Shown: positions 1-64,000 of the stretch, in pieces | Layout: every line of letters starts with the position of its first letter | How positions within the stretch are numbered: position 1 is the first letter of the stretch | Origin: Candidatus Gottesmanbacteria bacterium | GTDB taxonomy: Bacteria > Patescibacteriota > Microgenomatia > UBA10105 > UBA927 | Assembly: GCA_016214885.1 (NCBI GenBank) | Contig: JACRMP010000005.1 | Span: forward strand, 6,725-70,724 | Length of the DNA: 64,000 nucleotides | Direction: 5' to 3' | Made by a program: the position numbers and the translations under genes | The notes under the pieces: generated by a model | Databases searched by the model: none | What the model was told of the DNA's origin: nothing | The model's input: only the letters and a program-made list of their open reading frames with translations

Positions 1-2629
1 CCAATGTTTTGTCCGGCAGTATATCCACCCGATCAATTTTTCCGCCCACTTTAATCGTTTTTCCCCCGTGTTCCACGGGTATAATAAACGGCTGTTCCAA
101 AGCAGCAATAACAGTTTTTGGGTTAAATTGGGTATTATAATAATCTGTTAAGTATTGCTCACCCCGTTTTTTCATTTCACTTTCGTACCGCTTGCTTTCA
201 TACCCTGCTTTTTGCCAACGCGCTTCCAGCAGAGCAAGCAACATATTATTAGTCACCTTCTCCCCTTTTGCATGTGCTTCATAAAAATCATGAAGTGCGT
301 TATGAATGCTGGTGCCAAACGACAGCGATGCCGACTGCGGGGTAGGGATATTTAATATATAGCGGAGCTTGTAATGCAAAGGACACAAACGGAATGTTTC
401 TATCTGAGAGTAGGATAAGTAGGTAACCGGGGCGTGCTGCATAGCTTTCTCTCTTACGGCTTTCGGCTCATCTTTTTTCCAATCCAGAAGCGACATCTGC
501 GTCGGCTGAAGAGCCGGTGCAATAATAGACTGCTCTCCGATAACCTCATATACAAACGGGGAAAGTTTCTTTTCCCGTTTGCCTTCACCGTAAAAATTAG
601 CGCCGGTAAGATACAAAAGATCCCTGGCACGCGTCATACCCACATAGCAAAGACGCCTCTCTTCCTGCAGATGATAATCGCCTTCAGGAAGATCTTCTTT
701 TATGAGGTCGTCCGGAATAGGAATGGTTTCGCGCCGCTCCGTAGTCGGAAACCTTGCCGAGACAAGATTAACCAAAAATACTATGGGAAATTCGAGTCCT
801 TTGGAACCGTGAACGGACAAAATATTTACGGCATTATTTGTTGTCCAGTCGGCATCGTTGGATAACGGCGACTCCCCCAACTCCATGGAAAGCTCTATCC
901 AGTCCAGCACCGCAGTAACCCCCGCGTCTGCATGATCTGTTTCATATGTTTTGAGTTTGCTGAAAAACTTGGCGATATTATTTGCTATCTTTTCATCAAC
1001 AGGCGCACTGTAATCCAAAATATTTTTCATCATGCCCGTGTCGCTTAAAAAATAGAAAAGGATCTGGCCTGCGCTTTCCGTCGTTACCATCCCTAGGTGC
1101 CGGTGGATCATGGCAACTATTTTTTGAATACCGGCAACAGTTTCCTCTGCTATAGCGGGCAAATTAATTCCTTCCAATATGCGTTCGCCTGCAACTATTT
1201 CGCTCGCCTCAAAAAGCGATAAATTCTGCTTTCGGGCAAAAATGGTTATCGCGGCAACATCGCGGGCAGATAGTCCGAAATACGCCATGGAATATATACG
1301 GAAGAGTGCTACATTATCCTCAAAATTATCTATAACCTGCAGGTAGGAAATAAGATCTTTTATTTCCGGCTGCCGGAATAATTGCCCCGGACCCAGGAAC
1401 TGGTAAGGGATTGAGTGGCGCATAAATGCGCGGGTAAATGGCTCAGCATGATTGTTCGCTCTCACCAATATCGCAACGTCACGCCATTCATATTTTTTAT
1501 CATTCTTGCCTGCTCCTACGAGACTTTTAATTTCTTTGGCCACCGCATCTGCCTCGTTTTCTACTCTATCGGCATACAGCAGTTTCGGCCAGACGCCGGC
1601 AACCTTACGGCCGGAAACCAATTTTTTGTTTATATGCTCCTTCACTTCTAACCTGTCCGGGTTGTTGTACTGGATAAGCTGATAACTGGCATCAAGCACC
1701 GCCTGAGTGGAACGGTAATTCTGACTTAACACAATAAGCTTTGCTTTGGAAAAATGCTTACGGAAGCTTAATACATTGGATACTGCAGCTCCCCGGAATT
1801 TATAAATACTCTGGTCGTCATCGCAGACCGCGGTTATGTTCTGCTTTTTCCCGGCAAGCATGGCCACCAGCTCATTTTGGGCAATATTTGTATCCTGATA
1901 CTCATCTACCAGAATATACTTAAACTGTTTTTGATAATACGCCAGAATATTTTTCCGCGACCGGAACAGCTCCAGCGTTCTGGTAATGAGATCCCCGAAA
2001 TCCATGAGACCTTCGCTTACTTTTATATCCTGATATTTCCTGTATGCTCCGGCAAGCTCCCGGTATTTGTCCGCCTCCATTTTTTCTTCTTCTGTTTTTG
2101 CTTTTTTAGCGTAACGCGCTGACCACGAGAGATACGCTTCTGGGGAAATATCTTCATCCTGCAGACGGGAAAAATGCTGCAACATGCCGCAGATAAATTT
2201 GGTCGGGTTCCCCAATGGCCTGAAGTAATTGAGGTCAAACGAAAACAGATGCCGCTTGAACACCATGGTGGCATCGGTATCGGTCATAAGCCGGTATGCC
2301 GGATTTAATCCGATATGAATTGCTTCCTGCCGGAGCAAACGGTCGCAAAATTTATGGAATGTGGATATCCACATACTCGTGTATCCGTACGGCATAATGA
2401 CATCCACACGCTCTTCCATTTCGCGGGCTGCTTTCTCGGTAAACGTGAGGGCGAGTATCTGTGAAGGAAGTGCGCTCCCCGAACTGATGAAGTGTTTAAT
2501 CCGCTCGGTGACTACTGTCGTTTTCCCGGTCCCCGCCCCCGCAATAATAAGTAGCGGGCCGTCGCCGAAATGAACAGCTTCTTTTTGCTCTGCATTAAGT
2601 TTCTTTTCATCGACCGGAGACTTGGTCAT
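1..2629 (-). CDS. uvrD: UvrD/PcrA-family ATP-dependent DNA helicase (start in window, C-terminus beyond the 5' edge)
   Basis: Reverse-strand translation from an ATG near 2629 gives MTKSPVDEKKLNAEQKEAVHFGDGPLLIIAGAGTGKTTVV (Walker A), followed by VDEYQDTN, HGSKGLEFPIVFL and YVGMTRAR motifs. The ORF track misses it because it runs off the window edge. Confidence 0.85.
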   Translation of the reverse strand, partial: MTKSPVDEKKLNAEQKEAVHFGDGPLLIIAGAGTGKTTVVTERIKHFISSGSALPSQILALTFTEKAAREMEERVDVIMPYGYTSMWISTFHKFCDRLLRQEAIHIGLNPAYRLMTDTDATMVFKRHLFSFDLNYFRPLGNPTKFICGMLQHFSRLQDEDISPEAYLSWSARYAKKAKTEEEKMEADKYRELAGAYRKYQDIKVSEGLMDFGDLITRTLELFRSRKNILAYYQKQFKYILVDEYQDTNIAQNELVAMLAGKKQNITAVCDDDQSIYKFRGAAVSNVLSFRKHFSKAKLIVLSQNYRSTQAVLDASYQLIQYNNPDRLEVKEHINKKLVSGRKVAGVWPKLLYADRVENEADAVAKEIKSLVGAGKNDKKYEWRDVAILVRANNHAEPFTRAFMRHSIPYQFLGPGQLFRQPEIKDLISYLQVIDNFEDNVALFRIYSMAYFGLSARDVAAITIFARKQNLSLFEASEIVAGERILEGINLPAIAEETVAGIQKIVAMIHRHLGMVTTESAGQILFYFLSDTGMMKNILDYSAPVDEKIANNIAKFFSKLKTYETDHADAGVTAVLDWIELSMELGESPLSNDADWTTNNAVNILSVHGSKGLEFPIVFLVNLVSARFPTTERRETIPIPDDLIKEDLPEGDYHLQEERRLCYVGMTRARDLLYLTGANFYGEGKREKKLSPFVYEVIGEQSIIAPALQPTQMSLLDWKKDEPKAVREKAMQHAPVTYLSYSQIETFRLCPLHYKLRYILNIPTPQSASLSFGTSIHNALHDFYEAHAKGEKVTNNMLLALLEARWQKAGYESKRYESEMKKRGEQYLTDYYNTQFNPKTVIAALEQPFIIPVEHGGKTIKVGGKIDRVDILPDKTL

Positions 2630-2680
2630 CGTGGGGTTATTATAGTCTTACCGGACAATCTTTTCGAGAAGTGCAGAATA

Positions 2681-3721
2681 TTATCCGGATATCGCTTTCT
2701 TTTCATCCTCTTCATGGAGCATCTGTGTCTGGGACAACTTCTGCCCCATCAGGGAAAATGATCCCGACACCGTATTCATGGAATTATATGCGTTATTTAT
2801 ATGCTTGCCCAACACGCCCAAATTTTCTTCTATCTTCCCGTAATCTTTTTGTATTGCCCGGAGCAACTGGAATATATGGCGCGACTTTTGCTCCAGATCT
2901 TTTCCCTGAAACGACAAAAGCAATACCTGTAAATGTGCATACAGTGTATTGGGAGAAACAGGATACACCCGGAGCTTCCGGGCATAATCCATAAGTTCTT
3001 CCATATTCGCCATTTCGTAATACACGCCCTCACTCGGAATATACATGAGAGCAAAATCCATGGTTCCCTCCTCCGGGAGAATATATTTCCTGCTGATATC
3101 GGCTACATGTTTTTTGACGTCAGCCACAAAATCTTTCTTCGCGGCATTGCGGAGCGCTTCTGTTTCGCCTTTATGCATTTTGGAAAAATTCTCCATGGGA
3201 AATTTGGAATCTACACACAGCAGTCCCGCATCGGTTTTCAGCACCGCATCCACTTTCATCCCGGATTTAAATGCATACTGTAAATGAAACGAATTTTTAG
3301 GGAACGTCTGCCCGATCATATCCTGCAGAACCTGCTCACCAATATTGCCCCTGAGCTTCGGAGACTGCAGAAATTCCTGAAGACTCCGAATACCTTTGCC
3401 CACCTCCGACATTTCCCCCAGATTCTGCTTAAGATCCCCGATGACACGGGCAGCCGTATCCAGCCGGTCATTTAACTGCTTAGTGTTTGTCTGGAGTAAT
3501 CTGCTTACGTCAGAGGTTTGCCCCCTCATGGCTTCGTTTAACGCCTTATTGGTATTTTCGATGGAAATCTGCATGGACTTAAGCCATTCAGTAAGGGCAG
3601 TATCATCACGTTTTTCTGAAAGCGTAACTATCTCCCTTTTGACAAGAAACAGCAGCACACCAAAACCCGATACAATGACAAAAATGAGGATAAAAAAGTC
3701 GGGAGTCATGCTGGCACCCAT
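2681..3721 (-). CDS. rmuC: DNA recombination protein RmuC
   Basis: N-terminal TM helix and coiled-coil, then a conserved RmuC C-terminal region (KTDAGLLCVDSKFPMENF...ILPEEGTMDFALMYIPSEGVYYE). The start was chosen at an internal Met (MGASM); the ORF-track start at 3778 is also possible. Confidence 0.75.
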   Translation of the reverse strand: MGASMTPDFFILIFVIVSGFGVLLFLVKREIVTLSEKRDDTALTEWLKSMQISIENTNKALNEAMRGQTSDVSRLLQTNTKQLNDRLDTAARVIGDLKQNLGEMSEVGKGIRSLQEFLQSPKLRGNIGEQVLQDMIGQTFPKNSFHLQYAFKSGMKVDAVLKTDAGLLCVDSKFPMENFSKMHKGETEALRNAAKKDFVADVKKHVADISRKYILPEEGTMDFALMYIPSEGVYYEMANMEELMDYARKLRVYPVSPNTLYAHLQVLLLSFQGKDLEQKSRHIFQLLRAIQKDYGKIEENLGVLGKHINNAYNSMNTVSGSFSLMGQKLSQTQMLHEEDEKKAISG

Positions 3722-3756
3722 TGTAGCACGCGTATTGCAACGTCTACAATTAATAT

Positions 3757-4074
3757 ATGGAAAGGCTGCGTAAAACAAGAAACCCGCTACTGCTATTTAT
3801 CGGTGTCACCGGGCTTATCACTCTCACTGCCTTCATAAATATAGTCCCCCCTGATTCCATTACCGCAATGCTTATATTTGCTTTCCTCTTTATAGCTACG
3901 CTCGTTCTTCTGGGGCTCTACACCATACGCTCCCTGCGGCACGTCCTCATACTGACATTTGGTATTACTCTCTACCTTATCCTCCGGTTTTTCGGTTTAC
4001 GCCATCCGTTATACGCAGTACTTCTTACGGCAAGTATTGCCGCACTTGAATTTCTCCTGAGAGATACCTCCTAA
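3757..4074 (+). CDS. small hypothetical membrane protein (3 predicted TM helices)
   Basis: 105-aa ORF with hydrophobic helices; a rho-independent terminator lies ~100 nt downstream. Confidence 0.4.
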   Translation: MERLRKTRNPLLLFIGVTGLITLTAFINIVPPDSITAMLIFAFLFIATLVLLGLYTIRSLRHVLILTFGITLYLILRFFGLRHPLYAVLLTASIAALEFLLRDTS

Positions 4075-4175
4075 TCTTGCACTACGGCATTTACGGTGGT
4101 ATAGTACCCTAAACTATGATCCAAACTGTATCCATGATGATGGCAAACACATCCGGCTGACGGAGGTTTGTCCAT

Positions 4176-4199
4176 GAGAATAAACAAACCCCGCCAGGC
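4176..4199 (+). terminator. rho-independent terminator (CCCCGC-CAG-GCGGGG + T6), preceded by an A-run, so possibly bidirectional
   Basis: GC-rich 6-bp stem, 3-nt loop and TTTTTT read directly in the sequence. Confidence 0.6.
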
Positions 4200-4316
4200 G
4201 GGGTTTTTTAATGGCTGTTAACGAAGGAATTCATATTCGTGAGTTTTACAGCAAATTATGGTTTGGCGCGAAGCGTCTAGACGCAAACCACACAAACCAT
4301 TGTGGACTGATAACAA

Positions 4317-4592
4317 ATGTATATGGAAAAAAAAGATTATATAATCGGACGGACCTATCGTTTACCAATAGACGACAGCACCCATGATGTGACCCTTATC
4401 AACATGGAAGGAGATAACGCACGGGTACTCATTCAAAATCATTCTATAGATATGTCGCTCCATGGATTTACCCCGAGGAAAAAAATGTATTCCCAAGCAG
4501 TACCGGTGCGGGTAGTGCCCCTTACAGCACTGCAGGAAATAGAAGAACCAAAAACCAAACGTGGATTAACTTGCTGGAGGAGGGTAAAATAA
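4317..4592 (+). CDS. hypothetical protein (91 aa), immediately upstream of metG
   Basis: ORF ends 4 nt before the metG start. No recognisable motif. Confidence 0.35.
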   Translation: MYMEKKDYIIGRTYRLPIDDSTHDVTLINMEGDNARVLIQNHSIDMSLHGFTPRKKMYSQAVPVRVVPLTALQEIEEPKTKRGLTCWRRVK

Positions 4593-4596
4593 GCCT

Positions 4597-6051
4597 ATGA
4601 ACAAAAAGTTCTATATCACCTGCGCTATTCCTTATGTCAATGCAGCTCCCCACATCGGACATGCACTGGAGTTTGTGCAGGGTGATGTTGTAGCCCGCTT
4701 CCACCGGCTATTGGGGGAAGAAACAATTCTGCTTTCAGGAGGCGATGAGAATGCTTTAAAAAACGTGCAGGCGGCAGAAAAGGCAGGCGTACCCGTCCAG
4801 CAATTCATTGACGAAAATAATGTTAAATTTCTGGAATTAACCAGGTCATTGGGCTGCCAATTCGACGTATGGCAAAAGGGCAGCGACACGGCACGCCACT
4901 TTCCCGCCAGCCAAAAATTGTGGAACCTCTGCGACAAAGCGGGAGATATCTACAAAAAATCCTACGAAGGCCTGTATTGTGTCGGTTGTGAGACATTCTA
5001 TGAGCCGGAAGAATTAAATGAACAGGGTGAATGCTTCGAGCACCCAGGCAAAAAACTGGAATCAGTGAAAGAAGAAAATTATTTTTTCCGCCTTTCTAAA
5101 TACCAATCAAAAATTATTGATCTCATCACATCGGGAAATCTCGCGATCACGCCGGAAACAAGAAAAAACGAAGTGTTGTCGTTTCTCAAGCAGCCGCTTC
5201 AGGACATAAGTATTTCCCGGAGCAACGAACGCGCCAAAAACTGGGGCGTCCCCGTGCCGAACGATGCAACCCAACGGATGTATGTGTGGTTTGATGCGCT
5301 CAACATTTACCAGTCGGGTATCGGCTTCGGGTGGGATGATGAAAAATACAAAAAATGGTGGCCTGCTGATGTCCATGTCATCGGCAAAGGGATAAGCCGC
5401 TTCCATGCGGTGTATTGGCCGGCATTTTTGCTTTCTGCAGGGCTCCCCACCCCCAGGGCGCTGTTTGTCCATGGATATTTTACGGTAAACGGTCAGAAGA
5501 TGAGTAAAACTTTAGGCAACGTCATAGACCCCAATGAGCTTATCGCTAAATACGGCAATGATCCACTCCGGTATTATTTCCTCCGCGAAATTCCGGCTAC
5601 CAGTGACGGGGATTTCTCGGAACGCAGGTTCAGAGAACTGTATAACGCCGAATTGGCAAACGGTCTGGGCAACTTTACCGCGAGAGTGGCAAAGCTTTGT
5701 GAACAATCAAAAATTACCGTTGCTTCTTATACATCCGATTTTCCTTCAGTCATACAGAAATATGAATTACTTCACAAACAATTAGCGCAATCACGATTTG
5801 ACGAATACATCAAGTCAATTCAGCTCTTCATCGCAGGATGGGATCAGTCTCTGGAAGAGAATAAACCCTGGCAATACAAAGATAATATTGAAGAAAATCT
5901 GCCGGGCTATTTATCGACACTCATTACAGCTGTCCGCGACACTGCCGAACTACTCCGTCCGATAATCCCCGAAACAGCTGAAAAAATTCTGGCGCAATAT
6001 TCCGGAGCATCAATCACGTCAGAAAAACCCATGTTTCCGCGCCTCCCGTAA
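4597..6051 (+). CDS. metG: methionyl-tRNA synthetase (short form, no C-terminal dimerisation domain)
   Basis: HIGH motif (PHIGHA), KMSKT motif and the class I anticodon-binding region. Confidence 0.95.
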   Translation: MNKKFYITCAIPYVNAAPHIGHALEFVQGDVVARFHRLLGEETILLSGGDENALKNVQAAEKAGVPVQQFIDENNVKFLELTRSLGCQFDVWQKGSDTARHFPASQKLWNLCDKAGDIYKKSYEGLYCVGCETFYEPEELNEQGECFEHPGKKLESVKEENYFFRLSKYQSKIIDLITSGNLAITPETRKNEVLSFLKQPLQDISISRSNERAKNWGVPVPNDATQRMYVWFDALNIYQSGIGFGWDDEKYKKWWPADVHVIGKGISRFHAVYWPAFLLSAGLPTPRALFVHGYFTVNGQKMSKTLGNVIDPNELIAKYGNDPLRYYFLREIPATSDGDFSERRFRELYNAELANGLGNFTARVAKLCEQSKITVASYTSDFPSVIQKYELLHKQLAQSRFDEYIKSIQLFIAGWDQSLEENKPWQYKDNIEENLPGYLSTLITAVRDTAELLRPIIPETAEKILAQYSGASITSEKPMFPRLP

Positions 6052-6053
6052 CT

Positions 6054-6833
6054 ATGTATATCGACACCCATGTACAGCTCAATTTTTCGGACTTTGATGA
6101 AGACAGGGTGACGGTTATCGCAAACGCCAAAAAAGCAGGAGTCAAACAATTCATAGTACCCGGCGTTGATCACAATTCCTGCCGCACGGCGCTCCATCTT
6201 GCTAAAGCACACCCGGGGGTTATATATGCTGCTGCGGGTTACCACCCCTACGAAGCTCCGAAAAATCCCGATCTTTCTTATATAGAGACACTGCTTAACG
6301 ATCCGGAAAACAAAGAATATATCGTGGCCGTCGGCGAATGCGGTTTGGATTACCACGAATACCGGGGCGAAGTGGCAGCCGGAAGAAAAGATGTTCAGGA
6401 ACGGTTATTCACTGATCAATTAACCATAGCAACAAAATTCGATTTGCCGGTGATCATTCATTGCCGCGAAGCATTTGATGACGTATTCACCATTCTCCAG
6501 AAACTTCCGGCAATACCACGGGGCGTTTTTCATTGTTTTTCCGGCAGCCAACAGGATCTGAGGATTGCTGTCGACATGGGATTTTTTATCGGTATTGACG
6601 GCAACGTAACGTATTCCAAACAACTTCCCATGGTAGTGCCGTTCATTCCCATTGATTCACTTGTCCTCGAAACAGATGCGCCATATTTAACTCCCGTCCC
6701 TCACCGGGGCAAACGCAACGAACCCAAATATATTCCGCTGGTTGCCGCAAAAGTCGCCGAGCTCCAGAAAAAACCCATAGACGAAATTATGACCGCAACA
6801 ACCGCAAACGCACAGCGGCTCTTTTCTGTGTAA
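6054..6833 (+). CDS. tatD: TatD-family metal-dependent deoxyribonuclease/hydrolase
   Basis: IDTHVQL N-terminus, GECGLDYH motif and HCR/FSG signature motifs of TatD. Confidence 0.9.
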   Translation: MYIDTHVQLNFSDFDEDRVTVIANAKKAGVKQFIVPGVDHNSCRTALHLAKAHPGVIYAAAGYHPYEAPKNPDLSYIETLLNDPENKEYIVAVGECGLDYHEYRGEVAAGRKDVQERLFTDQLTIATKFDLPVIIHCREAFDDVFTILQKLPAIPRGVFHCFSGSQQDLRIAVDMGFFIGIDGNVTYSKQLPMVVPFIPIDSLVLETDAPYLTPVPHRGKRNEPKYIPLVAAKVAELQKKPIDEIMTATTANAQRLFSV

Positions 6834-6904
6834 TTATCGTGGGGCGGTTAACAAGACCTGTTAGGCTCACCGGACCTCATCATGGTATAATTTAGCTTGA
6901 TCCT

Positions 6905-8386
6905 ATGCGCCGATTATTCGAACTCTACCCGAACAAAACCCAAAGGCTTTTGGAAATATCCATTCCGCTCACGTCCTGGTTTATCATCACCATGCCGTTA
7001 TGGCTTTCATTCTGGCATCCGGCACTGGTTGCTTACCTCATCATCACGTTCGACGTGTATTGGTTTTACAAATCCATAACGCTGGTAAATTTTGCGTTCC
7101 GGTCATTTATTACGTATACCGCACATGCCGCGGTAAACTGGCTGGCACAAGCGGAATCATTCCCGCATTTTAAGGATGTCTGGCACGTTATTATCATTCC
7201 CGAATTCCAGGAACCGGTGCACATTCTCAAGCGGACACTGGAAAATCTTGCACATCAGGACTTCCCCCGTGAGCGGATGATCATAGTACTGGCTACAGAA
7301 ACCAAAGATCCTAACGGCATTGCAACGGGTACCCTTCTTAAACAGGAATTCAGCAGTACGTTCGGACATTTCCTTATCACCCAACATACATTGGTTCCGG
7401 GCGAAATCGCCGGTAAATCATCCAACATGGCGTGGGCAGCAAAACAGGCGGATGCCTATATCAAACGCCACCGTATTCCGGTCGAATGGACAACCATAAC
7501 CTCCTGCGATGCTGATGCCCTCCCTCACCCTAAATACTTTTCCGCTCTTGCGTTCCAGTTTCTCACCGACACCAACCGCTTTGACCATCTGTATCAGGGA
7601 AGCATTATGTTTTACAGCAACATCTGGAGAATTCCGCTCCCCAACAGGTTCCTTAATACCTTAAACAGCATGTGGAATTTGGCGTTCCTTTCACAGGAAT
7701 CTAAGCTTATTAATTTTTCAACATACTCGCTCGCGTTTAAGACAGCCCGCGAAGTTGGGTTTTGGGCTGTCGATGTGATTCCAGAAGATTACCACATGTT
7801 CTTTTCCGTATTTTTTAAACGGGGTGAACACGTGGCTGTAAAGCCCATATTCCTCCCGGTTCTGGTCGACGCCGCAGAAAGTCACGGATTTTTCAGCACT
7901 TTCATCAACCAATATGAGCAATCGAAACGTTGGGCGTGGGGGGTAAGCGATATTCCCTATGTCATACGGCAATCATTTCTGCATCCGGAAATAAAACTTT
8001 CTGAGCGGTTCCGGCGGGTTTCCTCCTTACTAGAGCATCACATTCTGTGGCCTACTAACTGGTTTATCATAACCATAGGAAGCACGGTGCCGCCGCTTAT
8101 TAATCCCGTATTCGGCAGAACGGTTCTTGGTCACAATCTGGCTCAGATATCATCGGGGATCCTGACCTTGTCTACCATCTTTCTCATTATCGTATTCATT
8201 ATCGACTGGCGCATTAAGCCCCCGCCTCCCAAGGCATACCCCAAATGGAAACTTCCGCTGCTGTATCTTCAGTGGCTTACCCTGCCTATCATCTCGTTTT
8301 TTCTCTCGGCATTACCCGGGCTTGATGCCCACACCAGGCTCATGCTTGGTAAACGACTGGAATATCGTGTGACCGAGAAGATATAA
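6905..8386 (+). CDS. family 2 glycosyltransferase, processive type (cellulose/chitin-synthase-like), polytopic membrane protein
   Basis: DxD-like TSCDAD motif, QYEQSKRWAWG (QxxRW) motif and multiple TM helices at both ends. Confidence 0.7.
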   Translation: MRRLFELYPNKTQRLLEISIPLTSWFIITMPLWLSFWHPALVAYLIITFDVYWFYKSITLVNFAFRSFITYTAHAAVNWLAQAESFPHFKDVWHVIIIPEFQEPVHILKRTLENLAHQDFPRERMIIVLATETKDPNGIATGTLLKQEFSSTFGHFLITQHTLVPGEIAGKSSNMAWAAKQADAYIKRHRIPVEWTTITSCDADALPHPKYFSALAFQFLTDTNRFDHLYQGSIMFYSNIWRIPLPNRFLNTLNSMWNLAFLSQESKLINFSTYSLAFKTAREVGFWAVDVIPEDYHMFFSVFFKRGEHVAVKPIFLPVLVDAAESHGFFSTFINQYEQSKRWAWGVSDIPYVIRQSFLHPEIKLSERFRRVSSLLEHHILWPTNWFIITIGSTVPPLINPVFGRTVLGHNLAQISSGILTLSTIFLIIVFIIDWRIKPPPPKAYPKWKLPLLYLQWLTLPIISFFLSALPGLDAHTRLMLGKRLEYRVTEKI

Positions 8387-8396
8387 TGGAATTTGT

Positions 8397-9734
8397 ATGC
8401 TGAATTATCTGCTGGCACATACACCGCTCTTCTACTTTGTTCAGAGTTTGTGGAGGGATGAAGCGTTTTCCATCCTCGCTGCAAAAGAATCCCTCACTTT
8501 CATCGTCACCAAACTTGGATTTGAACCCCCTGTTTATTACACCCTCTTGCATTTCTGGATAAAAGTATTCGGCACAAGCGAACTTGCCGCCCGTAGCCTG
8601 TCGTTTATCGGATTGTTACTCGCCACCATAATCGTCATCGAATGGGCTGACCAAGTGTACAAAAAACACTGGCTTGCATGGTATGTACCTTTATTTTTCT
8701 TCCTCAATCCTATGCTTCTTTATTATGCGTTTGAGGTACGCACTTATGGATGGTTTATCTTCTTTGCTACCGCCACACTTTATACCTATGCCACCAATAG
8801 GTGGAGGTGGTTTTTTGTATCTGCACTGCTCGGTTTTTACACCCATGTGTATATGTTGCCGTATATAGCAGCGCTCGCCATCCATAGACTGTGGGCTCAC
8901 CGCACTCATGTTTTCAGAAATCCGAATAAAATCAGGTCATTTTTTGTTTTTCTGTTTACCGATCCTGGCATGAAATCAATCATGCTTTCCGTTATCTTTA
9001 TGATCCCGTGGCTCATAAAAATCGCCATGGAACTCCCCCGCATGAAATCCTCATGGTATTACCCGGTCGATATACAACTGGTTAAATCAGCACTTGGTAA
9101 TTTGTTTGTTGGCTACGAAGGAACCCCCTGGTATGGATGGAAATACACCAGATATCTTTCGATATTTATCGCAGCAGGATCCATATTTGCCCTCATGTAC
9201 AAAAAACTCCGTGAACATGCACAGCTCCTGGTTATTTTCGGGATGATCCCCCTCGCTGTTATCATCGGTATTTCGTTTATTAAACCGCTATATGTAAATA
9301 GATACCTCATCCCGACGACAATTGCCGAAATACTTCTGTTGGGCGCCGCCATTTCGGCTATTAAAAAACCGCTATTCCAAAAACTTACTGCTGCCGCCAT
9401 GCTGATAGGCGTGCTTTGGTTCAATTGGTGGTTCCCCCCGCAGCATCCAAAAACGCCGGTTAAGGAAACGTTTAACCAGATCCAAACGCTCATTAAACCG
9501 GGAGATATATACCTGGCTTCCGATGCACTTATATATCTTGAGACTTTGTACTATGCCAAAGAAGCATCCCGCGTATATCTGTATAACCCCAACAACCATG
9601 AATTTGCATGGTATATAGGGGATGCACTGTTTAACCCATCGCGCATGGTGCGGGACTATCCTATTTATCCCACGAGGGCATTCCTCATCCGGACCGACGG
9701 AACGTTTGAAGTAATCTACCGCATGCCGTTATGA
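8397..9734 (+). CDS. ArnT/PMT-like (GT39/GT83) polyprenyl-phosphate-sugar-dependent glycosyltransferase, membrane
   Basis: About 10 TM helices and a WRDEAFSILAAKE DE-motif in the first loop, as in ArnT/PMT enzymes. Confidence 0.55.
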   Translation: MLNYLLAHTPLFYFVQSLWRDEAFSILAAKESLTFIVTKLGFEPPVYYTLLHFWIKVFGTSELAARSLSFIGLLLATIIVIEWADQVYKKHWLAWYVPLFFFLNPMLLYYAFEVRTYGWFIFFATATLYTYATNRWRWFFVSALLGFYTHVYMLPYIAALAIHRLWAHRTHVFRNPNKIRSFFVFLFTDPGMKSIMLSVIFMIPWLIKIAMELPRMKSSWYYPVDIQLVKSALGNLFVGYEGTPWYGWKYTRYLSIFIAAGSIFALMYKKLREHAQLLVIFGMIPLAVIIGISFIKPLYVNRYLIPTTIAEILLLGAAISAIKKPLFQKLTAAAMLIGVLWFNWWFPPQHPKTPVKETFNQIQTLIKPGDIYLASDALIYLETLYYAKEASRVYLYNPNNHEFAWYIGDALFNPSRMVRDYPIYPTRAFLIRTDGTFEVIYRMPL

Positions 9735-10120
9735 AATTTACCCTTCCCATACAAAAAGCCGACAATCTTCTTGCCGGGCTTCGATACGAGGGAGCCACAT
9801 GGGAAAGTAGACTGGCTAAAATCGCGGTGGTCACCCAGGCAGTTAGCGGCGGAATAGTGCTTGCGTGGAACTGGCGCCTCCTTCCTCCGGAAATCCCGCT
9901 TTGGTACTCGAAGCCCTGGGGAGAAGAACGGCTTGTTTCTCCTTTTTTTCTTGCAATACCTATTCTTACCGCGTTTGCCGTATACGCGGTAAACCACTCA
10001 ATGGTGACAAGGACAGCGCGTGATCACCCGATGTTCGCCCGCGTGTTGTCGCTTTCTTCGCTGCTTATTTCGATTCTTAGCGCTATTATCGTTATCAGGA
10101 TTGTTACGCTGATAAGCTAA
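9731..10120 (+). CDS. small hypothetical membrane protein (129 aa)
   Basis: Start overlaps the upstream stop. Hydrophobic C-terminal helices. Confidence 0.4.
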   Translation: MKFTLPIQKADNLLAGLRYEGATWESRLAKIAVVTQAVSGGIVLAWNWRLLPPEIPLWYSKPWGEERLVSPFFLAIPILTAFAVYAVNHSMVTRTARDHPMFARVLSLSSLLISILSAIIVIRIVTLIS

Positions 10121-11206
10121 ATGACTCCGTTTCTTCCACCATTACTTATAGCAGTACTTTTAACCGCGCTGGTAACACCCGTTGTGGCATACTTGGCCAG
10201 GCGCTGGGGTCTGGTCGATGACCCTAAGCATCGATACCATCCGGCTCACACCCACAAAGGCATTGTCCCGCGTGCAGGAGGCCTTGCAATACTTATCGGC
10301 ATCTCGGTTACCATTCTTCTTTCTATCCCGCTAACGCCACAGCTTCTCGGAATACTCATCGGTAGTGTGATGCTCACCATCATCGGACTCCTCGATGACA
10401 AAAAGGACGTAAGCCCGTATATACGCCTTGTAGTAAACGCTGCAGTAGCGATCCTTGTGGTGGCAACAGGAAGCACCATTCCGTTTATCACCAACCCTTT
10501 GACCGGAGGCATTCTCCCGCTCAATGCGCTAAGTATCCAGCTTTCTTTCGGGGATATGGTTATTTCCATAGGGCTTCCTCATATTCTTGCCATTATCTGG
10601 ATCGTCTGGACAATGAATATCATCGGTTGGTCTGCGGGAGTTGACGGACAGATGCCCGGCTATGTAGCGATCTCTGCATTTGTACTGGGATTACTATCCC
10701 TGCGATATAGCCTTCTTGATCCATCCCAGATATGGGTGACATTACTGGCATTCATCGTGGCGGGCGCATATCTGGGATTCCTACCATGGAACTTCTATCC
10801 GCAGCGCATCATGCCTGGCTACGGCGGCAAAACGCTTGCGGGATTTTATCTGGCACTGCTGGGCATTCTGTCTTTTGCCAAACTGGGTACAGCGCTTCTT
10901 GTCCTGGGAATTCCCATGCTGGATGCCGTGGCAACGCTGATACGGAGAATCGGCAACAAAAAATCGCCCGTGCTGGCCGACCGGGGACACCTCCACCACA
11001 AACTCCTGGATCTTGGCTGGACAAAACCCCGGATCGCCTTGTTTTACTGGGGTGTCTCGGCTATACTGGGGCTGGTCTCACTCACAGTCACGAGTACGCT
11101 AAAAGTATTTACCTTTATCGCTGTGGCTGTTGCGTTGACCATGTTTTTTGTATGGGTCAGCTACTTTACGCAATTCTCAAAGCAGCGCGACCACGACAGT
11201 GGCTGA
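10121..11206 (+). CDS. GT4 polyprenyl-phosphate N-acetylhexosamine-1-phosphate transferase (MraY/WecA family)
   Basis: LLDDKKD and GVDGQ motifs, and the ADRGHLHHKLLDLGW signature typical of WecA/TagO-type enzymes. About 10 TM helices. Confidence 0.8.
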   Translation: MTPFLPPLLIAVLLTALVTPVVAYLARRWGLVDDPKHRYHPAHTHKGIVPRAGGLAILIGISVTILLSIPLTPQLLGILIGSVMLTIIGLLDDKKDVSPYIRLVVNAAVAILVVATGSTIPFITNPLTGGILPLNALSIQLSFGDMVISIGLPHILAIIWIVWTMNIIGWSAGVDGQMPGYVAISAFVLGLLSLRYSLLDPSQIWVTLLAFIVAGAYLGFLPWNFYPQRIMPGYGGKTLAGFYLALLGILSFAKLGTALLVLGIPMLDAVATLIRRIGNKKSPVLADRGHLHHKLLDLGWTKPRIALFYWGVSAILGLVSLTVTSTLKVFTFIAVAVALTMFFVWVSYFTQFSKQRDHDSG

Positions 11207-12090
11207 AGAACGTAGCGCTGTTCACTACGATATTGTTTACGGGACAGCTATTTAATGGACCGCAATTTACGGCGGCATTTCTTGGGTTTATCGCATTTTG
11301 TTTCCTCGCGTCGTCCAACTATATCCTGAACGATGTTCTGGATGCCCCCGCAGACAGACGCCATCCGTTCAAAAAATTCAGACCGGTCGCCAGCGGCAAG
11401 TTACCCATCAAAACAGCACTTCTTGTTTCACTGCTTCTGCTTACCGCAGGGCTAAGTATTGCCAGCGCGGTGGGACAGACATTCTTTATATTTTCATTAG
11501 TCTTTATCCTGCTCCAGTATTCATACTCCATAGTGCTTAAACACATATCAGTAATAGACATTATTGCTATTACGATAGGCTACGTACTCCGGGTGTATGC
11601 GGGAGAAGCAGCCAGCGGGTATCATATCTCCATCTGGCTGGCTCTTGCCGCGCTGTCGCTTGCGTTATTTTTGGCTATCGGTAAACGGCGGGCGGAGCTC
11701 ACGCTGATACAAAGTTCAGGCGATGCGTCGCCGAAAGATACCAGAGCTGCGCTCTCCCACTATTCCGAAAAACTGCTGGATGCATATACTTCTATGTTCG
11801 CGACCAGCACGTTCATTTCCTATACCTATTTCACTTTTCTGGAACGACCGATTACCCAAGGGCTCATCTTCCGTAATTACAGTGACTTCGTCATCGGTAT
11901 TCCTGATAGGAAATGGATGATGTTAACGATACCCTTTGTGCTGTATGGCATTATGCGGTATATGCAACTTATTTATCATGGAAAAGGTGAATCACCGGAA
12001 CAGATACTAACAACTGATTTACCGCTCCTCTCTACCGTGGTAATCTGGGCGGGAGCTGCCTTCTTCATCATCTACGGCATCGGGGGCTAA
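11152..12090 (+). CDS. UbiA-family prenyl-phosphate phosphoribosyltransferase (decaprenyl-phosphate 5-phosphoribosyltransferase-like)
   Basis: LKAARPRQWLKNVALF N-terminus and NDVLDAPADRRHP (NDxxDxxxD) motif. The start was moved to an internal ATG at 11152. The ORF-track 5' extension (10732-11151) overlaps the GT4 gene in another frame and is rejected. Confidence 0.7.
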   Translation: MGQLLYAILKAARPRQWLKNVALFTTILFTGQLFNGPQFTAAFLGFIAFCFLASSNYILNDVLDAPADRRHPFKKFRPVASGKLPIKTALLVSLLLLTAGLSIASAVGQTFFIFSLVFILLQYSYSIVLKHISVIDIIAITIGYVLRVYAGEAASGYHISIWLALAALSLALFLAIGKRRAELTLIQSSGDASPKDTRAALSHYSEKLLDAYTSMFATSTFISYTYFTFLERPITQGLIFRNYSDFVIGIPDRKWMMLTIPFVLYGIMRYMQLIYHGKGESPEQILTTDLPLLSTVVIWAGAAFFIIYGIGG

Positions 12091-12101
12091 CAGGATTCTC
12101 T

Positions 12102-12629
12102 TCAGGAATTCCGGTCAGTGTGTTCACTGATAACCCGCACCAGCTGTGAATTATTCCAAATACTGTAGTTATACATAATCCCCGGTATATTACCCAGCAC
12201 ATGGGGGAAATAATACTTTACGGGCGGAAACACTGTTTCCATACTAAGCAGGTCTTCCTTACGCATCCAGGAAGCATCCCCCTCGTGATTCGACAATACA
12301 TGCTCCGGCCTCTTATCTAAAGTAGCCAGAAATCCGAACACAATAAAAAGCTCATTTCTATCAGTGTGGTGATGAATGGCAACAAATTTAAGCTGAATAC
12401 TTTCCGGCGTCAGGATAACACCTACTTCCTCCTTTGTCTCACGGATTGCTGCAGCTAGCGGATTTTCCCCTTCTTCTATATGTCCGCCGGGGAGTGCAAG
12501 CCAGCCGGGAAATACTTTTTTGGTTATACTCCGCTTAAACATGAGCGCTTCGTCCCCTGCAACAATACATACATCAACAGTAAATATGGGGGTAGCCACG
12601 TCCTGAAGATGCTTACTTTGCTCATTCAT
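12102..12629 (-). CDS. NUDIX hydrolase
   Basis: Nudix box GGHIEEGENPLAAAIRETKEEVG. Confidence 0.8.
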   Translation of the reverse strand: MNEQSKHLQDVATPIFTVDVCIVAGDEALMFKRSITKKVFPGWLALPGGHIEEGENPLAAAIRETKEEVGVILTPESIQLKFVAIHHHTDRNELFIVFGFLATLDKRPEHVLSNHEGDASWMRKEDLLSMETVFPPVKYYFPHVLGNIPGIMYNYSIWNNSQLVRVISEHTDRNS

Positions 12630-12664
12630 GAAACCAGTATATCAGAGGAGGAGTTTGGCCGCGG

Positions 12665-13546
12665 TTATTCTGTTTTGTCTGCGTACTGGGCAGAAATCCA
12701 CCCTTTGTTGGTTCCGTCATGGGATATTTGATACCACCCCGTCTGCTGGTTAAAGATATGGTACCGCTCACCGGGGTTTACACGGCCGGCTTCTGTTGCC
12801 GATGTGGAAGGCTCCATGCGCACCCGAAGGAACCCCGTCGGCGTATCTTTGATAGTTACATATGGCTTTTGCGGAGTAGCGGAGGAGGTGGCAGCCTCTC
12901 CGGCTTTTACCGATGGCGTCGGCGTCGTGGCGACACCGGCGGCCGGCGATGACTCGACTGGTTGTCCGCCTGCCGCAGAAAGCGCCAGTTTCATGCTGGC
13001 AATAAGCTTATAGCCGGTGGTAAGCTTAACCTTCATTGTCCGGGTAAGGAACCCGGGGGAGGTAACGGTAAGTGAGTGATCCCCCGCAGTAACATCGGAA
13101 ATGGTAAGCGGGGTAATCCCTTTCGTCACATCATCCAGAACCACCGAGGCGCCGTCAGGATTAGTTATGATACTTAGCTCCGGCTTACCAACTACGCTTT
13201 TTTCCAGCCACAACACATCTACAGCACTGGATAACTCTGAGTCCGAAAGCACAGCGTTTACAAAAGTAAGCAGATTGGGGCCTACAAATATTTTCGACTG
13301 CCAGGGCGCCACTTCATTTGTGGTGGAGTCGGCAACCAGACGGATCGTATATTCACCTGCCGGAACCTTTTCCCTAAGCGGCGTTCTTCCCAGGTGTTTG
13401 TTGTCCAAAAATACGCTCACATTAGGGCTGGCATCCACCCGAAGCTCACCTTCTTTCGGGGATCTTGTCACCAAAAGCTTAATAACACCACCAATAATAA
13501 GGAGAATGACGATAACAATGAGGAAAAAGCCGACTTTACGCTTCAT
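12665..13546 (-). CDS. membrane-anchored PEGA-domain protein with C-terminal SH3b-like domain
   Basis: N-terminal signal-anchor (KRKVGFFLIVIVILLIIGG) and PEGA-like segments (ITNPDGASVVLDD). The C-terminus (WYQISHDGTNKGWISAQY) resembles bacterial SH3. The ORF-track start is a TTG further upstream. Confidence 0.55.
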   Translation of the reverse strand: MKRKVGFFLIVIVILLIIGGVIKLLVTRSPKEGELRVDASPNVSVFLDNKHLGRTPLREKVPAGEYTIRLVADSTTNEVAPWQSKIFVGPNLLTFVNAVLSDSELSSAVDVLWLEKSVVGKPELSIITNPDGASVVLDDVTKGITPLTISDVTAGDHSLTVTSPGFLTRTMKVKLTTGYKLIASMKLALSAAGGQPVESSPAAGVATTPTPSVKAGEAATSSATPQKPYVTIKDTPTGFLRVRMEPSTSATEAGRVNPGERYHIFNQQTGWYQISHDGTNKGWISAQYADKTE

Positions 13547-13607
13547 AAATTGAGTTCGATCATACCACATAAGGCAAGTTTCAGGCAATGTTGAAAGTAT
13601 CCTATAA

Positions 13608-13636
13608 TTTGACTTTAGCCTCTTTTTACGCTATAA
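13608..13636 (+). promoter_or_regulatory. near-consensus sigma70-type promoter (TTGACT-17 nt-TATAAT) for the M23 peptidase gene
   Basis: Exact hexamers with 17-nt spacing read from the sequence. Followed by a leader hairpin and T-run (13650-13673) before the ATG at ~13684. Confidence 0.55.
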
Positions 13637-13683
13637 TACCGGGTATTAAACCACTCCTTCCGGGGTGGTTTTTTGATCCGTCT

Positions 13684-14352
13684 ATGAACCTAAAAACAGC
13701 CGTTATTTGGCTCACCCAGCCGTATTATGGCAGTAACCGGTTAAGCCGCCTGGTCCGAACTAAAATTGAAAAACGGCCGGTCGCGGAGCTTATCGGCATC
13801 CCGCTTATAGCACTGGCGTTTCTCACCGGAGTTGTCCTCCCCCAGACTGTTTCCGGATTTTCTACCGCCGAAGTGTATTTTGACACGCAGGTCACCACTA
13901 TCGATGCGGTAGTGGCTCCTTCCCGCTTCCGCTGGCCGCTTGCAACATTTGGCATCTCGCAGTATTTTACCGGCGGCCACCGCGGCCTTGATCTCACAAA
14001 CCCCGCAGGAACACCTATCTACCCGGTTACTGATGGTAAGGTAATATTTTCCGGCGCGGTATCCGGAGGATACGGTAAACATGTCATCGTTGCGCATGAC
14101 AATGGCATGACTTCAACGTACGCCCATATGTCGAGGCTTAACGCGGTCATGGGGCAAATTGTCACCAAAGACACCGAGCTGGGCACCGTGGGAGCAACCG
14201 GCTGGGCCACCGGAAACCACCTCCACCTTGAGGTGTACCAAAACGGAGTCGCCCTTAACCCTATGGAAATTCTGCCTGATATCAAAAAATACGAACCGCG
14301 GGATATCTCTCAGGCAACCGGAGAATCTTCGCTCCCGGGCTTTTCTCTATAA
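13684..14352 (+). CDS. M23-family (LytM-type) peptidoglycan metallo-endopeptidase
   Basis: HRGLDL, HMS and GNHLHLEV motifs. Start chosen at MNLKT downstream of the promoter/leader hairpin. Confidence 0.85.
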   Translation: MNLKTAVIWLTQPYYGSNRLSRLVRTKIEKRPVAELIGIPLIALAFLTGVVLPQTVSGFSTAEVYFDTQVTTIDAVVAPSRFRWPLATFGISQYFTGGHRGLDLTNPAGTPIYPVTDGKVIFSGAVSGGYGKHVIVAHDNGMTSTYAHMSRLNAVMGQIVTKDTELGTVGATGWATGNHLHLEVYQNGVALNPMEILPDIKKYEPRDISQATGESSLPGFSL

Positions 14353-14413
14353 CATCAACGTCGCAGTAAAACGCCGGCAAAGAACTCCGTTATCGGCTCA
14401 TTAATCACCGGAA

Positions 14414-15304
14414 TCAACTGCGGTACATGGAAGCTGCCCAAGCAGTGACCTCGCGGACAAAGATATCTTCTTTCCCGGTAAACCCGTGGTCCGCATCAGG
14501 CACGACAATACTTTTATAGCTGGTTGATGTTGCATGTGCATCAAATGCTTTTTGTATTTCCGAAACTGGCCGATCCGCATGTTCGTCGCTACCACCAAAC
14601 ACAACAAGCAAGGGAACTTTTATCCTCCCGAATGTCACAAGCGCCCCTTCTGTGTCGTGATAATTAAACACATCTTCCTCTGAACCGGCGCCGAGTAAAC
14701 TCATCCAACGTTTCGGGGTAAGCGGGAAAAAATCAAACCCCGTTAGCAGTTCGTCACCTTTACCCTCTTTAATTTTCTGCTCCATTACGGCGCGGTGTTT
14801 CTTGTTGGTTTCTTCGTCAGTTGCAGAATATCTGTCGGACATGGGACCGGAAAGCACCACCCCGGTAACCCTGGGGTCATCCACAGACCCTGCGTAATAG
14901 CACGCCTTGTTGGCCCCGGTGCTATTACCCGCCAAAATGACCTTTGGCAATCCTTTGGCTGCTAAAAATGACAACGCGGCATCGATATCTTTTACACAGT
15001 CGGGAAAATGCTCGACACCGGCGCCGATTGTTTCATATACCCAGCCTTTTGGCTTCATAGGATCCAGTTTGTGGGTGCAGGTTATATAGTCATGCCCGCG
15101 GGTATGAAACGCAGCAAAAGCAGTGCCGCTCTTTGCCAATTCTTCGGCGAACAAATTCATTTTTTGGACATTGCTATAAAAGGTACCCGTGAGTCCGTGA
15201 ATCCATAACAATACTTTGCCGTTAGGTTTTTCCGGTATGTGCAATAAACCCTGATGCATCAGGCCGTCTTGAGTAATAATCTCTTCTAGAGTAAATTGAA
15301 TCAT
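14414..15304 (-). CDS. alpha/beta-hydrolase fold protein
   Basis: GNSTG nucleophile-elbow-like motif and overall alpha/beta hydrolase pattern. Confidence 0.55.
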   Translation of the reverse strand: MIQFTLEEIITQDGLMHQGLLHIPEKPNGKVLLWIHGLTGTFYSNVQKMNLFAEELAKSGTAFAAFHTRGHDYITCTHKLDPMKPKGWVYETIGAGVEHFPDCVKDIDAALSFLAAKGLPKVILAGNSTGANKACYYAGSVDDPRVTGVVLSGPMSDRYSATDEETNKKHRAVMEQKIKEGKGDELLTGFDFFPLTPKRWMSLLGAGSEEDVFNYHDTEGALVTFGRIKVPLLVVFGGSDEHADRPVSEIQKAFDAHATSTSYKSIVVPDADHGFTGKEDIFVREVTAWAASMYRS

Positions 15305-15305
15305 A

Positions 15306-15806
15306 ATGGATATTTTGTATCATGCCGTAAGCGGAATTGCTATCGCCAAAAGCATACAATCACCTGATTTCGGAGGCGCAGCAATATCTGCGATACTTCC
15401 TGATATTGTGGGCATAATCCCCTTTTATGCCATCAAGTTTATGGAAGCCTCCCCCGCTCCCAAAACAACATTTATCAAAAAGTATACACATCTTCTGCTC
15501 TCCAATAAATTCGCCAACACATTTGACTCTACCGTCTACCGCGCAACCCATTCGTTATATGCAGCAGTCATGTTTGCTGCCGCGATGTACATATTTTTCC
15601 GTGAGCAGTGGGTGTTGTATTCAGTAAGCTACCTGTCCCATATCCTGATCGACATCCCCACCCATGAAGGAGACTTCGCGACCCGGATATTTTATCCGTC
15701 ATCTGATTTTCATTTCCGGGGATCTAATTGGTCGACTAACCCTAAGCGGTTTTTGTCCTTCTGGTTAGCCTTAGTGCTGATTATCCCGCTGTTGTGGCAA
15801 AGGTAG
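15306..15806 (+). CDS. putative membrane-bound metal-dependent hydrolase (YdjM/DUF457-like)
   Basis: Multi-TM 166-aa protein with His-rich motifs (HILIDIPTHEGD). Confidence 0.35.
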   Translation: MDILYHAVSGIAIAKSIQSPDFGGAAISAILPDIVGIIPFYAIKFMEASPAPKTTFIKKYTHLLLSNKFANTFDSTVYRATHSLYAAVMFAAAMYIFFREQWVLYSVSYLSHILIDIPTHEGDFATRIFYPSSDFHFRGSNWSTNPKRFLSFWLALVLIIPLLWQR

Positions 15807-16434
15807 AAATCCACATTTCGTGAGGCCGCTCGCTATTTCTGTCTTTCTGATCCCAGACCAACTGGTCAAACACTTTAAATCCCGCTTCTTCGAGGGAAGT
15901 CCTGACTTCTTCGCGCGTATAATAGGTAAAATACCGGGTATCGCCTTCTATCGTGCCGCTGGTTACCAGCTGATCCCCGGTTCCTTCTTTAAGAAGCAGG
16001 AATAATGTGCCGCCAGGCGTCAGCATATGCTGGAAATTCCGCAGCACCGGAAGCCCTTCTTCGCGGGTCAGATGCAGAAGCGATGCGCATGCCCAAATGC
16101 CATCGAACGAAGAATTAAGGGCAATGTTCCGTAGGTCCATTTTCAGAAAACGGGCGTTGGGGTGTGCGGTTTCTATGGCATACGCAAGAAGCGTTTCTGA
16201 TAAATCAATCCCTGTCACCACAAACCCTTTGGAAGCAAAATAATTAGCGTCCCTCCCTGAGCCGCACCCGGCGTCCAGTATTTTTCCTCCCGGTTTAACG
16301 AGAGAAATAAATTTCTCGCGTTCCGACTGCGGCGCGTACTTCTGGACTTTCAGGATATATTCCTTAGCGGTCTTGTTGTAAGTATCGATAGTAGTTTGGA
16401 TGAAATTATTCTTCATGACTAATCTTATTAGCAA
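15781..16434 (-). CDS. class I SAM-dependent methyltransferase
   Basis: Motif I ILDAGCGSGRD and downstream motifs. Small-molecule/UbiE-SmtA-like MTase rather than a DNA MTase. Confidence 0.8.
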   Translation of the reverse strand: MLIRLVMKNNFIQTTIDTYNKTAKEYILKVQKYAPQSEREKFISLVKPGGKILDAGCGSGRDANYFASKGFVVTGIDLSETLLAYAIETAHPNARFLKMDLRNIALNSSFDGIWACASLLHLTREEGLPVLRNFQHMLTPGGTLFLLLKEGTGDQLVTSGTIEGDTRYFTYYTREEVRTSLEEAGFKVFDQLVWDQKDRNSERPHEMWISTFATTAG

Positions 16435-16933
16435 CCTTTTTTTTAGACTTCAATATATAAGTTGCATCAACAACGCCATCTAGCTTCGCAATCACTGCCA
16501 TTAATGTTTGGTTTAACACTTCTTGATCGTTTTTATTTTCTTGCTTTATTTCCTCATATTCTATTCCAAAAGGGCGTCCAATTTTATCTATATCTCCTTC
16601 ATCAATTGAATAATTAAGCTCGTGACTACAATCATTCCTTACCGAATTCAGATTTTTAAGTGAATCAACTAATTTGCTTGGAATTGCTTCCATGGCTTCG
16701 AGAATAGATAGTTTCTCGCTGTAATACTTAAAGCTCTTAATCAAGATATAGCCTTTCGGAATTAGCATTGTTATTAATCTATCAAGATAATATTCGGCGA
16801 GCAGGTGACACTTTAGTATCTTAGTCACATCGTCGCCACAAGTTTGCATAACTTTTACGAATTTGTTGTATCCATCATCCTCAAGCATTTCTCGAGTAAT
16901 AACGTCTGTTTTATTTGATTTGCTATCGACCAT
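16406..16933 (-). CDS. hypothetical protein, AT-rich singleton with HEPN-like Rx4H motif (possible DUF4145/Abi-like)
   Basis: 175-aa ORF in a local GC trough (~35% vs ~50% flanks). Carries the motif NSVRNDCSHELNY. Its own RBS (GGAAAGGAAG) lies directly after the groEL terminator. Confidence 0.4.
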   Translation of the reverse strand: MVDSKSNKTDVITREMLEDDGYNKFVKVMQTCGDDVTKILKCHLLAEYYLDRLITMLIPKGYILIKSFKYYSEKLSILEAMEAIPSKLVDSLKNLNSVRNDCSHELNYSIDEGDIDKIGRPFGIEYEEIKQENKNDQEVLNQTLMAVIAKLDGVVDATYILKSKKKVANKISHEE

Positions 16934-16947
16934 AGCTTCCTTTCCTA

Positions 16948-16978
16948 CTCAAACCCCCGGTGTTTCCGGGGGTTTGAG
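16948..16978 (-). terminator. intrinsic terminator downstream of groEL (13-bp perfect stem CTCAAACCCCCGG/CCGGGGGTTTGAG, loop TGTTT)
   Basis: Perfect inverted repeat read directly in the sequence, 30 nt after the groEL stop. Confidence 0.7.
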
Positions 16979-17007
16979 TTAATACTTAGCAATTCATTTT
17001 ATTGGAT

Positions 17008-18672
<1,665 letters not shown>

Positions 18673-18689
18673 CTATAAATTATTAATAA

Positions 18690-19007
18690 TTATTCAACGA
18701 TTGCCAAAATATCTTTTTGTTCGACGATGGTCCACTCTTTACCGTCGACTTTAATCTCGTTGCCTCCCCATTTTTTGTACATGACTTTCTGACCTACCTT
18801 GACCACCATGGCGCCCTTACCACAGCTGCCGCCTTCGCAGTCACAGTCACAACTATCGGAGCCTGCTCCTACTGCCATAACCTCGCCCATTTGGGGTTTT
18901 TCTTTTGCGCTATCAGGCAAGATGATTCCTGAGGATAATTTCTGTTCTGCCTCCAACGGCTTGATGAGAACATTATCAAACAACGGTGTGATGGTTTGTT
19001 TTGCCAT
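18690..19007 (-). CDS. groES: co-chaperonin GroES (Cpn10) with a Cys-rich insertion in the roof hairpin
   Basis: Canonical GroES N- and C-terminal parts. The roof-loop region is replaced by GAGSDSCDCDCEGGSCGKGAM, which has 5 Cys. Confidence 0.95.
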   Translation of the reverse strand: MAKQTITPLFDNVLIKPLEAEQKLSSGIILPDSAKEKPQMGEVMAVGAGSDSCDCDCEGGSCGKGAMVVKVGQKVMYKKWGGNEIKVDGKEWTIVEQKDILAIVE

Positions 19008-19058
19008 AACTACCTCCTTTATAAATTTATTAATGCGACTACCGGTTTTTCTTAAATA

Positions 19059-19112
19059 CTAGCAGTCATTAGAAGTGAGTGCTATTTTATCGGTGATAAA
19101 AAAACTTGTCAA
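19059..19112 (-). promoter_or_regulatory. groESL promoter (TTGACA-17-TAAAAT) followed by a CIRCE-like inverted repeat (CTAGCAGTC-N9-GAGTGCTAT), the presumed HrcA operator
   Basis: Reverse strand reads cccccTTGACAagtttttttatcaccgaTAAAATagcactc-acttctaat-gactgctag. Matches the CIRCE consensus TTAGCACTC-N9-GAGTGCTAA with 3 mismatches. Confidence 0.65.
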
Positions 19113-19965
19113 GGGGGATGTGCAGGCGTTTGAGGCGGAGAGCGAACTTTTTTTTCACCCACACACGGGCGTCCTGTGGATGGAACCGTATCATACCGGC
19201 GGAAATTACTTCGTTAGTGCGCCGCGACTCCATGTATGTAAGCTGTATAGCTTTTGCCAGGTACTCCAACCCGCCTAACCACTGCCAAATCCAGCCATAT
19301 CTCTTTGCGTCAGGACGGATCATAATGCTCGTCTTAGCTCTCCACGCAGCAGGTAGAAAATCTTTCACCCATGTGTTGTGAAAGAGTAATCTACGGTAGG
19401 CTTGCCCCCGCTCCCACAACGGCACCATTTGCAGCACCTCGTGTGCACTAAACAGATCCTGTTCGTGTTTGGGGAGTGTTAAGGCATCTTCGGTCATAAA
19501 CATATTCAGACACACCTTATCGGCAACCTGGTGCTCTCCGGGGTGCCGGCGCACACCCGCCGCTTCTGCGAGAAGCGTTACGATAAGCCTGCTTATCCAT
19601 AATGCACCAGGAACAACGATAAAAAATAAATCGATGTCATCATGCTCCTCTGCATTATCCATGGCTAAGCCTCCCGTCACTCCGACAAGCAGTACGGTAG
19701 GAACATATCGGAATAATCGGGATATCTCCTTTGCACGTTTCCACTTGGTTACTGCAAACCGCTCACGGGATTTACGGAGTGTAATAATTTTTTTTCGTCC
19801 GGGAAGCGTTATATATGTGCCGTCACTTTCCACGCCGCGCATCCTCGACACATTACCTGACCTCCCCACAGCCCAGCGCATCACCTCCGCTTTGGTAAGG
19901 GGGTAATCAAACACATCGGCATACGCCACAGCAGCAATGAGACTATGCGTAGTGAGGCGCATCAT
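19087..19965 (-). CDS. hypothetical nucleotidyltransferase-fold protein
   Basis: GGLAMDNAEEHDDIDLFFIV, a GS/DxD minimal NTase motif. The 3' end overlaps the groES promoter. Confidence 0.45.
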   Translation of the reverse strand: MMRLTTHSLIAAVAYADVFDYPLTKAEVMRWAVGRSGNVSRMRGVESDGTYITLPGRKKIITLRKSRERFAVTKWKRAKEISRLFRYVPTVLLVGVTGGLAMDNAEEHDDIDLFFIVVPGALWISRLIVTLLAEAAGVRRHPGEHQVADKVCLNMFMTEDALTLPKHEQDLFSAHEVLQMVPLWERGQAYRRLLFHNTWVKDFLPAAWRAKTSIMIRPDAKRYGWIWQWLGGLEYLAKAIQLTYMESRRTNEVISAGMIRFHPQDARVWVKKKFALRLKRLHIPLDKFFYHR

Positions 19966-19973
19966 GGGTGCAT

Positions 19974-21527
19974 TTATGGGGCAGGGCTCTCCTGAGGCTC
20001 ATCCTCGGTTGCGATTCCATATGATGATAACACCTGCCGGAACCCCTGGTTAACCGTCGTCAACACCTGAGTCGGCGATCCACCGTTGGTCATACCGTTT
20101 ATCCCATCGGTAAGATACTTGATGAGTTTATCGTTTATGCCGTTATCAAATGTCCGGGATGCCAATGGAAAACTTCTGGCGTATACCGCCTGTTTCACAA
20201 ACGCACCCAGATACTGGTCATCTGCAATGGTGTTGGCAAGCTCCACCCGTGCATATGGCTCGCCGAACAACCGTGTGGCAGATGCTGAGGTATACAGCTT
20301 TGCCGCACCTTCTTTACTGGTCATAAATTTCACAAACTCCCAAGCGGCTTCCTGATTAGGGCTTTTTGCCGAGACTCCCTCCACCCAATAGGAGGCCCAA
20401 GCTACGGCGTTACCCTGAAGCTGTGGAATGGGGGCTATATGAAACCGCAGTTTAGGGTTAATAACGGCTATCTCATGTGCCCGCCAGGAAGGGGCGATAA
20501 TCATGGCTGCTCTCCCCGCAGCAAATGCGGAAACCGAATTATCCATGCCGTCGCTCCATGTATACAGCGGATCAGAAGGATCAGCAAATTTCCGGTAAAA
20601 GACCAGCGTGCCTTCAGCTTCCTTACCTATCGGCTTTTTCAGATTTGCCCCGTTTTGGATGAACATAACTGCCAGAATATCGCTAAAGTGTTCGACGTTG
20701 TTAGTAGTTCCCAGCGCGATGGCACTGGTAACAATCGCCGTACCGTTTTTTACCGTGAGACGCGGAATAAGATTAATTACATCCGTCCATGTAGTGGGAG
20801 GAGTTACCCCTGCGGTCGCAAACAATTCGTCATTTATATATAGGCCCAGGCCGTCGATCATGAGCGGGATGCCAAATATGGCGTTACCCGCCACCAAATC
20901 GTTATTAGCTACCGGAAAAAATGTGTTACTGAATTCTGCGGGCGTCATAACCGTTGGAGGCACGGTGGCAAGCTGGGTCCTCAGCATGGGAAACCACGTG
21001 TTATGAAACCTGAATATATCAGGGCCTTCCCCCCGGTTAATCGCAGACTGCAGGCGCTCGCGGTATTGCTTGGGCGACTGTGATGTGTACTGTACTTTGA
21101 TATTAGGATGTGTTGCCTCAAAATCAGCGAGCAGCTGCCGGGTAACGGCATCGTTTTCCCACAAGCCCCAGTAATTAAGCGTCACTTCTTTGGAAGCTAT
21201 GCCACCACCGCCGGCAACCATGCGGTAGCCAAACACCCCTCCGACAATAAGAAGGATAATCACACCAAAAATAATAAGCAGGCGCAGAATTGGACTTTTT
21301 CCGCGCGTGGGTGCCGCATTGTCCGGCACCTGTAAATTGGGGATAAACGGGTTCACCGATGCCTGCGCGGGAGCCGCCGCGGGAGGAACTGCTGCAGGAT
21401 CAGACGGAGGAACAATGAAAGTATCGGGAGCAGGTTCAGGCGGCGCCTGAAAAACCGGTTCCGCAATTCCTATCCCTCCGGGGTGGGCACTTGGTGGTTC
21501 CGGTGCTTGTGGGTCTTTTGGATCCAT
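19974..21527 (-). CDS. membrane-anchored extracellular solute-binding protein (ABC-type, sugar-binding family 1-like)
   Basis: Pro-rich N-terminus, a TM anchor, then a periplasmic binding-protein-like domain (GLWENDAV...IFGIPLMIDGLGLYINDELF). Confidence 0.6.
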   Translation of the reverse strand: MDPKDPQAPEPPSAHPGGIGIAEPVFQAPPEPAPDTFIVPPSDPAAVPPAAAPAQASVNPFIPNLQVPDNAAPTRGKSPILRLLIIFGVIILLIVGGVFGYRMVAGGGGIASKEVTLNYWGLWENDAVTRQLLADFEATHPNIKVQYTSQSPKQYRERLQSAINRGEGPDIFRFHNTWFPMLRTQLATVPPTVMTPAEFSNTFFPVANNDLVAGNAIFGIPLMIDGLGLYINDELFATAGVTPPTTWTDVINLIPRLTVKNGTAIVTSAIALGTTNNVEHFSDILAVMFIQNGANLKKPIGKEAEGTLVFYRKFADPSDPLYTWSDGMDNSVSAFAAGRAAMIIAPSWRAHEIAVINPKLRFHIAPIPQLQGNAVAWASYWVEGVSAKSPNQEAAWEFVKFMTSKEGAAKLYTSASATRLFGEPYARVELANTIADDQYLGAFVKQAVYARSFPLASRTFDNGINDKLIKYLTDGINGMTNGGSPTQVLTTVNQGFRQVLSSYGIATEDEPQESPAP

Positions 21528-21528
21528 A

Positions 21529-22971
21529 GTGATGTACGGTACAATGTATCATAGCATGACTCACGACCCACAGGCGAGACCATCACCTCACGCACCGTTA
21601 AGCGGATTATTCCGCGGTGTTGCCATAGGACTTGTCCTTCTTTTTATCTCTATCGGCGTAGGGCTCTCTGTATATGACGCATATTATGAAGAAAAAATTT
21701 ATCCCAACGTGGTCATTGACGGCATAAACTTCGGCGGCAAAACAAGGGAAGAGGTAAAATCATACTGGCAAAACCAGAACATCCCGTTTGCCAAGGCGGT
21801 GTTTGAGTTCAAATTTGAGGGAGAAATCGCCACAATTTCAGGATCTGCGCTTGATCTTGGCTACGACGCAACCCTCTCCGCCACCCAGGCGTATGAAACA
21901 GGACGCAGCGGCAACTGGCTACGGGACTTCACAACAAAATTTTTACGGGGCACTATACACCTTACCCCGTATTTCCGATGGAAATCAGGCCTCGTTGAAG
22001 AAACACTTACCCAAGCGGCCGGCAGAATTGATGTCCCGGTGCAGGAAGCGCTATTTAAATTCGATAACGGCAAAGTAACGACATTCCGTGCGTCTAAAAA
22101 CGGACGCGCAGTACAAAAAGAAGAAGCGCTTGCCCGGTTTGAATCGGCGGTCAAAGCGCTGCCACACGCACCCCAAATGCATGTGGTCATAAACATCCCA
22201 GTTTATACTATCCAACCCACCGCCACGACGGAAAAAGTAAATTCGTTCGGCATCAAAGAGCTTATCGGACGCGGCTACTCTGAATTTACCGGGTCAATTC
22301 CGGGAAGAATCCACAATGTGGCACTCGCCGCGTCCCGCTTAAACGGTATACTTATTCCTCCGGGTGAAACGTTTTCTTTCGTCGATGCAATAGGAGATAT
22401 ATCTGCCGCCACCGGCTACCAATCCGCATATATCATCAAAGAAGGACGTACCGTGCTTGGTGACGGAGGAGGGGTATGTCAGGTAAGCACGACGCTGTTC
22501 CGCTCTGCTCTTGCTGCAGGACTCCCTATTGTGGAGCGCCATGCCCATGCATACCGCGTGCATTATTATGAAGAGGCCGGCTACAAAGCCGGAATAGATG
22601 CTACTGTTTTTTCCCCGACTGTCGATCTCAAGATCAAAAACGATACACCGGCACACATCCTCATCCAAACCAAAACGGACACTAAAAATCTTACTCTTAC
22701 GTTTGAGCTGTATGGTACCCACGACGGAAGAAGCAGTGAAATACTTAATCACATAGTCTACGGCGAATCGTCACCTCCGCCACCGCTTTATCAGGATGAT
22801 CCGACGCTTGCCCCGGGGGTTATACGGCAGGTCGATTGGGCAGCCTGGGGAGCAAAAGCATCATTTACCTACCGGGTTACCCGCGGCAATGAAGTGCTTC
22901 AGAACACCACCTTCAACTCAAACTACCGGCCATGGCAGGCAGTATATCTGCGGGGAGTGGCGGCACAATGA
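21529..22971 (+). CDS. VanW-family protein
   Basis: Conserved VanW core GDGGGVCQVSTTLFRSALAAGLPIVERHAHAY and an N-terminal TM anchor. Confidence 0.8.
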   Translation: MMYGTMYHSMTHDPQARPSPHAPLSGLFRGVAIGLVLLFISIGVGLSVYDAYYEEKIYPNVVIDGINFGGKTREEVKSYWQNQNIPFAKAVFEFKFEGEIATISGSALDLGYDATLSATQAYETGRSGNWLRDFTTKFLRGTIHLTPYFRWKSGLVEETLTQAAGRIDVPVQEALFKFDNGKVTTFRASKNGRAVQKEEALARFESAVKALPHAPQMHVVINIPVYTIQPTATTEKVNSFGIKELIGRGYSEFTGSIPGRIHNVALAASRLNGILIPPGETFSFVDAIGDISAATGYQSAYIIKEGRTVLGDGGGVCQVSTTLFRSALAAGLPIVERHAHAYRVHYYEEAGYKAGIDATVFSPTVDLKIKNDTPAHILIQTKTDTKNLTLTFELYGTHDGRSSEILNHIVYGESSPPPPLYQDDPTLAPGVIRQVDWAAWGAKASFTYRVTRGNEVLQNTTFNSNYRPWQAVYLRGVAAQ

Positions 22972-23384
22972 AAAAAGTTCTGGTCGGCGGCTGTTTTGAT
23001 GTCATTCATTTCGGCCACGTTGATTTTCTGATGTCTGCCAAAAAACTTGGAGACTATCTGGTGGTGGCGCTGGAATCGGATGAAAATGTACGCCACATGA
23101 AAGGTGAATCCCGGCCAATTCATACCCAATCACAACGGAAAGCTATGCTTACAGCCCTTAAAGCAGTCGATGAAGTAATTCTTCTTCCCCCGCTTAAAAC
23201 GGACGAAGATTATGCAAAGCTTGTCCGTTCCGTAAACCCTTCGGTGATTGCTCTTACTGAAGGAGATCCCATGGAAAATAAAAAACGGGCACATGCAGAC
23301 AGCATCCATGCCGCAGTTGTCGTCATACCCAAAATACACACGCCATCCACCTCTCAACTTACAAAACTTCTGGGTCTCGAGTAA
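22968..23384 (+). CDS. cytidylyltransferase-family nucleotidyltransferase (HxGH motif)
   Basis: MKKVLVGGCFDVIHFGHVDFL, the (H/T)xGH signature of the TagD/RfaE-II/FAD-synthase-like family. The ATG at 22968 overlaps the VanW stop. Confidence 0.7.
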   Translation: MKKVLVGGCFDVIHFGHVDFLMSAKKLGDYLVVALESDENVRHMKGESRPIHTQSQRKAMLTALKAVDEVILLPPLKTDEDYAKLVRSVNPSVIALTEGDPMENKKRAHADSIHAAVVVIPKIHTPSTSQLTKLLGLE

Positions 23385-23394
23385 AATACGACTC

Positions 23395-24447
23395 ATGAAG
23401 ATCCTTGCCATCGAATCATCGTGCGATGAGACTGCGGCGTCCGTCGTAGTTGATGGCGTCCGAGTACTCAGTAATGTTGTCGCAAGTAGCCGGCAAATGC
23501 ATGAAAAATACGGCGGCATTGTACCGGAAGTTGCCGCCCGCATGCAGTTATCCTCCATTATTCCCACTATCACTGAAGCCTTGCTCCCTATAGGTGACCC
23601 GTCAGAATCATTACTACACCGTATCACCAAACACATAGATGCCATAGCGGTCACCATAGGGCCAGGGCTCATCGGCTCGCTGCTTGTCGGAGTAGAAACG
23701 GCAAAAACCATTGCCATGGCAACCCGCAAACCGGTTATCCCCGTCAATCATGTGCTCGCTCATATGTACGCAAACTTTATTGATACCCGTAATCCTATTC
23801 AGTTCCCGGCAATTTCTCTGGTCGTTTCCGGCGGACACACCGAGCTCTACCTTATGGAATCCCCGGAAAAACTCACCTGGTTAGGCGGCACCATAGACGA
23901 TGCAGCGGGAGAATGCTTTGATAAAACAGCCAGACTTCTGGGCTTTGGGCATGGAGGAGGAGTTGCCATACAGAATGCAGCCCGGTTAAGCCGCAGCATA
24001 GGTAAACCGGTGCTTCCGCGGCCGATGCTAGATAAAGAAAACGCGCTGAACTTTTCGTTCAGCGGCTTAAAGACGGCAATACTCCGGCAAACCCAAAAAC
24101 TCCAATCGGCTGGTCTTTGGAACGATGTTGCCATTGCAGATCTTTCGTATGAAGTTCAGGAAGCAATCACTGACGTACTGGTGAAAAAAACACTCCGGGC
24201 GTTAAACTTGCATCACGCATCAACCATACTTCTATCCGGAGGAGTATCTGCAAATACCCGCCTAAGAGAAAAATTCAATGAGCGAATACAGGAAACCGGT
24301 ATGGCAATTACCCTTCACGCACCTCCGGTACCGCTGTGCACGGATAATGCGGTATACATAGGAAGCTACGCACATTTCCGGGGGAATCCGGTATCATGGC
24401 AAGAAATTAACGCATTTCCTGATTTATCGGTGGAAGTAAGGAGCTGA
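23395..24447 (+). CDS. tsaD: tRNA N6-adenosine threonylcarbamoyltransferase TsaD (Kae1/Gcp)
   Basis: MKILAIESSCDETAASVV N-terminus and conserved His/metal-binding motifs. Start moved to the internal ATG at 23395. Confidence 0.9.
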   Translation: MKILAIESSCDETAASVVVDGVRVLSNVVASSRQMHEKYGGIVPEVAARMQLSSIIPTITEALLPIGDPSESLLHRITKHIDAIAVTIGPGLIGSLLVGVETAKTIAMATRKPVIPVNHVLAHMYANFIDTRNPIQFPAISLVVSGGHTELYLMESPEKLTWLGGTIDDAAGECFDKTARLLGFGHGGGVAIQNAARLSRSIGKPVLPRPMLDKENALNFSFSGLKTAILRQTQKLQSAGLWNDVAIADLSYEVQEAITDVLVKKTLRALNLHHASTILLSGGVSANTRLREKFNERIQETGMAITLHAPPVPLCTDNAVYIGSYAHFRGNPVSWQEINAFPDLSVEVRS

Positions 24448-24943
24448 TAATTTCCGCTTCCTCCCTACTCCAGGGAGAATACGGATCAGGATTATTTTTG
24501 ATATCAGCAAGAAATGCCCCCCACTCCATCCATTTCCACTCTTCGGTTTCTAGGAGGTTAGGGATTGGATCATTGTCGGTAAATCCCACCAGGATAGGAC
24601 AAATTTCGTTTTCGACAATCCCGTTTTTATCCGCGAACCGGTACCGGTAGGGAGCAATCTCACGCAGTGTTACCCCGGTAATTCCCAGTTCTTCTTTTAA
24701 CCTTCGCTCCGCTGCGGCCACGGGTGTTTCATTAACTGACAAATGTCCACATACCGCGTTAGTCCAGACCCCGGGAAATGTTTTCTTCGTGGAAGCCCGC
24801 TTGGTAAGCAATACCTGATTTTTAGTATTAAACAAAAATAACGAAAACGCCCGGTGAAGCGGAGTGTCTTTGGTATGCACCGTATCTTTATCCGCGGTGC
24901 CGATTGGCATATTAGCATCATCAACTAAAACAACTAATTCCAT
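24407..24943 (-). CDS. idi: isopentenyl-diphosphate delta-isomerase type 1 (Nudix fold)
   Basis: HRAFSLFLFN...TNAVCGHLSVNETPVAAAERRLKEELGI with the conserved Cys and Glu of IDI-1. Confidence 0.75.
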   Translation of the reverse strand: MELVVLVDDANMPIGTADKDTVHTKDTPLHRAFSLFLFNTKNQVLLTKRASTKKTFPGVWTNAVCGHLSVNETPVAAAERRLKEELGITGVTLREIAPYRYRFADKNGIVENEICPILVGFTDNDPIPNLLETEEWKWMEWGAFLADIKNNPDPYSPWSREEAEIISSLLPPINQEMR

Positions 24944-24974
24944 ATGTGTAGTAGTGAATTAAAAAATATATAGT

Positions 24975-25031
24975 ATCACCTTGGTGAGTCAGCTTGGGAT
25001 CATCCCCTCGACATCTATCTTATAGCGGATA
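24975..25031 (-). other. degenerate duplicate of the tRNA 3' half (anticodon-stem/variable-loop/acceptor arm), ending in an encoded CACCA. Putative relic att repeat.
   Basis: Reverse strand CTATAAGATAGATGTC...GATCCCAAGCTGACtCACCA shares 15-nt and 14-nt blocks with the adjacent tRNA 3' half but has a scrambled T-arm. Confidence 0.45.
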
Positions 25032-25046
25032 CGTATTTATTGTAAG

Positions 25047-25118
25047 TGGGTCAGCTTGGGATCGGACCAAGGACATCTATCTTATAAGGATAGCGCTCTA
25101 CCACTGAGCTACTGACCC
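25047..25118 (-). tRNA. tRNA-Ile(UAU)-like tRNA gene (anticodon loop CUUAUAA), unusual T-loop TCCGATC, CCA not encoded
   Basis: Manual cloverleaf on the reverse strand. Acceptor GGGTCAG/CTGACCC, D-arm GCTC-AGTGGTA-GAGC, anticodon stem CTATC/GATAG and T-stem CTTGG/CCAAG all pair perfectly. Confidence 0.6.
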
Positions 25119-25354
25119 TAAATTCTTAATTTTAAAAATCTTCTACCAAATCCTGTTTTAAAATACTTTTCTCGTTTAATTGCCTTCTTTTCATCTAAAC
25201 ATGCTTCATAATATATCAAATCAAACGGTCTTCTGTGTTTCGTTGAATTAACGCCACCTTTATTATGCTCATTAATCCTTCTTCTTAAATCATTACAAAA
25301 ACCTATATATAAATCATTATCTTTACGACTTCGCAATACGTATGTATAAAACAT
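25118..25354 (-). CDS. GIY-YIG nuclease-domain protein (YhbQ/UPF0213-like)
   Basis: FYTYVLRSRKDNDLYIGFCNDLRRRINEHN...KHRRPFDLIYYE...AIKREKYFK motifs of the GIY-YIG family. The stop codon abuts the tRNA 5' end. Confidence 0.75.
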   Translation of the reverse strand: MFYTYVLRSRKDNDLYIGFCNDLRRRINEHNKGGVNSTKHRRPFDLIYYEACLDEKKAIKREKYFKTGFGRRFLKLRI

Positions 25355-25463
25355 ACACTGACCTGCCCGCAACGCCTGAGCAAGCTCATGCTTGCGATGG
25401 CGGGCGGGGCTACTGACCCGGGGTACGGTATAGATTGTATCAAAGGAGAAGAACGCGTGCTAC

Positions 25464-26861
25464 CTAGGGCTGTAGGAGTTCTTCCATGCGGGCTTCGATC
25501 TCGAGGGAGCGCTTTTTATTTTTTGCAAAAATAATAAATGAAAACTTCTGCATACGCAGCAAATTTTCACTGGTAAGAATTAAGCCCTCTTTTGTGTCCT
25601 TATCAAACAATATCGGATGTAACCGCTCTTTGAGACTCAAAAACGTTTGCCGCTTAAGCTGTGGGATCATGTAGCCATTATTGGAAAAAAGATACGTATC
25701 AAACATAAAATTATCTCCAAAAAGCGCAACCGCCGTCGTATACACAAACGTTCCGCCGGTGCTTCTTACATTGGATTCCGCAACATATATTTCACCGTTT
25801 TTTCCTGCAACATAATCCACATCAAAATATCCACGGTAACCGCTGGCCGCAAACCGCTCCGCTATATAAAATCCGGTATCCTTAATCCGCGCCGCCACCC
25901 GTTCCGGCATTATGTCGTGACCGATTTCAATACCGTGGAAAGCACCCTCCTTGGTTACTAGCACCCCACAGTGATACAGGAAATCAATGTGTCCGTTTCT
26001 GTTAATTTTAAATTCCACATTCGGGTTACCTCCGGCTATCGTACTGCTTATCTGAATTAATTTTTCTATGATAATCGGAAACTGCTGCCAATATGCATCC
26101 TTATTAAGCAGGGCATAAATTTTTGCCTGGCATGCATGATACTCATTTGGCAAATCCCCTTCCCTGAATATTTCCACTCCCATGCCAGAATGCCCTTTAT
26201 TTGTTTTTATGACTACTCCCTGTTCTTTCACATACCGTATCGCGGCAATTTTTGATGCGTCCTCTATGCCGAAACAGATAACACCATCTGCCATTTTAAA
26301 GTCAGGCTCTTCATTGCCGCTTTGTTGGGCAAGCTGACGGATACCTGACTTACTGCCATAAAAATTAACCGTCCAGGCATCCTCCTCATCGGGAGCTTCA
26401 GGCGTCACGATGGTTAACCCTTTCTCACGAAGCGCCTTCACGAGATATAAAAACGGTTGGCTCACCGAATAGCTTGTCATCGTAAGTTTCTTAGATGAAT
26501 TTGCCGCTTCGACCAACGAATTCATAATAGACGGATCGTGCAGGATATCTTCACAGATTACTCCGCTATGTTGTGCGGTCGTCAACACACTTAAACGGGT
26601 ATTGGGGAAAAGTGAACGGAAATAATCCAGAAATTCCTTGCTTACTCCCTGGGGGGTAATATATAAAACGTCGTTATCCTCACCGGAGAACTGGAACATC
26701 CGAACGTCTCCCAAATAGCCGTTTTCCACAATTTCCGCAGACTTTGCATTCGGGTCGGACATGGCAGAGATAAACGGCCATACGTCTTCCGACATGTTAA
26801 AAATGTAGACTAAAACGTTATGTTTTTTTTCGGAGGAAGTATCCTCAGGAAGTTGACTCAT
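25464..26861 (-). CDS. ATP-grasp-fold domain protein (hypothetical ligase)
   Basis: Central VIKTNKGHSGMGVEIF and C-terminal YFDVDYVAGKNGEIYVAESNVRSTGG (E-x-N) ATP-grasp-like signatures. Confidence 0.45.
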   Translation of the reverse strand: MSQLPEDTSSEKKHNVLVYIFNMSEDVWPFISAMSDPNAKSAEIVENGYLGDVRMFQFSGEDNDVLYITPQGVSKEFLDYFRSLFPNTRLSVLTTAQHSGVICEDILHDPSIMNSLVEAANSSKKLTMTSYSVSQPFLYLVKALREKGLTIVTPEAPDEEDAWTVNFYGSKSGIRQLAQQSGNEEPDFKMADGVICFGIEDASKIAAIRYVKEQGVVIKTNKGHSGMGVEIFREGDLPNEYHACQAKIYALLNKDAYWQQFPIIIEKLIQISSTIAGGNPNVEFKINRNGHIDFLYHCGVLVTKEGAFHGIEIGHDIMPERVAARIKDTGFYIAERFAASGYRGYFDVDYVAGKNGEIYVAESNVRSTGGTFVYTTAVALFGDNFMFDTYLFSNNGYMIPQLKRQTFLSLKERLHPILFDKDTKEGLILTSENLLRMQKFSFIIFAKNKKRSLEIEARMEELLQP

Positions 26862-26940
26862 GAATAAAATTTATTATCGAATATTTAGAGAGCATTACAT
26901 GTTTTTTTTCTAATGTAAAGAGAGGAGTTAAGAAGATGCG

Positions 26941-29370
26941 TTATAACCGGGCACGTTCCTGTATTTCCGCTTCGATTAATTCACGCGCCTGCCCGTATTT
27001 AAGCCGCGACAACTGGATAATGGCTGCAGCCACATCCCTGTTTCTCTCGGCATTAACAACCGTCATATCTTTAGACAAATCCACACTAAACGGTTTCACC
27101 GGCTCGTTGTGCACAATTGTTTTAACATATGCGTTGAATTTGTCTATATTGATTAAATCAATTTCATTAAATGTCGGCTGGAATTCGTGTTGGAGATAAT
27201 TGGCATCGGTGACACCGACACGGAATGTTATGAGAGTTCCGACGTTTCCGAATACGGCGTTCTTCACTTCTTCTTCCATTTGTCCGATAAATTGGTTGGC
27301 TACGGTAAGGCTTAACCGGTATTTACGAGCCTCGGACAAAATCTGCGCAAAATCTGGGGTGGCAAAATTCTGGAACTCATCGACATACAGGTAAAAGTCA
27401 CGCCGCTTTTCCTCGGGAACATCCTGTCTGCTCATCGCGGCGATAAGAATACGCGGAACCAAAATTAATCCCAGGAAATTGCTGTTTTCTTCGCCCAATT
27501 TTCCCTTAGAGAGATTTACCAGTAAGATTTTCCCCTCATCCATGACCTTACGGAAGTTAAAGCTTGATTCCGACTGCCCAATGATGTTGCGCATGAGTTT
27601 ATTGGTGACGAAACGTCCGAATTTGGAAACGATATAATCCAACACCTCAGACTTATGGAAGTCAGCGGTCTGTGCAATCTGATCCGTCCAGTATCTTCTG
27701 ATGATCGGATCCTGCACCTTGGGCAACAGCTCCTGTACAAAATTGGCGTCTGTTAATATACGCACCACTTCAATAAAGGTGGTGCCCGGCTCATACATTA
27801 CCGTCAACATGGCGTTTCTTACCGCGTGTTCAAACCGCGGACCGATAATACCGGTTTTCTGCGGATCATAAAGCTTGTACATAAGTCCGACGATACTCGT
27901 TACCACAAAATGCTTCTGCTCCTCAGTTTCTGCCTCTAACATGTTAAGACCCATCGGCCGCTCACCGTCGGACGGATCAAAATAAATAACGTCTTCCGCG
28001 CGTTCCGGCGGAATACGGGTTAAAATACCGTCGATTAAATCTCCGTGGGGATCAATAACGGCAAGTCCCTTGCCCGCTTTTACATCCTGGATGACCAACT
28101 CTTCAAGCATTTGTGATTTTCCGGTACCCGTTTTTCCGATAACATAAATATGCCGCCTTCTGTCGTCATCCCCAATAAATATCGGCCTGTCTACGCCGCG
28201 GTACCTCGAAACACCAACATATAAACCACTCGATGCTATCTGCATCGGTGCAGGTGCACGTTTGGCATTCAGCCAAAAAATATGAGGAGTCTCAATCGAT
28301 TTATTCGGTAAATGATAAATGGTTGCCAATTCATCGCTGTTTAAAACACCGTACTGCTTAAACATCGGCAAATTCACCATGGGGAAATACCGGTATATAA
28401 AGTCGATCATAAAAAACTTCTTCATCGGATGCTTCACCTTGGAAAAGTGGTTGTGATCCGACGTATATTGGTGAAATGACGTAAGCAGGTTCTCAAGGTG
28501 CGCATCAGCCGCTTCCTTGGTGGCGGCGGATACAACCAGCCGGATGACGGTATTAAATCCCGGCTTAGATACTTTTTGTTCTATGGATTCCAATGTTTTA
28601 GCGTCTACCTTAAAACTTGCCTTCTCAGGATTGGCTTCATTCTTTTTTGTTTTAGAAATATACGATCTCCCTAAACTGCTCCACTTGCTTCCTGCGGGCT
28701 GGATAAGCACCTGGATCACCGCTCCCTCACCCTCTGCCATTTTGGCCAACACGCTGGTAATGGATGATAATGGATCAATGGGTAAATCACGGAATACCCT
28801 GATAGGCAGATAGTCGGAATTTTTCGGAGTAAGAGCTGCAAACGCTACTTTGCCGTTTTCAGAAAATATGTTGTATTCATCAACAATTTTTACATCTGCA
28901 CCCGGATATGAACCGTGAATCTGCTTTTCTACAAGATCGATAAACCGTTTGGGAGCTGCTATATAAAACCGTATGTCTTCCCTTTTGGCGACGATCTCAA
29001 ACGATATATGATCTTGCGGCTTGAGGAATGACCAGAATCCTCCGTGATACATAGCGTGCAGGCTGGCGAACATTTGTTCAGCGGCGTCAATTTTTATTTC
29101 ATTGTCACGCGGCGTTGCCACCTGCATGAGTGTATATTCCATTGATCGCTTCTCGCGGTCACGGTATTTCCATGCCAAAAATAATACATAGCCCAACACG
29201 GCAAACCCGATGAGACAAAAGGTAAGGATAAGCAGTGCTACTCCCAGCACTTCAAGTTGATACACAATATCGGCAAATTCGAGCGGCATAATATTATTCA
29301 GTAGTTGACCGTGTTGTTTTTCCTTTTGCGGAGGTAAGCAATATGTGCGCCTGCTTGAGCTGGCGTTCAC
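26941..29370 (-). CDS. membrane-anchored VirD4/TraG/TraD-family coupling-protein-like P-loop ATPase
   Basis: N-terminal TM helices. Walker A VIGKTGTGKSQ followed by AVIDPHGDL (the DPKGD-like motif of TrwB/VirD4) and Walker B LYVDEFQNF. Confidence 0.55.
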   Translation of the reverse strand: MNASSSRRTYCLPPQKEKQHGQLLNNIMPLEFADIVYQLEVLGVALLILTFCLIGFAVLGYVLFLAWKYRDREKRSMEYTLMQVATPRDNEIKIDAAEQMFASLHAMYHGGFWSFLKPQDHISFEIVAKREDIRFYIAAPKRFIDLVEKQIHGSYPGADVKIVDEYNIFSENGKVAFAALTPKNSDYLPIRVFRDLPIDPLSSITSVLAKMAEGEGAVIQVLIQPAGSKWSSLGRSYISKTKKNEANPEKASFKVDAKTLESIEQKVSKPGFNTVIRLVVSAATKEAADAHLENLLTSFHQYTSDHNHFSKVKHPMKKFFMIDFIYRYFPMVNLPMFKQYGVLNSDELATIYHLPNKSIETPHIFWLNAKRAPAPMQIASSGLYVGVSRYRGVDRPIFIGDDDRRRHIYVIGKTGTGKSQMLEELVIQDVKAGKGLAVIDPHGDLIDGILTRIPPERAEDVIYFDPSDGERPMGLNMLEAETEEQKHFVVTSIVGLMYKLYDPQKTGIIGPRFEHAVRNAMLTVMYEPGTTFIEVVRILTDANFVQELLPKVQDPIIRRYWTDQIAQTADFHKSEVLDYIVSKFGRFVTNKLMRNIIGQSESSFNFRKVMDEGKILLVNLSKGKLGEENSNFLGLILVPRILIAAMSRQDVPEEKRRDFYLYVDEFQNFATPDFAQILSEARKYRLSLTVANQFIGQMEEEVKNAVFGNVGTLITFRVGVTDANYLQHEFQPTFNEIDLINIDKFNAYVKTIVHNEPVKPFSVDLSKDMTVVNAERNRDVAAAIIQLSRLKYGQARELIEAEIQERARL

Positions 29371-29806
29371 ACCACTCAGCCAGCCAACGCCACGAACTCA
29401 TGAGACTCTGATGAAGCCCCTGTGCTATCTGGTCATCGGTAAGAGGAAGGGTAATCGCTGCTACCTGCGAGGCGGGAGGAGCCGCCGGCCCCACTGCACT
29501 AACCCCCATTTTTTGGACAATATGCGGCAACTCTATACTATCTGACTTCATGGAAACACCCGCCATTCTGACTTCGGGGGATAATTCAGTATCTTTTCCC
29601 ACTTCTGCCATCAGAGGAGCCTCGACTGCACCGACTATCGGCGCCACTTCCTTTGCCATGCTTCCCACCACACCGGCCGGCTGCGGGTTTACCGGCGGGG
29701 ATGTATTTGACTTAGCATTGGGCAGATCATCCATATTTATTATTCTATCATGAACCATACACGAATATGACGCCTGACGAAGGCCATGAAACATTACCGG
29801 CGGCAC
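29294..29806 (-). CDS. hypothetical protein (170 aa), in an operon between the 696-aa protein and the VirD4-like ATPase
   Basis: ORF overlaps both neighbours on the same strand. No recognisable motif. Confidence 0.3.
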   Translation of the reverse strand: MPPVMFHGLRQASYSCMVHDRIINMDDLPNAKSNTSPPVNPQPAGVVGSMAKEVAPIVGAVEAPLMAEVGKDTELSPEVRMAGVSMKSDSIELPHIVQKMGVSAVGPAAPPASQVAAITLPLTDDQIAQGLHQSLMSSWRWLAEWCERQLKQAHILLTSAKGKTTRSTTE

Positions 29807-31838
29807 CGGGTTTATCTTTCTTTTTTTTCTTGTTCTTTTTAAGCGGTGTGGAACGTGGTTTCCCGTGCTCCCTGAGGGCAGTTAAATACCAAATGATAGA
29901 TAATAAAAGCCAGGAGGGCTCCCTCCCGGCATCTACCCCGAACTCCTGAGTGGTATCCGTGTTGCGCGAGGCCTTTACCGCCTCGGCAGGATACGCCTGA
30001 TTGTACTTTCCGAAATCCACGAGCCACCACACGATGACGGCAATACTTAACGAACGGGCGGTCATATATATTTTCTTCTCATCTTCCGTTATTGTTCCGG
30101 AGACACTCTCTTTGAGAATAACAGGTGGCGGCGGTGCTTCATTTCCGGAAATCTTTTTTCTCTTAATCCGCGGGGGCGTTACATCACGCGAAAAGTGCCG
30201 CAGCATACGAAGGAGTTTTTCCATAACCATTGCGGGAAACACTTTGGTAACTTTTTCCCCGCTGCTTTGTTGCTGCAGCAGCTCACGCGTCGCCTGCCGC
30301 ACTTGACCTGCTTCAACCGGAACAGTCCGCAACACACGCTTTCCCGCCTTCTTTTCATTAAGCCCGCGGAGTAATCCCATAATCGTACGGACCGATAATG
30401 GTTTCTTTTTTTCCTTTCCCGGGGGTTTTTGCGGCAGTATTTCATCCGGAGTTTTTTTGCGAAACAGAGCCGCTTCGGGGATAACAAGCCGGGGTGTTTC
30501 CCGTGGAGCCGTCAGCCAAAGAATGATTGCCGCAGGAACCACTGCCGCACTTTCCTTATAGCGGAGAAGGGATTTGGTTATCCACCATTCTGCAGCTATT
30601 ACTTTCATGGACTCGGATGAGGCAGTTGTTGGGGCAACAGCAATACCTACCCGCTCCGACCGAACCGCTGCCGCAACAGCAAGCGGACTCACCTCTGTCG
30701 GGCTTTTGGTCGATACATTAAGCCTGCTATCTTTCGCTGCGGGCTGTTTATCGCTCTTTTCTTTAGGTGATGCAAATTGGTTAATCTTCCGGTCTATCTG
30801 TTCGCGCAAAAAAGTCCCCAGCTCAACCATGGAATGGGACATATCCCTGGCAATAGTGCTACCCATATCCGGGAGTGTTTTGCGGGAGGAAATATTCTCA
30901 CCGGAAACTGATTCGTAATATTCCATAGCCTGCGCTATGGCTATTGTCCGTATGTCCTCATCATGAACTTCCTTTTCGTAAATAAAAAAATGGGCATACG
31001 CTGCGGCATCCGGCCCAGTGCTGCCCAGCTGCTCGTTATGAAATGATGCGAGATGCTCAATAAATTTTTCCCCTTCTTCGTGGGTAAAATCCCTGCCGGT
31101 AGTTTTATACAAATCAACCTGTTTGGAAACAACACTCCCATCATCCGTTTTTTGCCAAACCTGCACATACCGCACCGCGTCAGGATGGGAAAGTACGCTG
31201 ACAAATCCTCTAGCACTCCCGTCGATAAACTCGTTCTGCATGGTTATCTGGGCTTTGTGTTCTTCCGGATTGTAGGCTGCCGGATTCCCGGTAAATTCCG
31301 CGTACTGGCGGGTGTGCTCCCATAATTCTGAAAGGGTAACCATTTTATCGCCGTATGCAGTAGCTAACTCCCAATTACCCTCCGCTGTCTGTACGGGTTG
31401 CCAATGAACAACAGATTCTTCATGGGCAATTTCCTTGTGTTCATACGACAGATCCTGCGCCAAACGTTTCTCAAAACGCTCTACTGCCGCTTGCTTTACC
31501 TGATCGACAGTCCACTGCGGATGCTCACGGGCGACCTCCGGTTCAATAAAATTTATCAGAGAGTAGGAAGCGGCATCTGAACTAAATGAATGGTCGCCGC
31601 GCCACACGGGGGGCTCATTTTCTTCAGTGGTATCACGGAGTACTGCAATACCCCGAAGCGTCATCCGGTCCGCATACCGCTCGCGGGCATCACGGTCTTC
31701 GGTTGTACGCGTATTAATTCCGGAAGATATAAAATATTCGGGAGAGGGTTTCTCCATACATAAACCTCCTGCTCGGGATACAGATAAGGGGGAGTTCCGG
31801 ACTATTCCGATAATCATCGGATTACACCGTTGCGGCAC
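29748..31838 (-). CDS. large hypothetical protein with C-terminal TM helix and poly-Lys tail (start probably internal, MEKPSPEYF near 31757)
   Basis: 696-aa ORF co-directional with and upstream of the VirD4-like gene. No conserved catalytic motif recognised. Confidence 0.4.
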   Translation of the reverse strand: MPQRCNPMIIGIVRNSPLSVSRAGGLCMEKPSPEYFISSGINTRTTEDRDARERYADRMTLRGIAVLRDTTEENEPPVWRGDHSFSSDAASYSLINFIEPEVAREHPQWTVDQVKQAAVERFEKRLAQDLSYEHKEIAHEESVVHWQPVQTAEGNWELATAYGDKMVTLSELWEHTRQYAEFTGNPAAYNPEEHKAQITMQNEFIDGSARGFVSVLSHPDAVRYVQVWQKTDDGSVVSKQVDLYKTTGRDFTHEEGEKFIEHLASFHNEQLGSTGPDAAAYAHFFIYEKEVHDEDIRTIAIAQAMEYYESVSGENISSRKTLPDMGSTIARDMSHSMVELGTFLREQIDRKINQFASPKEKSDKQPAAKDSRLNVSTKSPTEVSPLAVAAAVRSERVGIAVAPTTASSESMKVIAAEWWITKSLLRYKESAAVVPAAIILWLTAPRETPRLVIPEAALFRKKTPDEILPQKPPGKEKKKPLSVRTIMGLLRGLNEKKAGKRVLRTVPVEAGQVRQATRELLQQQSSGEKVTKVFPAMVMEKLLRMLRHFSRDVTPPRIKRKKISGNEAPPPPVILKESVSGTITEDEKKIYMTARSLSIAVIVWWLVDFGKYNQAYPAEAVKASRNTDTTQEFGVDAGREPSWLLLSIIWYLTALREHGKPRSTPLKKNKKKKKDKPGAAGNVSWPSSGVIFVYGS

Positions 31839-31890
31839 AGTCCCCGGATCTCACGGGGTTCCTCGATCCCTTACAAATACTAGAACTCTT

Positions 31891-32442
31891 TTACTTCTTT
31901 TTTTCATTCCGGTCAATACCGGACCATGTCACTTCCACTATTCCTGCTTCGTGGTTGATAAACCTCGCCAGCATGAAAAATAAATCAGACAGGCGGTTAA
32001 GGTAAATAAGTATCCGTGCGTCAACGGGCTGTTTTTGCCCCAATGATACCGTCTGGCGCTCAACCCTGCGGCACACCGCCCTCGCCAGGTGGATTTCACT
32101 CGCTAGCTTGGTTCCTCCGGGAAGGATAAAATTTGTTAACTTCGGCAACGTGTCATCCAACACGTCTATCCGCTCTTCCATTTCCCCCACTCTCCGGGGC
32201 AATTCCTTAAGATCTGCTTTCCAACCTGCCAGATGGCTCCCTATCGTAAACAAATCTGATTGGATAGAAGATAAAAACACCTGTACATCAGGGGATTCCA
32301 GTTCGCTGGAGACTTTTCCGATCCATGAATTAAGCTCATCAATGGATCCGTAGACATCGACAAGCTCTTCACATTTAAGCACGCGCTTGCCGCCAAAAAG
32401 AGACGTGGATCCGCTGTCACCGGTTTTGGTATATATAGGCAT
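31891..32442 (-). CDS. PduO-type ATP:cob(I)alamin adenosyltransferase
   Basis: MPIYTKTGDSGSTSLFGGKRVLKCEELVDVYGSIDELNSWIG matches the PduO/MMAB N-terminal signature. Confidence 0.8.
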   Translation of the reverse strand: MPIYTKTGDSGSTSLFGGKRVLKCEELVDVYGSIDELNSWIGKVSSELESPDVQVFLSSIQSDLFTIGSHLAGWKADLKELPRRVGEMEERIDVLDDTLPKLTNFILPGGTKLASEIHLARAVCRRVERQTVSLGQKQPVDARILIYLNRLSDLFFMLARFINHEAGIVEVTWSGIDRNEKKK

Positions 32443-32451
32443 GAGTCTAGT

Positions 32452-34926
32452 TTAGCACTCTGAATAACCGCAGGAATAACATTTCTTGCAGGATTCCTCA
32501 AAAACCAGACTTCCTTCGCCGCACGAAGGACAAAGGTCTACTGTTACCATCCGCCGCTCGGTAAGCATCATGTGCGTAGCCGGTACTGTCATGGGTTTAT
32601 CCGCCGGCTCTACATTCGGCGCAGGTGCTACGGCAACCGCCGGCACACCAATTAATGCTGATCCGTGCCCGTTGCCGTTCCCGTTTGCCGTATGGCCATT
32701 TACGGGAGTAGCCTGCGGGTTTGCCAGCGGTGCATCGACCCGGTGCTTGGCAAAGAAACCAAAATGACGGTCTATGGCTTTTGCCACTGCGTCCGGAAGG
32801 GATCGCACCCTGTTTTCCCCAAATCCGAGACTTCTGGCACCGCCTATTCCGATAAGCTCACTTGCCACCCGGTGCGCACGTTCCATAGGAGAAATGGGCG
32901 AGGCCACACGCAAAACAAGAGAAATTAGCCTTCCCATCGCCTCAGCCATAGCGGTCACATCACTTCCTGCTTTACCGACATTTACAAATACTTCAAGCGG
33001 CTGCTCACCGCCGTTGGTATTAATGGTGATATACGCCTGACCCATTGGTGTTTCGATCTGATACGTTGACCCGTGTACCACTGCAGGCCTGGGCTTCACT
33101 TCCGCATTAAGCATGGGGGCTGCCACCTGTTTTATTTCCTCCTTTTTGGGCTCCTCTTCTTTGCGGGTGAGGACTCCTTCACGGCTTCCTTCCCGCATAT
33201 ATGCTATTCCCTTACAACCCAACTCATAAGCCAGCGTATACAGCCTTTTTACATCTTCTACCGTATGGGTTTTAGGAGCATTCACCGTTTTAGAAATAGA
33301 GGCATCGACATACTCCTGGATCGCTGCCTGGACGCGGACATGGTCTTCCGGCGTAAGGTCGTTTGCGGATACAAAATATTCAGGGCGCTCCGATTTGTCG
33401 GGATCCTTTCCATGCTCGGCTTTATATGCCTGAAGCCATGCTTCATACAGCGGATGCCGGAGAATGTGCTCTCCCAAACGGTCACGCCGTATGAATTCAA
33501 ATTCATACACCGGCTCAATACCGCTGGATACTCCCGCCATGAGCGACGTTGATCCCGTAGGCGCCTGCTGCAATACCATTGAATTACGTATACCGTGGCG
33601 CTTCATTTTTTTACGGATTGTTTCCGGAAGTTTTTTGATGAAATAGGCTTCTACGTGCTTGGCCTTATTTATCTTAGGAAACGCTCCCTTTTCGCGAGCA
33701 AGATCTACCGATGCATCGTATGCCGCATCCCGTATAGTGCTGTAGATTTTATCTATCACCGCAAGACTCTCTTCAGACCCATACCGGAGCTTCATTTTAA
33801 TGAGCGCATCTCCCAATCCCATAGTGCCGAGGCCGATACGGCGCTCACCATGAAGCTGGACTTCTTTTATCTGGTCGAATATATAAAAATCAGCATCGAT
33901 AATATTATCCTGGAACCGGACGCCGACACGGGCAACTTGGATTAAGCGCTCATAATCAAATTCCCCTTTGTCGTTAACGAGAGCCGCAAGGTTTATGGAA
34001 GTTAAGTTGCACACTCCCCAATTCGGCAGTCCTTCTTCTCCGCAGGGATTGACGCAGTTTACATACTCAAAATAAGAATTATTAAACCATTTATTGTAGC
34101 GCTCCATAAACACCACGCCGGGTTCTGCACTCTTCCAAGCGGCAGTTGCTACCAGATCCCACAGTGCACGCGCCTTTATCGTTTTATGAACGATGGGCTT
34201 CTTACCTAACGCTATCCAGTTGGGGAGGTACCCATCCCATTTAGTATCGTAGTCGGGATCCTTAGGATCAGGGAACATTAGCTGCCAATCGCCGTCTTTT
34301 TTCACCGCGTCCATAAACGCATCAGACACACACACGGAAAGATTTGCACCGTTAATGCGGGCCAGATCCTGTTTTACGGTAATAAACTCTTCGATATCCG
34401 GATGCCAGTCCCACAACATGAGCATGAGCGCCCCTCTGCGGCTTCCGCCCTGCTGGATGATATCTTTGGTGGCAACGGAAAATAATTCAGCCCAATTACA
34501 GGGACCCGATGAGAAACCGTTTACTTTCTGCACCCGTGCCCCCCGGGGACGCAGAGAAGAAAGATTTATACCCACGCCTCCACCGCGCGACATAATCTCC
34601 ACCATCTGCGACAGGGTGGTAAGTATTCCTCCGCGTGAATCGTGGGGACTTGGGATAACAAAGCAGTTATAAAACGTGACCTTATACCCGGTTCCCAATC
34701 CGGAAAGTATACGGCCGCCGGGTACTAATACAAAATCCCGCAGTGCGTCATAAAATTTTTCCTCCCAAACTTTCCGGTTTTCCTTTTTTTCCTGAAGGGC
34801 AGCAGCTCCCGCGACCCGCCGCCACATTTCTTCAGGGGTCTGCTCAATCGCCTCTCCCTTATCGTTCTTCAATGCATAACGGTCGGTGAATACTGTTTTA
34901 CGGATTCCGGTAAAGTTTGTGTCCAT
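32452..34926 (-). CDS. nrdJ: adenosylcobalamin-dependent (class II) ribonucleotide reductase NrdJ with C-terminal Zn-ribbon
   Basis: Conserved class II RNR regions (VPGGRILSGLG, NCFVIP, MSRGGGVGINLSSLRPRG, LMLMLWDWHPDIEEF) and a C-terminal CPSCG...CKKCYSCG motif. Confidence 0.9.
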   Translation of the reverse strand: MDTNFTGIRKTVFTDRYALKNDKGEAIEQTPEEMWRRVAGAAALQEKKENRKVWEEKFYDALRDFVLVPGGRILSGLGTGYKVTFYNCFVIPSPHDSRGGILTTLSQMVEIMSRGGGVGINLSSLRPRGARVQKVNGFSSGPCNWAELFSVATKDIIQQGGSRRGALMLMLWDWHPDIEEFITVKQDLARINGANLSVCVSDAFMDAVKKDGDWQLMFPDPKDPDYDTKWDGYLPNWIALGKKPIVHKTIKARALWDLVATAAWKSAEPGVVFMERYNKWFNNSYFEYVNCVNPCGEEGLPNWGVCNLTSINLAALVNDKGEFDYERLIQVARVGVRFQDNIIDADFYIFDQIKEVQLHGERRIGLGTMGLGDALIKMKLRYGSEESLAVIDKIYSTIRDAAYDASVDLAREKGAFPKINKAKHVEAYFIKKLPETIRKKMKRHGIRNSMVLQQAPTGSTSLMAGVSSGIEPVYEFEFIRRDRLGEHILRHPLYEAWLQAYKAEHGKDPDKSERPEYFVSANDLTPEDHVRVQAAIQEYVDASISKTVNAPKTHTVEDVKRLYTLAYELGCKGIAYMREGSREGVLTRKEEEPKKEEIKQVAAPMLNAEVKPRPAVVHGSTYQIETPMGQAYITINTNGGEQPLEVFVNVGKAGSDVTAMAEAMGRLISLVLRVASPISPMERAHRVASELIGIGGARSLGFGENRVRSLPDAVAKAIDRHFGFFAKHRVDAPLANPQATPVNGHTANGNGNGHGSALIGVPAVAVAPAPNVEPADKPMTVPATHMMLTERRMVTVDLCPSCGEGSLVFEESCKKCYSCGYSEC

Positions 34927-34928
34927 AG

Positions 34929-35384
34929 TTATTTCTTTTTAATTAATTTTCTAAGCTCCCCCTCGAATTCATCGAGGTCTACAAATTGTTTAAATACACT
35001 TGCAAATCTTATATAAGCTATCTTATCCAGTTTTTTAAGTCGCTTAGCCACCAATTCACCAATTTTCTTGCTCGTCATCTCGGTGGAGTTGCCGCCGATA
35101 AGCTCCCGCTCTACCTCATCCACAATTCTTCTGATGTCGCTTCCCTTGAGTGTTGTTTTGCCGCTTGCCCGCCAAATCCCGCGCTCCAGCTTCTCCCGGT
35201 CAAACGGCTCTCTTCTTGCGTCCTTTTTGATTACGGTCAATGGTACTGTTTCAATCCGTTCGTAGGTGGTAAACCGCTTCTCACATTTGCTGCAGCTTCT
35301 TCTTCTCCTCGTTACCGCAAGATCCTCACTGTCGCGTGTTTCTATAACCTCGGTGTCAGTATTAGTACAATAAGGACATTTCAT
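34929..35384 (-). CDS. nrdR: transcriptional repressor NrdR (Zn-ribbon + ATP-cone)
   Basis: MKCPYCTNTDTEVIETR...CSKCEKRFTTYERIE followed by an ATP-cone. The gene is 3 nt upstream of nrdJ. Confidence 0.92.
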   Translation of the reverse strand: MKCPYCTNTDTEVIETRDSEDLAVTRRRRSCSKCEKRFTTYERIETVPLTVIKKDARREPFDREKLERGIWRASGKTTLKGSDIRRIVDEVERELIGGNSTEMTSKKIGELVAKRLKKLDKIAYIRFASVFKQFVDLDEFEGELRKLIKKK

Positions 35385-35680
35385 TGGTGCTCTTCTCTTT
35401 TGGAACAGTATGTCGTGAAACCTCTAAACACTAAGTGTGGTGTGCTATGAAATCCTAAGGCACTAATAGTGGGGCGTCAACTGGCAACTTCTATATCAAA
35501 ATCACCCAATATAAAAAGCCAGCCTCGTGAAATTTTTTTGAGGGAAAAGTACGGTGAATATTGCCTAAAAAAATCAGATAAATTCTTTGTTTAGTGTTCC
35601 CAGATAAAGAAACAGTCATGTTTCACAATCGCGGGATATACACCTCTGTCTATCTATATATAGGTATCTGTACACCTTTA

Positions 35681-36232
35681 TTATTTAACTTCCAGTAATA
35701 ATTTGGCAACGCGCGCACGGAGTGCCACTACAGCATCTGCACTCTCGCCGGCCATACGCAACACCTCCGCATGCTTATCTATGGATAAATTAATTTTTTC
35801 AATTATGTGCCCCGGAATGGTGCTCCCCGCCTTCTTGTATGCCTCAAGAAAATTGATTGCCTGAACCCGTGAAGCGAGTGATTCGGCAAACGCCGTCTTT
35901 GCCTCGCTTGTTTTACTCAGATTCTTAAGACTTACCCCCATATTAAGCTTTTTATCAGCCTGCAGAATATAGAATTCACCCTTACTCAGCGGATCGGCAA
36001 TAAGCATTTCTATAATCCTGTCCCGGAGGGTTTTGAAAAAATACATGGGGTGCGTGGGCAATATGCCTGGATAAGGAAGAATATACTCAACAGGCCCAGG
36101 AGTCGGAGTGACTGTGGGCATCGGGATAGCCGTAGGCTTCACCCCAGCCGGCGTAACCGCAAAAACCTCATGGGTAAAAAACAGAGGCACGATAAGGGTG
36201 AGGCACATAAACAACCTGATTATTTTTTTCAT
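35681..36232 (-). CDS. secreted hypothetical protein (signal peptide, Pro/Thr-rich linker)
   Basis: MKKIIRLFMCLTLIVPLFFTHEVFA signal peptide. No catalytic motif. Confidence 0.45.
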   Translation of the reverse strand: MKKIIRLFMCLTLIVPLFFTHEVFAVTPAGVKPTAIPMPTVTPTPGPVEYILPYPGILPTHPMYFFKTLRDRIIEMLIADPLSKGEFYILQADKKLNMGVSLKNLSKTSEAKTAFAESLASRVQAINFLEAYKKAGSTIPGHIIEKINLSIDKHAEVLRMAGESADAVVALRARVAKLLLEVK

Positions 36233-36242
36233 ATATCCCTCC

Positions 36243-36821
36243 TTAGTGAGATACGTTCATTGTACTCGTTTCGGTTGTATTGGCAAGTTTTGCTACATCT
36301 TCGGGTGCCACACGAAGAACACCGCAAACTTCCGTCTCCAGTGCTTTTACCAAAGGATAGCTCCGGTCGAGCACGTCACGCGCTGTCGCGGGCAAGTTCT
36401 CACTTCTCCACAAAGCAAAGCGCTGATCAACCGTGATAATCTCGTGCTTCACCATTTTGTCAGACAGATAAAGTAATTTCTGCTCAATGGAACGGGGTGC
36501 TATATTCTGATCGAGAATGGCATGGAGAGGATGTGTTTTGACGAGGTCGGCAATCAGCGGATAACCTGCCGCAGTAAGGATCCTTACCCCTGCATCCGGA
36601 TGCTGTTCATGAGGCAACTTGGGAACCATTTTATCAATATCATGAAGCAACGCGGCCGCCTCCAGAAGCGGTATGTTTATCTCTTTTACAGATCCTTCTG
36701 CCATTAACCGCTGGGCAAACCACACTGCCAGCCTGGCTACCAGCATGCAATGATTACGTTTCAGCGGGGGCAAGTTATGGGTATTCCATAACGCATCTAT
36801 TTTCTGCCGGGTCGGTATCAT
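36243..36821 (-). CDS. HD-domain phosphohydrolase
   Basis: H...HDIDK...D motif pattern of the HD superfamily. Confidence 0.7.
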   Translation of the reverse strand: MIPTRQKIDALWNTHNLPPLKRNHCMLVARLAVWFAQRLMAEGSVKEINIPLLEAAALLHDIDKMVPKLPHEQHPDAGVRILTAAGYPLIADLVKTHPLHAILDQNIAPRSIEQKLLYLSDKMVKHEIITVDQRFALWRSENLPATARDVLDRSYPLVKALETEVCGVLRVAPEDVAKLANTTETSTMNVSH

Positions 36822-36910
36822 TATGATAATTTTGACAAATTATAAAATAATAATTAAACAATCTAAGTATTCAATAATGAATACTATATATACCCATGAG
36901 GTATCTCCGC

Positions 36911-37525
36911 CTATTCCGCTTTGGGTTGACCGTTTAATTTGTAATACCCGATGGCCTGAAGCACCAATTCCAACGTTTGACCGGGTCCGTGAGAATAGGT
37001 ATTGATAACCAGGTCATAATACTTCGGATCCCAAAAATCCGAAACTCCGTACAACCGCTTCCATTTACCGATATTGGCATCTTCCCGCTCGCGTAGGTGG
37101 GTCTTTGCCTCCTCCACCGTCGCGTTATCCCGATTAACTATCCGGTCGATACGCAATGAGTCGTCGCACATCAACAACACCTTAAGAACGTGTGAATATC
37201 CCCTGGCATTCCATCCTGCAATCCAGCTTTCTACCGCCATATGGGTTTCCGGTTTGGCGATCTTTTCCCGTAGCGCCTGATCGATCTGGAAGTCCACCTC
37301 GTCTCCGTAATCAGTCGCCAGATGATGCTTGGGATCGTTCGGATCATGCTTACCGAGCTTGATGGAATACTGACGGGACCATTCCCCGCCGGAAAAAAAC
37401 TCCCACCCTAACGGCTCCAGGTGCGGACGGAGATTTTTAAGAAGCGTACTGCGACCGGCTCCGGGGCGCCCTGATATCGCGACACTGGAATACTTCAGGG
37501 TGACGGCCTTGGTCGGTTGATCCAT
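36911..37525 (-). CDS. P-loop nucleoside/nucleotide kinase-like protein
   Basis: Walker A ISGRPGAGRSTL near the N-terminus. Size and pattern resemble the cytidylate/adenylate-kinase-like family. Confidence 0.5.
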   Translation of the reverse strand: MDQPTKAVTLKYSSVAISGRPGAGRSTLLKNLRPHLEPLGWEFFSGGEWSRQYSIKLGKHDPNDPKHHLATDYGDEVDFQIDQALREKIAKPETHMAVESWIAGWNARGYSHVLKVLLMCDDSLRIDRIVNRDNATVEEAKTHLREREDANIGKWKRLYGVSDFWDPKYYDLVINTYSHGPGQTLELVLQAIGYYKLNGQPKAE

Positions 37526-37562
37526 ACACGTATTATAGAATCCAAACAGAGCGAGTCAAGGG

Positions 37563-38213
37563 ATGCAAAAGAATACCCCCTGCTATACGCCGGTAATGAT
37601 TGACAAAATACGGTATTCCAATACATACTATGTCATGCGAATTCACTACCTATCCGTCGGCTGGAAAGACTACCACGCCCTCTCCCAAAAAATTGCGGCC
37701 GCAATTCTTTCTCACGAAAAACCCTTTGATATTATCGTGGCAATTGGCAGGGGCGGACTCACTTTCGGACACCTGCTTTCAGATTTTTTGCGCATTCCGA
37801 TTAGCTCCATCACCATCCAAAGCTATACGGACATCCAGAAACAGGGGGAAGTGCATATCACGCAGGAACTGTCTTCCAGCATCGATAAAAAACGGGTGCT
37901 CCTCGTTGATGATATTGCCGACACGGGTACTACCCTCAAACGGGCATTAGCATATCTTAAAACATTTCATCCTTCAGCCATCACTACGGCAACCATATTT
38001 TATAAACCGCATTCCAGCCTGCGCCCTGATTACTTTGCCAAGCAAACGAAACAGTGGATTCTCCAACCGTTTGAAGTGACGGAATGGGTATATACGTTCA
38101 CCAAAAAAATGACGGAGGAAGGCAAATCAAAAGCAGAAATCCAGGCATTCCTCGAACAACTCGGCTACTCCGCCGACCAGATAAAGTTTGTACGCCGCCA
38201 TCACCTAAAGTGA
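37563..38213 (+). CDS. type I phosphoribosyltransferase-domain protein (purine PRTase-like)
   Basis: PRPP-binding motif VLLVDDIADTGTTL. Confidence 0.7.
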   Translation: MQKNTPCYTPVMIDKIRYSNTYYVMRIHYLSVGWKDYHALSQKIAAAILSHEKPFDIIVAIGRGGLTFGHLLSDFLRIPISSITIQSYTDIQKQGEVHITQELSSSIDKKRVLLVDDIADTGTTLKRALAYLKTFHPSAITTATIFYKPHSSLRPDYFAKQTKQWILQPFEVTEWVYTFTKKMTEEGKSKAEIQAFLEQLGYSADQIKFVRRHHLK

Positions 38214-38215
38214 TA

Positions 38216-39649
38216 TTACTTAGCGACTGATCCGTTTACTGAATCAAATCTGCCGATTACCCGGGGAAATTTGTTTGGTGTTCCGGAATTACTCACGGTC
38301 AGACTGACCGCACCGTTAGCGCCGAAATTAGCACTTTCTTCAGAACCGACTGCCACCCAATCTGTATCGCTATCTCCCGTCCGGTACCAAGCTCGATACG
38401 AATTTCCCACACGGGTCAACCGGAGTGTTGCTGCCTTTAACGTGGTCGGGACATCCACGCTCGCCCGCTCGGCAAGCGTACCGTCTGGGGCTCGCACCAC
38501 AAACACTATTTTACTTATATCTTTTCCTGCAACCCACCGTACCACCGCCGCCTCATCATCCACTGAACCCGCCGAGACAAACCGGAGGCCGGCATATCCT
38601 ACCCCATCCCCCACGACCGCAGGTTTGTATAGTTTTGCCTGCAGCGCAAAGTCTTTCCCCTCCGGAATAACCGGCTGTGTGCGGGTGAGGATCGCGTGGC
38701 GGCCTTTCCCTTCCAGCGCGCCTGACGGCATGGACATAATCAAATTATCGTTTTTATTTTCGTACACCTGGGCTCCGTCTGCCCTGCTCACTTTCCAGCT
38801 GGCGCCTATGTTGCCATTGGCAAAAGCATCAGAAAAGCTTTTTTTGGTAGACGGATCCCCTTCCCAGGCTATAGAGATTTGATCAAGCCTGCCCGCCACT
38901 TTCGGAAATTTACCAGCTACTCCACCGTTATGGGTGGATATTGATATACTCCCTTCATTACCCAGTGATGCATCTGTTTCATTACCGAGCGCCACCCAGT
39001 TCTTATCTCCCGTTGTATCGTTTCCAACTTTATAAAATGCCCGATAGCGTTTGTTTATGCGGTCAAGACGAAGGACGGCAATATTGCTTTTGACCTCGGC
39101 CTGCTGTGTTTCCATCCTTTTTCCGTCTGCGCCGTTTACCAAAAACGAAATTTTACTTGAGTCTTTGCTCACCTGCCACCTCACCACAGCCGCCTCATCA
39201 TCATCTTCGCCTTTGGATGAAAACCGGATTGCGGTTATTCCGGTTCCTTCGCCGGTAACAATCGGCTTATATACCACGGCCACTGCCCGGAAGTCGCCGT
39301 TATTTTTAAACAGTTCTTTATAGGTAAGCGTACCAGCTTTCACTTTACCTCCGACGCTTCCCTCATTCACATCAACCCGCAGATTGTCTGCTTCTGTTTC
39401 CGCAACAGTGACTCCGTCGGTTTTTGCCACGGTCCAGACATCTTCATTTACTACCCCATCCTTAAACGGATCCATAAACGATTCCGTCACTTTAGGATTT
39501 GCCTGTGATGCCTTCGTTTTATTTATGGTAGTCACCAGATCGGAAAAACTTCCGCTCAATACAAACACGGAAGCCAGAATCACCAACAGGGTAACAAAGG
39601 ACACTACGGACACGAGATTCAGTGATGCAGGGGAAGATGCTTTTGCCAT
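38216..39649 (-). CDS. membrane-anchored surface protein with two tandem ~200-aa homologous domains
   Basis: N-terminal TM anchor and an internal duplication (VVYKPIVTGEGTGITAIRFSSKGEDDDEAAVVRW... vs AKLYKPAVVGDGVGYAGLRFVSAGSVDDEAAVVRW...). Confidence 0.45.
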   Translation of the reverse strand: MAKASSPASLNLVSVVSFVTLLVILASVFVLSGSFSDLVTTINKTKASQANPKVTESFMDPFKDGVVNEDVWTVAKTDGVTVAETEADNLRVDVNEGSVGGKVKAGTLTYKELFKNNGDFRAVAVVYKPIVTGEGTGITAIRFSSKGEDDDEAAVVRWQVSKDSSKISFLVNGADGKRMETQQAEVKSNIAVLRLDRINKRYRAFYKVGNDTTGDKNWVALGNETDASLGNEGSISISTHNGGVAGKFPKVAGRLDQISIAWEGDPSTKKSFSDAFANGNIGASWKVSRADGAQVYENKNDNLIMSMPSGALEGKGRHAILTRTQPVIPEGKDFALQAKLYKPAVVGDGVGYAGLRFVSAGSVDDEAAVVRWVAGKDISKIVFVVRAPDGTLAERASVDVPTTLKAATLRLTRVGNSYRAWYRTGDSDTDWVAVGSEESANFGANGAVSLTVSNSGTPNKFPRVIGRFDSVNGSVAK

Positions 39650-39725
39650 ACTATAATTACTCCTTTGCTCTTACTCCAGTAAACAATGTTCGTGGATGTA
39701 TGTCAATAAAAACTGTACGGAACCA

Positions 39726-41210
39726 TTACTGGGGCTTGTTGAGGACTATGGGGCGGATCCTGCTCATCGCTTCCAGACTATACCGAACTCCCTGGACACC
39801 AACTCCGGAATTCTTTACTCCCAGAAAAGGAAAATGGTCTGGCCCGCGCTGTGGGCTCCCGTTTATCTGCACCGTGCCCACATGCAGTTTTTTCGCAAAC
39901 ACAAGACCTGTCCCTTCATCTTTGGTGAAGATACTTGCCTGCAACCCATATGACGACCGGTTTATAATCGATGCCATTTCATCAAACGAAGCAACATCAA
40001 CAAACGACACCACCGGTCCGAACGTTTCTTTGGCAATAACCGGCATTGACGGTATCACCCCGGTAAGTACGGTGGGCTCGATCATGGCATGATCGCGCTT
40101 TCCTCCGGTCACAAGGGTAGCCCCGTTTTTTACGGAGACGGCTATCGCTTCTTCTATGCGCTTGGCAGCTTCCTCGGAAATAACGGGGCCTACTAATTTG
40201 GTATCAGGGCTCCGCGGATCCCCCGCTTTGACCATTTCCGGCAGGGTTTTCATAACAATAGCCACCAATTGATCACGGATGGCAGGAGTAGTCAGTACAT
40301 ACTTAATACCGGTGCACCGCTGGCCGCTGTAGGCAAACGCGCCCTTAATGATCTCGCGGGCAGTAGCTGCCAGATCGGCATCCGGCATAACCACTACGGG
40401 ATTATTTCCGCCGCATTCAAACAATAATGGTTTCATGGCTGCTTTGCCGGCAATGGCTAACCCGGTGTCTGAATTACCCGTAAATGCAACCATGGAAACT
40501 TTGGGGTGGGAGACCAGATAATCACCGATTACTTCACCCGTGCCGGTAAGTGTGGTGATGACTCCGGGCGGCACACCTGCTTTTTGAAATATCCGGACAA
40601 GATGGGTGGCCGATATACCTCCCTGTGTAGGAGGTTTTACCACCACACTATTGCCCATAAGCAATGCTGGCGCTATTTTACTCGCGGTAAGATTTACCGG
40701 ATAGTTAAACGGTGCAATAGCAAGTACGGTACCATGGGCCACCCGCTCGATCATGGCTATTCTTCCCTTTTCAAATCCGGGGAAATTATCACTATCAAGG
40801 GTTGTCCCCTGTATTGATTGCGCTTCATCAGCAAAATAATCGATAAGATCTGCGGTTCTTACTATTTCACCCTTGGCTTCGTCGGATGACTTGCCTATCT
40901 CACGGATAAGCAGATTTCCCATATACTCCTGAAAATGACGGATCCAGTCCGCGGCTAAATGAATAATACCCACCCGTTTAAAAAGCGGCGTCGCTTCCCA
41001 GGCAGCCTGTGCATCACCCGCAACCTGCAGCACTGTATCAATTTCTTCATGGGTAACAATAGGAAGGGTGCCAACTACCGCGTTATCAATCGGGGAAACA
41101 ACAGGAACGCTTTTGCCGGAGCCGCTTGCTTTCCAAGTTGATCCGTCAAAATAGTAATAATTAGGTATTGTAGCTGCATCACTTATTTCAGAAAAAAATT
41201 CAGCGGGCAT
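39726..41210 (-). CDS. NAD(P)-dependent aldehyde dehydrogenase (GapN-like non-phosphorylating family)
   Basis: Aldehyde dehydrogenase glutamate and cysteine active-site regions (LFECGGNNP, SGQRCTG) and an overall ~490-aa ALDH pattern. Confidence 0.85.
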   Translation of the reverse strand: MPAEFFSEISDAATIPNYYYFDGSTWKASGSGKSVPVVSPIDNAVVGTLPIVTHEEIDTVLQVAGDAQAAWEATPLFKRVGIIHLAADWIRHFQEYMGNLLIREIGKSSDEAKGEIVRTADLIDYFADEAQSIQGTTLDSDNFPGFEKGRIAMIERVAHGTVLAIAPFNYPVNLTASKIAPALLMGNSVVVKPPTQGGISATHLVRIFQKAGVPPGVITTLTGTGEVIGDYLVSHPKVSMVAFTGNSDTGLAIAGKAAMKPLLFECGGNNPVVVMPDADLAATAREIIKGAFAYSGQRCTGIKYVLTTPAIRDQLVAIVMKTLPEMVKAGDPRSPDTKLVGPVISEEAAKRIEEAIAVSVKNGATLVTGGKRDHAMIEPTVLTGVIPSMPVIAKETFGPVVSFVDVASFDEMASIINRSSYGLQASIFTKDEGTGLVFAKKLHVGTVQINGSPQRGPDHFPFLGVKNSGVGVQGVRYSLEAMSRIRPIVLNKPQ

Positions 41211-41256
41211 ATACCCAGTATAGACTGAGGATCACGGGAAACCAATACAGTAGGTT

Positions 41257-41751
41257 TCAGTAAGACGGATTTCCGACCTGAAGTATCCGCTCCACAATAG
41301 CGCCCTTGGCATCCTGGGGTGCCAATCCCTTCGATTTTTTTATGTCACGGGCGTCTTTCATGGCCTTAAGCTCCGTTGCTTTTTCTGCAACCCCGATTCC
41401 CGTTGCGGTAGCGGCTAGAGCTGCCTTGGAAACGGGTTCCGGATCAATGAATGCCCCAACCGAAGCGATAATTCCCAGCGTTTTCATAAGCATTTTATTT
41501 TTGGTTTTCTTGGCCTCATCTTTTACCACGCCGCCCCCTGATTCAATTGCGGATTTGAGCCTGTTGGCAGCTCCCTGCGGCGACTCGCCGGTTACTGCTT
41601 TTTTCTTAACTGCATTGAATGCATGGCGGTCAACCTGTTCGATGCCCCGTGATTTTTCTTTCACCCAATTGCTGATCCGCTCGCTTACTTTTTTACGGAT
41701 TTCCGCTCCCTTTGCGGCTTTCACTTCTTCTGATTGTATTTCTTCGCTCAT
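41257..41751 (-). CDS. hypothetical protein (Lys/Ala-rich)
   Basis: ORF only. The start was chosen at an internal Met (MSEEIQ). Confidence 0.3.
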   Translation of the reverse strand: MSEEIQSEEVKAAKGAEIRKKVSERISNWVKEKSRGIEQVDRHAFNAVKKKAVTGESPQGAANRLKSAIESGGGVVKDEAKKTKNKMLMKTLGIIASVGAFIDPEPVSKAALAATATGIGVAEKATELKAMKDARDIKKSKGLAPQDAKGAIVERILQVGNPSY

Positions 41752-41770
41752 AGGCGTGTAACGTTTCCTA

Positions 41771-42121
41771 TTATACCCCCGACTCCAAAAGGGCTGTATC
41801 GATTTCACCCAATACACTTATCATGGATGCTTCGATTTCTTCCATGACACCTTCTGCATTCACCACCCCGGCAATAAGCTGAATATAACGATCCAATGTA
41901 ACCGATGACAAATCATGGGTGAGTTCGTGCAGTTTATCTTTCGGTACATGTGAAACGAGCACCGGGGCAACCGCCGCCTGAAGCGCATGCCTCACCTGAA
42001 CATAGAGATGATCCTTGTCCGAATCCCCGATGGGAGCGCTTTCAATTCTGGTAACTATTGCCAAAAGTTTTTCTTCCATATGATACATAATTACCGGTCC
42101 ATTCTTTTTACCACGACGCAA
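41771..42121 (-). CDS. hypothetical protein (116 aa)
   Basis: ORF only. Overlaps the PP2C gene's 3' end by ~30 nt. Confidence 0.3.
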   Translation of the reverse strand: MRRGKKNGPVIMYHMEEKLLAIVTRIESAPIGDSDKDHLYVQVRHALQAAVAPVLVSHVPKDKLHELTHDLSSVTLDRYIQLIAGVVNAEGVMEEIEASMISVLGEIDTALLESGV

Positions 42122-42825
42122 GTTTTATTCTCCGTTGACCCGTTTTCCTCCGCTGAAGCAAGAATGCCGGTCACTGCCGAAGCAGCGCTTTCTGCAGTGC
42201 TCCCAATCCGGGAAACCGCCGTCGATAAATCCATGGGGGTGAGATAATTGCCGCAGCCGGTAGTTGTCATAATTATCGCGTCTCCGGGATCCAATGATGC
42301 GGTTTTATAAAACGGTACCAGACCCAGACGTCGTATCCCCAACACATCCTGAGAGTTTCCGCTGAATGCATCGGATTCCGGAGTAAGCTTGGTCATTACA
42401 CTCCCGTGAACAAGCCACGCACTCGACGGACCCGCCTGTCCCAACCAATACTGCTTAGCCCCAACCAAAAGCACCATAAGGCTTGTGGCCATCCCCCCTT
42501 CATATCCCGCCTCCCGTTGCTTTTGCCACACCGCAAGATTTGTCGAGCGGAATATCCGTTTCATAAATAATTTTTTGTCCAACCAATAATACCGATGCTG
42601 ACGGATATGCTTATACGCCCAAATTGCTGTTTCACAGGCAAATTTTGCGGCTACGGCACTGTGGGGAAATGAATCCACCCCGTCTGCCATAACAAAGCAC
42701 TCATCATTAAAATTGAGAAAATAATCGTTTTGTGTTTTCTGGGATCCGGGAACCTGGCTGGCGGCAAAAACAATAGTCTCACGGGACGGTTTAATTTTTA
42801 AGGCATACGGATCAGCAAGTCGCAT
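42091..42825 (-). CDS. PP2C-family Ser/Thr protein phosphatase
   Basis: FVMADGVDS (DGxGG-like), GMATSL and WLGQAGPSSAWL (GDSR-like) motifs. Confidence 0.65.
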   Translation of the reverse strand: MRLADPYALKIKPSRETIVFAASQVPGSQKTQNDYFLNFNDECFVMADGVDSFPHSAVAAKFACETAIWAYKHIRQHRYYWLDKKLFMKRIFRSTNLAVWQKQREAGYEGGMATSLMVLLVGAKQYWLGQAGPSSAWLVHGSVMTKLTPESDAFSGNSQDVLGIRRLGLVPFYKTASLDPGDAIIMTTTGCGNYLTPMDLSTAVSRIGSTAESAASAVTGILASAEENGSTENKTCVVVKRMDR

Positions 42826-42828
42826 AGC

Positions 42829-43437
42829 TTATGTTGTGGCTGCCGCAAACCGTTTTTCTACCTCGGCCCAATTCACCACATGCCACCACGCGGCTATGTA
42901 GTCTGCGCGTAGATTCTGATATTTAAGATAATAGGCATGCTCCCAAACATCCAGGCCCAGTATCGGCGTCTTGCCCTCCATATATGGGCTATCCTGATTA
43001 GGGGTGTCCGTAATAACAAGCGATTTACCCTCAGGTACAAGCCACACCCATCCGCTACCGAACCGGCCTATACCGCTGGCTGCAAATTTAGCCTGGAAAT
43101 CAGCAAACGATCCGAATGAACCGGTAATTGCTGCAGCAAGATCACCCTTTGGCTCACCGCCTCCGTTAGGGGTCATTATTTCCCAAAACATGGTGTGGTT
43201 TACATGCCCCCCGCAGTTATTTCGTACTTTTGTGCGTATATCTTCGGGCACCTTGGCTAAGTCGCGGATGATGGCGACCGGATCCAGCGCCATTAACTCT
43301 TCTTTGCCGCTTAATGCATCGTTCAGATTTTTGACATATGCGGCGTGGTGCTTGTCATGATGAATCTGCATCGTGCGTTCATCGATAAATGGTTCCAGTG
43401 CATTATAGGCATAGGGAAGATCGTCGAGTGTAAACAT
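42829..43437 (-). CDS. sodA: Fe/Mn superoxide dismutase
   Basis: [13 protein letters not shown]...HHDKHH...DVWEHAYY metal-ligand motifs. Confidence 0.95.
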
Positions 43438-43476
43438 AAGTAGAGTCTCCTTCTTACATTATTATATAATGTCCTC

Positions 43477-45606
43477 ATGGCCATTCCTAGTGGACTTCGG
43501 TTAACTGGTGCAAAAAAGTTTTTTGTAAAACACCGCAAATTTATTTTTTGGATTTTTCCGGTGGCACTCATCGGCGTATTTTATTGGGTTATCCTCCGCG
43601 ATCTTCCCTCGCCTGCCAAGCTTGGCCGGTATGATGTACCGCTGGCCACCAAAATCTATGACCGTAAAGGCGAACTGTTATTTGATATCTTTGCTGACCA
43701 AAACCGCTCTCCTGTTCCGCTATCCGACATACCCAAAATTGTACGGGATGCAACCATTGCCATAGAAGATAAAACGTTTTATCAGCATTCAGGCATCAAC
43801 CCAATAGGAGGAGTCGTTCGCGCGCTCTATGCATCAGTACTTAACAAAAAACTTCAGGGGGGCTCAACGATCACCCAACAACTCGTTAAATCAGCGCTCC
43901 TCACTCCGGAACGCACCGTAACCCGGAAGCTTAAGGAATTTTTACTTGCCCCCACTGTCGAACTTTTATACTCCAAAGATAAAATACTCGAAATGTATCT
44001 TAATACCGTGCCGTACGGGGGTACTGCATGGGGCATCGAAACCGCCGCAGAAAAATATTTCGGTGTATCAATAAAAGATGTAACGCTTGCACAAGCTGCC
44101 ATTCTGGCAGGACTCCCCCAGGCACCCACCCTCTATTCCCCGTTCGGGGCTCATCCGGAACTGGCAAAAGAACGGCAAAAGGAAGTGCTCCGTAGAATGA
44201 CGGAGGATGGGTATATCACCAAAGTCCTGGTAGAACGGGGTGGTCTTAAAGTCACAACAACGCTTGATCTGGAACTCCAGAACTATACCCAGGCGACCGT
44301 TGCCGCTGAAGTGGCGAAGCTCAAAAATCTTCGGGTTGGCAACGGGGCAGCCATCGTAACAAAGCCTTCTACCGGTGAAATTCTTGCCATGGTGGGATCT
44401 ATCGATTATTTCGCTACGCCCTCAGGATCATTTAACGTAACAACGGCGTTACGCCAACCCGGATCATCCATTAAGCCCATAAACTATGCAATCGGCATAG
44501 AGAATAAAATAGTAACACCCGCAACTACATTCCTGGATGTTCCCACTTGTTTTATAGGCAGTCCCGGACAACCCATTTACTGTCCGCGTAATTATGACGG
44601 CACCTTCAGGGGACCGGTACAACTCCGGTTTGCCCTCGGTAACTCACTCAATATTCCGGCAGTAAAAATGCTTTATCTAAATACGGTGCAGGGCATGGTG
44701 GCATCCGCAAGTGCATTTGGTCTCGACACGCTTACCGACCCAAGTAAATATGGGCTTTCCCTCACTTTGGGAGGCGGCGAAGTCCGCATGACGGATATGG
44801 CCGAGGCATTCTCGGTGTTTGCTAATGCGGGTATCCGTCATGATCTGGTTTCCATTCTTAAAGTCGTCGATAAAAACGGAAAAGTACTGGAAGAAAATAA
44901 AGATCCGAATATTGCCAAAGACATACCCTCACAACTACTACTCACCGGACAACGCACCGTGTCTCCCGAGACGGCATTTCTTATTTCACACATGCTTTTG
45001 GACAACAACGCCAGACAACAGGCATTCGGACCAAATTCAGCACTTGTCATCCCCAACCGTGCAGTGTCGGTGAAAACCGGTACTACCAACGATTTACGGG
45101 ATAACTGGACAATTGGATACACCCCTCAATTCCTCGTTGCCGCTTGGGTCGGCAACAACGATAACTCCCCGATGAACCCGTATCTTACCTCAGGTGTTAC
45201 GGGGGCTGCCCCCATATGGAATAAAATCATGCGGCGCGTACTGGAAGGTAAGCCTGATATTTGGCCGAAACAGCCGGATGGCATCACGGGAGGCCGCGTT
45301 TGCACCACCAACGGATTACTGCCTCCTAACACCAGCGGAACCCCCAACCAGCAGGATTCTGCAGGAAGTCAACCGGACGAAGCGCTCGGATGTCCCACGC
45401 GGTACGAATATTTTATCAAGGGGACTGTGGCAAGAAGCACAAGTTCCCGGCAGATAGTTCCCATTGATAAAACAACCGGAGACCTCGCCGCTCCGGGGAT
45501 AACTGAAAACATAGAAATGCAGGAACACGATATCGCATGGGACGGAGTCACCCGCTGGTGCCTGGACTGCACCCATCCCGAAGGCAAAGCCGTCATCGTG
45601 AAGTAG
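43477..45606 (+). CDS. class A penicillin-binding protein (PBP1A-type glycosyltransferase + transpeptidase)
   Basis: GT51 motifs EDKTFYQHSGI and GGSTITQQLVK. Transpeptidase motifs SSIKP (SxxK), SLN and KTGTTND. Confidence 0.9.
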   Translation: MAIPSGLRLTGAKKFFVKHRKFIFWIFPVALIGVFYWVILRDLPSPAKLGRYDVPLATKIYDRKGELLFDIFADQNRSPVPLSDIPKIVRDATIAIEDKTFYQHSGINPIGGVVRALYASVLNKKLQGGSTITQQLVKSALLTPERTVTRKLKEFLLAPTVELLYSKDKILEMYLNTVPYGGTAWGIETAAEKYFGVSIKDVTLAQAAILAGLPQAPTLYSPFGAHPELAKERQKEVLRRMTEDGYITKVLVERGGLKVTTTLDLELQNYTQATVAAEVAKLKNLRVGNGAAIVTKPSTGEILAMVGSIDYFATPSGSFNVTTALRQPGSSIKPINYAIGIENKIVTPATTFLDVPTCFIGSPGQPIYCPRNYDGTFRGPVQLRFALGNSLNIPAVKMLYLNTVQGMVASASAFGLDTLTDPSKYGLSLTLGGGEVRMTDMAEAFSVFANAGIRHDLVSILKVVDKNGKVLEENKDPNIAKDIPSQLLLTGQRTVSPETAFLISHMLLDNNARQQAFGPNSALVIPNRAVSVKTGTTNDLRDNWTIGYTPQFLVAAWVGNNDNSPMNPYLTSGVTGAAPIWNKIMRRVLEGKPDIWPKQPDGITGGRVCTTNGLLPPNTSGTPNQQDSAGSQPDEALGCPTRYEYFIKGTVARSTSSRQIVPIDKTTGDLAAPGITENIEMQEHDIAWDGVTRWCLDCTHPEGKAVIVK

Positions 45607-45695
45607 ACAACCATACAACGTCACTGCATTGATTATGGCGCGGCAGAATCACCCCTTGTCGGAACACCCGGCGACATGATATAAAAAATGGCGCT

Positions 45696-48185
45696 ATGGC
45701 GCTCCGCAGACAACATCTACAAAATAAACCATATCTCAACCCCGCGGCACGATTAGTGCTCTTTTTTATTCTCACTCTCATCACCATCGGAAGCACGCTG
45801 AAAAACAGCATATGGTTTGTCATCATGATCCCGGTAAGAATAACCTCTACGGCAAATACAATTCTTAGGGAAATTGCCAGAGGCGTCATGAGCTGGACGA
45901 CGGAAAAACGGTTAACAAAAATAAAAACAAAGGAAAAAATCAACAGACCCAAACGGATTAAGCGCGCACCCATGATCTTTACTTCATGGTTTGATGTACG
46001 GCTAAAAACTATTGCCGGAGCATTCGGAAAAAACATCCGCTCCTTCCGTTTTCCGCAAATTTCAAAGCCGCATATCACCATGCCGAAGCTTATTCTTCCC
46101 CATATAACACTGCCGCACGTAACACTTCCCAACATAAAACTCACGCTGCCGCCCCGGGTCAAAACCAAACCAGCTCCCGCCCAGCGCACCCATCAGCCGA
46201 CTATTATAAATGCTTCCCACCCGTTCGTTCAGATCCGCTCGTTTGCCATCGGCGTATTCCTCACGTTGCTGTTTATCTTTGTCCCCTATAACACGTGGCT
46301 GTTCCTCAAATCTCTCCCCAATCCGCAACTCCTTACCCAACGGGATCTTGAGGTGAGTACGAAAATTATGGACAGAAACGGCCAGCTTTTATACGAAATT
46401 TATGTGGATCAGAATAGAACCCCGGTTAAACTTGAAGACATACCCCTTGTGGTAAAACAGGCAACCATTGCCATTGAAGATCACGACTTTTATTACCACC
46501 CGGGATTTTCCATCCGGGGAATATTCCGTGCACTCTCGGAAATCCTTGTGCACAAACAGATCCAGGGCGGCTCAACCATTACCCAACAGCTTATTAAATC
46601 CGCCCTCCTCACCCCGGAAGTAAGTGTTATCCGGAAAACAAAAGAAATAATTCTTGCATTCTGGGCAGAACGGCTATTTTCTAAAGATCAGATATTTGAG
46701 ATGTACTTAAATCAAGTGCCATACGGAGGTACTGCCTGGGGGATCGAATCTGCAGCCCAAACGTACTTTAGAAAATCAGTTACCCAGCTTACCCTTGCAG
46801 AAGCCGCCCTGCTTGCCGGCCTTCCAGCCGCCCCCAGTGAATACTCTCCCTTTGGCAGCCATCCCGAAAAAGCCATTGTCCGGCAGCATGAAGTACTGGA
46901 GCGCATGCAGATCGACGGCTATATAACGGCAGAACAAAAACAGCAGGCAATCGCCACTCAACTCAGATTTGCCCAACCAAGAATCGGCATCAGGGCGCCT
47001 CACTTTGTCATGTATATAAAAGAACTGCTCGAAAAAACCTATGGTCCACGATTACTGGAACGCGGAGGTCTCCGGGTGGTTACCTCGCTCGATTTAAGCA
47101 TCCAGGAAAAAGTCGAAGAAATTGTTAAAACACATATCGATAATCTAAGCGCACTCCAGGTGGGAAATGGGGCCGCTCTCATCACCAATCCCCGGAGCGG
47201 GGACATTATAGCCATGGTCGGAAGCCGGGATTACTTTGACACAGCGCGCGACGGGAATGTAAATGTGGTAACGGCCCCCCAGCAGCCCGGCTCATCCATA
47301 AAAGTTATCCCGTATGCCGCAGCATTGGAAAACGGCATGACCGCAGCAACCATCATCAACGACGCTCCCGTGGTATACCAAACTGCAGGGAGCCCGCCCT
47401 ATGCCCCCGTAAATTACGACGGCAAATTCCACGGGCCGGTGCCCCTCCGGTATGCGCTCGGCAATTCTTACAATATCCCCGCTGTTAAAACACTTGAATC
47501 AATTGGACTTCCCGCAGCTCTGGAAAAAGCAAAAGCAATGGGCATCGACTCGTGGAGCAGCGACCCATCCCGCTACGGCTTGTCATTGGCGCTCGGTGGT
47601 GGTGACGTCACCATGCTTGAGATGGCCAAAGTCTACGGCAGTCTGGCAAACATGGGCAAACGGCAGGATTTGCGTCCAATCCTTCAGGTTTCTGACTACA
47701 CCGGAAGGGTATTAGAAGACCACCGCCCCACCAAGTCTACCGATGCAGTCAAACCGGAAGTCGCCTGGATTATTTCCAATATTCTGGCGGACAATGCGGC
47801 GCGCACCCAGGCATTCGGCCCCAATTCATCGCTTATCATCCCCGGACATACTGTATCAGTCAAAACCGGAACAACCAATGACAAACGGGATAACTGGACG
47901 GTCGGATATACCCCTTCGTATACCGCAGTAGTGTGGGTCGGCAACAATGATAACTCCCCGATGAATCCGTATCTTACTTCGGGTATTACGGGGGCAGCCC
48001 CCATATGGCACGATATTATGGTGGAGATACTCAAAGGCCACCCCGATGAAACACAGCCCAAACCGGATACTATCGTTTCCCTTCCCTGTTATTTCGGAAA
48101 AATTGAATATTTCATAAGCGGCACCGAGCCCACCGGCGGCAGATGTGCTGCAATACCCACTCAAACACCAACCCCTACCCCATGA
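45696..48185 (+). CDS. second class A penicillin-binding protein paralog with a ~170-aa N-terminal extension containing LPxxT-like short repeats
   Basis: GT51 EDHDFYYHPGF and GGSTITQQLIK. Transpeptidase motifs SSIKV, SYN and KTGTTND. N-terminal repeat PHITMPKLILPHITLPHVTLPNIKLTLPP. Confidence 0.85.
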   Translation: MALRRQHLQNKPYLNPAARLVLFFILTLITIGSTLKNSIWFVIMIPVRITSTANTILREIARGVMSWTTEKRLTKIKTKEKINRPKRIKRAPMIFTSWFDVRLKTIAGAFGKNIRSFRFPQISKPHITMPKLILPHITLPHVTLPNIKLTLPPRVKTKPAPAQRTHQPTIINASHPFVQIRSFAIGVFLTLLFIFVPYNTWLFLKSLPNPQLLTQRDLEVSTKIMDRNGQLLYEIYVDQNRTPVKLEDIPLVVKQATIAIEDHDFYYHPGFSIRGIFRALSEILVHKQIQGGSTITQQLIKSALLTPEVSVIRKTKEIILAFWAERLFSKDQIFEMYLNQVPYGGTAWGIESAAQTYFRKSVTQLTLAEAALLAGLPAAPSEYSPFGSHPEKAIVRQHEVLERMQIDGYITAEQKQQAIATQLRFAQPRIGIRAPHFVMYIKELLEKTYGPRLLERGGLRVVTSLDLSIQEKVEEIVKTHIDNLSALQVGNGAALITNPRSGDIIAMVGSRDYFDTARDGNVNVVTAPQQPGSSIKVIPYAAALENGMTAATIINDAPVVYQTAGSPPYAPVNYDGKFHGPVPLRYALGNSYNIPAVKTLESIGLPAALEKAKAMGIDSWSSDPSRYGLSLALGGGDVTMLEMAKVYGSLANMGKRQDLRPILQVSDYTGRVLEDHRPTKSTDAVKPEVAWIISNILADNAARTQAFGPNSSLIIPGHTVSVKTGTTNDKRDNWTVGYTPSYTAVVWVGNNDNSPMNPYLTSGITGAAPIWHDIMVEILKGHPDETQPKPDTIVSLPCYFGKIEYFISGTEPTGGRCAAIPTQTPTPTP

Positions 48186-48232
48186 AACTCCATGGGCTAA
48201 TGCCTACGGTTTTCTGATCGATCGAATAAAAA

Positions 48233-48264
48233 AGCCCCCGGGGATTAGCCGGAGGCTATTTTTT
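48233..48264. terminator. bidirectional intrinsic terminator between the convergent PBP and cupredoxin-like genes
   Basis: AAAAA-AGCCCCCGG-GGATTAG-CCGGAGGCT-ATTTTTT read directly in the sequence. Confidence 0.65.
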
Positions 48265-48281
48265 CTATAAAACTATTGCAT

Positions 48282-48758
48282 TTACTCTGTCACAATCACC
48301 GTTCCTCCGTCAGTGGGTTTAACATGATTGTGATATTTCCAGGTGCCGACTTTGGCAAACGTATACTCGTATACGCCTCCCTTTGCCACACTTTTCAACT
48401 GATCAAAACCGGGAAGTAACTGGTGTGTCGGATGTACTCCTGACGCAGTCCACATCCCGCTCGAACTATCGTTTCTGAAAGTCACTTTTGTACCTTTTTT
48501 GACGGTGAGCGTTGCCGGAGTATAACCCGTATCGGTGTAGGAGACTTCTCCTTGTGTCATGACGCCGCCTTTACCGGAACCGACAACTGCAGATTCTTCG
48601 GTAATAATAACATTCCCATTCTGCTCTCCTGCAGCCGGAGTAACTACGGCATTCGGTGCAATCTGCATGCCGGGAAGCTTTGCTCCGCCGCGGAACATAT
48701 ACCATCCAACCACTCCACCTACGAGAACCACCATAATGCCTACTAATACTTTATTCAT
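48282..48758 (-). CDS. membrane-anchored cupredoxin-like domain protein
   Basis: TM anchor, then a beta-sandwich-like domain (PATLTVKKGTKVTFRNDS...HPTH...WKYHNH...GGTVIVTE) that lacks the type-1 copper Cys. Confidence 0.4.
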   Translation of the reverse strand: MNKVLVGIMVVLVGGVVGWYMFRGGAKLPGMQIAPNAVVTPAAGEQNGNVIITEESAVVGSGKGGVMTQGEVSYTDTGYTPATLTVKKGTKVTFRNDSSSGMWTASGVHPTHQLLPGFDQLKSVAKGGVYEYTFAKVGTWKYHNHVKPTDGGTVIVTE

Positions 48759-48789
48759 AATCGCTTCACCTCCTTTATAAGGGTACCGC

Positions 48790-49272
48790 TTAGGTATACC
48801 TGTCTGCAACTTTACTTGCCGCATAACTATCCGGCTTCATCTTTACGGGAAACCCGCTCCCCCGGATCATGCCGATAATTTCCGATATCATTTCCCGGGT
48901 AGGACCCGAAGCCCCTATGTCTACGTGTATTTCTATATCATATTTAGTGATTCCATCATCACGCAGCAATTCAACGACTTCTTCTGCCATAGCAAGCGAC
49001 ATCGTCGCTTCTTCATACATGCGCTGCCGCAAAACGTAGGGCTTTTTGTTAACGAGACGCTTCCAAAAATAGATACCTCCGTTTCCTACTCTATGGACGA
49101 CAATTGCCGTGACGAAATCAACACCGCTCCCGTTATGCGGCTGTGAATCGGTACCGACAATTATCTGATACACGCTTGCAGGATCTTTGGACAAAAAATC
49201 AATAATATGGGTGCGTACCCCGGGGAGCTCTACTTCGCCAAACGTCGGGCTTTGGAACATAGATAGCGACAT
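48790..49272 (-). CDS. hypothetical RNase-H-fold protein (YkuK/DUF458-like)
   Basis: IIVGTDSQ motif and size/pattern. Start chosen at the internal MSLSMF. Confidence 0.35.
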   Translation of the reverse strand: MSLSMFQSPTFGEVELPGVRTHIIDFLSKDPASVYQIIVGTDSQPHNGSGVDFVTAIVVHRVGNGGIYFWKRLVNKKPYVLRQRMYEEATMSLAMAEEVVELLRDDGITKYDIEIHVDIGASGPTREMISEIIGMIRGSGFPVKMKPDSYAASKVADRYT

Positions 49273-49312
49273 GGTAGCAAAAAGGGGCGGACGAAACAAA
49301 TCCGGCGCCTTA

Positions 49313-49340
49313 CAAAAACCCAGCCCCTTACGGGGCTGGG
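49313..49340 (-). terminator. intrinsic terminator downstream of the RRM gene (stem CCCAGCCCC/GGGGCTGGG, loop GTAA, then T5)
   Basis: Perfect 9-bp inverted repeat, followed on the reverse strand by TTTTTG. Confidence 0.7.
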
Positions 49341-49366
49341 TAATTTTTATACGCTTCGTTTCAGGT

Positions 49367-49633
49367 TTACTGTCTTGGGCGTTCCTCGCGCGGTCGGGCT
49401 TCATTAACGACTAATGGACGTCCATTGACATCCTTACCGTTGAACATCTCGATCGCTTTCTTACTCTCTTCATCAGAAGACATTTCCACAAATCCAAAAC
49501 CGCGTGAGCGGCCGGAATATTTGTCAGAAATAACTTTTGCAGACACGACTGTTCCGGCTTGAGCAAATGTTTGCGCCAAATCATCACTGGTCATGTTGTA
49601 GGGCAAATTGCCTACGAATAGATTGATTGCCAT
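49367..49633 (-). CDS. RRM-type RNA-binding protein
   Basis: RNP-2 LFVGNL and RNP-1 RGFGFVEM motifs. Confidence 0.92.
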   Translation of the reverse strand: MAINLFVGNLPYNMTSDDLAQTFAQAGTVVSAKVISDKYSGRSRGFGFVEMSSDEESKKAIEMFNGKDVNGRPLVVNEARPREERPRQ

Positions 49634-49829
49634 AGTAGAATTCCTTTCCCCTTAGGTCTTGAAGGAGACACCCATTTGCCTAAGAGAAATCGTACAAGAA
49701 GACTCTCCAGAACTGGACATTGTCACCACTTTGTTCCCAGGACAAAAGAAGTATACCATAAACTACTCCGGAGAATCCACTTTACCCCGCCACAATAACC
49801 CGGCGGATACATTCACGTCAGGAAGCTAG

Positions 49830-50459
49830 CTACTCTAAGACTTCTTCCTCATCTACCGAATAATCCGGTGCGGACTCACCGGAGCTGCCAGGGCTACTGC
49901 TGCCCGGTGCTGCTGCGGTAGGTTTAAAAATAAAAGATGAAACGACGCCATCATATACTGATTGCCAATATGCTTCGTCAGTTAATGTTGCTTCGATATA
50001 CCAGAGGACACCGTCATAGACTGCTCCGGTCGTCACGGTTTTTACCGGCGATGAAACCAATATCTTTTGTGCAGGGTTACCACCCAAAGTCGTGTCAAAA
50101 GAAATAGCCGATGACGGCGTCGACATTTTTTTGCCCCAAGAAACCGTATCGGCAACCCCCTTAGGTAAATCCTTCACCCAAATAATGAGACTCCCTGGGT
50201 GATTGGGATCCGTAAGTTCAACATGTGCATAGTTCTCTTTATCTTCATCATGCTTATTAAGCTGGACTCCCTCCGGATACTGCATGGTAAAACCTGCCGG
50301 GTCATCCCACAAAACCAACTTAGGGGCGGGCGTCGGACTCACTTCCGTTACCACCGGCGCTTCGGGAGTGGTTTTTGGAGAAAAATACAGATACACACCT
50401 GCTCCGATAACTCCCAAAAGGAGTCCTGCGATGAGTATTATGACGACCGGGCGCTTCAT
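49830..50459 (-). CDS. membrane-anchored hypothetical protein
   Basis: Signal-anchor MKRPVVIILIAGLLLGVIGAGVYLYF. No catalytic motif. Confidence 0.4.
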   Translation of the reverse strand: MKRPVVIILIAGLLLGVIGAGVYLYFSPKTTPEAPVVTEVSPTPAPKLVLWDDPAGFTMQYPEGVQLNKHDEDKENYAHVELTDPNHPGSLIIWVKDLPKGVADTVSWGKKMSTPSSAISFDTTLGGNPAQKILVSSPVKTVTTGAVYDGVLWYIEATLTDEAYWQSVYDGVVSSFIFKPTAAAPGSSSPGSSGESAPDYSVDEEEVLE

Positions 50460-50507
50460 ATCACTGAAAGTGTACCACGGCGATTTATTTCTTGCTATAA
50501 TCGTTTC

Positions 50508-50930
50508 ATGAGAATTATTGTTCTTTTCTTCCTGTCGCTGGCCTTAGCGTTTGCCACCCATCCGGTATACGCGGCAAAACCAAGGGTAAAGTCCGTCACC
50601 GGCACAAAAAACACCGCTACTATAGCAACCGGCTATTCAACGGCAAAGCTTTCCCGCAACACTAACAGCGTGGTTGTTACTTTTCTTAATCTGAAAAATG
50701 TTTCTAAAATAACCTATACCCTCTCGTATACCGCAAACGGCATCGAACAGGGTGTGGTGGGGTCGCTCACCCCATCGGGGACGGCCACCGATGTACGTGA
50801 TTTATATTTCGGCACCTGCAGTCACGGCGTGTGTACCGCCCACCGCGGTATACAAAAAGCAATGCTCGTTATTGAAACAAAACTCACTTCAGGCAAAACC
50901 CACGTTAAACGGTATAGAATTAAAATCTAA
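50508..50930 (+). CDS. small secreted hypothetical protein (signal peptide)
   Basis: Internal start MRIIVLFFLSLALAFATHPVYA with a TATAAT ~10 nt upstream. The ORF-track 5' extension is rejected. Confidence 0.45.
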   Translation: MRIIVLFFLSLALAFATHPVYAAKPRVKSVTGTKNTATIATGYSTAKLSRNTNSVVVTFLNLKNVSKITYTLSYTANGIEQGVVGSLTPSGTATDVRDLYFGTCSHGVCTAHRGIQKAMLVIETKLTSGKTHVKRYRIKI

Positions 50931-50953
50931 TCCGTTTTACCGCATGCTATACT

Positions 50954-52537
50954 TTGCCATGCATGCGTATACTCACTTCCCGACTGCTGATTATTGGTGC
51001 TATTGTGTGCGGCGCTGTCCTCAGATTCACCAGCCTCAACTGGGATGACGGAGGCAGGCTACACCCCGACGAAGCGCTTATCGTAAACGGAGCGCTCGTC
51101 ATCAAATTTTTTTCCTGGCTTTTCCCCGGCTTCCATGATTACAACGGGTTTTCCGTATACCTGCTGGCAATTATATCCCGGCTAATAACCCTGCTATCAG
51201 GATCCGCCTACTGGTCACAAACTCCTGAAGGTCTAACCCTCACCGGCAGATTTCTGTCCGCCCTAATAGCAACACTCTCCATTCCTCTGGTGTTTACTGT
51301 AGGCAAACAGCTATGGAATACGACAGTGGGGGTGTATGCCACAATACTCTTGACCTTTACCCCGCTTGCCATACAGCTGGCGCATTTTTATACAACCGAA
51401 AACATCATTATTTTTCTTTTTTTATTACTCATTTCATCCTGTGTATCGTATTCGAAATACCCGGGTGTCCCCCGAATTGTTTTTATGGCAGCGGTATCGG
51501 GATTACTTCTGGCTACCAAAAATACTGCGTATCTACTTATCCCCATCCCCCTGCTTATTATTCTTGCTGGGCACCGGCCGGCACTATCTGCATGGCGGCC
51601 GTTGTTGCTTTTTGCCCTATTCACGGTTGCGGCATTTTTTACCGGGTCCCCTTACTCTTTTCTTGATGCTTCGGGGTATATCACCCGCTCCCGGTATCTT
51701 ACCGATGTCGTAAACGGCACCCTCCTCATGGACTGGACAATGCAGTTTCAGGGAACAAATGGATTATTCTGGATTCCCTCCCTCCTATACGCGATGGGGG
51801 TCATATTTGTCACCGGAGCTATAGGGGTCATTTCCGCCATATACAATCATCGGATGAACAAATCCGTTCCGGTATTTCTTGCATTATGGAGCCTGGGATT
51901 TATGCTGTTTCTTGCGTTTACGTACCTCAAATTCACCCGGTACTCCGCTCCACTGATCCCGCTATTTGCCTTATTTTCAGCCAAGTTACTCACCGATCTA
52001 ACCCGGCATACAATGGGAAAAACCATTGCGGCAATAGTAATCGGCATCCAGGTCATTTATGGCATCATGTTTTTTCCGGTATATTCCACTCCGCACACCT
52101 CACTTACCGCAACCCGATGGATAAGCGACAACGTGCCGCCGTCTTCTGTAATTCTTACCGAGGAGTGGAACAGTATTATCCGTTTTTCCCGTCCGGAACT
52201 ATCGAACAAAAACTACAAAATTATTTCATTTAATTTTTATACACCAGATACCGACACCAAACAAAAAAACCTTAACACAATACTTCAACAATCAGACTAC
52301 ATACTCCTCGAAAGTCCAAAAGTACAAAACACGGTGACACGACTTATAGAAACTTATCCCAATACGGCAGTATTTTATAAAAAGTTGGAAAATGGGGAAC
52401 TGCCATTTACAAAAGTCATCCGATTTACCTCGTTCCCCCGGATGGGACCCCTCTTCGTTAGCGATGAAAACGCGGAGGAGACCTTCACGGTTTTTGATCA
52501 CCCGACTATCACAGTGTACAAAAAAAACGGCAAATAA
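50954..52537 (+). CDS. GT39/GT83-like (ArnT/PMT-type) membrane glycosyltransferase
   Basis: More than 10 TM helices and an HPDE motif in the first extracytoplasmic loop. Confidence 0.55.
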   Translation: MPCMRILTSRLLIIGAIVCGAVLRFTSLNWDDGGRLHPDEALIVNGALVIKFFSWLFPGFHDYNGFSVYLLAIISRLITLLSGSAYWSQTPEGLTLTGRFLSALIATLSIPLVFTVGKQLWNTTVGVYATILLTFTPLAIQLAHFYTTENIIIFLFLLLISSCVSYSKYPGVPRIVFMAAVSGLLLATKNTAYLLIPIPLLIILAGHRPALSAWRPLLLFALFTVAAFFTGSPYSFLDASGYITRSRYLTDVVNGTLLMDWTMQFQGTNGLFWIPSLLYAMGVIFVTGAIGVISAIYNHRMNKSVPVFLALWSLGFMLFLAFTYLKFTRYSAPLIPLFALFSAKLLTDLTRHTMGKTIAAIVIGIQVIYGIMFFPVYSTPHTSLTATRWISDNVPPSSVILTEEWNSIIRFSRPELSNKNYKIISFNFYTPDTDTKQKNLNTILQQSDYILLESPKVQNTVTRLIETYPNTAVFYKKLENGELPFTKVIRFTSFPRMGPLFVSDENAEETFTVFDHPTITVYKKNGK

Positions 52538-52567
52538 GCGCGAGTTCTCCATGCTATACTCGATCTC

Positions 52568-53467
52568 ATGATGACAGAGCTACTCTATAACAGCGCAGAG
52601 TCTGTGTTTCGTTTTATTCGGGAAATTGCCCTCCTCCTTGTCCCGGTTAAATATTATCGCCGCGATTCGTTGGATGAAAAACCGATCGCCTTTACCGCCA
52701 TCATAAAAGCCGTGCGAACCAAAACCCATTTTCTTTCCAAAACTCATTGGGTGCTCCGCTGTACTTATGGCAAGGAAACACGGGAAACCTATATATTCCT
52801 CAAAAAGGATTTTGACCCGAAAAAACCGAGCATCGTGTTCCATCATCCATCGGGAGAGACAAGCCATTCGTTTGCCGCTAACGTTATTCTGGGCGGCAAG
52901 CTCAGTGCATACTGTAATATTTTCCTCATTAAGGCACAGAAACACGATTCGACAAAGGAATTTCTGGAAGAATGTGTCGATTCATTTCTCCATCACCAAC
53001 TGACATTTGCGGGTTCAGCACTTGCCGTCGAAGCAATCCGCCGGTATCATCATGCTCGTACAAAAACAAAAATTGTTGTGACGGGAGCATCTATGGGGGG
53101 CATCGTGAGCTCCCTCCATGCATATTTTTTCGGCACTGCCGATTATTATTTTCCGCTTGCGGCATATCCTAATGTCGGAGAAATATTCATGGGATCTTCG
53201 TACCGATTTGGTATCGATTCATGGCGCGTACGGAGACACAACAAAACATATCTATCGAGCTTTGATTTCAAAAAGCCGTTTCCGAAAGGAGTCACGTCAC
53301 GCATCACTCCCGTACTTGGGCGCTGCGATAGAATCGTACCGTTTGACGCCGCCATCTCGTTTTGGAAAAGAAATACCGTCATCTGCCGGATCTACCCGTT
53401 CGGTCATTTCACTCCTGCTATCGTGCGTCACGAGATACGCCAAATGATAAGTGAACAACTGTTATGA
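52568..53467 (+). CDS. alpha/beta-hydrolase fold protein
   Basis: GASMGG (GxSxG) nucleophile elbow. Confidence 0.5.
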   Translation: MMTELLYNSAESVFRFIREIALLLVPVKYYRRDSLDEKPIAFTAIIKAVRTKTHFLSKTHWVLRCTYGKETRETYIFLKKDFDPKKPSIVFHHPSGETSHSFAANVILGGKLSAYCNIFLIKAQKHDSTKEFLEECVDSFLHHQLTFAGSALAVEAIRRYHHARTKTKIVVTGASMGGIVSSLHAYFFGTADYYFPLAAYPNVGEIFMGSSYRFGIDSWRVRRHNKTYLSSFDFKKPFPKGVTSRITPVLGRCDRIVPFDAAISFWKRNTVICRIYPFGHFTPAIVRHEIRQMISEQLL

Positions 53468-54000
53468 TTCACCATCTCACGGCGCTCATAACCGAAGCGA
53501 ATGGGACGCCGGATATAAAAACAAAGTTTATAAATCGCCTTCAGGAAGGCTCTCTCGCCAGAAGTGAAAATCCCACTTCGCACTTATGTGTGTATTTTGC
53601 AGCATTTGATCCCGCTGACGGCAGTGTATTTATCGGCCATCATAAAAAATCCGGCCTTTGGTTATTTAACGGCGGACACATGGACCCCGGCGAGACTCCT
53701 CTCAATACAGTTATCCGGGAAGCAAGCGAGGAATGGGGGCTCGTTGTCCACCCCGGCGCGATAGCACAACAAAAGCTGATTACTCTCACCCGCATCGAAC
53801 ACCCCGAACAAATCATCTGTGAGTGGCACTATGATGTGTGGCACTTTCTACCGTTTGACCGAAAATTGTTTCATCCGAAAGACAGAAACCTCCGTACTGA
53901 ATTTTATTCCTACGGATGGAAATCGTTTGATGAAGCAGCTAATCTGCTCACCTCTCAGCCGACAGTTGAAGCGCTTACTTATTTAAGAAACTTAAGATAA
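53464..54000 (+). CDS. NUDIX hydrolase
   Basis: Nudix box GGHMDPGETPLNTVIREASEEWG. Confidence 0.8.
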   Translation: MIHHLTALITEANGTPDIKTKFINRLQEGSLARSENPTSHLCVYFAAFDPADGSVFIGHHKKSGLWLFNGGHMDPGETPLNTVIREASEEWGLVVHPGAIAQQKLITLTRIEHPEQIICEWHYDVWHFLPFDRKLFHPKDRNLRTEFYSYGWKSFDEAANLLTSQPTVEALTYLRNLR

Positions 54001-55142
54001 AGCACCATTGCCGACATATTGTGCTGCATGAAATCCAACCGTGTTGTTTCGCAGGTAATCTGTGAACACACTGCTCCGTTCACCGATTCTGCGGTGGTTT
54101 TATATTTCCCATACGGGCTGTTTATTTCATACTGGAGCAGATGGGCCAGCAAAAGTTCAACATGCCTGCGCAGCTTCCGGTACAGTACGGGATCTTTTTC
54201 TTTGGCGACCCATCCGATATGACTTACCCCTTCCAAAAATACCGATGCCCCGGGTATAACGGGATTATTTTTTTTCTCACGCAGATACCGTTCGTACCCC
54301 TGCCCCCTCGCGTTCATATATTTATCCGCGCTTCCCGAAAGAAATTCCCAATATCTGCTATCAGGTTCGACTCTATAAAGATAACTGAAGCCCGCCATGC
54401 CCCAGCTAAAAAATGATCCGTTAAAATCCTGCTGGCCGTACTGGTGCAGAGCATAATTTGCCATCCGCTTTACCGAAAGCAGATACTCCTGCTTTTGGGT
54501 AAGTGCGTAGCTCCTGATTAAGGCATACATTGTTTCCCCGTTATTGTAATCCGACTCCTGCGGCTTGGGGTTATAACTGTTCACGTAGGCCCCGGAGCTT
54601 ACCTGTGTTGCGACCAGATAGTTGGACAGCCGCACTAAATATTCCAGGTTTTCCGTAGTGTTATGCGTCTCATCCGATTCCATGTATTCCACAAGCCCCA
54701 ACACTACCAGGGCTGTCGTGTTGGTATACGTTGATTCTTCGTGGGTAATTGCCGCCGATTCCGCACTCACTGTTGCGGTAAGAAGCCGGAAATACTCCAG
54801 CCCTTTTTCCAGCGTCTGCTTAACATCGGGATCTTTCGTAAATGCATATACCTGCCCAAGTCCGTATAACGCCCCCGCCTGCCGGACTATATTGTTGCCT
54901 TCCTTAATCTCTCCCGTACCGGCAAAACGCTCATATACAAAATCACCGGCCGGTGTTTGATTTGCAGCAAACCAGGCACTTTCCCGCTTAATACTTCCGC
55001 GGAGCTTAGAATCAAGCGTTTCTTTTGGCCATACAGAGATAAGCCTGAGCACCGCGGCAGCTGCGAGGGTAATAAGAATAAGAAGAACAAATACCCAAAT
55101 AATCCGGATCCGGTCGGGAGTCGTCTGCTGTTTCTTTTTCAT
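53979..55142 (-). CDS. membrane-anchored hypothetical protein (possible alpha/alpha-toroid / prenyltransferase-like repeats)
   Basis: N-terminal TM anchor and repeated aromatic/Gly-rich segments. No firm family assignment. Confidence 0.3.
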   Translation of the reverse strand: MKKKQQTTPDRIRIIWVFVLLILITLAAAAVLRLISVWPKETLDSKLRGSIKRESAWFAANQTPAGDFVYERFAGTGEIKEGNNIVRQAGALYGLGQVYAFTKDPDVKQTLEKGLEYFRLLTATVSAESAAITHEESTYTNTTALVVLGLVEYMESDETHNTTENLEYLVRLSNYLVATQVSSGAYVNSYNPKPQESDYNNGETMYALIRSYALTQKQEYLLSVKRMANYALHQYGQQDFNGSFFSWGMAGFSYLYRVEPDSRYWEFLSGSADKYMNARGQGYERYLREKKNNPVIPGASVFLEGVSHIGWVAKEKDPVLYRKLRRHVELLLAHLLQYEINSPYGKYKTTAESVNGAVCSQITCETTRLDFMQHNMSAMVLYLKFLK

Positions 55143-55194
55143 GAGTTCAATTTTATTATAACGGCTCTTTCCTCCCTTGAGCTAGCTGGCGGAA

Positions 55195-55653
55195 ATGTGT
55201 CATGATACATATATGTTCATCCCTCCACCGCTCCTTCTCCTTATTGCCGTTGCCTTATCATATTTGGTGAGCCTCATGTTCCCGGCGCTTGGATACAACG
55301 ATGCGTCATTTACCATCGTCGGATTTACCCTGATACCTGTGGGGATCCTGCTTGTCCTCTGGGCGGGCAATACCCTGCGGCAACACAAAACTACGACCCA
55401 TCCAAGAAAAAAACCATCCAAACTCGTTGACGCGGGTCCCTACAGCTGGAGCAGGAACCCTATCTATCTCGGATTCCTGCTCGTGTCCCTGGGTACAGCG
55501 CTGCTGTTTGCCAACGTGCTGGCCTTTGTCGGGCCGATTATTTTCTTCGGATTTATCAGCACATTCATCATCCCCTTTGAGGAAGACATGCTGAGAAAAG
55601 GATTCGGCAAGTCCTACGCTTCCTACAAAAGTAGGATACGCCGCTGGGTGTAA
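55195..55653 (+). CDS. isoprenylcysteine carboxyl methyltransferase (ICMT/PEMT) family membrane methyltransferase
   Basis: C-terminal signature LVDAGPYSWSRNPIYLG...IIPFEEDMLRKGFG. Confidence 0.75.
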   Translation: MCHDTYMFIPPPLLLLIAVALSYLVSLMFPALGYNDASFTIVGFTLIPVGILLVLWAGNTLRQHKTTTHPRKKPSKLVDAGPYSWSRNPIYLGFLLVSLGTALLFANVLAFVGPIIFFGFISTFIIPFEEDMLRKGFGKSYASYKSRIRRWV

Positions 55654-55655
55654 CA

Positions 55656-55892
55656 TCATCTTCTCCGCCGCACCCCATCCACCACCTGCGCCAGATCCGC
55701 ATACCGATCATCTTCACCTCTGCTTCTTGCCCACAAGCCTTCACTGAGCGAACGAAGAGCGGTTTTGGTTTTTCCACGGAGCACGGGCTCCAGTATCGCG
55801 TTTGTTTTTTCCGCGTCGTGGCCATTGGCGGCACCGATGCCGCCATACTGGTCAGCAAGCCGCTCTATTTCTTTTTCTAATGCCATAATCAC
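55656..55892 (-). CDS. small hypothetical protein (78 aa) with strong RBS AAGGAGGTGA
   Basis: ORF with a consensus Shine-Dalgarno 8 nt upstream. Confidence 0.4.
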   Translation of the reverse strand: MIMALEKEIERLADQYGGIGAANGHDAEKTNAILEPVLRGKTKTALRSLSEGLWARSRGEDDRYADLAQVVDGVRRRR

Positions 55893-55918
55893 TCACCTCC
55901 TTTCTATCTGTATCCCAT

Positions 55919-55941
55919 AAAAAAACCCCGCTTGAACGGGG
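55919..55941 (-). terminator. intrinsic terminator on the reverse strand (CCCCG-TTCAAG-CGGGG + T7)
   Basis: Read directly in the sequence. It lies upstream of the 78-aa gene's RBS and may end a short transcript coming from the tRNA-Asn side. Confidence 0.5.
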
Positions 55942-56129
55942 CTGTGCTTAGTCGCTTTGTGTATTTTATTCCGCTACGACATGCCATCCCCCGCATAAAC
56001 GGAGGTACAACAACATGCGCTGAAGAATGTGTTTCTCATAAAAACTGAATACACATGAGTATAAAGTTTGGAAATCTACTGCACAAGTGGAGGAAATCAG
56101 GCAGGAAGTCGTGCTATAATAGCCAAGTC

Positions 56130-57803
56130 TTAACATTCCCCTGTGGCGCAACGGTAGCGCAGCTTCCTGTTAAGAAGACGGTTGTAGGTTCGAATCCTAC
56201 CGGGGGAGCAAACTTCGTTCACTGCGAGTTCTATAAACTGCAGCGGTTTTTCTAAATTCACCCGTACAGTTTTGTTGTAAAGCTCTAGGTTCGAACCAAG
56301 CCCCGCTAAAATCTCCCTCTTTGTTTGTGTGTCTCCATTGGCAAACCAATAACGCGCGTGACAAGCGAAGTCGAAAGTTTTCTCAGCGGTCTCTCTCCAT
56401 GTCTCGGTCTGATATCTGTTCCCTCCAAGTTTTTCAGTTATTATATTTTTTTCTTTGGTCAGTCGTTCTTTTTCTGCTCGATATTCTTCGTCACTGATAA
56501 GAATGCCGTCCGCGTTTTGCGGAGATATTCTAAGATTCAAAAGGTTATTTAGACGAGTTTCTATATCTGTATTCGCTGATTGAAGAGATTTCAGTGTAGC
56601 CAAATTTTCCTCCGACTCTCTATCATTCAGTTCGTTCAGATATTTTATTGCCCAATTTTTGAAGCGCTCCGAGACTTGGAGCTTTGCGAGGGTTTTATCA
56701 AATTCTTTGTCTAACTCTTCAACTCGGATGCTCTTTTGGATGCAGTTTTGATTTTTGTGTTTGGTGCAGTGGTAATAAACATAATGCAGAAGTGTTGGAT
56801 TTTTCATTTCTTCGATTGAGGTTTTACATTTCGGACAAGCGTCCTTGTTTTGAGAAGCGAACTTGTTTTTGCATTTAGAGCATATTATTTGAAACTTTTC
56901 TTCTGCAGTAATAGTCGCATGGCATTCACCACATTCTAGAAGTCCTGTATACGCAAATGACCGAGTGTGTGGTCGAGGTCTTCCTTTTCTTCCAAGCAAT
57001 CTTTGCACCTTGTCGAATTCTTCTTTGGTAATCATTGGCTGATGTTTGCCTTTGCGCCAAATTCCGCTTCCAGTCGGATACTCAAAGTCTCCGTAATAAA
57101 AGGGGTCTATTAGCGTTTTGTATATTTGACTTCTCGTCATTGGTTTTCCACCTATCCGTTTATGCTTGGGAGTCCTATAGCCCCATTCGTCGTTTAGAAG
57201 TCGTAATATTTGCATGACCGTATACGTTCCCGTGAGCATGCAATCCCACGCTTTGCGTATTAGCGGAAATCTATCTGGGTCAACTAAGATGGTTTTGTTT
57301 CCCTTTTCTGCATACTTGTCGTTCATATAACCAGCTTTAGCACCGCTGGGGAGCCAGCCATTCTCTGCTTTTGTATTGAGACCTCGCTTGACGTTTTTTG
57401 AGAGGTCATCTACAAATTTTTGTGCCACACCAAACTCTAGATACATGAGAATGCTATTCTCGTTTGATTGATTGAAGGTTTGCGAAGGAGTTACTATGTC
57501 TATGCCATTTTGTTTTATTGCCCAAATAATACTCCCACCATCGATAGGATTTCTGGCGAGACGGTCAAGCTTCCAACTGATAATTCCTTGAGCCTCTCCA
57601 GCTAAAACTCGTCGAATCATTTCATTGAAGACAGGCCTACCGGGTTCCTTGGCTGACTGAGATTCTTGAAAGGGTTTTTCAGCAACATCAAGATTCAGCC
57701 TTTTTGCCAAGCTTTTGAGTTCTTCAATTTGAGAGCCGATAGACAATACCTGTCTGTCTTCGCTTTCACTAGATTTTCTGGCGTAAATGAAGTATTTACT
57801 CAT
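56130..57803 (-). CDS. large serine recombinase (resolvase/invertase N-terminal catalytic domain + recombinase domain + Zn-ribbon + coiled-coil). The annotated C-terminus reads antisense through tRNA-Asn.
   Basis: N-terminus YARKSSESEDRQVLSIGSQ (catalytic Ser) ...DRLARN. Cys-rich CGECHATITAEEKFQIICSKCKNK...CPKC Zn-ribbon. The C-terminal peptide SPGRIRTYN is the antisense reading of the tRNA T-arm. Confidence 0.85.
   Translation of the reverse strand: MSKYFIYARKSSESEDRQVLSIGSQIEELKSLAKRLNLDVAEKPFQESQSAKEPGRPVFNEMIRRVLAGEAQGIISWKLDRLARNPIDGGSIIWAIKQNGIDIVTPSQTFNQSNENSILMYLEFGVAQKFVDDLSKNVKRGLNTKAENGWLPSGAKAGYMNDKYAEKGNKTILVDPDRFPLIRKAWDCMLTGTYTVMQILRLLNDEWGYRTPKHKRIGGKPMTRSQIYKTLIDPFYYGDFEYPTGSGIWRKGKHQPMITKEEFDKVQRLLGRKGRPRPHTRSFAYTGLLECGECHATITAEEKFQIICSKCKNKFASQNKDACPKCKTSIEEMKNPTLLHYVYYHCTKHKNQNCIQKSIRVEELDKEFDKTLAKLQVSERFKNWAIKYLNELNDRESEENLATLKSLQSANTDIETRLNNLLNLRISPQNADGILISDEEYRAEKERLTKEKNIITEKLGGNRYQTETWRETAEKTFDFACHARYWFANGDTQTKREILAGLGSNLELYNKTVRVNLEKPLQFIELAVNEVCSPGRIRTYNRLLNRKLRYRCATGEC
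56136..56207 (+). tRNA. tRNA-Asn(GUU)
   Basis: Manual cloverleaf: acceptor TCCCCTG/CGGGGGA, D-arm GCGC-AACGGTA-GCGC, anticodon loop CUGUUAA, T-arm GTAGG-TTCGAAT-CCTAC. TATAAT at ~56114. Confidence 0.8.
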
Positions 57804-57827
57804 ATTTTGCAGTCAATAACTATCATA

Positions 57828-57989
57828 TCACGGTTTAGGTTGTGATAGTGGTCTATAGATATTTTTTATTAGATTCAGAAGGCGCATTGCTCTAGGCTGT
57901 GCCTCTTTTTCTGTCAGCTCTATATCAAACTCGTCTTTATAGAGTTGAATGAATTCCTGAATCGCCGTTTTAGATAAGTTAGTCTTCAT
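57828..57989 (-). CDS. small hypothetical protein (53 aa) overlapping the RHH gene (ATGATGA overlap), possible RDF/partner of the RHH protein
   Basis: Manually translated as MKTNLSKTAIQEFIQLYKDEFDIELTEKEAQPRAMRLLNLIKNIYRPLSQPKP. Below the ORF-track size cutoff. Confidence 0.3.
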   Translation of the reverse strand: MKTNLSKTAIQEFIQLYKDEFDIELTEKEAQPRAMRLLNLIKNIYRPLSQPKP

Positions 57990-58146
57990 CATGTTCCTCA
58001 ACCGCCAGAGCTTCAGCTATGTACCCCTCTAGAAACTCTCTAATGCTCGTACCAGCCTGTACAGCTTTCAACTTGAGCAACTTATGCAGGTCTGCTCTCA
58101 CAAGCACCTGTTTCCATGCTTTTTTATCGATTTGTCGATTTTTCAT
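57979..58146 (-). CDS. ribbon-helix-helix (CopG/Arc/MetJ-like) DNA-binding protein (55 aa)
   Basis: Manually translated as MKNRQIDKKAWKQVLVRADLHKLLKLKAVQAGTSIREFLEGYIAEALAVEEHDED. RHH pattern (beta-strand KQVLVR, then two helices). Confidence 0.45.
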   Translation of the reverse strand: MKNRQIDKKAWKQVLVRADLHKLLKLKAVQAGTSIREFLEGYIAEALAVEEHDED

Positions 58147-58662
58147 ACTTTTCTCCCCCTCCTCTCTAAGAACACCCTCCGTTCCCTCGCTTCTTCCGGT
58201 CTATCTTTCCTACTGAAAAATTTTTCAAATTTTCAGTGAGGTAAGCTTATTTGTTAGATGAGCCATCAGTCGCTTCGGTTTACGGACAGCCTTGTGTAAA
58301 CGCTTATTACTCGGCAACCCTTTCGGGATAACGTGAGTAGGCTGCAACTCTCCATTTCCTGCTTGTTAGCAGGTGTATGGGATTTCCCCATGCATCAGCC
58401 AACAAAAAAGCCTTATTAGCTCATTGGTAGGGAGAGGGGTTCCTACCAAAAAACCAATAAGGCTTACCCCTCTCTTTTTGCCAACAAAAAAACGGCTAGC
58501 TATCTGAGACTGAGCCACAAAAGCTCAAGTCGTCTAGACGCATTGCCGTCTCTGTTTAGGAGGTTTGGTTGCCTTGTCTAAATTCTGATATTTACTCTAT
58601 ACCTCGTAACCAACCGTCGTCAATAAGGGAAATTACTCAAGAGTATAGAGCATAATAGCGAC

Positions 58663-59061
58663 CTATTTAGTTTTGATGTCATGATAACTTACCACCTGAA
58701 TAGGCAATCCATCGGTGCTAATGTCTGTAGACAGCTTGTCTGTCCAGCCCATATTTTTCAGCGCAAAAATCACACCAGTTGGCTGTGTTCCGTAAATCAA
58801 CCGTTCTTCATACGACACTTCGATTCTTGCCCTAGCCCTTTTTATTATGTCCAAAAACTCATCTTTCTCACTGTAGTTGTATAGTGTTTGCCTGCTCACT
58901 TCTAAGAAGTACGCCAGTCCAGACAGGGTTGGTTTATCTGTAGTTTCAAAATAGGCATCTACCAATTTTTGTACAGCTTGAATATTTTTCCACACAGGAG
59001 GGCGTCCGGTTGTCATGAGGATAGTATAGAAACCATTTCTACCTGAAGGGAAGAGGCTCAA
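58663..59061 (-). CDS. phage terminase small subunit (Terminase_2/TerS family), HTH-containing
   Basis: TTGRPPVWKNIQAVQKLVDAYFE...PTLSGLAYFLEVSRQTLYNYSEKDEF...IFALKNMGWTDK matches the conserved TerS pattern. The functional start is probably MTTGRPP (~59016). Confidence 0.7.
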   Translation of the reverse strand: MSLFPSGRNGFYTILMTTGRPPVWKNIQAVQKLVDAYFETTDKPTLSGLAYFLEVSRQTLYNYSEKDEFLDIIKRARARIEVSYEERLIYGTQPTGVIFALKNMGWTDKLSTDISTDGLPIQVVSYHDIKTK

Positions 59062-59474
59062 AAATTCAATAATCTTGCAGGAATAATCATCTTTTCAACT
59101 TCGCGTACAACCTTATCTACAAACACATCTAGAGCTTTGAAATCCTTCAAAACAGCCTTGTTTACCCCTCGACGCTTCGCATCTTCGTTGTAGTTTGGCA
59201 CAGAGGAAATCGAGATGACCTTGTCAGCTCCGAACCGCTCAATGTCAAAAACATGGAATGACTCATTGAGCTTACAGTCTCTGTCCAGCAGAACAATGTC
59301 AAACTCAGCCTGCGGGTTCGCGTTCACATAGTCTTGTACCTGTTGGTGGTTCGTAAGAACGATGGTAGAGAAATCGTAGGGCTGGTCTTGTTCTAAGACG
59401 TAGAGTTTTTCAAGTAACAATGAGAGCACGTGCAGATTGTCTTCGAGAATAAGAATCGTTTTGCTGAGCACCAT
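59058..59474 (-). CDS. standalone CheY-like receiver (REC) domain protein
   Basis: ILILEDN...DIVLLDRDC... pattern with an acidic pocket and the phospho-acceptor Asp context. No output domain. Confidence 0.5.
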   Translation of the reverse strand: MVLSKTILILEDNLHVLSLLLEKLYVLEQDQPYDFSTIVLTNHQQVQDYVNANPQAEFDIVLLDRDCKLNESFHVFDIERFGADKVISISSVPNYNEDAKRRGVNKAVLKDFKALDVFVDKVVREVEKMIIPARLLNF

Positions 59475-59705
59475 AGGTAGAGACTATTGTATCAGTAACA
59501 AACCTATGAGTTTTTTTATTGGTCAGGAAAGCTAGGGTGCGTGCTTAAAAATCTGAAATCTCAGCAAACCCAGCATCTTATTGTCCCTTTTTTATCGTGT
59601 AAGAAAACCTTAGTAAACCTTAGGATTTTTGTGCCTAAGCATCTAAAAAATCTTGTCAAATCTTGACATGCACTATTGCCTTTTTTATCGTGTCAAAAAA
59701 GTCAC

Positions 59706-59915
59706 TTAGAGAAGGTCTTTTGGGGACACTTTGAGAGCCTTAGCTATTCCGTGGATGGTATCTATAGAAACATTTTGTTCCGCTCTTTCAATTGCTCCAA
59801 TATAAGTCCTATGGACACCTGCGCGAAATCCAAGCTCCTCTTGCGATATGCCGAGCTTCTTCCTGAGCTTCCTGATACGTTCTCCTAGTTGCTTTCGAGT
59901 TGGTGTAGCTTTCAT
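59706..59915 (-). CDS. XRE-family helix-turn-helix transcriptional regulator (69 aa)
   Basis: LGERIRKLRKKLGISQEELGFRAGVHRTYIGAIERAEQNVSIDTIHGIAKAL, a classic Cro/C1-type HTH. Confidence 0.85.
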   Translation of the reverse strand: MKATPTRKQLGERIRKLRKKLGISQEELGFRAGVHRTYIGAIERAEQNVSIDTIHGIAKALKVSPKDLL

Positions 59916-60266
59916 CTACACCGAATCGTATTCAAATGAAGTCAATGACTCTACAGACAATAACTAGCATTTTAGCCTTATTTGTGATATGAAATTAGTT
60001 ATGAAGAACTTTCCGGATGTAGGCTCGCTCATAATCCTTACTTTAGTCTTTTGGCTTATTTTTTACTTCACCCACCTATTTTTACTAAGAATTGGTGGGC
60101 GTGGCTGGGAAGAGCTCGCTTATTCGTTGATTGCTGCCTGCGCAGCGCTCTGCTGGCCTCGTGCAAAAGAATAGATTTTGGTTGTTAGATAAGCCATGCT
60201 GAGACTTCGAGCAATATTTTTGATAGAATTGCGCCATACAACAACTCCCTTAGTCAAACACGTTTT

Positions 60267-62756
60267 ATGTCAAATAAAGGGTCACCAGTGTACTACAGCA
60301 TCAATGCCTCCGTTCGAACTCCGAAGGTAGCAATTCTTGTTTTTACAGAAGACCCATATTGGAAAGACACCATCTTACGTATTACAGAATGGTGTACTGG
60401 GGTTTGGGGCGGTGCGTACAACATTGTAATTCCCACAAATGGCAAATCCATCGATGAAAAATTTTGGAAAATACTTGAAAAATACGGCACTGATTATATT
60501 TTTGCCTATCGCACATCAATAGCAGATATCAAAAAATCCAACCCAAAAAAGTATGAAGAAATAGTAAAAAGGGAGAGTGACAGGCTTACGAAGCAGTTTC
60601 CTGACATGGGTCAAGCGCAAATTGATGAGTTTATTGAAAGAGAAGTTGAAATGTCTCCGCGACTACCGTCAGAGGTAAGCGAAGAACTATCCCAAGAGCT
60701 AAAACATCGGCTGTCTCCATTTTATTTTGAAGACCATATAGTACAAGAAAAAGTATCAAATAAAGCATACGTTCCTTTTCCTTTGACTGACATAACCAAA
60801 ATCATCAACCACACAGATGTGGTGAGAGTTGTGGTGCCAGAGTATTCGGGGAATAAAGATATTGAGCTACTCATCTATTCTGTGTTTGGCAAACCACCTG
60901 ACGCCTATGAGGAAACTCTCAAAAAAAATGGTATTCAGATTGAACACATGTCTCCTGAAATACCAGTCGAAGAACTTGTCGATATTTCTATAACACGCAA
61001 AGTGGATTTGGCAGACTATAGATTCAGAGAAGAACTTAGGAAAGAACTCCGTTCAAAAGGTAAAAAGCCTAAGTATCCATCTGAGGATTTTTTTGGCATC
61101 TCGCCGTCTGCAACCTCAATGCTCAAGCTTGGATACTATACCCTAAGGGACGATAGGAGTGACCTTGATGATGAAACAGTGTTATTGATTGTTGGTGACA
61201 CGATAGAAGATTTTTGTTTATATTTGAGCGTTTCAAAGTTGAACAAAAACGTTCATTGGATTCCCGTCAAATTTCTTATTGAAGCGAACGCGGCAATCAC
61301 AAAGAAAAAATTTGATAAAACAGAAGTGAGTATTGCATCAACGATTGCACATGCAGTATATGGAAAAATCAGATACGGAACATCACAAGGTAAAATACAC
61401 CTTTATAGTAATTCTTGTGACAGGACGCAGCTCGACGCCTATAAGGACATACTGGCGCACCTAATAGATGACAGCAGTCGCCACCAGATAGCAGTTGATT
61501 CAATTTTGATATGTGAGAATCTAGACGAACACCTGAAAGAGATACTTCACGTTATAGAAGAAAATAATTACGTAAACCAGCACACAGAAACTTTTGTGGA
61601 AGGTAAAAGTGTTGGCACAATCCCTACGCCTAAGCCAAAGAATTTCAAATTTGTGCATCCTGCAGAGCATCGCTGGATAACAGAGTTGACCATAGATGGA
61701 TACACTCCGCCACCCTTAGCCCTTCTGGGCGAAAGCATTATTATCACAGGAGTACAAACACATCCAACGCGTATTTCTCGGTATGGACTGTGCTACGTTT
61801 CCCCGAGCATAGGCTATTTTGGGGGAGATATTGACACGAACACCTTGCGACCAAAATTACAAATTGTTGAACCATTCAATATTTTCAAAGAGTATATCAA
61901 AGAGGCAGGATATGACGATTTGGTGATATCAGACAAAGGAGGCTATTCTTCTATCTCAACAGAAAAATTTGGCTCGCTCGATACAATAGGCGCTTTCCTT
62001 GCAGAGGAGAAAAATAGAAACCTTCTGGATAAGTTTAGGAATTCACCTTCAAATACTTCGGAGGGTGGGGAAATTATTGAACTGAACGGTAGAAATTATA
62101 TTGATTTTACCGCTATCGAGAAGACGCTTGGAACGAGAAGGGAGGCAATTGAAATTGTAGACGATTTTTTTGTAAAAGGGATATTTTATAGAGGCGTGCC
62201 TCTTCAGTGTAACGACTGTCGCAATTCGGAGTGGTACGCGTTGGACGAAATGGAGGCGAGTTTTATCTGCAAACGATGCGGCAGTAAGCAACTTATCAAA
62301 CATCGAAATTTACACGGGGCAAAAGAGCCACAGTGGTTTTATAAACTCGATGAGGTTGTTTATCAAGGTGTGGTTAGTAATATGCACGTGCCGCTTCTAA
62401 CGCTCTATCGTCTGAAAAAAAATTCAAAGAGTTTTCTTTATATCCCAGAATCAGATGTAATAAAAGGCGATGATAAAATTGAATTGGATGTATGCTGCAT
62501 TGTAGATGGAAGGATTATTATTGGTGAAGCCAAAAAGGATGCCATTAGGCAACGCGATATAACGAAATATTCTGATATCGCGAAAACACTCAAGAGATAT
62601 CCTGATGAGGTCATTTTTTCAACTTTTGCAGAGGACTGGTCAGAGCCAGTAAAGGCTTACATACAGCAAAATGTAAAAAACTCAAGCATCCTTGTTCGGA
62701 AAGACCTAGTTGTTGTGCCGCCCACTCAACCATCTGCAGCAGATACTGCTGTGTGA
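60267..62756 (+). CDS. large hypothetical protein (829 aa) with C-terminal CxxC...CxxC Zn-ribbon followed by a PD-(D/E)xK-like motif. Candidate effector of an island-borne defence/exclusion module.
   Basis: No P-loop. CNDCRNSEWY...CKRCGSK Zn-ribbon at ~aa 640-665, then ELDVCCIVDGRIIIGEAKK (D...ExK spacing typical of the restriction-endonuclease fold). Very AT-rich codon usage. Confidence 0.5.
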   Translation: MSNKGSPVYYSINASVRTPKVAILVFTEDPYWKDTILRITEWCTGVWGGAYNIVIPTNGKSIDEKFWKILEKYGTDYIFAYRTSIADIKKSNPKKYEEIVKRESDRLTKQFPDMGQAQIDEFIEREVEMSPRLPSEVSEELSQELKHRLSPFYFEDHIVQEKVSNKAYVPFPLTDITKIINHTDVVRVVVPEYSGNKDIELLIYSVFGKPPDAYEETLKKNGIQIEHMSPEIPVEELVDISITRKVDLADYRFREELRKELRSKGKKPKYPSEDFFGISPSATSMLKLGYYTLRDDRSDLDDETVLLIVGDTIEDFCLYLSVSKLNKNVHWIPVKFLIEANAAITKKKFDKTEVSIASTIAHAVYGKIRYGTSQGKIHLYSNSCDRTQLDAYKDILAHLIDDSSRHQIAVDSILICENLDEHLKEILHVIEENNYVNQHTETFVEGKSVGTIPTPKPKNFKFVHPAEHRWITELTIDGYTPPPLALLGESIIITGVQTHPTRISRYGLCYVSPSIGYFGGDIDTNTLRPKLQIVEPFNIFKEYIKEAGYDDLVISDKGGYSSISTEKFGSLDTIGAFLAEEKNRNLLDKFRNSPSNTSEGGEIIELNGRNYIDFTAIEKTLGTRREAIEIVDDFFVKGIFYRGVPLQCNDCRNSEWYALDEMEASFICKRCGSKQLIKHRNLHGAKEPQWFYKLDEVVYQGVVSNMHVPLLTLYRLKKNSKSFLYIPESDVIKGDDKIELDVCCIVDGRIIIGEAKKDAIRQRDITKYSDIAKTLKRYPDEVIFSTFAEDWSEPVKAYIQQNVKNSSILVRKDLVVVPPTQPSAADTAV

Positions 62757-62765
62757 AAAAATTAT

Positions 62766-63254
62766 ATGAATGCGCAAGAGTTTATTACGAAGTGGCGATG
62801 GCCAAAAGACCCAGATGGAACTCCTATGGTCGGCATTGTGGTTGTTTGGGACAAAATTCCCCTAGATAGCAAAATAATCACTTATTCTGGAGAAGAGGCA
62901 TGGAGTAAGATTTTAGCTTACGCGCCCCCGTGGCATAACGAAGGAGTAGTAAAACCTTTTAGTCAATGGATTGGAAGTAAAGGATTTTCTGACGAAGTGG
63001 AAAGCGAAAGGAAAGCAGGAAAACTCGATTACTACAATAATCATGGTTTGGAATATCCTTTCTTTTGTGTTTTTGCGACCAAAGACGGTTCTAAAGGAAT
63101 AATCGGTGATGGCAATCATCGGTTTGTGAACTGTAAATCTTTACAAGATAATGGAAAAGACCTGAGCACGGATATAGCTAGATGCACACTAGAAGTAATA
63201 TGTCTCGATAATTTGTCAGAAGTTATTCAGGACGCAGTTTTTCCTAATTACTAA
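62766..63254 (+). CDS. hypothetical protein (162 aa) with DGQHR/ParB-Srx-like motif (IIGDGNHRF)
   Basis: GDGNHR resembles the DGQHR (DndB) / ParB-N nuclease-fold signature. Starts 10 nt after the 829-aa gene, so probably co-transcribed. Confidence 0.4.
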   Translation: MNAQEFITKWRWPKDPDGTPMVGIVVVWDKIPLDSKIITYSGEEAWSKILAYAPPWHNEGVVKPFSQWIGSKGFSDEVESERKAGKLDYYNNHGLEYPFFCVFATKDGSKGIIGDGNHRFVNCKSLQDNGKDLSTDIARCTLEVICLDNLSEVIQDAVFPNY

Positions 63255-63274
63255 AGCGAATTGCATCGCCTAGA

Positions 63275-63703
63275 TTACTCACAGTAGTAAAAAACTCCTC
63301 CGTAACTGATTTGTGTGCGAATATCAAAGCTATCATACTCTTCAACACATTCTCTAAATTTCTGATATCGGTCTTCCGCGTTTGCATAGTCGTAGTACCA
63401 TTCTTCAGCAGTTTGACCGTTATATTTGCCCAAGCTACCTACTGCGCCTAAGCCTTTGCTTCCAAGCCAAACCACAATTCCAATGGCTAATAAGGCCAAG
63501 CCAAGGTATAAAAGCGAAGAGAGGGTAGATTTGAACCAATTTCGTATCTGATTATTTGGAATGGTAATTAGAGCAAAAATCAGAAACATTACGCCGCCCA
63601 AATACCAGAAGATTTTGTAATAAAAGGCTGCTACTGCTAGAACGGAAAAGACCAAGAAATTTCCCCAAGTTGGCGCGAAGTCTTTATCCTCTTTTTGTTC
63701 CAT
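63275..63703 (-). CDS. hypothetical membrane protein (3-4 TM helices)
   Basis: ORF with hydrophobic helices, convergent with the cargo pair. Confidence 0.4.
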   Translation of the reverse strand: MEQKEDKDFAPTWGNFLVFSVLAVAAFYYKIFWYLGGVMFLIFALITIPNNQIRNWFKSTLSSLLYLGLALLAIGIVVWLGSKGLGAVGSLGKYNGQTAEEWYYDYANAEDRYQKFRECVEEYDSFDIRTQISYGGVFYYCE

Positions 63704-63901
63704 ATAGTTTCTTGGTCAGTCAAAAAGATTATATCAACAAACATGACTTTTGTACTAAAAGACGCTAGACTAAATAGGTTCTGAGGTCGCCCATCAGGTG
63801 GAGCAAGTACAAAAATGAGGCGCGATGCCTCTTTTTTGTACTCTTATTTCTGTCATAGACTTTAATTATTGTGAATCGGCGACGTTCTTGTTAAATTGAG
63901 T

Positions 63902-64000
63902 TATGATCAAAAAATCTTTAGTTGCATTGTTTATTTTAACTTTACTTGTCGTACCTAAGGTGCAAGCAGAAGGCGGAAGTCCAATTGTGGCACTGAGAAC
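63902..64000 (+). CDS. secreted protein, N-terminal fragment (signal peptide MIKKSLVALFILTLLVVPKVQA), continues beyond the window
   Basis: ATG at ~63902 followed by a hydrophobic h-region and an AxA cleavage-like site. Truncated by the window end. Confidence 0.35.

Follow-up and report, generated by a model that had tools for sequence, protein, structure and literature searches.

The locus raises the question of what a Gottesmanbacteria-type lineage of the Microgenomates (CPR/Patescibacteria) does with a UbiA-family phosphoribosyltransferase that is encoded among membrane glycosyltransferases. A first-pass annotation of the 64-kb stretch of Candidatus Gottesmanbacteria DNA analyzed here (the window, which covers about 6% of a genome of roughly 1 Mb) had proposed that the cluster makes a polyprenyl-phosphate-linked sugar and transfers it outside the membrane, by analogy with the DPA pathway that supplies arabinan synthesis in Corynebacterineae.

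Gene structure and enzyme families

The open reading frame list bears out the description of five consecutive, co-directional genes between positions 6905 and 12090 of the forward strand, which are tightly packed, all encode membrane proteins, and form a genuine membrane operon:

6905-8386, + strand: GT2 glycosyltransferase (493 aa) similar to membrane-integrated synthases, with helices flanking a GT-A core
8397-9734, + strand: GT-C fold glycosyltransferase (445 aa), ArnT-like in fold
9731-10120, + strand: small 3-TM DUF1648-like membrane protein (129 aa)
10121-11206, + strand: GT4 of the polyprenyl-phosphate HexNAc-1-phosphate transferase family (PNPT; the CAZy-independent 'Glycos_transf_4'), 361 aa, PF00953
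11152-12090, + strand: UbiA-superfamily polyprenyl-phosphate 5-phosphoribosyltransferase (DPPRS/PPPRS-like; 312 aa), NF008978
11152-11206, + strand: 55-nt dual-coding overlap (C terminus of GT4, N terminus of UbiA), the UbiA frame being -1 relative to GT4

Genes are separated by 0-10 nt or overlap: the 129-aa gene shares a 4-nt ATGA with the preceding GT-C gene, and the GT4 start (10121) abuts the stop of the 129-aa gene. Homology places the UbiA start at the ATG at 11152, giving the 312-aa product, and on six public contigs that encode the identical UbiA protein, gene calls made independently choose the same start. The 55-nt overlap in a different frame was thus described exactly at first pass, and it is kept in about 74 species; its geometry is repeated in most of loci L007-L082, and in the most distant group (L083-L088) the two genes do not overlap. 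The translational coupling that had been read from this arrangement is possible, but independent initiation of UbiA is at least as likely, because most lineages have, within the GT4 coding sequence, a GGAGGA Shine-Dalgarno for UbiA itself that precedes its ATG by 8-10 nt; in the lineage of the window this element is degenerate.

Sequence comparisons argue strongly for placing the UbiA protein in the polyprenyl-phosphate 5-phosphoribosyltransferase (DPPRS/PPPRS) family. The protein matches PF01040 at 72.5 bits and NF008978, 'decaprenyl-phosphate phosphoribosyltransferase', at 211.5 bits (cutoff 207), and its best solved relative by far is Rv3806c (PDB 8j8j; E 5e-31, 111 bits), the next UbiA structure following at E 1e-8 and 38 bits. 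All 12 Rv3806c residues that bind PRPP, Mg or DP are conserved: R13, K19, Y57, N60, D64, K74, R77, Q122, Y125, K130, Y144, and K195 correspond to R22, K28, Y70, N73, D77, K87, R90, Q135, Y138, K143, Y157, and K208, respectively. Among them are the contacts to ribose and to the 5-phosphate, which according to the Rv3806c structure paper are absent from ordinary UbiA enzymes. The motifs quoted at first pass are present (RPRQWLKN at 11188-11211, NDVLDAPAD at 11329-11355), alongside FKKFRP (11368-11385) and GKRRAE (11680-11697), and PGAP already gives Gottesmanbacteria orthologues the name of this phosphoribosyltransferase. The original assignment as DPPR-synthase-like therefore stands, and the contrary outcome named at first pass, a grouping with quinone prenyltransferases, is not what the comparisons show. 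The predicted product of the enzyme is a lipid-linked donor of ribose.

The other three enzyme assignments, namely a QxxRW synthase-like GT2, an ArnT/PMT-like GT-C and a WecA/MraY-family GT4, were likewise sound. The GT-C protein lies just outside Pfam PMT_2 and by itself matches nothing at the sequence level in Pfam, NCBIfam or PDB, yet its AlphaFold (AF2) model is confident (pLDDT 87.9, pTM 0.89) and adopts a GT-C fold that ends in a small C-terminal alpha/beta domain. Foldseek places ArnT (5ezm; E 7.6e-6, TMq 0.59) first, followed by STT3/PglB, ALG9, Pmt4, Emb, and AftD. In common with the ArnT (GT83)/PMT_2 clan, an acidic WRDE motif (W19-R-D21-E22, invariant) follows the first helix, and a related in-cluster GT-C from locus L092 (E 9e-15) passes PMT_2, and PF13231 is present in 4 of 120 homologues; the protein nonetheless falls under Pfam and PDB sequence thresholds and is shorter than ArnT (445 against about 540 aa). 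An ArnT/PMT-like identity, as judged from the modeled fold, holds. A second ArnT-like enzyme at 50954-52537 (PMT_2, 28.2 bits vs 26.1) had been offered as a hint of an unusual glycopolymer, but no relation of this enzyme could be detected either to the cluster GT-C or to the additional in-cluster GT-C of related lineages; it adds no evidence.

The GT2 exceeds the PF13632 cutoff narrowly (30.2 bits against 27). Like BcsA, hyaluronan synthase and chitin synthase/NodC, it carries the D, DxD, ED and QxxRW signature (D135, D202xD204, E294-D295 and Q339xxR342W343, the last as QSKRW at 7919-7933), invariant in an alignment of 25 homologues, and has its GT-A domain set between TM helices. Its best Foldseek matches are PcManGT, BcsA and hyaluronan synthases. 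It is nevertheless very divergent from these synthases, with no significant sequence match to solved GT2s and a poorly modeled channel region; as the overall model is also weak (pLDDT 65.6), its putative processivity is read from the motifs. The GT4 matches PF00953 at 80.2 bits and, judging from family scores, is nearer WecA than MraY (TIGR02380, wecA, 106 bits; TIGR00445, mraY, 52 bits; both under the equivalog cutoffs); its best PDB matches are MraY structures (E 1e-10 to 1e-11), and its motifs include LLDDKKD (10388-10408) and DRGHLHH (10979-10999). The small protein, whose gene always lies directly upstream of GT4, has a conserved loop, LPPxVPLWYSxPWGxE (9881-9928), and its family numbers 696 representatives. 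Nine of its 44 orthologues weakly match PF07853 (DUF1648), and a Roizmanbacteria member is named DUF1648 in UniRef. Pfam assigns neither GtrA, SMR nor MATE to the protein or its orthologues, and it is not recognizable as a flippase.

Conservation across relatives

The order MetRS-TatD-GT2-GT-C-small protein-GT4-UbiA is kept in about 80 species-level GTDB genomes and dozens of metagenome contigs, and is therefore not due to chance. Taken alone, it is weak evidence of functional linkage, since the synteny extends to the unrelated housekeeping genes MetRS and TatD. UbiA follows GT4 in 43 of 49 evaluable, diverse metagenome loci; in the remaining six (about 12%), as in Roizmanbacteria, orthologous GT2, GT-C, small-protein and GT4 genes occur without an adjacent UbiA, the GT-C being orthologous at E 1e-48. 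Given these UbiA-less lineages, we can only infer the link between UbiA and the GT-C, and with it the proposed pairing of donor and transferase; the GT-C may use a different lipid-linked donor. A second in-cluster GT-C is present in 12 of 30 loci, the window's lineage having just a single in-cluster GT-C, and other lineages insert accessory glycosyltransferases (a 231-aa GT2, GT-B enzymes) into the same cluster.

Donor sugar and known systems

No DprE1-like flavoenzyme (PF01565-type) or DprE2-like SDR was found by Pfam among the window's open reading frames. In related loci, tblastn with a cluster-linked DprE1-like query gave zero matches in 1.57 Mb and a further 0.68 Mb, and a DprE2-like query gave three scattered generic SDR matches in the 1.57 Mb and none in the 0.68 Mb; none in the window or in these loci, which total about 2.2 Mb, was linked to the cluster. 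Neither a phosphoribose phosphatase (HAD PRP or PAP2) nor, with a cluster-linked tblastn query, a GtrA-like sequence was detected in the window or the related loci, and no GtrA, SMR or MATE flippase lies in or near the cluster. Given the relatively small part of the genome that the window covers, epimerases or phosphatases may be encoded elsewhere. Together, these results leave the arabinan reading of the first-pass annotation unsupported.

Corynebacterineae are also not the best comparator. DPPRS homologues are widespread (rhizobia, cyanobacteria, haloarchaea, Bacteroidota, Lactococcus plasmids), and the UbiA protein is no closer to those of Corynebacterineae (about 31-33% identity) than to cyanobacterial, alphaproteobacterial and haloarchaeal homologues (33-37%). 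The mycobacterial DPA/arabinogalactan pathway (Rv3806c UbiA, Rv3807c, DprE1/DprE2, Rv3789, WecA, GlfT2, and Emb/Aft GT-Cs) shares the logic of a WecA-type primer, a GT2 polymerase, a DPPRS and GT-C transferases, as well as the conserved Rv3806c substrate-binding residues. However, no counterpart of its DprE1/DprE2, PAP2 phosphatase or GtrA-like Rv3789 was found in the window and related loci, the GT2 is of the integral-membrane synthase type whereas GlfT2 is peripheral, and the GT-C is not of Emb/Aft type.

The closest known system, and the better fit, is the three-component pentofuranose glycosylation pathway, in which a PPPRS, a flippase and a GT-C deliver Ribf without an epimerase, Araf with DprE1/E2 or Xylf with ORF13, as in Citrobacter youngae O1/O2 (ORF15 PPPRS-PRP, ORF14 flippase, ORF12 GT-C/GT136; Kelly et al., PNAS 2024, PMC11127046). 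Both settings place a UbiA-family PPPRS with NDxxDxxxD and RxxE beside a GT-C in a glycan-assembly cluster, and in both ribofuranose is predicted when no epimerase is present. By contrast, the Gottesmanbacteria cluster has no fused or neighboring HAD phosphoribose phosphatase, a DUF1648-like 3-TM protein takes the position of the MATE, SMR or GtrA flippase, the 445-aa GT-C lacks a CBM, UbiA overlaps a WecA-like gene, and the whole is a vertically inherited core CPR operon rather than a variable O-antigen modification module. Among annotated comparators, a Lactococcus plasmid encodes hypothetical protein-DPPRS-HAD-GtrA with no epimerase, and a Chondrinema plasmid GT39s-DPPRS-FAD oxidoreductase-SDR; no sequence relation was detected between the 445-aa GT-C and the DPPRS-linked GT-Cs of either.

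Competing readings and a proposed role

A DPA-type route, in which the UbiA product would be dephosphorylated and then epimerized by DprE1/DprE2-like enzymes from other parts of the genome before GT-Cs build a polymer that contains arabinofuranose, as in Corynebacterineae, Pseudomonas TfpW pilin glycosylation and Bacteroidota-type clusters, would start from the same enzyme family. Linkage is not obligatory, since about 15 genes separate dprE1/E2 from ubiA in M. tuberculosis. Outside Actinobacteria, DprE1/E2-like genes do adjoin DPPRS, as on the Chondrinema plasmid. Against this, the candidate systems for Araf-containing glycans of Kelly et al. had DprE1/E2 homologues, of which no cluster-linked example emerged from the searches above, Pfam gives no Emb/Aft-type matches, and fold similarity to Emb/AftD is weaker than to ArnT; we consider such a route distinctly unlikely. 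That the genes are unrelated neighbors held together by the strongly conserved gene order of small CPR genomes, for instance with GT4 as the peptidoglycan MraY, GT2 as an independent exopolysaccharide synthase and UbiA as an ordinary prenyltransferase, is more improbable still. MetRS and TatD do fall within the synteny, and the only solved relatives of the GT4 by sequence are MraY proteins, but the UbiA protein is clearly of PRPP type rather than a quinone or heme prenyltransferase, the WecA score of the GT4 is double its MraY score, the overlapping or abutting genes and five membrane products argue for co-expression, and other lineages add their glycosyltransferases at this very cluster.

Somewhat less unlikely, though still doubtful, is a core of GT2, GT-C, small protein and GT4 in which the GT-C acts on the GT4-primed polyprenyl-diphosphate glycan as a ligase, oligosaccharyltransferase or polymerase, and UbiA is an accessory whose product serves another GT-C or another purpose. 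The UbiA-less loci suit this arrangement, as do the rank of the PglB and STT3 oligosaccharyltransferases right after ArnT among the fold matches and the tie of the small protein to GT4 rather than UbiA, and the second in-cluster GT-C of other lineages could be a pentofuranosyltransferase. The window's lineage, however, has a single in-cluster GT-C, the unrelated one at 50954 lying 39 kb away; the best structural match, ArnT, uses polyprenyl-monophosphate sugars; and where UbiA is missing at this position, the genome could encode it elsewhere.

On balance, we lean toward reading the region as a vertically inherited envelope-glycan operon whose mechanism includes a ribofuranose donor, and we infer its substrates, the order in which its steps run, and the use of the UbiA product by the 445-aa GT-C. 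At the cytoplasmic face, the WecA-like GT4 would load HexNAc-1-phosphate on polyprenyl phosphate, priming a lipid-linked glycan that the synthase-like GT2 would extend or polymerize, while the UbiA enzyme would transfer 5-phosphoribose from PRPP to polyprenyl phosphate, yielding polyprenyl-phospho-ribofuranose-5-phosphate. A phosphatase would then strip the 5-phosphate and the lipid would be flipped across the membrane, two steps left without an assigned gene by the searches above; the adjacent DUF1648-like protein is the sole, and weak, in-cluster candidate for flippase. Outside the membrane, the GT-C would transfer the sugar from the lipid-phospho-pentofuranose to the glycan or to a surface protein, a role supported by its confident model and by its top match, ArnT, a user of a polyprenyl-phosphate-linked sugar donor. 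As no epimerase accompanies the cluster, the sugar predicted by analogy is ribofuranose, not arabinofuranose, and the operon probably builds a surface glycan of these Gottesmanbacteria-type Microgenomates.

The gene array and its UbiA-family enzyme

The array of five membrane-protein genes described in the first-pass annotation is real, the quoted motifs lie at their expected places, and it follows the genes for MetRS and TatD on the same strand:

4597-6051, + strand: MetRS (ORF list)
6054-6833, + strand: TatD (ORF list)
6905-8386, + strand: GT2, 493 aa (ORF list)
8397-9734, + strand: GT-C, 445 aa (ORF list)
9731-10120, + strand: small protein, 129 aa, with a 4-nt overlap with the preceding GT-C gene
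10121-11206, + strand: GT4, 361 aa, beginning one base past the small-protein stop
11152-12090, + strand: UbiA, 312 aa, its ATG at 11152 being the homologous start

The UbiA protein matches PF01040 and, among NCBIfam models, exceeds the cutoff of NF008978, 'decaprenyl-phosphate phosphoribosyltransferase' (211.5 bits vs 207), while falling below cutoff on the sister models NF008977 (210.7 vs 234) and NF008976 (146.5 vs 474). Outside the DPPRS and PRK08238 models, a generic prenyltransferase model scores best (51 bits), and no quinone, heme or chlorophyll prenyltransferase model scores higher than that. Its best PDB match is Rv3806c of M. tuberculosis (8j8j; E 5e-31, 111 bits), the next UbiA-fold structure reaching 38 bits. 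Rv3806c binds Mg, diphosphate, ribose, the 5-phosphate and decaprenyl phosphate through R22, K28, Y70, N73, D77, K87, R90, Q135, Y138, K143, Y157 and K208, and its phosphoribose contacts are absent from ordinary UbiA enzymes (PMC10994848). Alignment to Rv3806c places all 12 residues in the window protein, as R13, K19, Y57, N60, D64, K74, R77, Q122, Y125, K130, Y144 and K195, and 11 of these positions are invariant among 20 aligned orthologues, K195 being the exception. The Mg/diphosphate motif NDxxDxxxD (N60, D61, D64, D68, all four invariant among those orthologues) aligns with that of Rv3806c, as does a K/R cluster of R13, K74, R77, K130 and K195 (R22, K87, R90, K143 and K208 in Rv3806c), residues whose roles have been described (PMC10994848; PMC11127046). 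The phosphoribose-specific contacts K19, Y57, Q122 and Y144 (Rv3806c K28, Y70, Q135 and Y157) are likewise conserved, and invariant in the orthologue alignment. A grouping with quinone prenyltransferases, which the first-pass annotation would have taken as refutation, is not seen, so that the original DPPRS-like assignment stands. Judged on these sequence features, the protein very probably has polyprenyl-phosphate 5-phosphoribosyltransferase (PPPRS) activity, that is, a predicted PRPP-dependent transfer of ribose-5-phosphate onto polyprenyl phosphate. PGAP already names its orthologues 'decaprenyl-phosphate phosphoribosyltransferase'. DPPRS-family homologues of 32-34% identity also occur on haloarchaeal megaplasmids (Natronococcus, Haloterrigena, Halostagnicola), two of them annotated as decaprenyl-phosphate phosphoribosyltransferase.

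The earlier observation that UbiA starts 55 nt inside the GT4 gene in another frame is exact, and gene calls on public contigs encoding an identical protein use the same ATG. An overlap of this length recurs in most of the related loci L007-L082, and is not found in the most distant group, L083-L088. In most Gottesmanbacteria lineages a GGAGGA Shine-Dalgarno sequence lies 8-10 nt before the UbiA ATG, within the GT4 coding sequence as Gly-Gly codons; it has decayed in the window's own sub-lineage (GACCATGTTTTTTGT-ATG; junction 11112-11157), where the 55-nt overlap is nevertheless retained. A fusion of GT4 to UbiA by programmed -1 frameshifting was suggested by the G-TTT-TTT just before the UbiA ATG in the window, and by a UbiA frame that is open for 144 codons upstream. 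We reject it because neither feature is conserved: relatives have TTTCTC in place of the T-run, and the distance to a stop upstream in the UbiA frame varies from 8 to 243 codons without pattern. The Shine-Dalgarno sequence ahead of the ATG in most lineages also speaks against it. The convergent NUDIX gene downstream (12102-12629), considered as a further member of the system, is not conserved in the relatives L007 and L008.

Conservation and variation of the module

Named homologues belong to Candidatus Gottesmanbacteria, Microgenomates or Patescibacteria. Scanning one genome per GTDB species yielded 80 loci, in which the order MetRS-TatD-GT2-GT-C-small-GT4-UbiA is retained wherever the contig is long enough. 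Across these loci, identity to the window protein is 57-92% for GT2, 56-90% for UbiA, 54-84% for GT4, 34-69% for the GT-C and 26-75% for the small protein. An extra soluble GT2 of 231 aa (PF00535) lies just upstream of the synthase-like GT2 in some 25 of 70 loci (e.g., L026 5055-5756), and a GT-B enzyme (PF00534) separates TatD from the synthase-like GT2 in three (e.g., L016 4491-5654 and L066 4347-5543); the window carries neither between TatD and GT2. Glycan clusters typically vary in this way in their accessory transferases. In one Gottesmanbacteria genome (L064 3652-5028, minus strand) the cluster adjoins a gene for an amine-oxidase-type flavoprotein of 458 aa (PF01593), which was considered as a UDP-galactopyranose mutase-like candidate, and set aside as it occurs at that single locus only.

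Wider sampling was anchored on the small protein, whose family comprises 696 representatives in a library of 1.84 billion proteins. A metagenome scan using a 12-sequence alignment returned 80 diverse loci, at identities of 27-58%. UbiA directly follows GT4 in 43 of the 49 loci having at least 1 kb past GT4, with an overlap between them in roughly half of those 43. Where upstream sequence suffices, GT2 and GT-C are both present in 27 of 30 loci, and two GT-Cs stand in tandem in 12 of the 30; in L092 (5161-7988) both tandem GT-Cs are PMT_2-positive, and just the first is homologous to the window GT-C. In six loci and in a contig named as Roizmanbacteria, no UbiA follows GT4, but GT2, GT4, the small protein and an orthologous GT-C (E 1e-48) are all retained. 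The core is thus a module of four genes; UbiA joins it very often, but can be dispensed with or placed elsewhere. In L091 (Roizmanbacteria MGAU01000013.1), L107, L123, L145, L152 and L165, where the module has no adjoining UbiA, the gene directly after GT4 is on the minus strand and encodes about 270 aa; that of L091 is of PEGA/SH3 type.

Companion membrane proteins and the search for partners

Gene calls in the first-pass annotation were largely right. The 445-aa GT-C, labeled ArnT/PMT-like, finds no match by sequence in Pfam, NCBIfam or the PDB, even with a 27-sequence profile, and specifically none to PF13231 or PF02366 above gathering score; PF13231 is present in 4 of 120 homologues. Its confident AlphaFold model (pLDDT 87.9, pTM 0.89) finds ArnT (5ezm) as the best Foldseek match (E 7.6e-6, TMq 0.59), followed by STT3/PglB, ALG9/ALG12, Pmt4, Emb and AftD, all of them GT-C enzymes. 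A W-R-D-E motif after the first helix is invariant, and the protein is homologous (E 9e-15) to the PMT_2-positive in-cluster GT-C of the more distant lineage represented by L092. Predicted fold and transitive homology therefore support the label for a protein that lies outside current sequence families, Pfam PMT_2 included. Neither sequence nor profile comparison relates the second GT-C of the window (50954-52537), considered as a partner, to the cluster GT-C or the second GT-C of L092, and it has no bearing on the cluster.

The synthase-like GT2 narrowly passes PF13632, and bears the D, DxD, (T)ED, QxxRW signature of processive synthases, with D135, D202xD204, E294-D295 and Q339xxR342W343 invariant. 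In its model the GT-A core is flanked by helices at 9-76 and 365-492; overall pLDDT is a low 65.6, dropping under 50 around QxxRW and in the C-terminal helices, and the top fold matches of this weak model are PcManGT, BcsA and hyaluronan synthases, with TM-scores of 0.3-0.4 to BcsA/HAS. Sequence and profile searches of GT2 against the PDB were empty or insignificant. GT4 belongs to PF00953 (80 bits), and is closer to WecA (TIGR02380, 106 bits) than to MraY (52 bits), while falling short of equivalog level on both (cutoff of 326 for TIGR02380, with the MraY score likewise far below its own). The small protein has three TM helices and a conserved loop, LPPxVPLWYSxPWGxE. DUF1648 is weakly matched by 9 of 44 orthologues, and a Roizmanbacteria member of the family is named DUF1648 in UniRef; identification as a GtrA, SMR or MATE flippase is unsupported.

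The remaining window ORFs are ordinary CPR housekeeping genes by Pfam scan, and include no DprE1-type flavoenzyme, DprE2-type SDR, PAP2 or HAD phosphatase, or GtrA; nor did Pfam reveal a GtrA, SMR or MATE match in the cluster or the window. The 312-aa UbiA protein carries no additional domain, and hence no fused HAD phosphatase. Cluster-linked comparators from annotated plasmids were then used as tblastn queries against two sets, 1.57 Mb made up of the window and 88 Gottesmanbacteria loci, and 0.68 Mb from 82 others. The Chondrinema plasmid, of arabinose type, is arranged GT39s-DPPRS-FAD oxidoreductase-SDR-GT39, and the Lactococcus plasmid, without an epimerase, as hypothetical protein-DPPRS-HAD phosphatase-GtrA. 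DPPRS queries matched all 89 of the Gottesmanbacteria loci (the window among them), while DprE1-like, HAD, GtrA and GT-C queries found nothing in either set, and the DprE2-like SDR query returned only three scattered generic SDR matches across both, none of them cluster-linked.

Several features lie elsewhere in the window. An 809-aa TrwB/TraG/HerA-like ATPase adjoins a 696-aa protein without a family match (26941-31838, minus strand), and the pair may serve in type IV secretion or in something akin to DNA uptake. On the minus strand at 56130-57803, abutting tRNA-Asn(GTT) (56137-56209), lies the gene of a 557-aa large serine recombinase of XisF/Ccr-like type. The GC content, about 0.48 before 56 kb, is down to about 0.40 between there and the window end, and the segment 56130-64000 has the look of a prophage or other mobile element that has inserted at this tRNA gene. 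A tRNA-Ile at 25046-25118 has the anticodon TAT (UAU), and is not of the lysidine-dependent CAU type; UAU-anticodon tRNA-Ile is uncommon in bacteria.

A putative lipid-phospho-pentofuranose pathway

Kelly et al. (PNAS 2024; PMC11127046) defined three-component systems in which lipid-P-Ribf is made from PRPP by a polyprenyl phosphoribose synthase of the UbiA family together with a phosphoribose phosphatase, and the lipid-sugar is exported by a flippase (described as MATE for ORF14, SMR and GtrA types being alternatives). The pentofuranose is then added on the outer side by a GT-C, GT136 being the founding family. Ribf is the sugar added by those of their surveyed systems that lack an epimerase, whereas DprE1/E2 homologues go with Araf and the ORF13 epimerase with Xylf. 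The window cluster resembles these in having a PPPRS and an adjoining GT-C. It differs in having no recognizable flippase (no GtrA, SMR or MATE match in the cluster or window, and none to the GtrA query in 2.2 Mb of related loci) and no recognizable phosphatase, fused or separate (no HAD or PAP2 match in the window, and none to the HAD query in related loci), and in a GT-C that by hhalign has no detectable sequence relation to the DPPRS-linked GT-Cs of Lactococcus and Chondrinema. Further, it is a vertically inherited core operon, whereas O-antigen modules are variable. We found no paper on DPPRS or pentofuranose systems in CPR or Gottesmanbacteria, and the cluster is best regarded as a variant of known lipid-phospho-pentofuranose glycosylation, so far undescribed from this lineage.

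From the observed gene structure, families and folds, active-site conservation and synteny, we somewhat favor a pathway in which GT4 would prime a lipid-diphosphate-linked HexNAc, GT2 would extend or polymerize the glycan, and UbiA would convert PRPP to polyprenyl-P-Ribf-5-P, which would be dephosphorylated and flipped by further proteins beyond those assigned here, before a GT-C transfers the pentofuranose to an extra-membrane glycan or protein. That this particular 445-aa GT-C uses the UbiA product is plausible, if slightly doubtful: the PPPRS gene (11152-12090) and the GT-C gene (8397-9734) are neighbors within a single co-directional array, and the GT-C also persists where UbiA is missing. 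The main rival has the GT-C serving the GT4-primed lipid-diphosphate glycan, with UbiA feeding another transferase, and we regard this as a real but distinctly lesser prospect. That the genes are unrelated neighbors is very improbable.

The arabinan-like pathway initially proposed is unsupported. An arabinose version would share the DPPRS step with the mycobacterial DPA pathway, but the DprE1/DprE2 pair of the latter was not found in the window ORFs or in the flanks of about 160 related loci, and the searches yielded nothing in its favor. The cluster has no match to an Emb/Aft-type arabinofuranosyltransferase, the GT-C having no Arabinose_trans or related Pfam match, with Emb and AftD ranking below ArnT, OST and ALG enzymes in its fold search. 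We consider the arabinose version unlikely, and ribofuranose is the predicted sugar.

To our knowledge, next to nothing is known of CPR/Patescibacteria envelopes, because few of these organisms have been cultured. The window encodes, at 43477-48185, a tandem pair of class A penicillin-binding proteins (709 and 829 aa) with transglycosylase and transpeptidase domains, and therefore the organism makes peptidoglycan. The operon is a candidate core envelope glycopolymer pathway, as it is kept in about 80 species-level genomes with GT2 and UbiA 56-92% identical. The enzyme families are themselves unsurprising, given the existing PGAP name and homologues that are widespread in bacteria and haloarchaea. 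If UbiA makes polyprenyl-phospho-ribose, however, the recently defined route from PRPP to lipid-pentofuranose would reach a deep bacterial radiation, and the locus would offer both a compact gene set for heterologous expression and a pointer to unrecognized flippase and phosphatase components. More speculatively, and we advance this only tentatively, the genes might belong to a pathway for a secondary envelope polymer, inherited vertically throughout Microgenomates-type CPR and probably essential to them. The logic of that pathway would parallel that of mycobacterial arabinogalactan (WecA primer, GT2 polymerase, lipid-phospho-pentofuranose donor and GT-C), and its parts would be non-canonical: a GT-C of a new sequence family, a small DUF1648-type membrane protein instead of the usual flippase, and a further phosphatase. 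Were this so, these uncultured organisms would possess an undescribed pentofuranose (ribofuranose) wall glycan.

Follow-up and report, generated by a model that had tools for sequence, protein, structure and literature searches.

A cysteine-rich extension of the GroES roof hairpin in Microgenomatia as a candidate metal-thiolate site at the chaperonin dome apex

In a window of 64,000 nucleotides from a Candidatus Gottesmanbacteria genome (the whole stretch analysed here), we found a GroES co-chaperonin that is ordinary apart from its roof hairpin, which has been lengthened and carries four cysteines. We read this Cys-rich roof extension as a putative metal-thiolate site at the apex of the GroES dome, and assign this reading a probability of about 0.5. 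The binding of metal, the identity and stoichiometry of the metal, the placement of the sites in single subunits or across their interfaces, and the function in the cell are what we infer here. The identity of the gene and its operon, the insertion and its position, the selection on its Cys, the all-or-none distribution, and the composition and motif classes of the loops were shown directly.

The groES (cpn10) gene occupies positions 18,690–19,007 on the reverse strand and encodes 105 amino acids plus a stop codon, a translation that contains SDSCDCDCEGGSCGKG by direct reading of the open reading frame list. The protein matched the Pfam family PF00166 (Cpn10) with E = 1e-27 and a score of 96.4 bits (cut-off, 21.1) over positions 2–93 of the 93 in the profile, and passed the cut-offs of two NCBIfam 'co-chaperone GroES' subfamily models (NF001531, 105.4 bits versus 96; NF001533, 100.2 versus 99). 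Its AF2 monomer model, based on an 87-sequence alignment, had a core pLDDT of 70–82, and Foldseek matched this model to 1P3H, 1WNR, 4V4O, and 1AON with a probability of 1.00 and TM values up to 0.77, those for Mycobacterium tuberculosis cpn10 (1P3H) being 0.74–0.77. Alignment to E. coli GroES, the mobile loop of which comprises residues 17–34 (PMC5653362), placed the mobile loop of the window protein at about E19–K37 (18,897–18,953, reverse strand), with the hydrophobic GroEL-binding tripeptide I28-I29-L30 opposite E. coli I25-V26-L27 in the pairwise alignment. The protein ends in LAIVE, level with the E. coli C-terminus, and has no tail. The gene product is thus best explained as a working GroES co-chaperonin, predicted to form a heptamer that caps GroEL, and the view of an earlier note on this DNA that the protein is otherwise an ordinary GroES agrees with the family matches, the fold, the mobile loop and the operon.

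This operon is headed by groES, which is preceded by a σ70-like promoter and a CIRCE-like operator. The groEL (cpn60) gene at 17,008–18,663 on the same strand (ORF list; Pfam PF00118, E = 2e-63) starts 26 nt downstream of groES and encodes 551 amino acids with a C-terminal GGM-repeat tail; the gene order is identical across all related loci. A ribosome-binding site, AAGGAGG, was read directly 5 nt upstream of the groES ATG (19,013–19,019, reverse strand). Further upstream, the promoter scan identified TTGACA and TAAAAT separated by a 17-nt spacer (19,084–19,112, reverse strand; 11/12 matches), and the −10 hexamer abuts the inverted repeat ATAGCACTC-N9-GACTGCTAG at 19,059–19,085. This repeat has three mismatches to TTAGCACTC-N9-GAGTGCTAA and is the sole such site in the window when both strands are scanned. 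In groESL operons, CIRCE serves as the operator bound by HrcA. Neither in the window nor in the related loci did groESL have metal-handling genes as neighbours, and no second groES copy was found within the window.

The extended roof hairpin spans residues A48–M67 (AGSDSCDCDCEGGSCGKGAM; 18,807–18,866, reverse strand), as delimited from sequence alignments, which included E. coli GroES together with 120 homologues, and from tables of loop length and Cys content. It counts 20 residues versus 13 in the closest ordinary, Cys-free relatives, an excess of seven in the alignment both to E. coli GroES and to the closest 98-aa relatives. Within it lies the Cys cluster C53-x-C55-x-C57-x4-C62 (18,822–18,851, reverse strand), with codons at 18,849–18,851 (C53), 18,843–18,845 (C55), 18,837–18,839 (C57), and 18,822–18,824 (C62) by direct reading and in the codon table. 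The loop therefore includes a CxCxC run, and the insertion has no His. While an insertion in the roof had been recognized in the earlier note, the five Cys counted there are four, which gives 28 thiols per heptamer rather than up to 35. The same note had the hairpin replaced by a longer Cys-containing loop; the longer, Cys-rich apex loop stands, yet the hairpin seems to have been lengthened rather than replaced, given that the flanking G-x-G and M-V-V-K-V-G are retained around the insertion and that most relatives keep a D-[DE]-K turn between the Cys groups. At this turn position, the window protein reads E-G-G-S instead. In E. coli, the roof hairpin comprises residues 44–58, and Asn51 lies at the outer orifice of a hole of ∼5 Å, which is lined by the acidic turn at the roof tip (PMC5653362). 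The window insertion maps to the tip of this hairpin, and therefore seven clusters would converge at the apex of the dome.

Cys makes up 0.82% of residues across the 57 long open reading frames of the window, so that four Cys in 10 residues have a per-position probability of ∼1e-6 and of ∼0.02 over the proteome of the window. Given this low probability and its recurrence in 188 related sequences, the cluster is more than chance. We also rejected as virtually impossible a pseudogene or an error of sequencing or assembly, the latter a concern raised together with the original observation. The window copy does have one unique substitution, S25 in the mobile loop in place of a P25 that is conserved in at least 90% of relatives (alignment A1). 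However, identical or near-identical copies of the gene were recovered by assembly in at least nine independent samples, with the same loop-coding DNA in three loci from three different runs (L081–L083) and allelic variants in six further samples. The reading frame and operon are intact, and purifying selection on the core is strong. In the closest clade (10 loci from nine samples), all four Cys are invariant in the codon table, although their codons alternate synonymously between TGT and TGC at three of these positions. Of the 13 non-Cys codons in the loop, 10 change the amino acid, versus 3 of the 88 in the rest of the gene. At the codon level, this shows that the Cys of the roof loop are under selection in this clade, and answers the question of whether they are conserved among close relatives.

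We surveyed the loop in 307 distinct Microgenomatia GroES sequences. In 188 of these it had 15–31 residues and 2–6 Cys, mostly 4–5 (C+), and in the other 119 it had 12–14 residues and no Cys (C−); loops with exactly one Cys did not occur among the 307, and Cys elsewhere in GroES was found in one sequence and in none of the remaining 306. Judged from these sequences, the split between long Cys-rich and short Cys-free roofs is absolute. The trait is also patchy, requiring at least 8–10 switches between C+ and C− among 76 species, with C+ forms scattered among close relatives that have the ordinary roof. The insertion is widespread, occurring in Gottesman-, Roizman-, and Woesebacteria-type GroES, but it does not simply mark the whole lineage, as the earlier note had proposed to check. 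In the sister species pairs L003/L027 and L009/L032, the GroES proteins are identical apart from an ordinary roof in one partner. For L009/L032, a recombination test found a 700-bp block of groEL with 100% identity inside flanks of 83–94%; given that L009 is a 2.4-kb contig, that both loci stem from co-assemblies of one project, and that this pair may therefore be chimeric, we rely on L003/L027 instead.

Beyond this set, a search of 50%-identity representatives was evaluated for the best 150 of 15,570 matches, among which the Cys-rich roof occurred only in P0100, the representative of the window clade; among the same 150, P0172 had two roof Cys and P0125 a long loop with a single Cys and no cluster. 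Our literature search, with most subscription journals outside its coverage, found no description of a Cys-rich GroES roof, and the trait appears to have been undescribed before. No solved structure was found to describe such a roof either. The PDB contains 18 distinct Cpn10 sequences, and for three of these (four aligned domains) the printed alignments all had gaps opposite the insertion.

The distribution bears on whether the loop could be a functionless low-complexity expansion, arising by hexamer or trinucleotide slippage of TGY-GAY units where the protein surface is permissive, and tolerated as drift. In the window, CDCD is encoded by the hexamer repeat (TGTGAC)2, relatives differ by CD units, and both the length and the sequence of the loop are hypervariable; the frequent gain or loss of the trait and the dispensability of the roof in gp31 would also be expected of such a segment. 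Drift, however, leaves unexplained why Cys-richness holds for 188/188 extended loops and absence of Cys for 119/119 short ones, and no extended loop in the clade has a composition of Ser, Asn, and Gly only. Furthermore, no residue class here is rarer than Cys, which is costly when exposed, and it has been fixed through synonymous changes while its neighbours were replaced. We thus consider slippage without function very unlikely.

The composition of the C+ loops points to metal-thiolate chemistry. The 81 C+ loops gathered first consisted of 22% Cys, 16% Gly, 15% Asp, 10% each of Lys and Ser, and 6% Glu, with more than 50 Cys spacing patterns. Among all 188, aromatics and His were each below 1% (His, 17 of 3,777 residues, 0.45%), and CC (138/188) and CxC (105/188) dominated over CxxC (51/188). 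The acidic/Lys turn, D-[DE]-K, lies within the largest Cys-free spacer, between two Cys groups, in 170 of the 188 loops, and the groups would thus face each other across the hairpin. High Cys content, CC and CxC motifs, richness in Gly, Ser, Lys, and Asp, and a near-absence of aromatics and His are metallothionein-like features. The likeness is one of composition, with no homology claimed: metallothioneins are free-standing, whereas the GroES segment is a loop of 15–31 residues on the subunit of an oligomeric chaperone, and any cluster would need seven symmetry-related GroES loops.

A purely structural zinc staple is an alternative that we consider unlikely. One Zn(Cys)3–4 site per subunit would tie the arms of the longer hairpin together in the manner of a zinc-ribbon knuckle, with no role in metal homeostasis, and the presence or absence of Cys would parallel the C+ and C− forms of ribosomal proteins. 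The two Cys groups flanking the turn and the modal Cys number of 4–5 are consistent with this explanation, and medium-chain alcohol dehydrogenases show that a GroES-like fold can host a structural Cys4 zinc lobe. The lobe of these enzymes emerges only beyond the strand next to the roof; since it is a different loop, we set equivalence aside and use it as an analogy only. The all-or-none pattern with recurrent switching also resembles the recurrent loss of zinc ribbons in bacterial ribosomal proteins, which Makarova et al. reportedly described in 2001. As in GroES, ribosomal proteins switch repeatedly between related lineages with an all-or-none set of Cys, although a single genome often encodes their C+ and C− forms as paralogues. 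Appended Cys4-type sites are also known from other chaperones, such as the CxC...CxxC redox switch of Hsp33 and the CxxCxGxG zinc fingers of DnaJ, but these have fixed spacing and no sequence relationship to the GroES loop, in which spacing is hypervariable. With variable spacing, 2–6 Cys and CxxC in only 51 of 188 loops, the family does not resemble a fixed-geometry zinc site of the CxxC...CxxC or CxC-x(27–32)-CxxC type, and the many CC doublets could not comfortably place both Cys on one tetrahedral ion. Several sequences, including the close relatives L001 and L002 (CxC...C), have just 2–3 Cys. Loop pLDDT was below 50 in both AF2 runs, for the window protein (87 sequences) and for a Roizmanbacteria CCxxxCC allele (42 sequences), and no pre-formed Cys4 knuckle was predicted in these two low-pLDDT monomer loop models with family alignments, which are uninformative as to how the hairpin extends or how its Cys are arranged. 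The staple would also lack a structural reason for the extension, because the ordinary 13-residue hairpin needs none.

Other uses of the apical Cys can be envisaged. Iron-sulfur ligation, in which the apex Cys would hold [2Fe-2S] or [4Fe-4S] clusters within or between subunits and GroES would act as a cluster carrier or oxygen sensor, would be served by 3–6 Cys per subunit (28 per heptamer in the window form), by the acidic residues nearby and by the anaerobic lifestyle of the lineage. Nevertheless, CC and CxC are metallothionein motif classes rather than the ferredoxin-type CxxCxxC...CP, spacing is unconserved across lineages, seven-fold symmetry is awkward for shared four-ligand clusters, and no Fe-S assembly genes were seen adjoining groESL at the loci examined. 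This explanation is highly improbable.

A redox switch or sacrificial thiol buffer is doubtful; in its favour are the CC...CC and CxC...C arrangements across the two hairpin arms. The apex thiols would be free, or would hold zinc as in Hsp33, whose CxC...CxxC zinc centre is a redox switch; oxidative stress would lead to disulfide bonds, in one subunit or linking several, that lock or stiffen the dome, or else the thiols would simply soak up oxidants in cells poorly equipped with antioxidant systems. In Helicobacter pylori HspA, vicinal pairs in domain B form the loop-shaping disulfides C94-C111 and C95-C112 (PMC5116745). Selection on the Cys is equally compatible with this explanation. On the other hand, CxxC, the classic motif, is the least frequent class, and Asp or Glu beside Cys would raise the thiol pKa, making for a poor reactive sensor. 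Stable disulfides are unlikely given that GroES is cytoplasmic and that most Microgenomates are predicted to be anaerobic fermenters. The window gave no sign of a thiol-stress regulon either, while the CIRCE-like operator indicates heat-shock control.

Returning to the metal-thiolate reading, its closest precedent is HspA, which binds two Ni per monomer via an added Cys/His-rich segment and serves in nickel storage and detoxification, in a GroES family in which Cys has been noted as rare (PMC5116745). In both proteins, a short extra segment with four Cys has been added to GroES, seven copies of it project, or would project, from the heptamer, and in HspA co-chaperonin function is not abolished (PMC5116745). 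The two differ in position and chemistry. HspA has a C-terminal tail of 27 residues with two CC pairs, eight His, and ligands that are mainly His, while the window GroES lacks such an extension and has its Cys internally, at the roof-hairpin tip on the seven-fold axis. Because the loop is rich in Cys, Asp, Gly, and Lys and essentially free of His, a different metal preference would be expected. HspA is confined to gastric Helicobacter, and the Cys-rich roof was found in Microgenomatia. We regard a metal-thiolate site at the apex, functionally analogous to HspA, as the best reading, and the earlier suggestion that an internal roof cluster would be a different solution is well founded, because HspA, with its C-terminal tail, is the sole GroES documented to bind metal (PMC5116745).

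The roof β-hairpin, by which the heptameric dome is closed at its top, has been lengthened by a short metallothionein-like segment of Cys, Asp, Gly, and Lys, with 2–4 Cys on the ascending and 1–2 on the descending arm of the hairpin. Under the metal-thiolate reading, thiolates of both arms, probably joined around the central hole by thiolates from adjacent subunits, would chelate soft metal ions, most likely Zn2+, with Cd, Cu(I), or Fe as other possibilities. The ring of thiols would thereby sit as a metal-thiolate 'crown' at the outer apex of GroES7, away from the GroEL-binding mobile loops, and would enable a stress protein of very high abundance to buffer or sequester metal, or to be stiffened by it, while leaving the chaperonin cycle unchanged, in a role parallel to that of the C-terminal domain B of HspA for nickel. 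The extended form shares its fold, position and flanking strands with ordinary roofs (E. coli 44–58; the 'dome loop' of M. tuberculosis Cpn10), but these are shorter and Cys-free throughout the clade. In M. tuberculosis Cpn10, the dome loop is acidic and reportedly binds divalent cations, according to Taneja and Mande. The extension would be dispensable for the chaperonin cycle because sister species keep an ordinary roof and because T4 gp31, a GroES-family co-chaperonin, functions with GroEL without any roof loops (PMC6318259). Both gp31 and the window form have a remodelled roof and a retained or predicted GroEL partnership, and gp31 shows that even drastic changes to the roof need not cost this partnership, although in gp31 the loops were deleted and the opening widened, while here the roof is longer and Cys-rich. 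Against a metal site are the variable number and spacing of Cys, unlike fixed-geometry structural zinc, as well as the 3+1 arrangement in the window protein (C53, C55, and C57 versus C62) and the relatives with just 2–3 Cys. The low loop pLDDT in both AF2 runs and the lack of metal-handling neighbours of groESL also speak against it, and a second, Cys-free groES may lie elsewhere in the genome, beyond the loci that the analysis covered. The variability of the Cys fits a metallothionein-like site, but would also fit a weakly constrained low-complexity segment.

A ring of 28–42 selected thiols at the symmetry axis of the chaperonin lid would matter, GroES being among the most conserved and best-studied proteins. 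It would represent a second, independent route to a metal-binding GroES after HspA, based on thiolate rather than imidazole and placed at the apex rather than the rim. More tentatively, the Cys-rich roof could be a labile adaptive module that has been repeatedly gained, lost, or exchanged, via short-patch recombination between ultra-conserved flanks or via hexamer slippage, and whose seven loops would share a multi-metal thiolate cluster on the seven-fold axis. Such a 'metallothionein crown' or plug on the chaperonin lid would be a new symmetric inter-subunit metal site, coupling the most abundant stress protein of the cell to metal or redox homeostasis in ultra-small bacteria that would lack dedicated metallothioneins. 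The loop offers a testable handle on the metal or redox physiology of uncultured bacteria of the candidate phyla radiation, which have small genomes and few dedicated homeostasis proteins, and a heptameric scaffold with seven short Cys loops around a pore might find use in protein engineering. The all-or-none pattern on near-identical scaffolds provides a clean natural experiment, as L003 and L027 differ in the loop alone.

The 105-aa product MAKQTITPLFDNVLIKPLEAEQKLSSGIILPDSAKEKPQMGEVMAVGAGSDSCDCDCEGGSCGKGAMVVKVGQKVMYKKWGGNEIKVDGKEWTIVEQKDILAIVE of the groES ORF (18690..19007, minus strand) belongs to the GroES/Cpn10 family by sequence, fold and operon, as the earlier note had supposed. It matched the entire Pfam Cpn10 profile (E=1e-27) and passed two NCBIfam 'co-chaperone GroES' cut-offs, and the core of its AF2 model superposed on solved Cpn10 structures, with M. 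tuberculosis 1P3H as the top match (TM 0.74–0.77). The groEL gene (17008..18663), encoding 551 aa with a PF00118 match and a GGM-repeat tail, lies 26 nt 3' of groES in minus-strand order, and a ribosome-binding site (AAGGAGG) is located upstream of groES. A strong sigma70-like promoter (TTGACA, 17-nt spacer, TAAAAT; 11/12 matches) and a CIRCE-like repeat together occupy 19059..19112. The inverted repeat, ATAGCACTC-N9-GACTGCTAG (19059..19085), is the only one of its kind in the window, has three mismatches to the consensus and adjoins the -10 hexamer. The locus is an ordinary heat-shock groESL operon, and the promoter adjoining the CIRCE-like repeat suggests that heat-shock control in this genome, which is that of a member of the Patescibacteria, is of HrcA type. 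Residue 25 of the protein (18933..18935, minus strand), in the mobile loop immediately before the GroEL-binding I-I-L tripeptide, is Ser (TCC); Pro25 (KLPSG) was present in 86/86 relatives in our GroES alignment, among them loci L081–L083, which are 99.6% identical to the window copy. Ser25 is either a genuine strain variant or a single-base error.

The roof, the hairpin at the top of the heptamer dome, is seven residues longer between GEVMAVG and VKVG than in the aligned E. coli GroES and nearest 98-aa relatives, and carries Cys at residues 53, 55, 57 and 62. The earlier note had counted five Cys and 35 thiols per heptamer; with four per subunit, the heptamer would hold 28. Given a background Cys frequency of 0.82% of residues in 57 long ORFs of the window, four Cys within ten residues are very unlikely to have arisen by chance. 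Besides GroES, three long ORFs had at least three Cys within a stretch of 12 residues: a ribonucleotide reductase large subunit with a TSCPD domain (32452..34926, minus strand; C-terminal end CKKCYSCGYSEC), 10732..12090 (plus strand; four) and 34986..35450 (plus strand; three). CDCD is encoded by a (TGTGAC)2 hexamer repeat and relatives vary in the number of CD units (L001 and L002, for example, have CDC), so that slippage is suggested as one source of roof length variation.

DNA identical to the window's loop-coding sequence was independently assembled in contigs of three other sequencing runs (L081–L083), and six further samples (L084–L089) contained allelic variants of it. The artefact that the earlier note had allowed for is thereby refuted, and its probability is negligible. 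In this closest clade (the window copy and L081–L089) the four Cys, whose conservation the same note had left to be checked, are invariant, with synonymous TGT/TGC differences at 3/4 Cys codons, while 10/13 non-Cys loop codons had amino-acid differences. Outside the loop, amino-acid differences occurred at 3/88 codons and synonymous changes at 43. The loop evolves fast, yet its Cys are kept by purifying selection.

The source organism is a member of the Microgenomatia (Patescibacteria, candidate phyla radiation), with Gottesmanbacteria-type genomes as its nearest relatives. Two homologue searches pooled with 80 GTDB species loci yielded 307 distinct GroES sequences, with two roof classes and no intermediates. 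Short roofs of 12–14 residues (119 sequences) lacked Cys, and long roofs of 15–31 residues (188 sequences) had 2–6 Cys each, mostly 4–5. No roof with exactly one Cys was found among the 307, and Cys was absent outside the roof in all but one (306/307). A neutral low-complexity expansion, contradicted both by this all-or-none rule and by the codon data, is improbable. Cys-rich roofs were present in GroES of Gottesman-, Roizman- and Woesebacteria type, with a recurring Roizmanbacteria motif (PG[NS]DCCGGDCCxDDKKKCGGM); some entered UniProt and nr with the GW2011 genomes, under the plain annotation GroES. Among the best 150 cluster representatives (50% identity, 1.8 billion proteins), P0100 alone, the representative of this clade, has such a roof. 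In the PDB, 18/18 distinct Cpn10 sequences matched solely as ordinary-length co-chaperonins, and the alignments listed for three of these (four aligned domains) all had gaps facing the insertion. The roof tolerates other types of remodelling: outside the clade, homologue P0125 has a 27-residue Ser/Gly-rich insertion with a single Cys, and P0172 a roof of normal length with two Cys (GAICEKTCAV). Many GTDB records with Microgenomatia-type groESL (L002, L005, L007, L009 and others), which are binchicken co-assembly MAGs, are titled 'uncultured Gammaproteobacteria bacterium', and L048 bears the title 'Weeksellaceae bacterium'. Such titles, apparently placeholders or products of mis-binning, are unfit for taxonomy.

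When the adjacent GroEL was used to build a neighbour-joining tree of 76 taxa, parsimony required nine state changes for the 14 Cys-rich tips (8–10 across bootstrap replicates), and shuffled tip labels gave a mean of 13.1 and a minimum of 9. Loci L003 and L027, from two species, encode GroES identical outside the roof, with roofs VCACGDEKDSCCKGEM versus TTDEKGNPVTM, and the GroES proteins of L009 and L032, again two species, likewise differ only in having a Cys-rich versus a Cys-free roof; in both pairs the flanking groES DNA is ~90% identical and the loop DNA is unalignable. Cys-free roofs are uniform and similar to ordinary bacterial roofs, and are probably the ancestral state; the Cys-rich state was probably gained, or exchanged via recombination, many times. 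Zinc-ribbon ribosomal proteins show a similar all-or-none pattern of Cys-rich and Cys-free forms with recurrent switching. The groEL genes of L009 and L032, from species-level MAGs, share a ~700 bp block of 100% identity within 83–94% flanks, a mosaic that may have arisen by recent recombination inside groESL or as a chimera of co-assembly; the L009 contig measures 2.4 kb.

The first set of 81 Cys-rich loops contained C (22%), G (16%), D (15%), K (10%), S (10%) and E (6%), and aromatic residues and His were nearly absent from all 188, in which CC (138/188), CxC (105/188) and CxxC (51/188) motifs occurred. The Cys form an N-terminal group of 2–4 and a C-terminal group of 1–2, separated by the longest Cys-free spacer, which in 170/188 loops includes an acidic/Lys turn (D-[DE]-K) resembling the tip of Cys-free hairpins. 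The simplest reading of these sequences would be a hairpin with both arms extended, the Cys groups facing each other and the turn retained; loop pLDDT was <50 in both of two AF2 monomer models. The E. coli roof hairpin comprises residues 44–58, with tip residue Asn51 at the outer orifice of a ~5 Å central hole (PMC5653362). From the alignment with this hairpin, we infer that seven Cys clusters would crowd the seven-fold axis on the outer dome face, distant from the GroEL-binding mobile loops.

We assign a probability of about one half to metal binding by the roof loop in a metallothionein- or HspA-like mode. A metal–thiolate site formed by the apex Cys would be most likely given that selection acts on Cys only, composition and motif classes are metallothionein-like, acidic and Lys residues neighbour the Cys, the cytoplasmic location disfavours stable disulfides, and H. 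pylori HspA provides a precedent, with an added Cys/His segment that serves nickel storage and detoxification and binds two Ni in each monomer (PMC5116745). The same improbability of stable disulfides in the cytoplasm makes a redox switch or sacrificial thiol buffer rather doubtful. Because the loop lacks His, thiophilic metals (Zn, Cd, Cu(I), possibly Fe) would be favoured over an HspA-like Ni site; an Fe-S site is very improbable. A structural zinc staple only, one per subunit, which is also metal binding and is counted separately, is possible though not likely: a variable Cys number and spacing, and a roof state that sister species easily gain and lose, suit a fixed zinc knuckle less well. 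These same features fit a metal–thiolate site whose role would be buffering or sequestration, or facultative stabilisation. Chaperonin function is probably independent of the loop, since sister species lack it and bacteriophage T4 gp31 is functional without any roof (PMC6318259).

Unlike HspA, the window GroES has neither the C-terminal domain B nor His and is therefore not of HspA type, but it may work similarly despite its different build. The loop resembles metallothionein in composition, yet is a grafted segment outside that family, and does not have the fixed spacing of zinc ribbons, Hsp33 or DnaJ zinc centres. A search that covered few of the subscription journals yielded neither a paper nor a structure in which a Cys-rich GroES roof is described; the sequences are public. 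The protein is a GroES to which a probably metal-binding segment has been added, with a new site and chemistry and an unusual evolutionary pattern. Such a roof would surprise chaperonin specialists, with its function inferred; it resolves no long-standing question.

Elsewhere in the window, the slot between groEL and a conserved methyltransferase, which varies among loci, is occupied by a 175-aa ORF (16406..16933, minus strand) without Pfam match; L081 has a 222-aa ORF there, L082 a DUF1508 gene, and in L084 and L086 it is empty. An 809-aa protein (26941..29370, minus strand) with weak matches to the type IV secretion coupling protein domains TrwB, TraG and T4SS-DNA_transf, and an adjoining large ORF (29748..31838) without Pfam match, may form a conjugation- or competence-like module. 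A tRNA-Ile (25046..25118, minus strand) has the anticodon TAT, uncommon in bacteria, in which AUA is usually decoded by a lysidine-modified CAU tRNA. Finally, a large serine recombinase (56130..57803, minus strand) with Resolvase, Recombinase and Zn_ribbon_recom domains overlaps at its 3' end a tRNA-Asn on the opposite strand (56137..56209, plus strand), which suggests a mobile element integrated at the tRNA site.

Follow-up and report, generated by a model that had tools for sequence, protein, structure and literature searches.

Why should the gene of a small GIY-YIG nuclease lie between pieces of an isoleucine tRNA gene? This arrangement is found in a 64-kb stretch of a Candidatus Gottesmanbacteria genome, the whole of which we call the window. 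The first-pass annotation had proposed two origins for it, the scar of an integrase-mediated event or a GIY-YIG-associated insertion. We consider it probable (roughly 70%) that the locus is a small selfish cassette of the homing type which invaded the resident tRNA-Ile(UAU) gene and which consists of the gene of a 78-residue GIY-YIG nuclease together with an ultra-conserved palindrome of 47 bases; what it cleaves and what the palindrome does we infer.

Layout of the locus and its tRNA pieces

Read along the minus strand, the locus begins with the conserved tRNA promoter, followed by nt 1–11 of tRNA-Ile(UAU), the GC-rich palindrome, tRNA nt 12–17, the nuclease ORF, an intact tRNA-Ile(UAU), a 13-nt spacer and a decayed copy of tRNA nt 27–76. 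The features are, with their positions in the window:

25434..25442, minus strand: putative extended −10 promoter-like TGATACAAT, read from the sequence
25409..25419, minus strand: 5′ fragment part 1, copy of tRNA-Ile(UAU) nt 1–11 (GGGTCAGTAGC), 11/11 identity
25362..25408, minus strand: 47-nt GC-rich imperfect palindrome CCCGCCCGCCATCGCAAGCATGAGCTTGCTCAGGCGTTGCGGGCAGG, predicted hairpin, match of covariance model R1
25356..25361, minus strand: 5′ fragment part 2, tRNA nt 12–17 (TCAGTG), read from the sequence
25118..25354, minus strand: GIY-YIG nuclease ORF, 78 codons (25354–25121) and stop TAG (25120–25118), Pfam PF01541
25046..25118, minus strand: intact tRNA-Ile(UAU), ARAGORN and Rfam
24982..25032, minus strand: 3′ remnant of tRNA-Ile(UAU), nt ~27–76, repeat match and local alignment

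The promoter-like TGATACAAT lies directly past an ATP-grasp gene and 14 nt ahead of the 5′ tRNA fragment. It is absent from the output of a simple sigma-70 consensus scan, which gave a single promoter-like site, inside the 3′ remnant and not above chance. TGATAYAAT or TGGTATAAT is found 9–13 nt upstream of the lone tRNA-Ile(UAU) in the empty-site relatives L084, L087, L088 and L090 and also precedes the 5′ fragment in L081. Judged relative to this promoter, the first part of the 5′ fragment occupies the position of the tRNA in L084, L088 and L090. The original tRNA site behind the conserved TGATAYAAT promoter now holds tRNA nt 1–17 alone, the palindrome sitting precisely between nt 11 and 12 without a gap. 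The second part of the fragment resumes exactly where the first one breaks off and is followed by a single base (25355) before the ATG. At the other end the stop codon overlaps the intact tRNA gene, the G of the TAG being tRNA nt 1.

The presence of a reverse-strand tRNA-Ile(UAU) gene was confirmed: ARAGORN calls tRNA-Ile(tat) at 25046–25118 on the minus strand, and the gene matches the Rfam tRNA model with 67.8 bits (E 4.8e-14). Its two reported peculiarities are real, namely the atypical T-loop TCCGATC with a C at the usual U55 and the lack of an encoded CCA, the gene ending in CTGACCCA followed by CTTAC. The T-loop TCCGATC is shared by the relatives L081, L084, L088 and L090, and L083 has TCCGATT. 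We rejected the idea that it is a defect or by-product of the insertion, since the GGTCCGATCC T-arm is also present in the lone tRNA-Ile(UAU) of the empty-site relatives L084, L088 and L090. A UAU anticodon, described as uncommon for a bacterial isoleucine tRNA, is so in bacteria generally (an example is known from Mycoplasma mobile; PMC3575796), but it is found here in every relative at the locus and at several unrelated CPR loci.

A duplicate of the tRNA had been described downstream, and we find 24984–25024 to match 25046–25086 with 83% over 41 nt. The local alignment spans tRNA positions 27–73, and none of 100 shuffles scored as high. The duplicate has an anticodon loop of 8 nt (one extra base), and its T-arm is indeed unrelated, with the block GAGGGGAT in place of CTTGGTCC of the tRNA. 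It ends in CTGACTCACCA. The CACCA that had been noted at this end is present but may be partly coincidence, as the remnant reads CTGACTCAC, which is CTGACCCAC of the tRNA with one substitution, and then diverges. The junction AAATACGTnnCnG / CTATAAGAT at the 3′ remnant is homologous to the junction ahead of the intact 3′ half in L083.

The recurrence of the first 11 nt of the tRNA, GGGTCAGTAGC, was correctly seen, though at 25409–25419 and 12 nt off the ~25421–25431 first given. By itself the 11-mer is not significant, at least two matches with at most one mismatch being obtained in 11 of 100 shuffles, and the claim therefore rests on recurrence across loci. The copy becomes meaningful because TCAGTG (25361–25356) continues it past the palindrome (25408–25362) and because the same layout recurs upstream of the ORF in 40 of 60 homologous loci, where tRNA nt 1 to N, a GC-rich insert of 35–73 nt and nt N+1 onwards are exactly continuous. 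The ORF itself had been taken as 84 aa from TTG 25372. We place its start at ATG 25354, giving 78 aa, because nearly all homologues have this length and begin with MFYTY or MYYTY.

The locus in relatives and its recurrence in CPR genomes

The gene order TraG-like, ATP-grasp, tRNA, NUDIX and TsaD is conserved among relatives of the window genome. Five of these carry an empty site with a lone tRNA (L084, L087, L088, L089 and L090). L083 has a 5′ half, a tRNA and a 3′ half and lacks the ORF, as do L081, L082, L085 and L086. In these four a decayed palindrome follows nt 20 of the 5′ fragment, whose acceptor stem is a differing one (GGGTGTG versus GGGGCCA). The position of the palindrome thus varies between close relatives, from nt 11 in the window to nt 20 in L081 and none in L083. 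These comparisons show an insertion polymorphism at the site. An nhmmer profile detected no ORF remnants in L081 and L083, so that these two may never have carried the ORF.

Homologues of the nuclease are numerous, with at least 531 relatives in contigs of one genome per GTDB species. All sequences are metagenome-assembled and some contig taxon labels look unreliable. Among the 75 usable loci, i.e. those with at least 90 nt past the stop codon, a same-strand tRNA follows the ORF within 10 nt in 37 and within 130 nt in 59. The tRNA genes hit have at least 18 anticodons, a tmRNA gene is hit as well, and many CPR genomes are involved. Clustering of the ORFs by tRNA type is moderate (the nearest neighbour has the same type in 16 of 61 cases, 6.3 being expected), and this weak clustering led us to reject the view that ORF lineages keep strictly to particular tRNA types. 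The proposal of a GIY-YIG-associated insertion has accordingly been borne out, both by the polymorphism at the orthologous loci of close relatives and by the layout of ORF, tRNA and tRNA fragment recurring over many CPR genomes. Full-text literature searches found no published description of this arrangement, and the cassette family, widespread at CPR tRNA genes, is apparently undescribed.

The integrase-mediated scar proposed as the other origin is not supported. Integration into tRNA genes is classical, and many islands are bordered by partial repeats of a tRNA. These facts and the insignificance of the 11-nt repeat taken alone speak for such an island scar, or for a simple duplication or pseudogene of local origin that the GIY-YIG ORF adjoins by chance. 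The neighbourhood, however, has the same gene order in relatives and is free of an integrase or recombinase, and the inserted DNA measures only ~0.3 kb. Moreover, a 5′ tRNA part upstream and the 3′ two-thirds 13 nt downstream have the wrong geometry for attL and attR. As the identical layout at dozens of unrelated loci already contradicts this explanation, we regard it as very improbable. Phage and ICE integrase elements that target tRNA genes resemble the cassette in their targets, in restoring the gene by tRNA sequence that they carry and in leaving partial repeats; they differ from it in that the cassette has no integrase, is ~0.3 kb in size, leaves 5′-end repeats interrupted by a palindrome and has variable junctions.

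The 5′ fragment does not differ in sequence from the intact tRNA at most loci, among them that of the window. For the window, a target duplication generated by the insertion would fit as well as the import of a foreign copy. Several loci have fragments that differ from the intact gene (L081, L013, L120 and L028), and in such cases the intact copy was, to judge from the sequences, imported from elsewhere. Foreign replacement copies are seen in L013, L073, L076 and L120 (tRNA-Val) and in L028 (a galE-like gene). Decayed forms occur as well. In a palindrome-centred scan 29 of 76 copies have no ORF, and the spacer of L107 carries a 3′ remnant of the ORF (nhmmer E 3.8e-4), the sole significant case, the same profile finding none in L139, L096 and L120. 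Reading L139 and L096 as deletion derivatives, as one may do by eye, is unproven.

The nuclease and the palindrome

The ORF matches Pfam PF01541 over residues 1–69 with 63.8 bits (gathering score 22.6; E 1.8e-17), and the annotated proteins of Candidatus Gottesmanbacteria include one with 100% identity. An alignment of 31 sequences shows Y3, Y5, Y16, G18, R26, H30 and E62 to be invariant. The protein comprises the catalytic domain and a basic tail of 12 residues, which is conserved as KTGFGRRFLKxRI in the CPR subfamily; a C-terminal DNA-binding module of the Seg/I-TevI type is missing from the 78 aa. An AlphaFold2 model (pLDDT 95) has three strands and helices. Its nearest folds are UPF0213 BH0048 and Slx1, with 1zg2 as the top Foldseek match and TM scores of 0.71 to Slx1 and 0.52 to the catalytic domain of I-TevI. 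Profile searches against the PDB gave the same picture (1zg2, E 9e-8; 1ywl, E 3.7e-6; Slx1, E 0.012). Sequence profiles and the model thus point to a minimal Slx1/UPF0213-like domain of the stand-alone catalytic type. An NCBIfam search returned no match over the cut-off (TIGR01453 reached 22.1 bits versus a cut-off of 56), and PHROG homing-endonuclease families match at E 1e-3 only. We rejected a phage origin, as all homologues in 50,697 phage records have less than 45% identity, and also a defence system, as there was no match to a PADLOC family.

With dN/dS values of 0.05–0.19, saturated synonymous sites and 78 of 81 ORFs passing a test for intact full length, the ORF is under strong purifying selection, and its product appears to be functional. 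A homing gene that is selfish and nothing else would not usually be kept under purifying selection for so long that its synonymous sites are saturated, so that a role beneficial to the host is conceivable. One could go further and take the nuclease as a housekeeping factor conserved in CPR, which might for example maintain tRNA genes, process transcripts or repair DNA and would be deliberately co-transcribed with tRNAs, the tRNA fragments being incidental to local rearrangement. Besides the selection and the high conservation across CPR phyla, the consistent co-orientation and tight spacing with the tRNA and the membership in the UPF0213/Slx1-like branch, which is thought to be repair-related, are in line with this explanation. 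A housekeeping gene should, however, hardly be present or absent at one locus among close relatives, nor adjoin 18 tRNA species and also lie inside protein-coding genes. Mobile elements typically show what is seen here, copies in tandem or nested in one another, remnants of decayed ORFs and fragments of displaced genes, and we hold a housekeeping role to be improbable.

The palindrome is predicted to form a hairpin, within a fold of 101 nt with −33.7 kcal/mol. Covariance model R1 has a sole match in the window (25361–25409; 62.8 bits, E ~1e-11), and nearly all its matches in ~395 kb of flanks from 80 loci lie no more than ~100 nt from an ORF. The variant common to 12 loci is 96% identical, compared with 66% for the ORFs of these loci. 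Both orientations are found (28 versus 18, and 17 versus 17 in the palindrome-centred sample), and in L019, L055, L072, L079 and L028 the ORF lies inside the palindrome apex. By eye, the apical stem alone varies (GCAAG/CTTGC versus GCGAG/CTCGC). The basal stems are invariant and show no covariation or compensatory changes, so that selection on an RNA structure is unsupported.

Several known types of element were considered and discarded. Rfam, searched over 24000–26500 at E up to 10, has the tRNA as its sole family there and no match to the palindrome or ORF region; a group I intron was rejected since the RF00028 core is absent, whereas the same approach does recover a genuine group I intron from a tRNA, that of L038 (78.7 bits). 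A promoter or terminator role of the reverse-complement palindrome was dismissed, a terminator-like T run being absent and the one promoter-like site of the consensus scan lying in the 3′ remnant. A dispersed MITE (REP-RAYT, RPE or the IS200/IS605-derived PATE) does not agree with the single copy that the window contains or with the scarcity of solo copies remote from ORFs and tRNAs, and neither a TnpA nor a RAYT transposase was seen.

Most likely, judging from the sequence comparisons, the palindrome is a cis site that the nuclease recognises at the DNA level, because it combines a conserved sequence with symmetry, its orientation seems not to matter, and the ORF sometimes lies in its apex. 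It could serve as a cleavage or homing site, could protect the stub from re-cleavage or repeat-mediated excision, or could stabilise RNA. At most loci an intact palindrome adjoins an intact nuclease gene, a counterpoint to homing that is awkward for the palindrome as cleavage target.

An alternative with more in its favour than the housekeeping role, though we still think it unlikely, makes the palindrome the mobile unit of an autonomous transposon, with the ORF or a tRNA as optional cargo in its apex. The GIY-YIG nuclease would excise or copy the palindrome, and its precise insertion into loop-forming DNA, for instance that of tRNA genes, would not duplicate the target; tRNA halves and extra tRNAs would be secondary to the rescue of an essential tRNA. 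Insertion is indeed without target duplication or deletion and occurs at varied tRNA positions (nt 5–22, anticodon loop, variable loop), and the shifts of the palindrome among close relatives at the window locus fit as well. Nested palindromes exist in L018 and L065. A palindrome-flanked ORF (hpL-ORF-hpR) precisely splits a GxxExxY gene in L072, such forms being found also in other non-tRNA contexts, and hpL-tRNA-hpR lies within the D-loop of another tRNA in L073 and L076. In L147 the palindrome is the sole interruption of a complete tRNA-His gene. Yet solo palindromes far from GIY-YIG ORFs and tRNAs are rare, the 64-kb window holding a single copy of the palindrome, and the model leaves unexplained the majority of loci, where the palindrome is intact and does not enclose the ORF. 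The flips in orientation can come from arm-to-arm inversion at a fixed site (L009 and L057, both nt 9). To our knowledge strand transfer is not an activity of GIY-YIG nucleases.

Tentatively, nuclease and palindrome might also be seen as a new class of mobile system that is complete in itself, in which an enzyme made of the domain alone recognises its own ultra-conserved palindrome and moves it precisely. The palindrome would be empty or have the ORF or a tRNA as apical cargo, would enter loop-forming DNA without target duplication, in tRNA genes, a tmRNA gene and some protein genes, and would drive serial replacement of CPR tRNA genes. These ideas, too, we consider possible rather than probable.

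A probable selfish cassette of the homing type among known mobile systems

The homing-type cassette that we favour would act as follows. The nuclease, probably oligomeric, would break the DNA in or beside the tRNA gene, and repair would copy the ORF and the palindrome, usually with a whole tRNA, from an occupied allele or locus. Of the resident tRNA a 5′ stub, and sometimes also a 3′ stub, would remain. The ORF would rely on the hijacked tRNA promoter and would be freed from the co-transcript by the RNase P cut at tRNA nt 1. The cassette would leave or bring a working tRNA and would be hard for the host to lose, the tRNA that still works being now the one downstream. A catalytic domain of 78 aa, with no domain for DNA binding, does not guarantee homing to a specific site.

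The closest precedents are the Seg genes of T4-like phages, such as segB, a free-standing GIY-YIG homing endonuclease gene in the T4 tRNA gene cluster (PMC2330249; see also PMC13096335). Here too a GIY-YIG gene lies among or beside tRNA genes, is variably present in related genomes and is co-inherited with flanking tRNA sequence by break and repair (intronless homing). A trait of homing endonuclease genes, a polymorphism of empty and occupied sites including degenerate copies, is shared by the cassette (ORF remnant of L107). The Seg and I-TevI enzymes, in contrast, have 200–250 aa with a C-terminal DNA-binding domain, whereas the CPR protein is a catalytic domain of 78 aa from the Slx1/UPF0213 branch. 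The CPR cassette is furthermore chromosomal, phages having homologues of less than 45% identity only, and is coupled to the ultra-conserved palindrome and a split copy of the target.

The UPF0213 and bacterial Slx1-like proteins (BH0048, 1zg2; EF2693, 1ywl) are of the same size class and fold and are the best profile and structure matches. Regarded as vertically inherited repair factors, they stand apart from the CPR subfamily with its basic tail, which behaves as a mobile cassette. Minimal GIY-YIG proteins have been classified in PMC1564403, which draws no tie to tRNA genes or mobility. The small oligomeric GIY-YIG restriction enzymes Eco29kI and Cfr42I, which read CCGCGG (PMC2241918, PMC1952068), are a precedent for a domain-only enzyme acting at a symmetric GC-rich site. 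They possess, however, insertions and extensions in the recognition surface and a partner methyltransferase, and the palindrome contains no CCGCGG.

Loci at which the resident gene is fragmented and a foreign copy fused to the element is functional (the pattern in L028, L013, L120 and L081) resemble a mitochondrial case. When a GIY-YIG ORF element inserts into atp6 of Allomyces macrogynus, it brings a replacement for the displaced part of the gene. The cassette differs from this type in targeting the 5′ part of a tRNA gene and not the 3′ end of a protein gene, in including a palindrome and in being bacterial and not organellar.

Bacterial 23S rRNA genes can contain stem-bounded intervening sequences that bear an ORF. 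Transposing hairpin-like tRNA introns of Thermoproteales archaea are cited in PMC10714607. Both are, like the palindromes, short stem-forming inserts that occupy many positions of structured RNA genes and whose apex may hold an ORF. They leave the RNA by a splicing endonuclease or by RNase III, whereas the palindromes of the cassette mostly reside in dead tRNA fragments, and L147 is the only candidate for a removal at the RNA level. Its tRNA-His, the sole tRNA on a contig of 11.7 kb, folds into a perfect cloverleaf after removal of the palindrome. As a side possibility, such palindrome-interrupted but otherwise intact tRNAs might still be used and would then contain a new bacterial tRNA intervening sequence.

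Hundreds to thousands of genes are annotated in CPR/Patescibacteria as GIY-YIG nuclease family protein. If our reading is true, these genes belong to a selfish cassette that invades tRNA genes and encode the smallest known kind of GIY-YIG nuclease, in the UPF0213/Slx1-like branch treated until now as housekeeping repair. The 96% identity of the palindrome, at a time when the synonymous sites of the ORF are saturated, suggests a tight pair of protein–DNA or protein–RNA recognition, and this pair of enzyme and site might be put to use as a nuclease of very small size with specificity for a sequence or structure. In metagenome-assembled genomes the cassette would be one reason why tRNAs are mis-annotated. 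Together with the rRNA introns it would be another case of structured-RNA genes as a preferred home of mobile elements in CPR bacteria. It would supply a concrete mechanism for the turnover of tRNA genes and would account for the pseudo-tRNA fragments in streamlined genomes whose tRNAs are mostly single-copy.

The tRNA-Ile(UAU) locus and its counterparts in close relatives

ARAGORN predicts two tRNA genes for the window of 64 kb, one of them tRNA-Ile(tat) (25046-25118, minus strand), which is backed by Rfam with 67.8 bits, and the other tRNA-Asn (56137-56209). An Rfam search of 24000-26500 with E values up to 10 gave no other credible match; a weak sroE-like hit inside the ATP-grasp gene (26358-26448, minus strand; 22.9 bits, gathering score 51, E 0.028) is most likely due to chance. 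Read along the minus strand, the locus is organized as follows:

Features of the tRNA-Ile(UAU) locus (window coordinates, all minus strand)
25464: stop codon of the ATP-grasp-like gene
25443-25434: promoter-like box TTGATACAAT, 14 nt before the 5′ tRNA fragment
25419-25409: GGGTCAGTAGC, equal to tRNA nt 1-11
25408-25362: GC-rich imperfect palindrome of 47 nt
25361-25356: TCAGTG, equal to tRNA nt 12-17, one base from the ATG of the ORF
25354: start codon ATG of the 78-codon ORF
25120-25118: stop codon TAG of the ORF, its G being tRNA nt 1
25118-25046: complete tRNA-Ile(UAU), followed after 13 nt by the 3′ copy
25032-24982: 3′ copy of tRNA nt ~27-76, with an extra anticodon-loop base and an 8-nt replacement in the T-arm
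24943: start of the NUDIX gene, 38 nt after the 3′ tRNA copy

The repeat finder reports an 11-nt repeat with 100% identity and a 41-nt repeat with 83% identity, and the 3′ copy aligns with tRNA positions 27-73 with a score equalled in none of 100 shuffles. Together with the ARAGORN and Rfam results (67.8 bits) this confirms the tRNA and its partial copies around a GIY-YIG ORF, as noticed in the first-pass annotation. The 11-nt copy of the tRNA 5′ end is present as claimed there, 12 nt away from the position assigned to it, but the palindrome and the resumption of the tRNA sequence behind it had been overlooked. The ORF has 78 rather than 84 codons; its homologues are nearly all 78 aa long and start with MFYTY or MYYTY.

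At the stop codon TAG (25118-25120) cleavage by RNase P would leave an mRNA ending in ...AUUUA with an incomplete stop codon, which resembles the tRNA punctuation of mitochondria. At other loci the gap between ORF and tRNA is 0-7 nt, and in three homologous loci (L054, L062, L066) the ORF extends into the tRNA. The sole sigma-70-like match in the region (24965-24992, minus strand) lies upstream of the NUDIX gene; its -35 element (CTGACT) comes from the 3′ tRNA remnant's acceptor strand, and TATATT serves as -10 element. No more such matches occur than expected from shuffling.

The orthologous loci of close relatives (L081-L090) were located through the ATP-grasp protein next door, whose homologues there are 72-90% identical, and share the gene order TraG-like, ATP-grasp, tRNA-Ile(UAU), NUDIX, TsaD. 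Five of them, L084 (83%), L087 (80%), L088 and L089 (79% each) and L090 (72%), are empty sites with a lone tRNA 9-13 nt past TGATAYAAT or TGGTATAAT and with neither ORF, palindrome nor tRNA fragments. In L083 (87%) tRNA nt 1-36 are followed by 72 nt, an intact tRNA between 11-nt inverted repeats, 53 nt and tRNA nt 33-73; the 3′ junction is homologous to that of the window, and both ORF and palindrome are absent. Four loci (L081, L082, L085, L086; 89%) carry a decayed palindrome at nt 20 (nt 11 in the window), no ORF, and an unrelated 164-aa ORF downstream of the tRNA; here the acceptor strand reads GGGTGTG in the 5′ fragment versus GGGGCCA in the intact tRNA. In the window and in L081 the conserved promoter-like box precedes the 5′ fragment instead of the intact tRNA. 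Insertion polymorphism, which the first-pass annotation had named as a test of its proposal, is thus present in the form of empty, ORF-less and rearranged versions, and it shows that the site was hit more than once. The functional tRNAs of the close relatives have acceptor stems as varied as GGGTCAG, GGGGCCA, GGGGCCG, GGGCGCG, GGGTCCG and GGGCCCG, which fits repeated tRNA replacement.

Intact tRNAs between short inverted repeats were also seen elsewhere: besides L083 (5040-5180, repeat pair GTGTGTGATAC/GTATCACACAC) they occur in three other loci, L120 (reverse complement, ~650-800, CCCCGTTAGATTT/AAATCTAACGGGG), L073 and L076. The repeats are not always the GC-rich palindrome, and in all four loci an older tRNA surrounds the intact one, which sits in its anticodon loop or its D-loop. 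This arrangement suggests ORF-less tRNA cassettes by which resident tRNAs are replaced. The short interval between tRNA-Ile(UAU) and NUDIX gene looks like a local insertion hot spot, with unrelated inserts consisting of the 164-aa ORF (L081, 5132-5626), a 100-aa ORF (L087, 4029-4331) and an opposite-strand aromatic-lyase gene (L088, 3987-5489).

The tRNA-Ile(UAU) carries a C at the near-universal U55, the T-loop (25056-25062 in the window) being TCCGATC or TCCGATT in the window and in L081, L083, L084, L088 and L090, that is in empty and occupied loci of this Gottesmanbacteria clade. The T-loop of L087 reads ATCGTCA, a swap that puts A at position 54 and T at position 58; in the window's tRNA-Asn this loop is the canonical TTCGAAT. 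The odd T-loop is a lineage-specific feature of tRNA-Ile(UAU) alone and is unrelated to the insertion.

Association with tRNA genes across the family

A GTDB scan with one genome per species yielded at least 531 relatives of the ORF, from which the best 80 loci were taken, a set biased toward the nearest relatives of the window's protein; all sequences used in this analysis come from metagenome assemblies. In the 75 loci whose sequence continues far enough past the stop codon, a co-oriented tRNA starts within 10 nt in 37 and within 130 nt in 59. At least 18 anticodons are found next to the ORFs (Lys, Asn, Gln, Ile-UAU, Val, Met, His, Pro, Arg, Thr, Phe, Leu, Ala), and at L059 (2752-3058; Rfam 56.6 bits) a tmRNA gene takes the place of the tRNA, with ORF and palindrome directly upstream. 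Upstream of the ORF 40 of 60 loci display nt 1-N of the same tRNA, N being 5-22; a GC-rich stretch of 35-73 nt is inserted there, after which the tRNA sequence continues exactly at N+1 for 6-16 nt; the window conforms to this pattern with N = 11. The arrangement of ORF and tRNA is a family trait and no local accident. The integrase-mediated scar proposed in the first-pass annotation, as well as a chance duplication, is contradicted by our results and we consider either of them very improbable.

Remnants 3′ of the intact tRNA like that of the window also occur at L013, L031, L039, L048, L065, L018, L073, L076 and L120. At the least decayed loci (e.g., L083, L120, L053, L107) the upstream fragment extends to about nt 34-37 and the downstream fragment starts at about nt 33-39, and therefore ORF and tRNA sit in the former anticodon loop of an older tRNA; the palindrome, 15-25 nt upstream, lies in its D-arm region. 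For the window, the 3′ remnant and the junction shared with L083 speak for a cassette inserted into an older tRNA at its anticodon region; the identity of 5′ fragment and tRNA would fit both the import of a near-identical allele and a duplication at insertion.

Several loci have peculiarities of their own. The tag peptide of the L059 tmRNA ends in ADNFALAA, and the tRNA-like 5′ end of this gene is where the palindrome has inserted. ARAGORN overlooked the tRNAs that follow the ORF in L038 (2764-3004; RF00028, 78.7 bits) and L069 (~2790-3000; CAGAGACTA motif present, no Rfam family at gathering score) because their anticodon loops contain group I introns; a further match in L038, at 4491-4619, is to LOOT RNA. 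Whole units of tRNA fragment, palindrome and fragment, with or without ORF, are repeated in tandem at L015, L064, L095, L031, L048 and L051, either as arrays from repeated invasion or as assembly effects at repeats. Several contigs labelled uncultured Gammaproteobacteria, Bdellovibrionales, Desulfobacterales, Margulisiibacteriota or Proteobacteria carry this Patescibacteria-type cassette as well (L001, L005-L007, L016, L017, L019, L023, L072, L079 and others); these labels may be unreliable, the bins may be contaminated, or the cassette may extend beyond the Candidate Phyla Radiation (CPR).

The palindrome

The GC-rich insert is one conserved element with the consensus, in one orientation, CCCGCCCGCC-A(T)CGCAAGC...GCTTGC...GGCGTTGCGGGCGGG, and in the basal stems the bases are invariant, with no covariation. 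The window contains exactly one match to a covariance model of the palindrome (62.8 bits); in the 80 loci nearly all matches are no more than about 100 nt from the ORF, either upstream of it or in the interval between ORF and tRNA. The two orientations occur 28 versus 18 times relative to the ORF in the ORF-centred loci and 17 versus 17 times in a metagenome sample centred on the palindrome; L009 and L057, which are related, have opposite orientations at the same tRNA position. In 12 loci with the variant of the window the palindrome is 96% identical, versus 66% for the adjacent ORF and 47% for third codon positions. Judged from these identities, the palindrome is either very strongly constrained or spreading independently of the ORF.

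Target bases are neither duplicated nor lost upon insertion. Palindromes are nested at L018 and L065, and the ORF lies within the apex at L019, L055, L072, L079 and L028. In L072 (1730-2090) the palindrome-bounded ORF splits a GxxExxY-family gene exactly at NEL|GFGFLESVY without duplication; in L028 (2340-2760) a galE-like gene is represented by a 5′ fragment of 33 nt (MKILVTGGAGY) ahead of the element and by the full gene behind it, which differs from the fragment in nucleotide sequence. L073 and L076 have a whole tRNA in the apex, the element being located in the D-loop of another tRNA-Val. Such precise insertions, the nesting, the forms with cargo and the differing palindrome positions would all be accounted for by a palindrome-bounded transposon moved by the nuclease. 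No strand-transfer chemistry is known for such a move, however, and the usual position of the ORF outside an intact palindrome would be left unexplained, and we regard a transposon as rather unlikely.

Among 76 copies in a palindrome-centred scan, an ORF is found within 120 nt in 38 and is absent in 29, the remaining 9 being at contig ends, which shows that the palindrome outlives the ORF. Most ORF-less palindromes reside in the 5′ fragment of a tRNA, with an intact tRNA following after a few tens of nt, and in one spacer, that of L107, the 3′ end of the ORF is still present in frameshifted form (nhmmer E 3.8e-4). In L147 (11600-11710, minus strand) a tRNA-His(GTG) is complete save for a 47-nt palindrome between G19 and T20; without the palindrome it forms a perfect cloverleaf, and the contig of 11.7 kb contains no other tRNA. 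This hints either at a freshly killed tRNA or at a palindrome that is removed from, or tolerated in, the RNA.

The nuclease and its proposed mode of spread

The ORF matches Pfam GIY-YIG with 63.8 bits (cut-off 22.6), and among annotated Candidatus Gottesmanbacteria proteins there is one of 100% identity. Matches with E values up to 1e-5 comprise about 1,570 clusters (90% identity), most of them being exactly 78 aa long and 65-82% identical; Y3, Y5, Y16, G18, R26, H30, E62 and the basic tail KTGFGR..L are invariant. The first matches of the family profile are two UPF0213 proteins of solved structure, BH0048 (E 9e-8) and EF2693; Slx1, UvrC and I-TevI come next. The AlphaFold2 model is confident (pLDDT 95) and structurally closest to BH0048, Slx1 (TM 0.71) and the I-TevI catalytic domain. 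Because of these profile and structure matches we take the protein to be a bare catalytic domain of the Slx1-like branch (PMC1564403), unlike classical homing endonucleases, which have DNA-binding modules. It scores far under the cut-off of the NCBIfam group I intron endonuclease model, a PADLOC search gave no match, and phage genomes contain only distant relatives.

A comparison of 78 ORFs gives saturation at synonymous sites (mean pS 0.78) and, for the closest pairs, dN/dS values of 0.05-0.19; 78 of 81 ORFs are intact and full-length. Strong selection acts on the protein. A host housekeeping nuclease co-transcribed with tRNAs would agree with this purifying selection but is at odds with the polymorphism, the many targets and the debris, which makes it improbable.

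The cassette is situated in a tRNA gene, on its transcribed 5′ side; the old tRNA is disrupted and the ORF is followed by a complete one. At L081, L013, L073, L076 and L120, and at L028 with its galE-like gene, fragments and complete gene represent different alleles. We propose homing with co-conversion, similar to T4 SegB in its tRNA cluster (PMC2330249): the nuclease would break the DNA in or beside the tRNA, and the cassette would be copied from an occupied template during repair. The captured tRNA promoter would then drive the ORF, RNase P setting the 3′ end of its transcript at tRNA nt 1. As the working tRNA would rely on the upstream promoter, simple loss of the cassette would be selected against.

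Because of its symmetry, orientation indifference and invariant sequence, and because the ORF lies in the apex at some loci, we favour the palindrome as a DNA-level site that would be read by a nuclease oligomer. Small GIY-YIG restriction enzymes read GC-rich palindromes (PMC2241918) and set a precedent for this. Possibly the palindrome marks or protects the cleavage site in the stub, interrupts the direct repeat and so prevents precise excision, or stabilises the mRNA end.

In full-text searches on GIY-YIG and tRNA, Patescibacteria/CPR, palindromes, UPF0213/YhbQ/COG2827 and homing in CPR we found no description of this arrangement; the CPR literature reports rRNA introns with homing endonucleases and mentions GIY-YIG genes once in passing among transferred ones. 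Accordingly we rate the cassette as a variant of homing-type selfish nuclease genes, its activity being putative, and there is a real chance that palindrome and nuclease together constitute a new class of mobile element.
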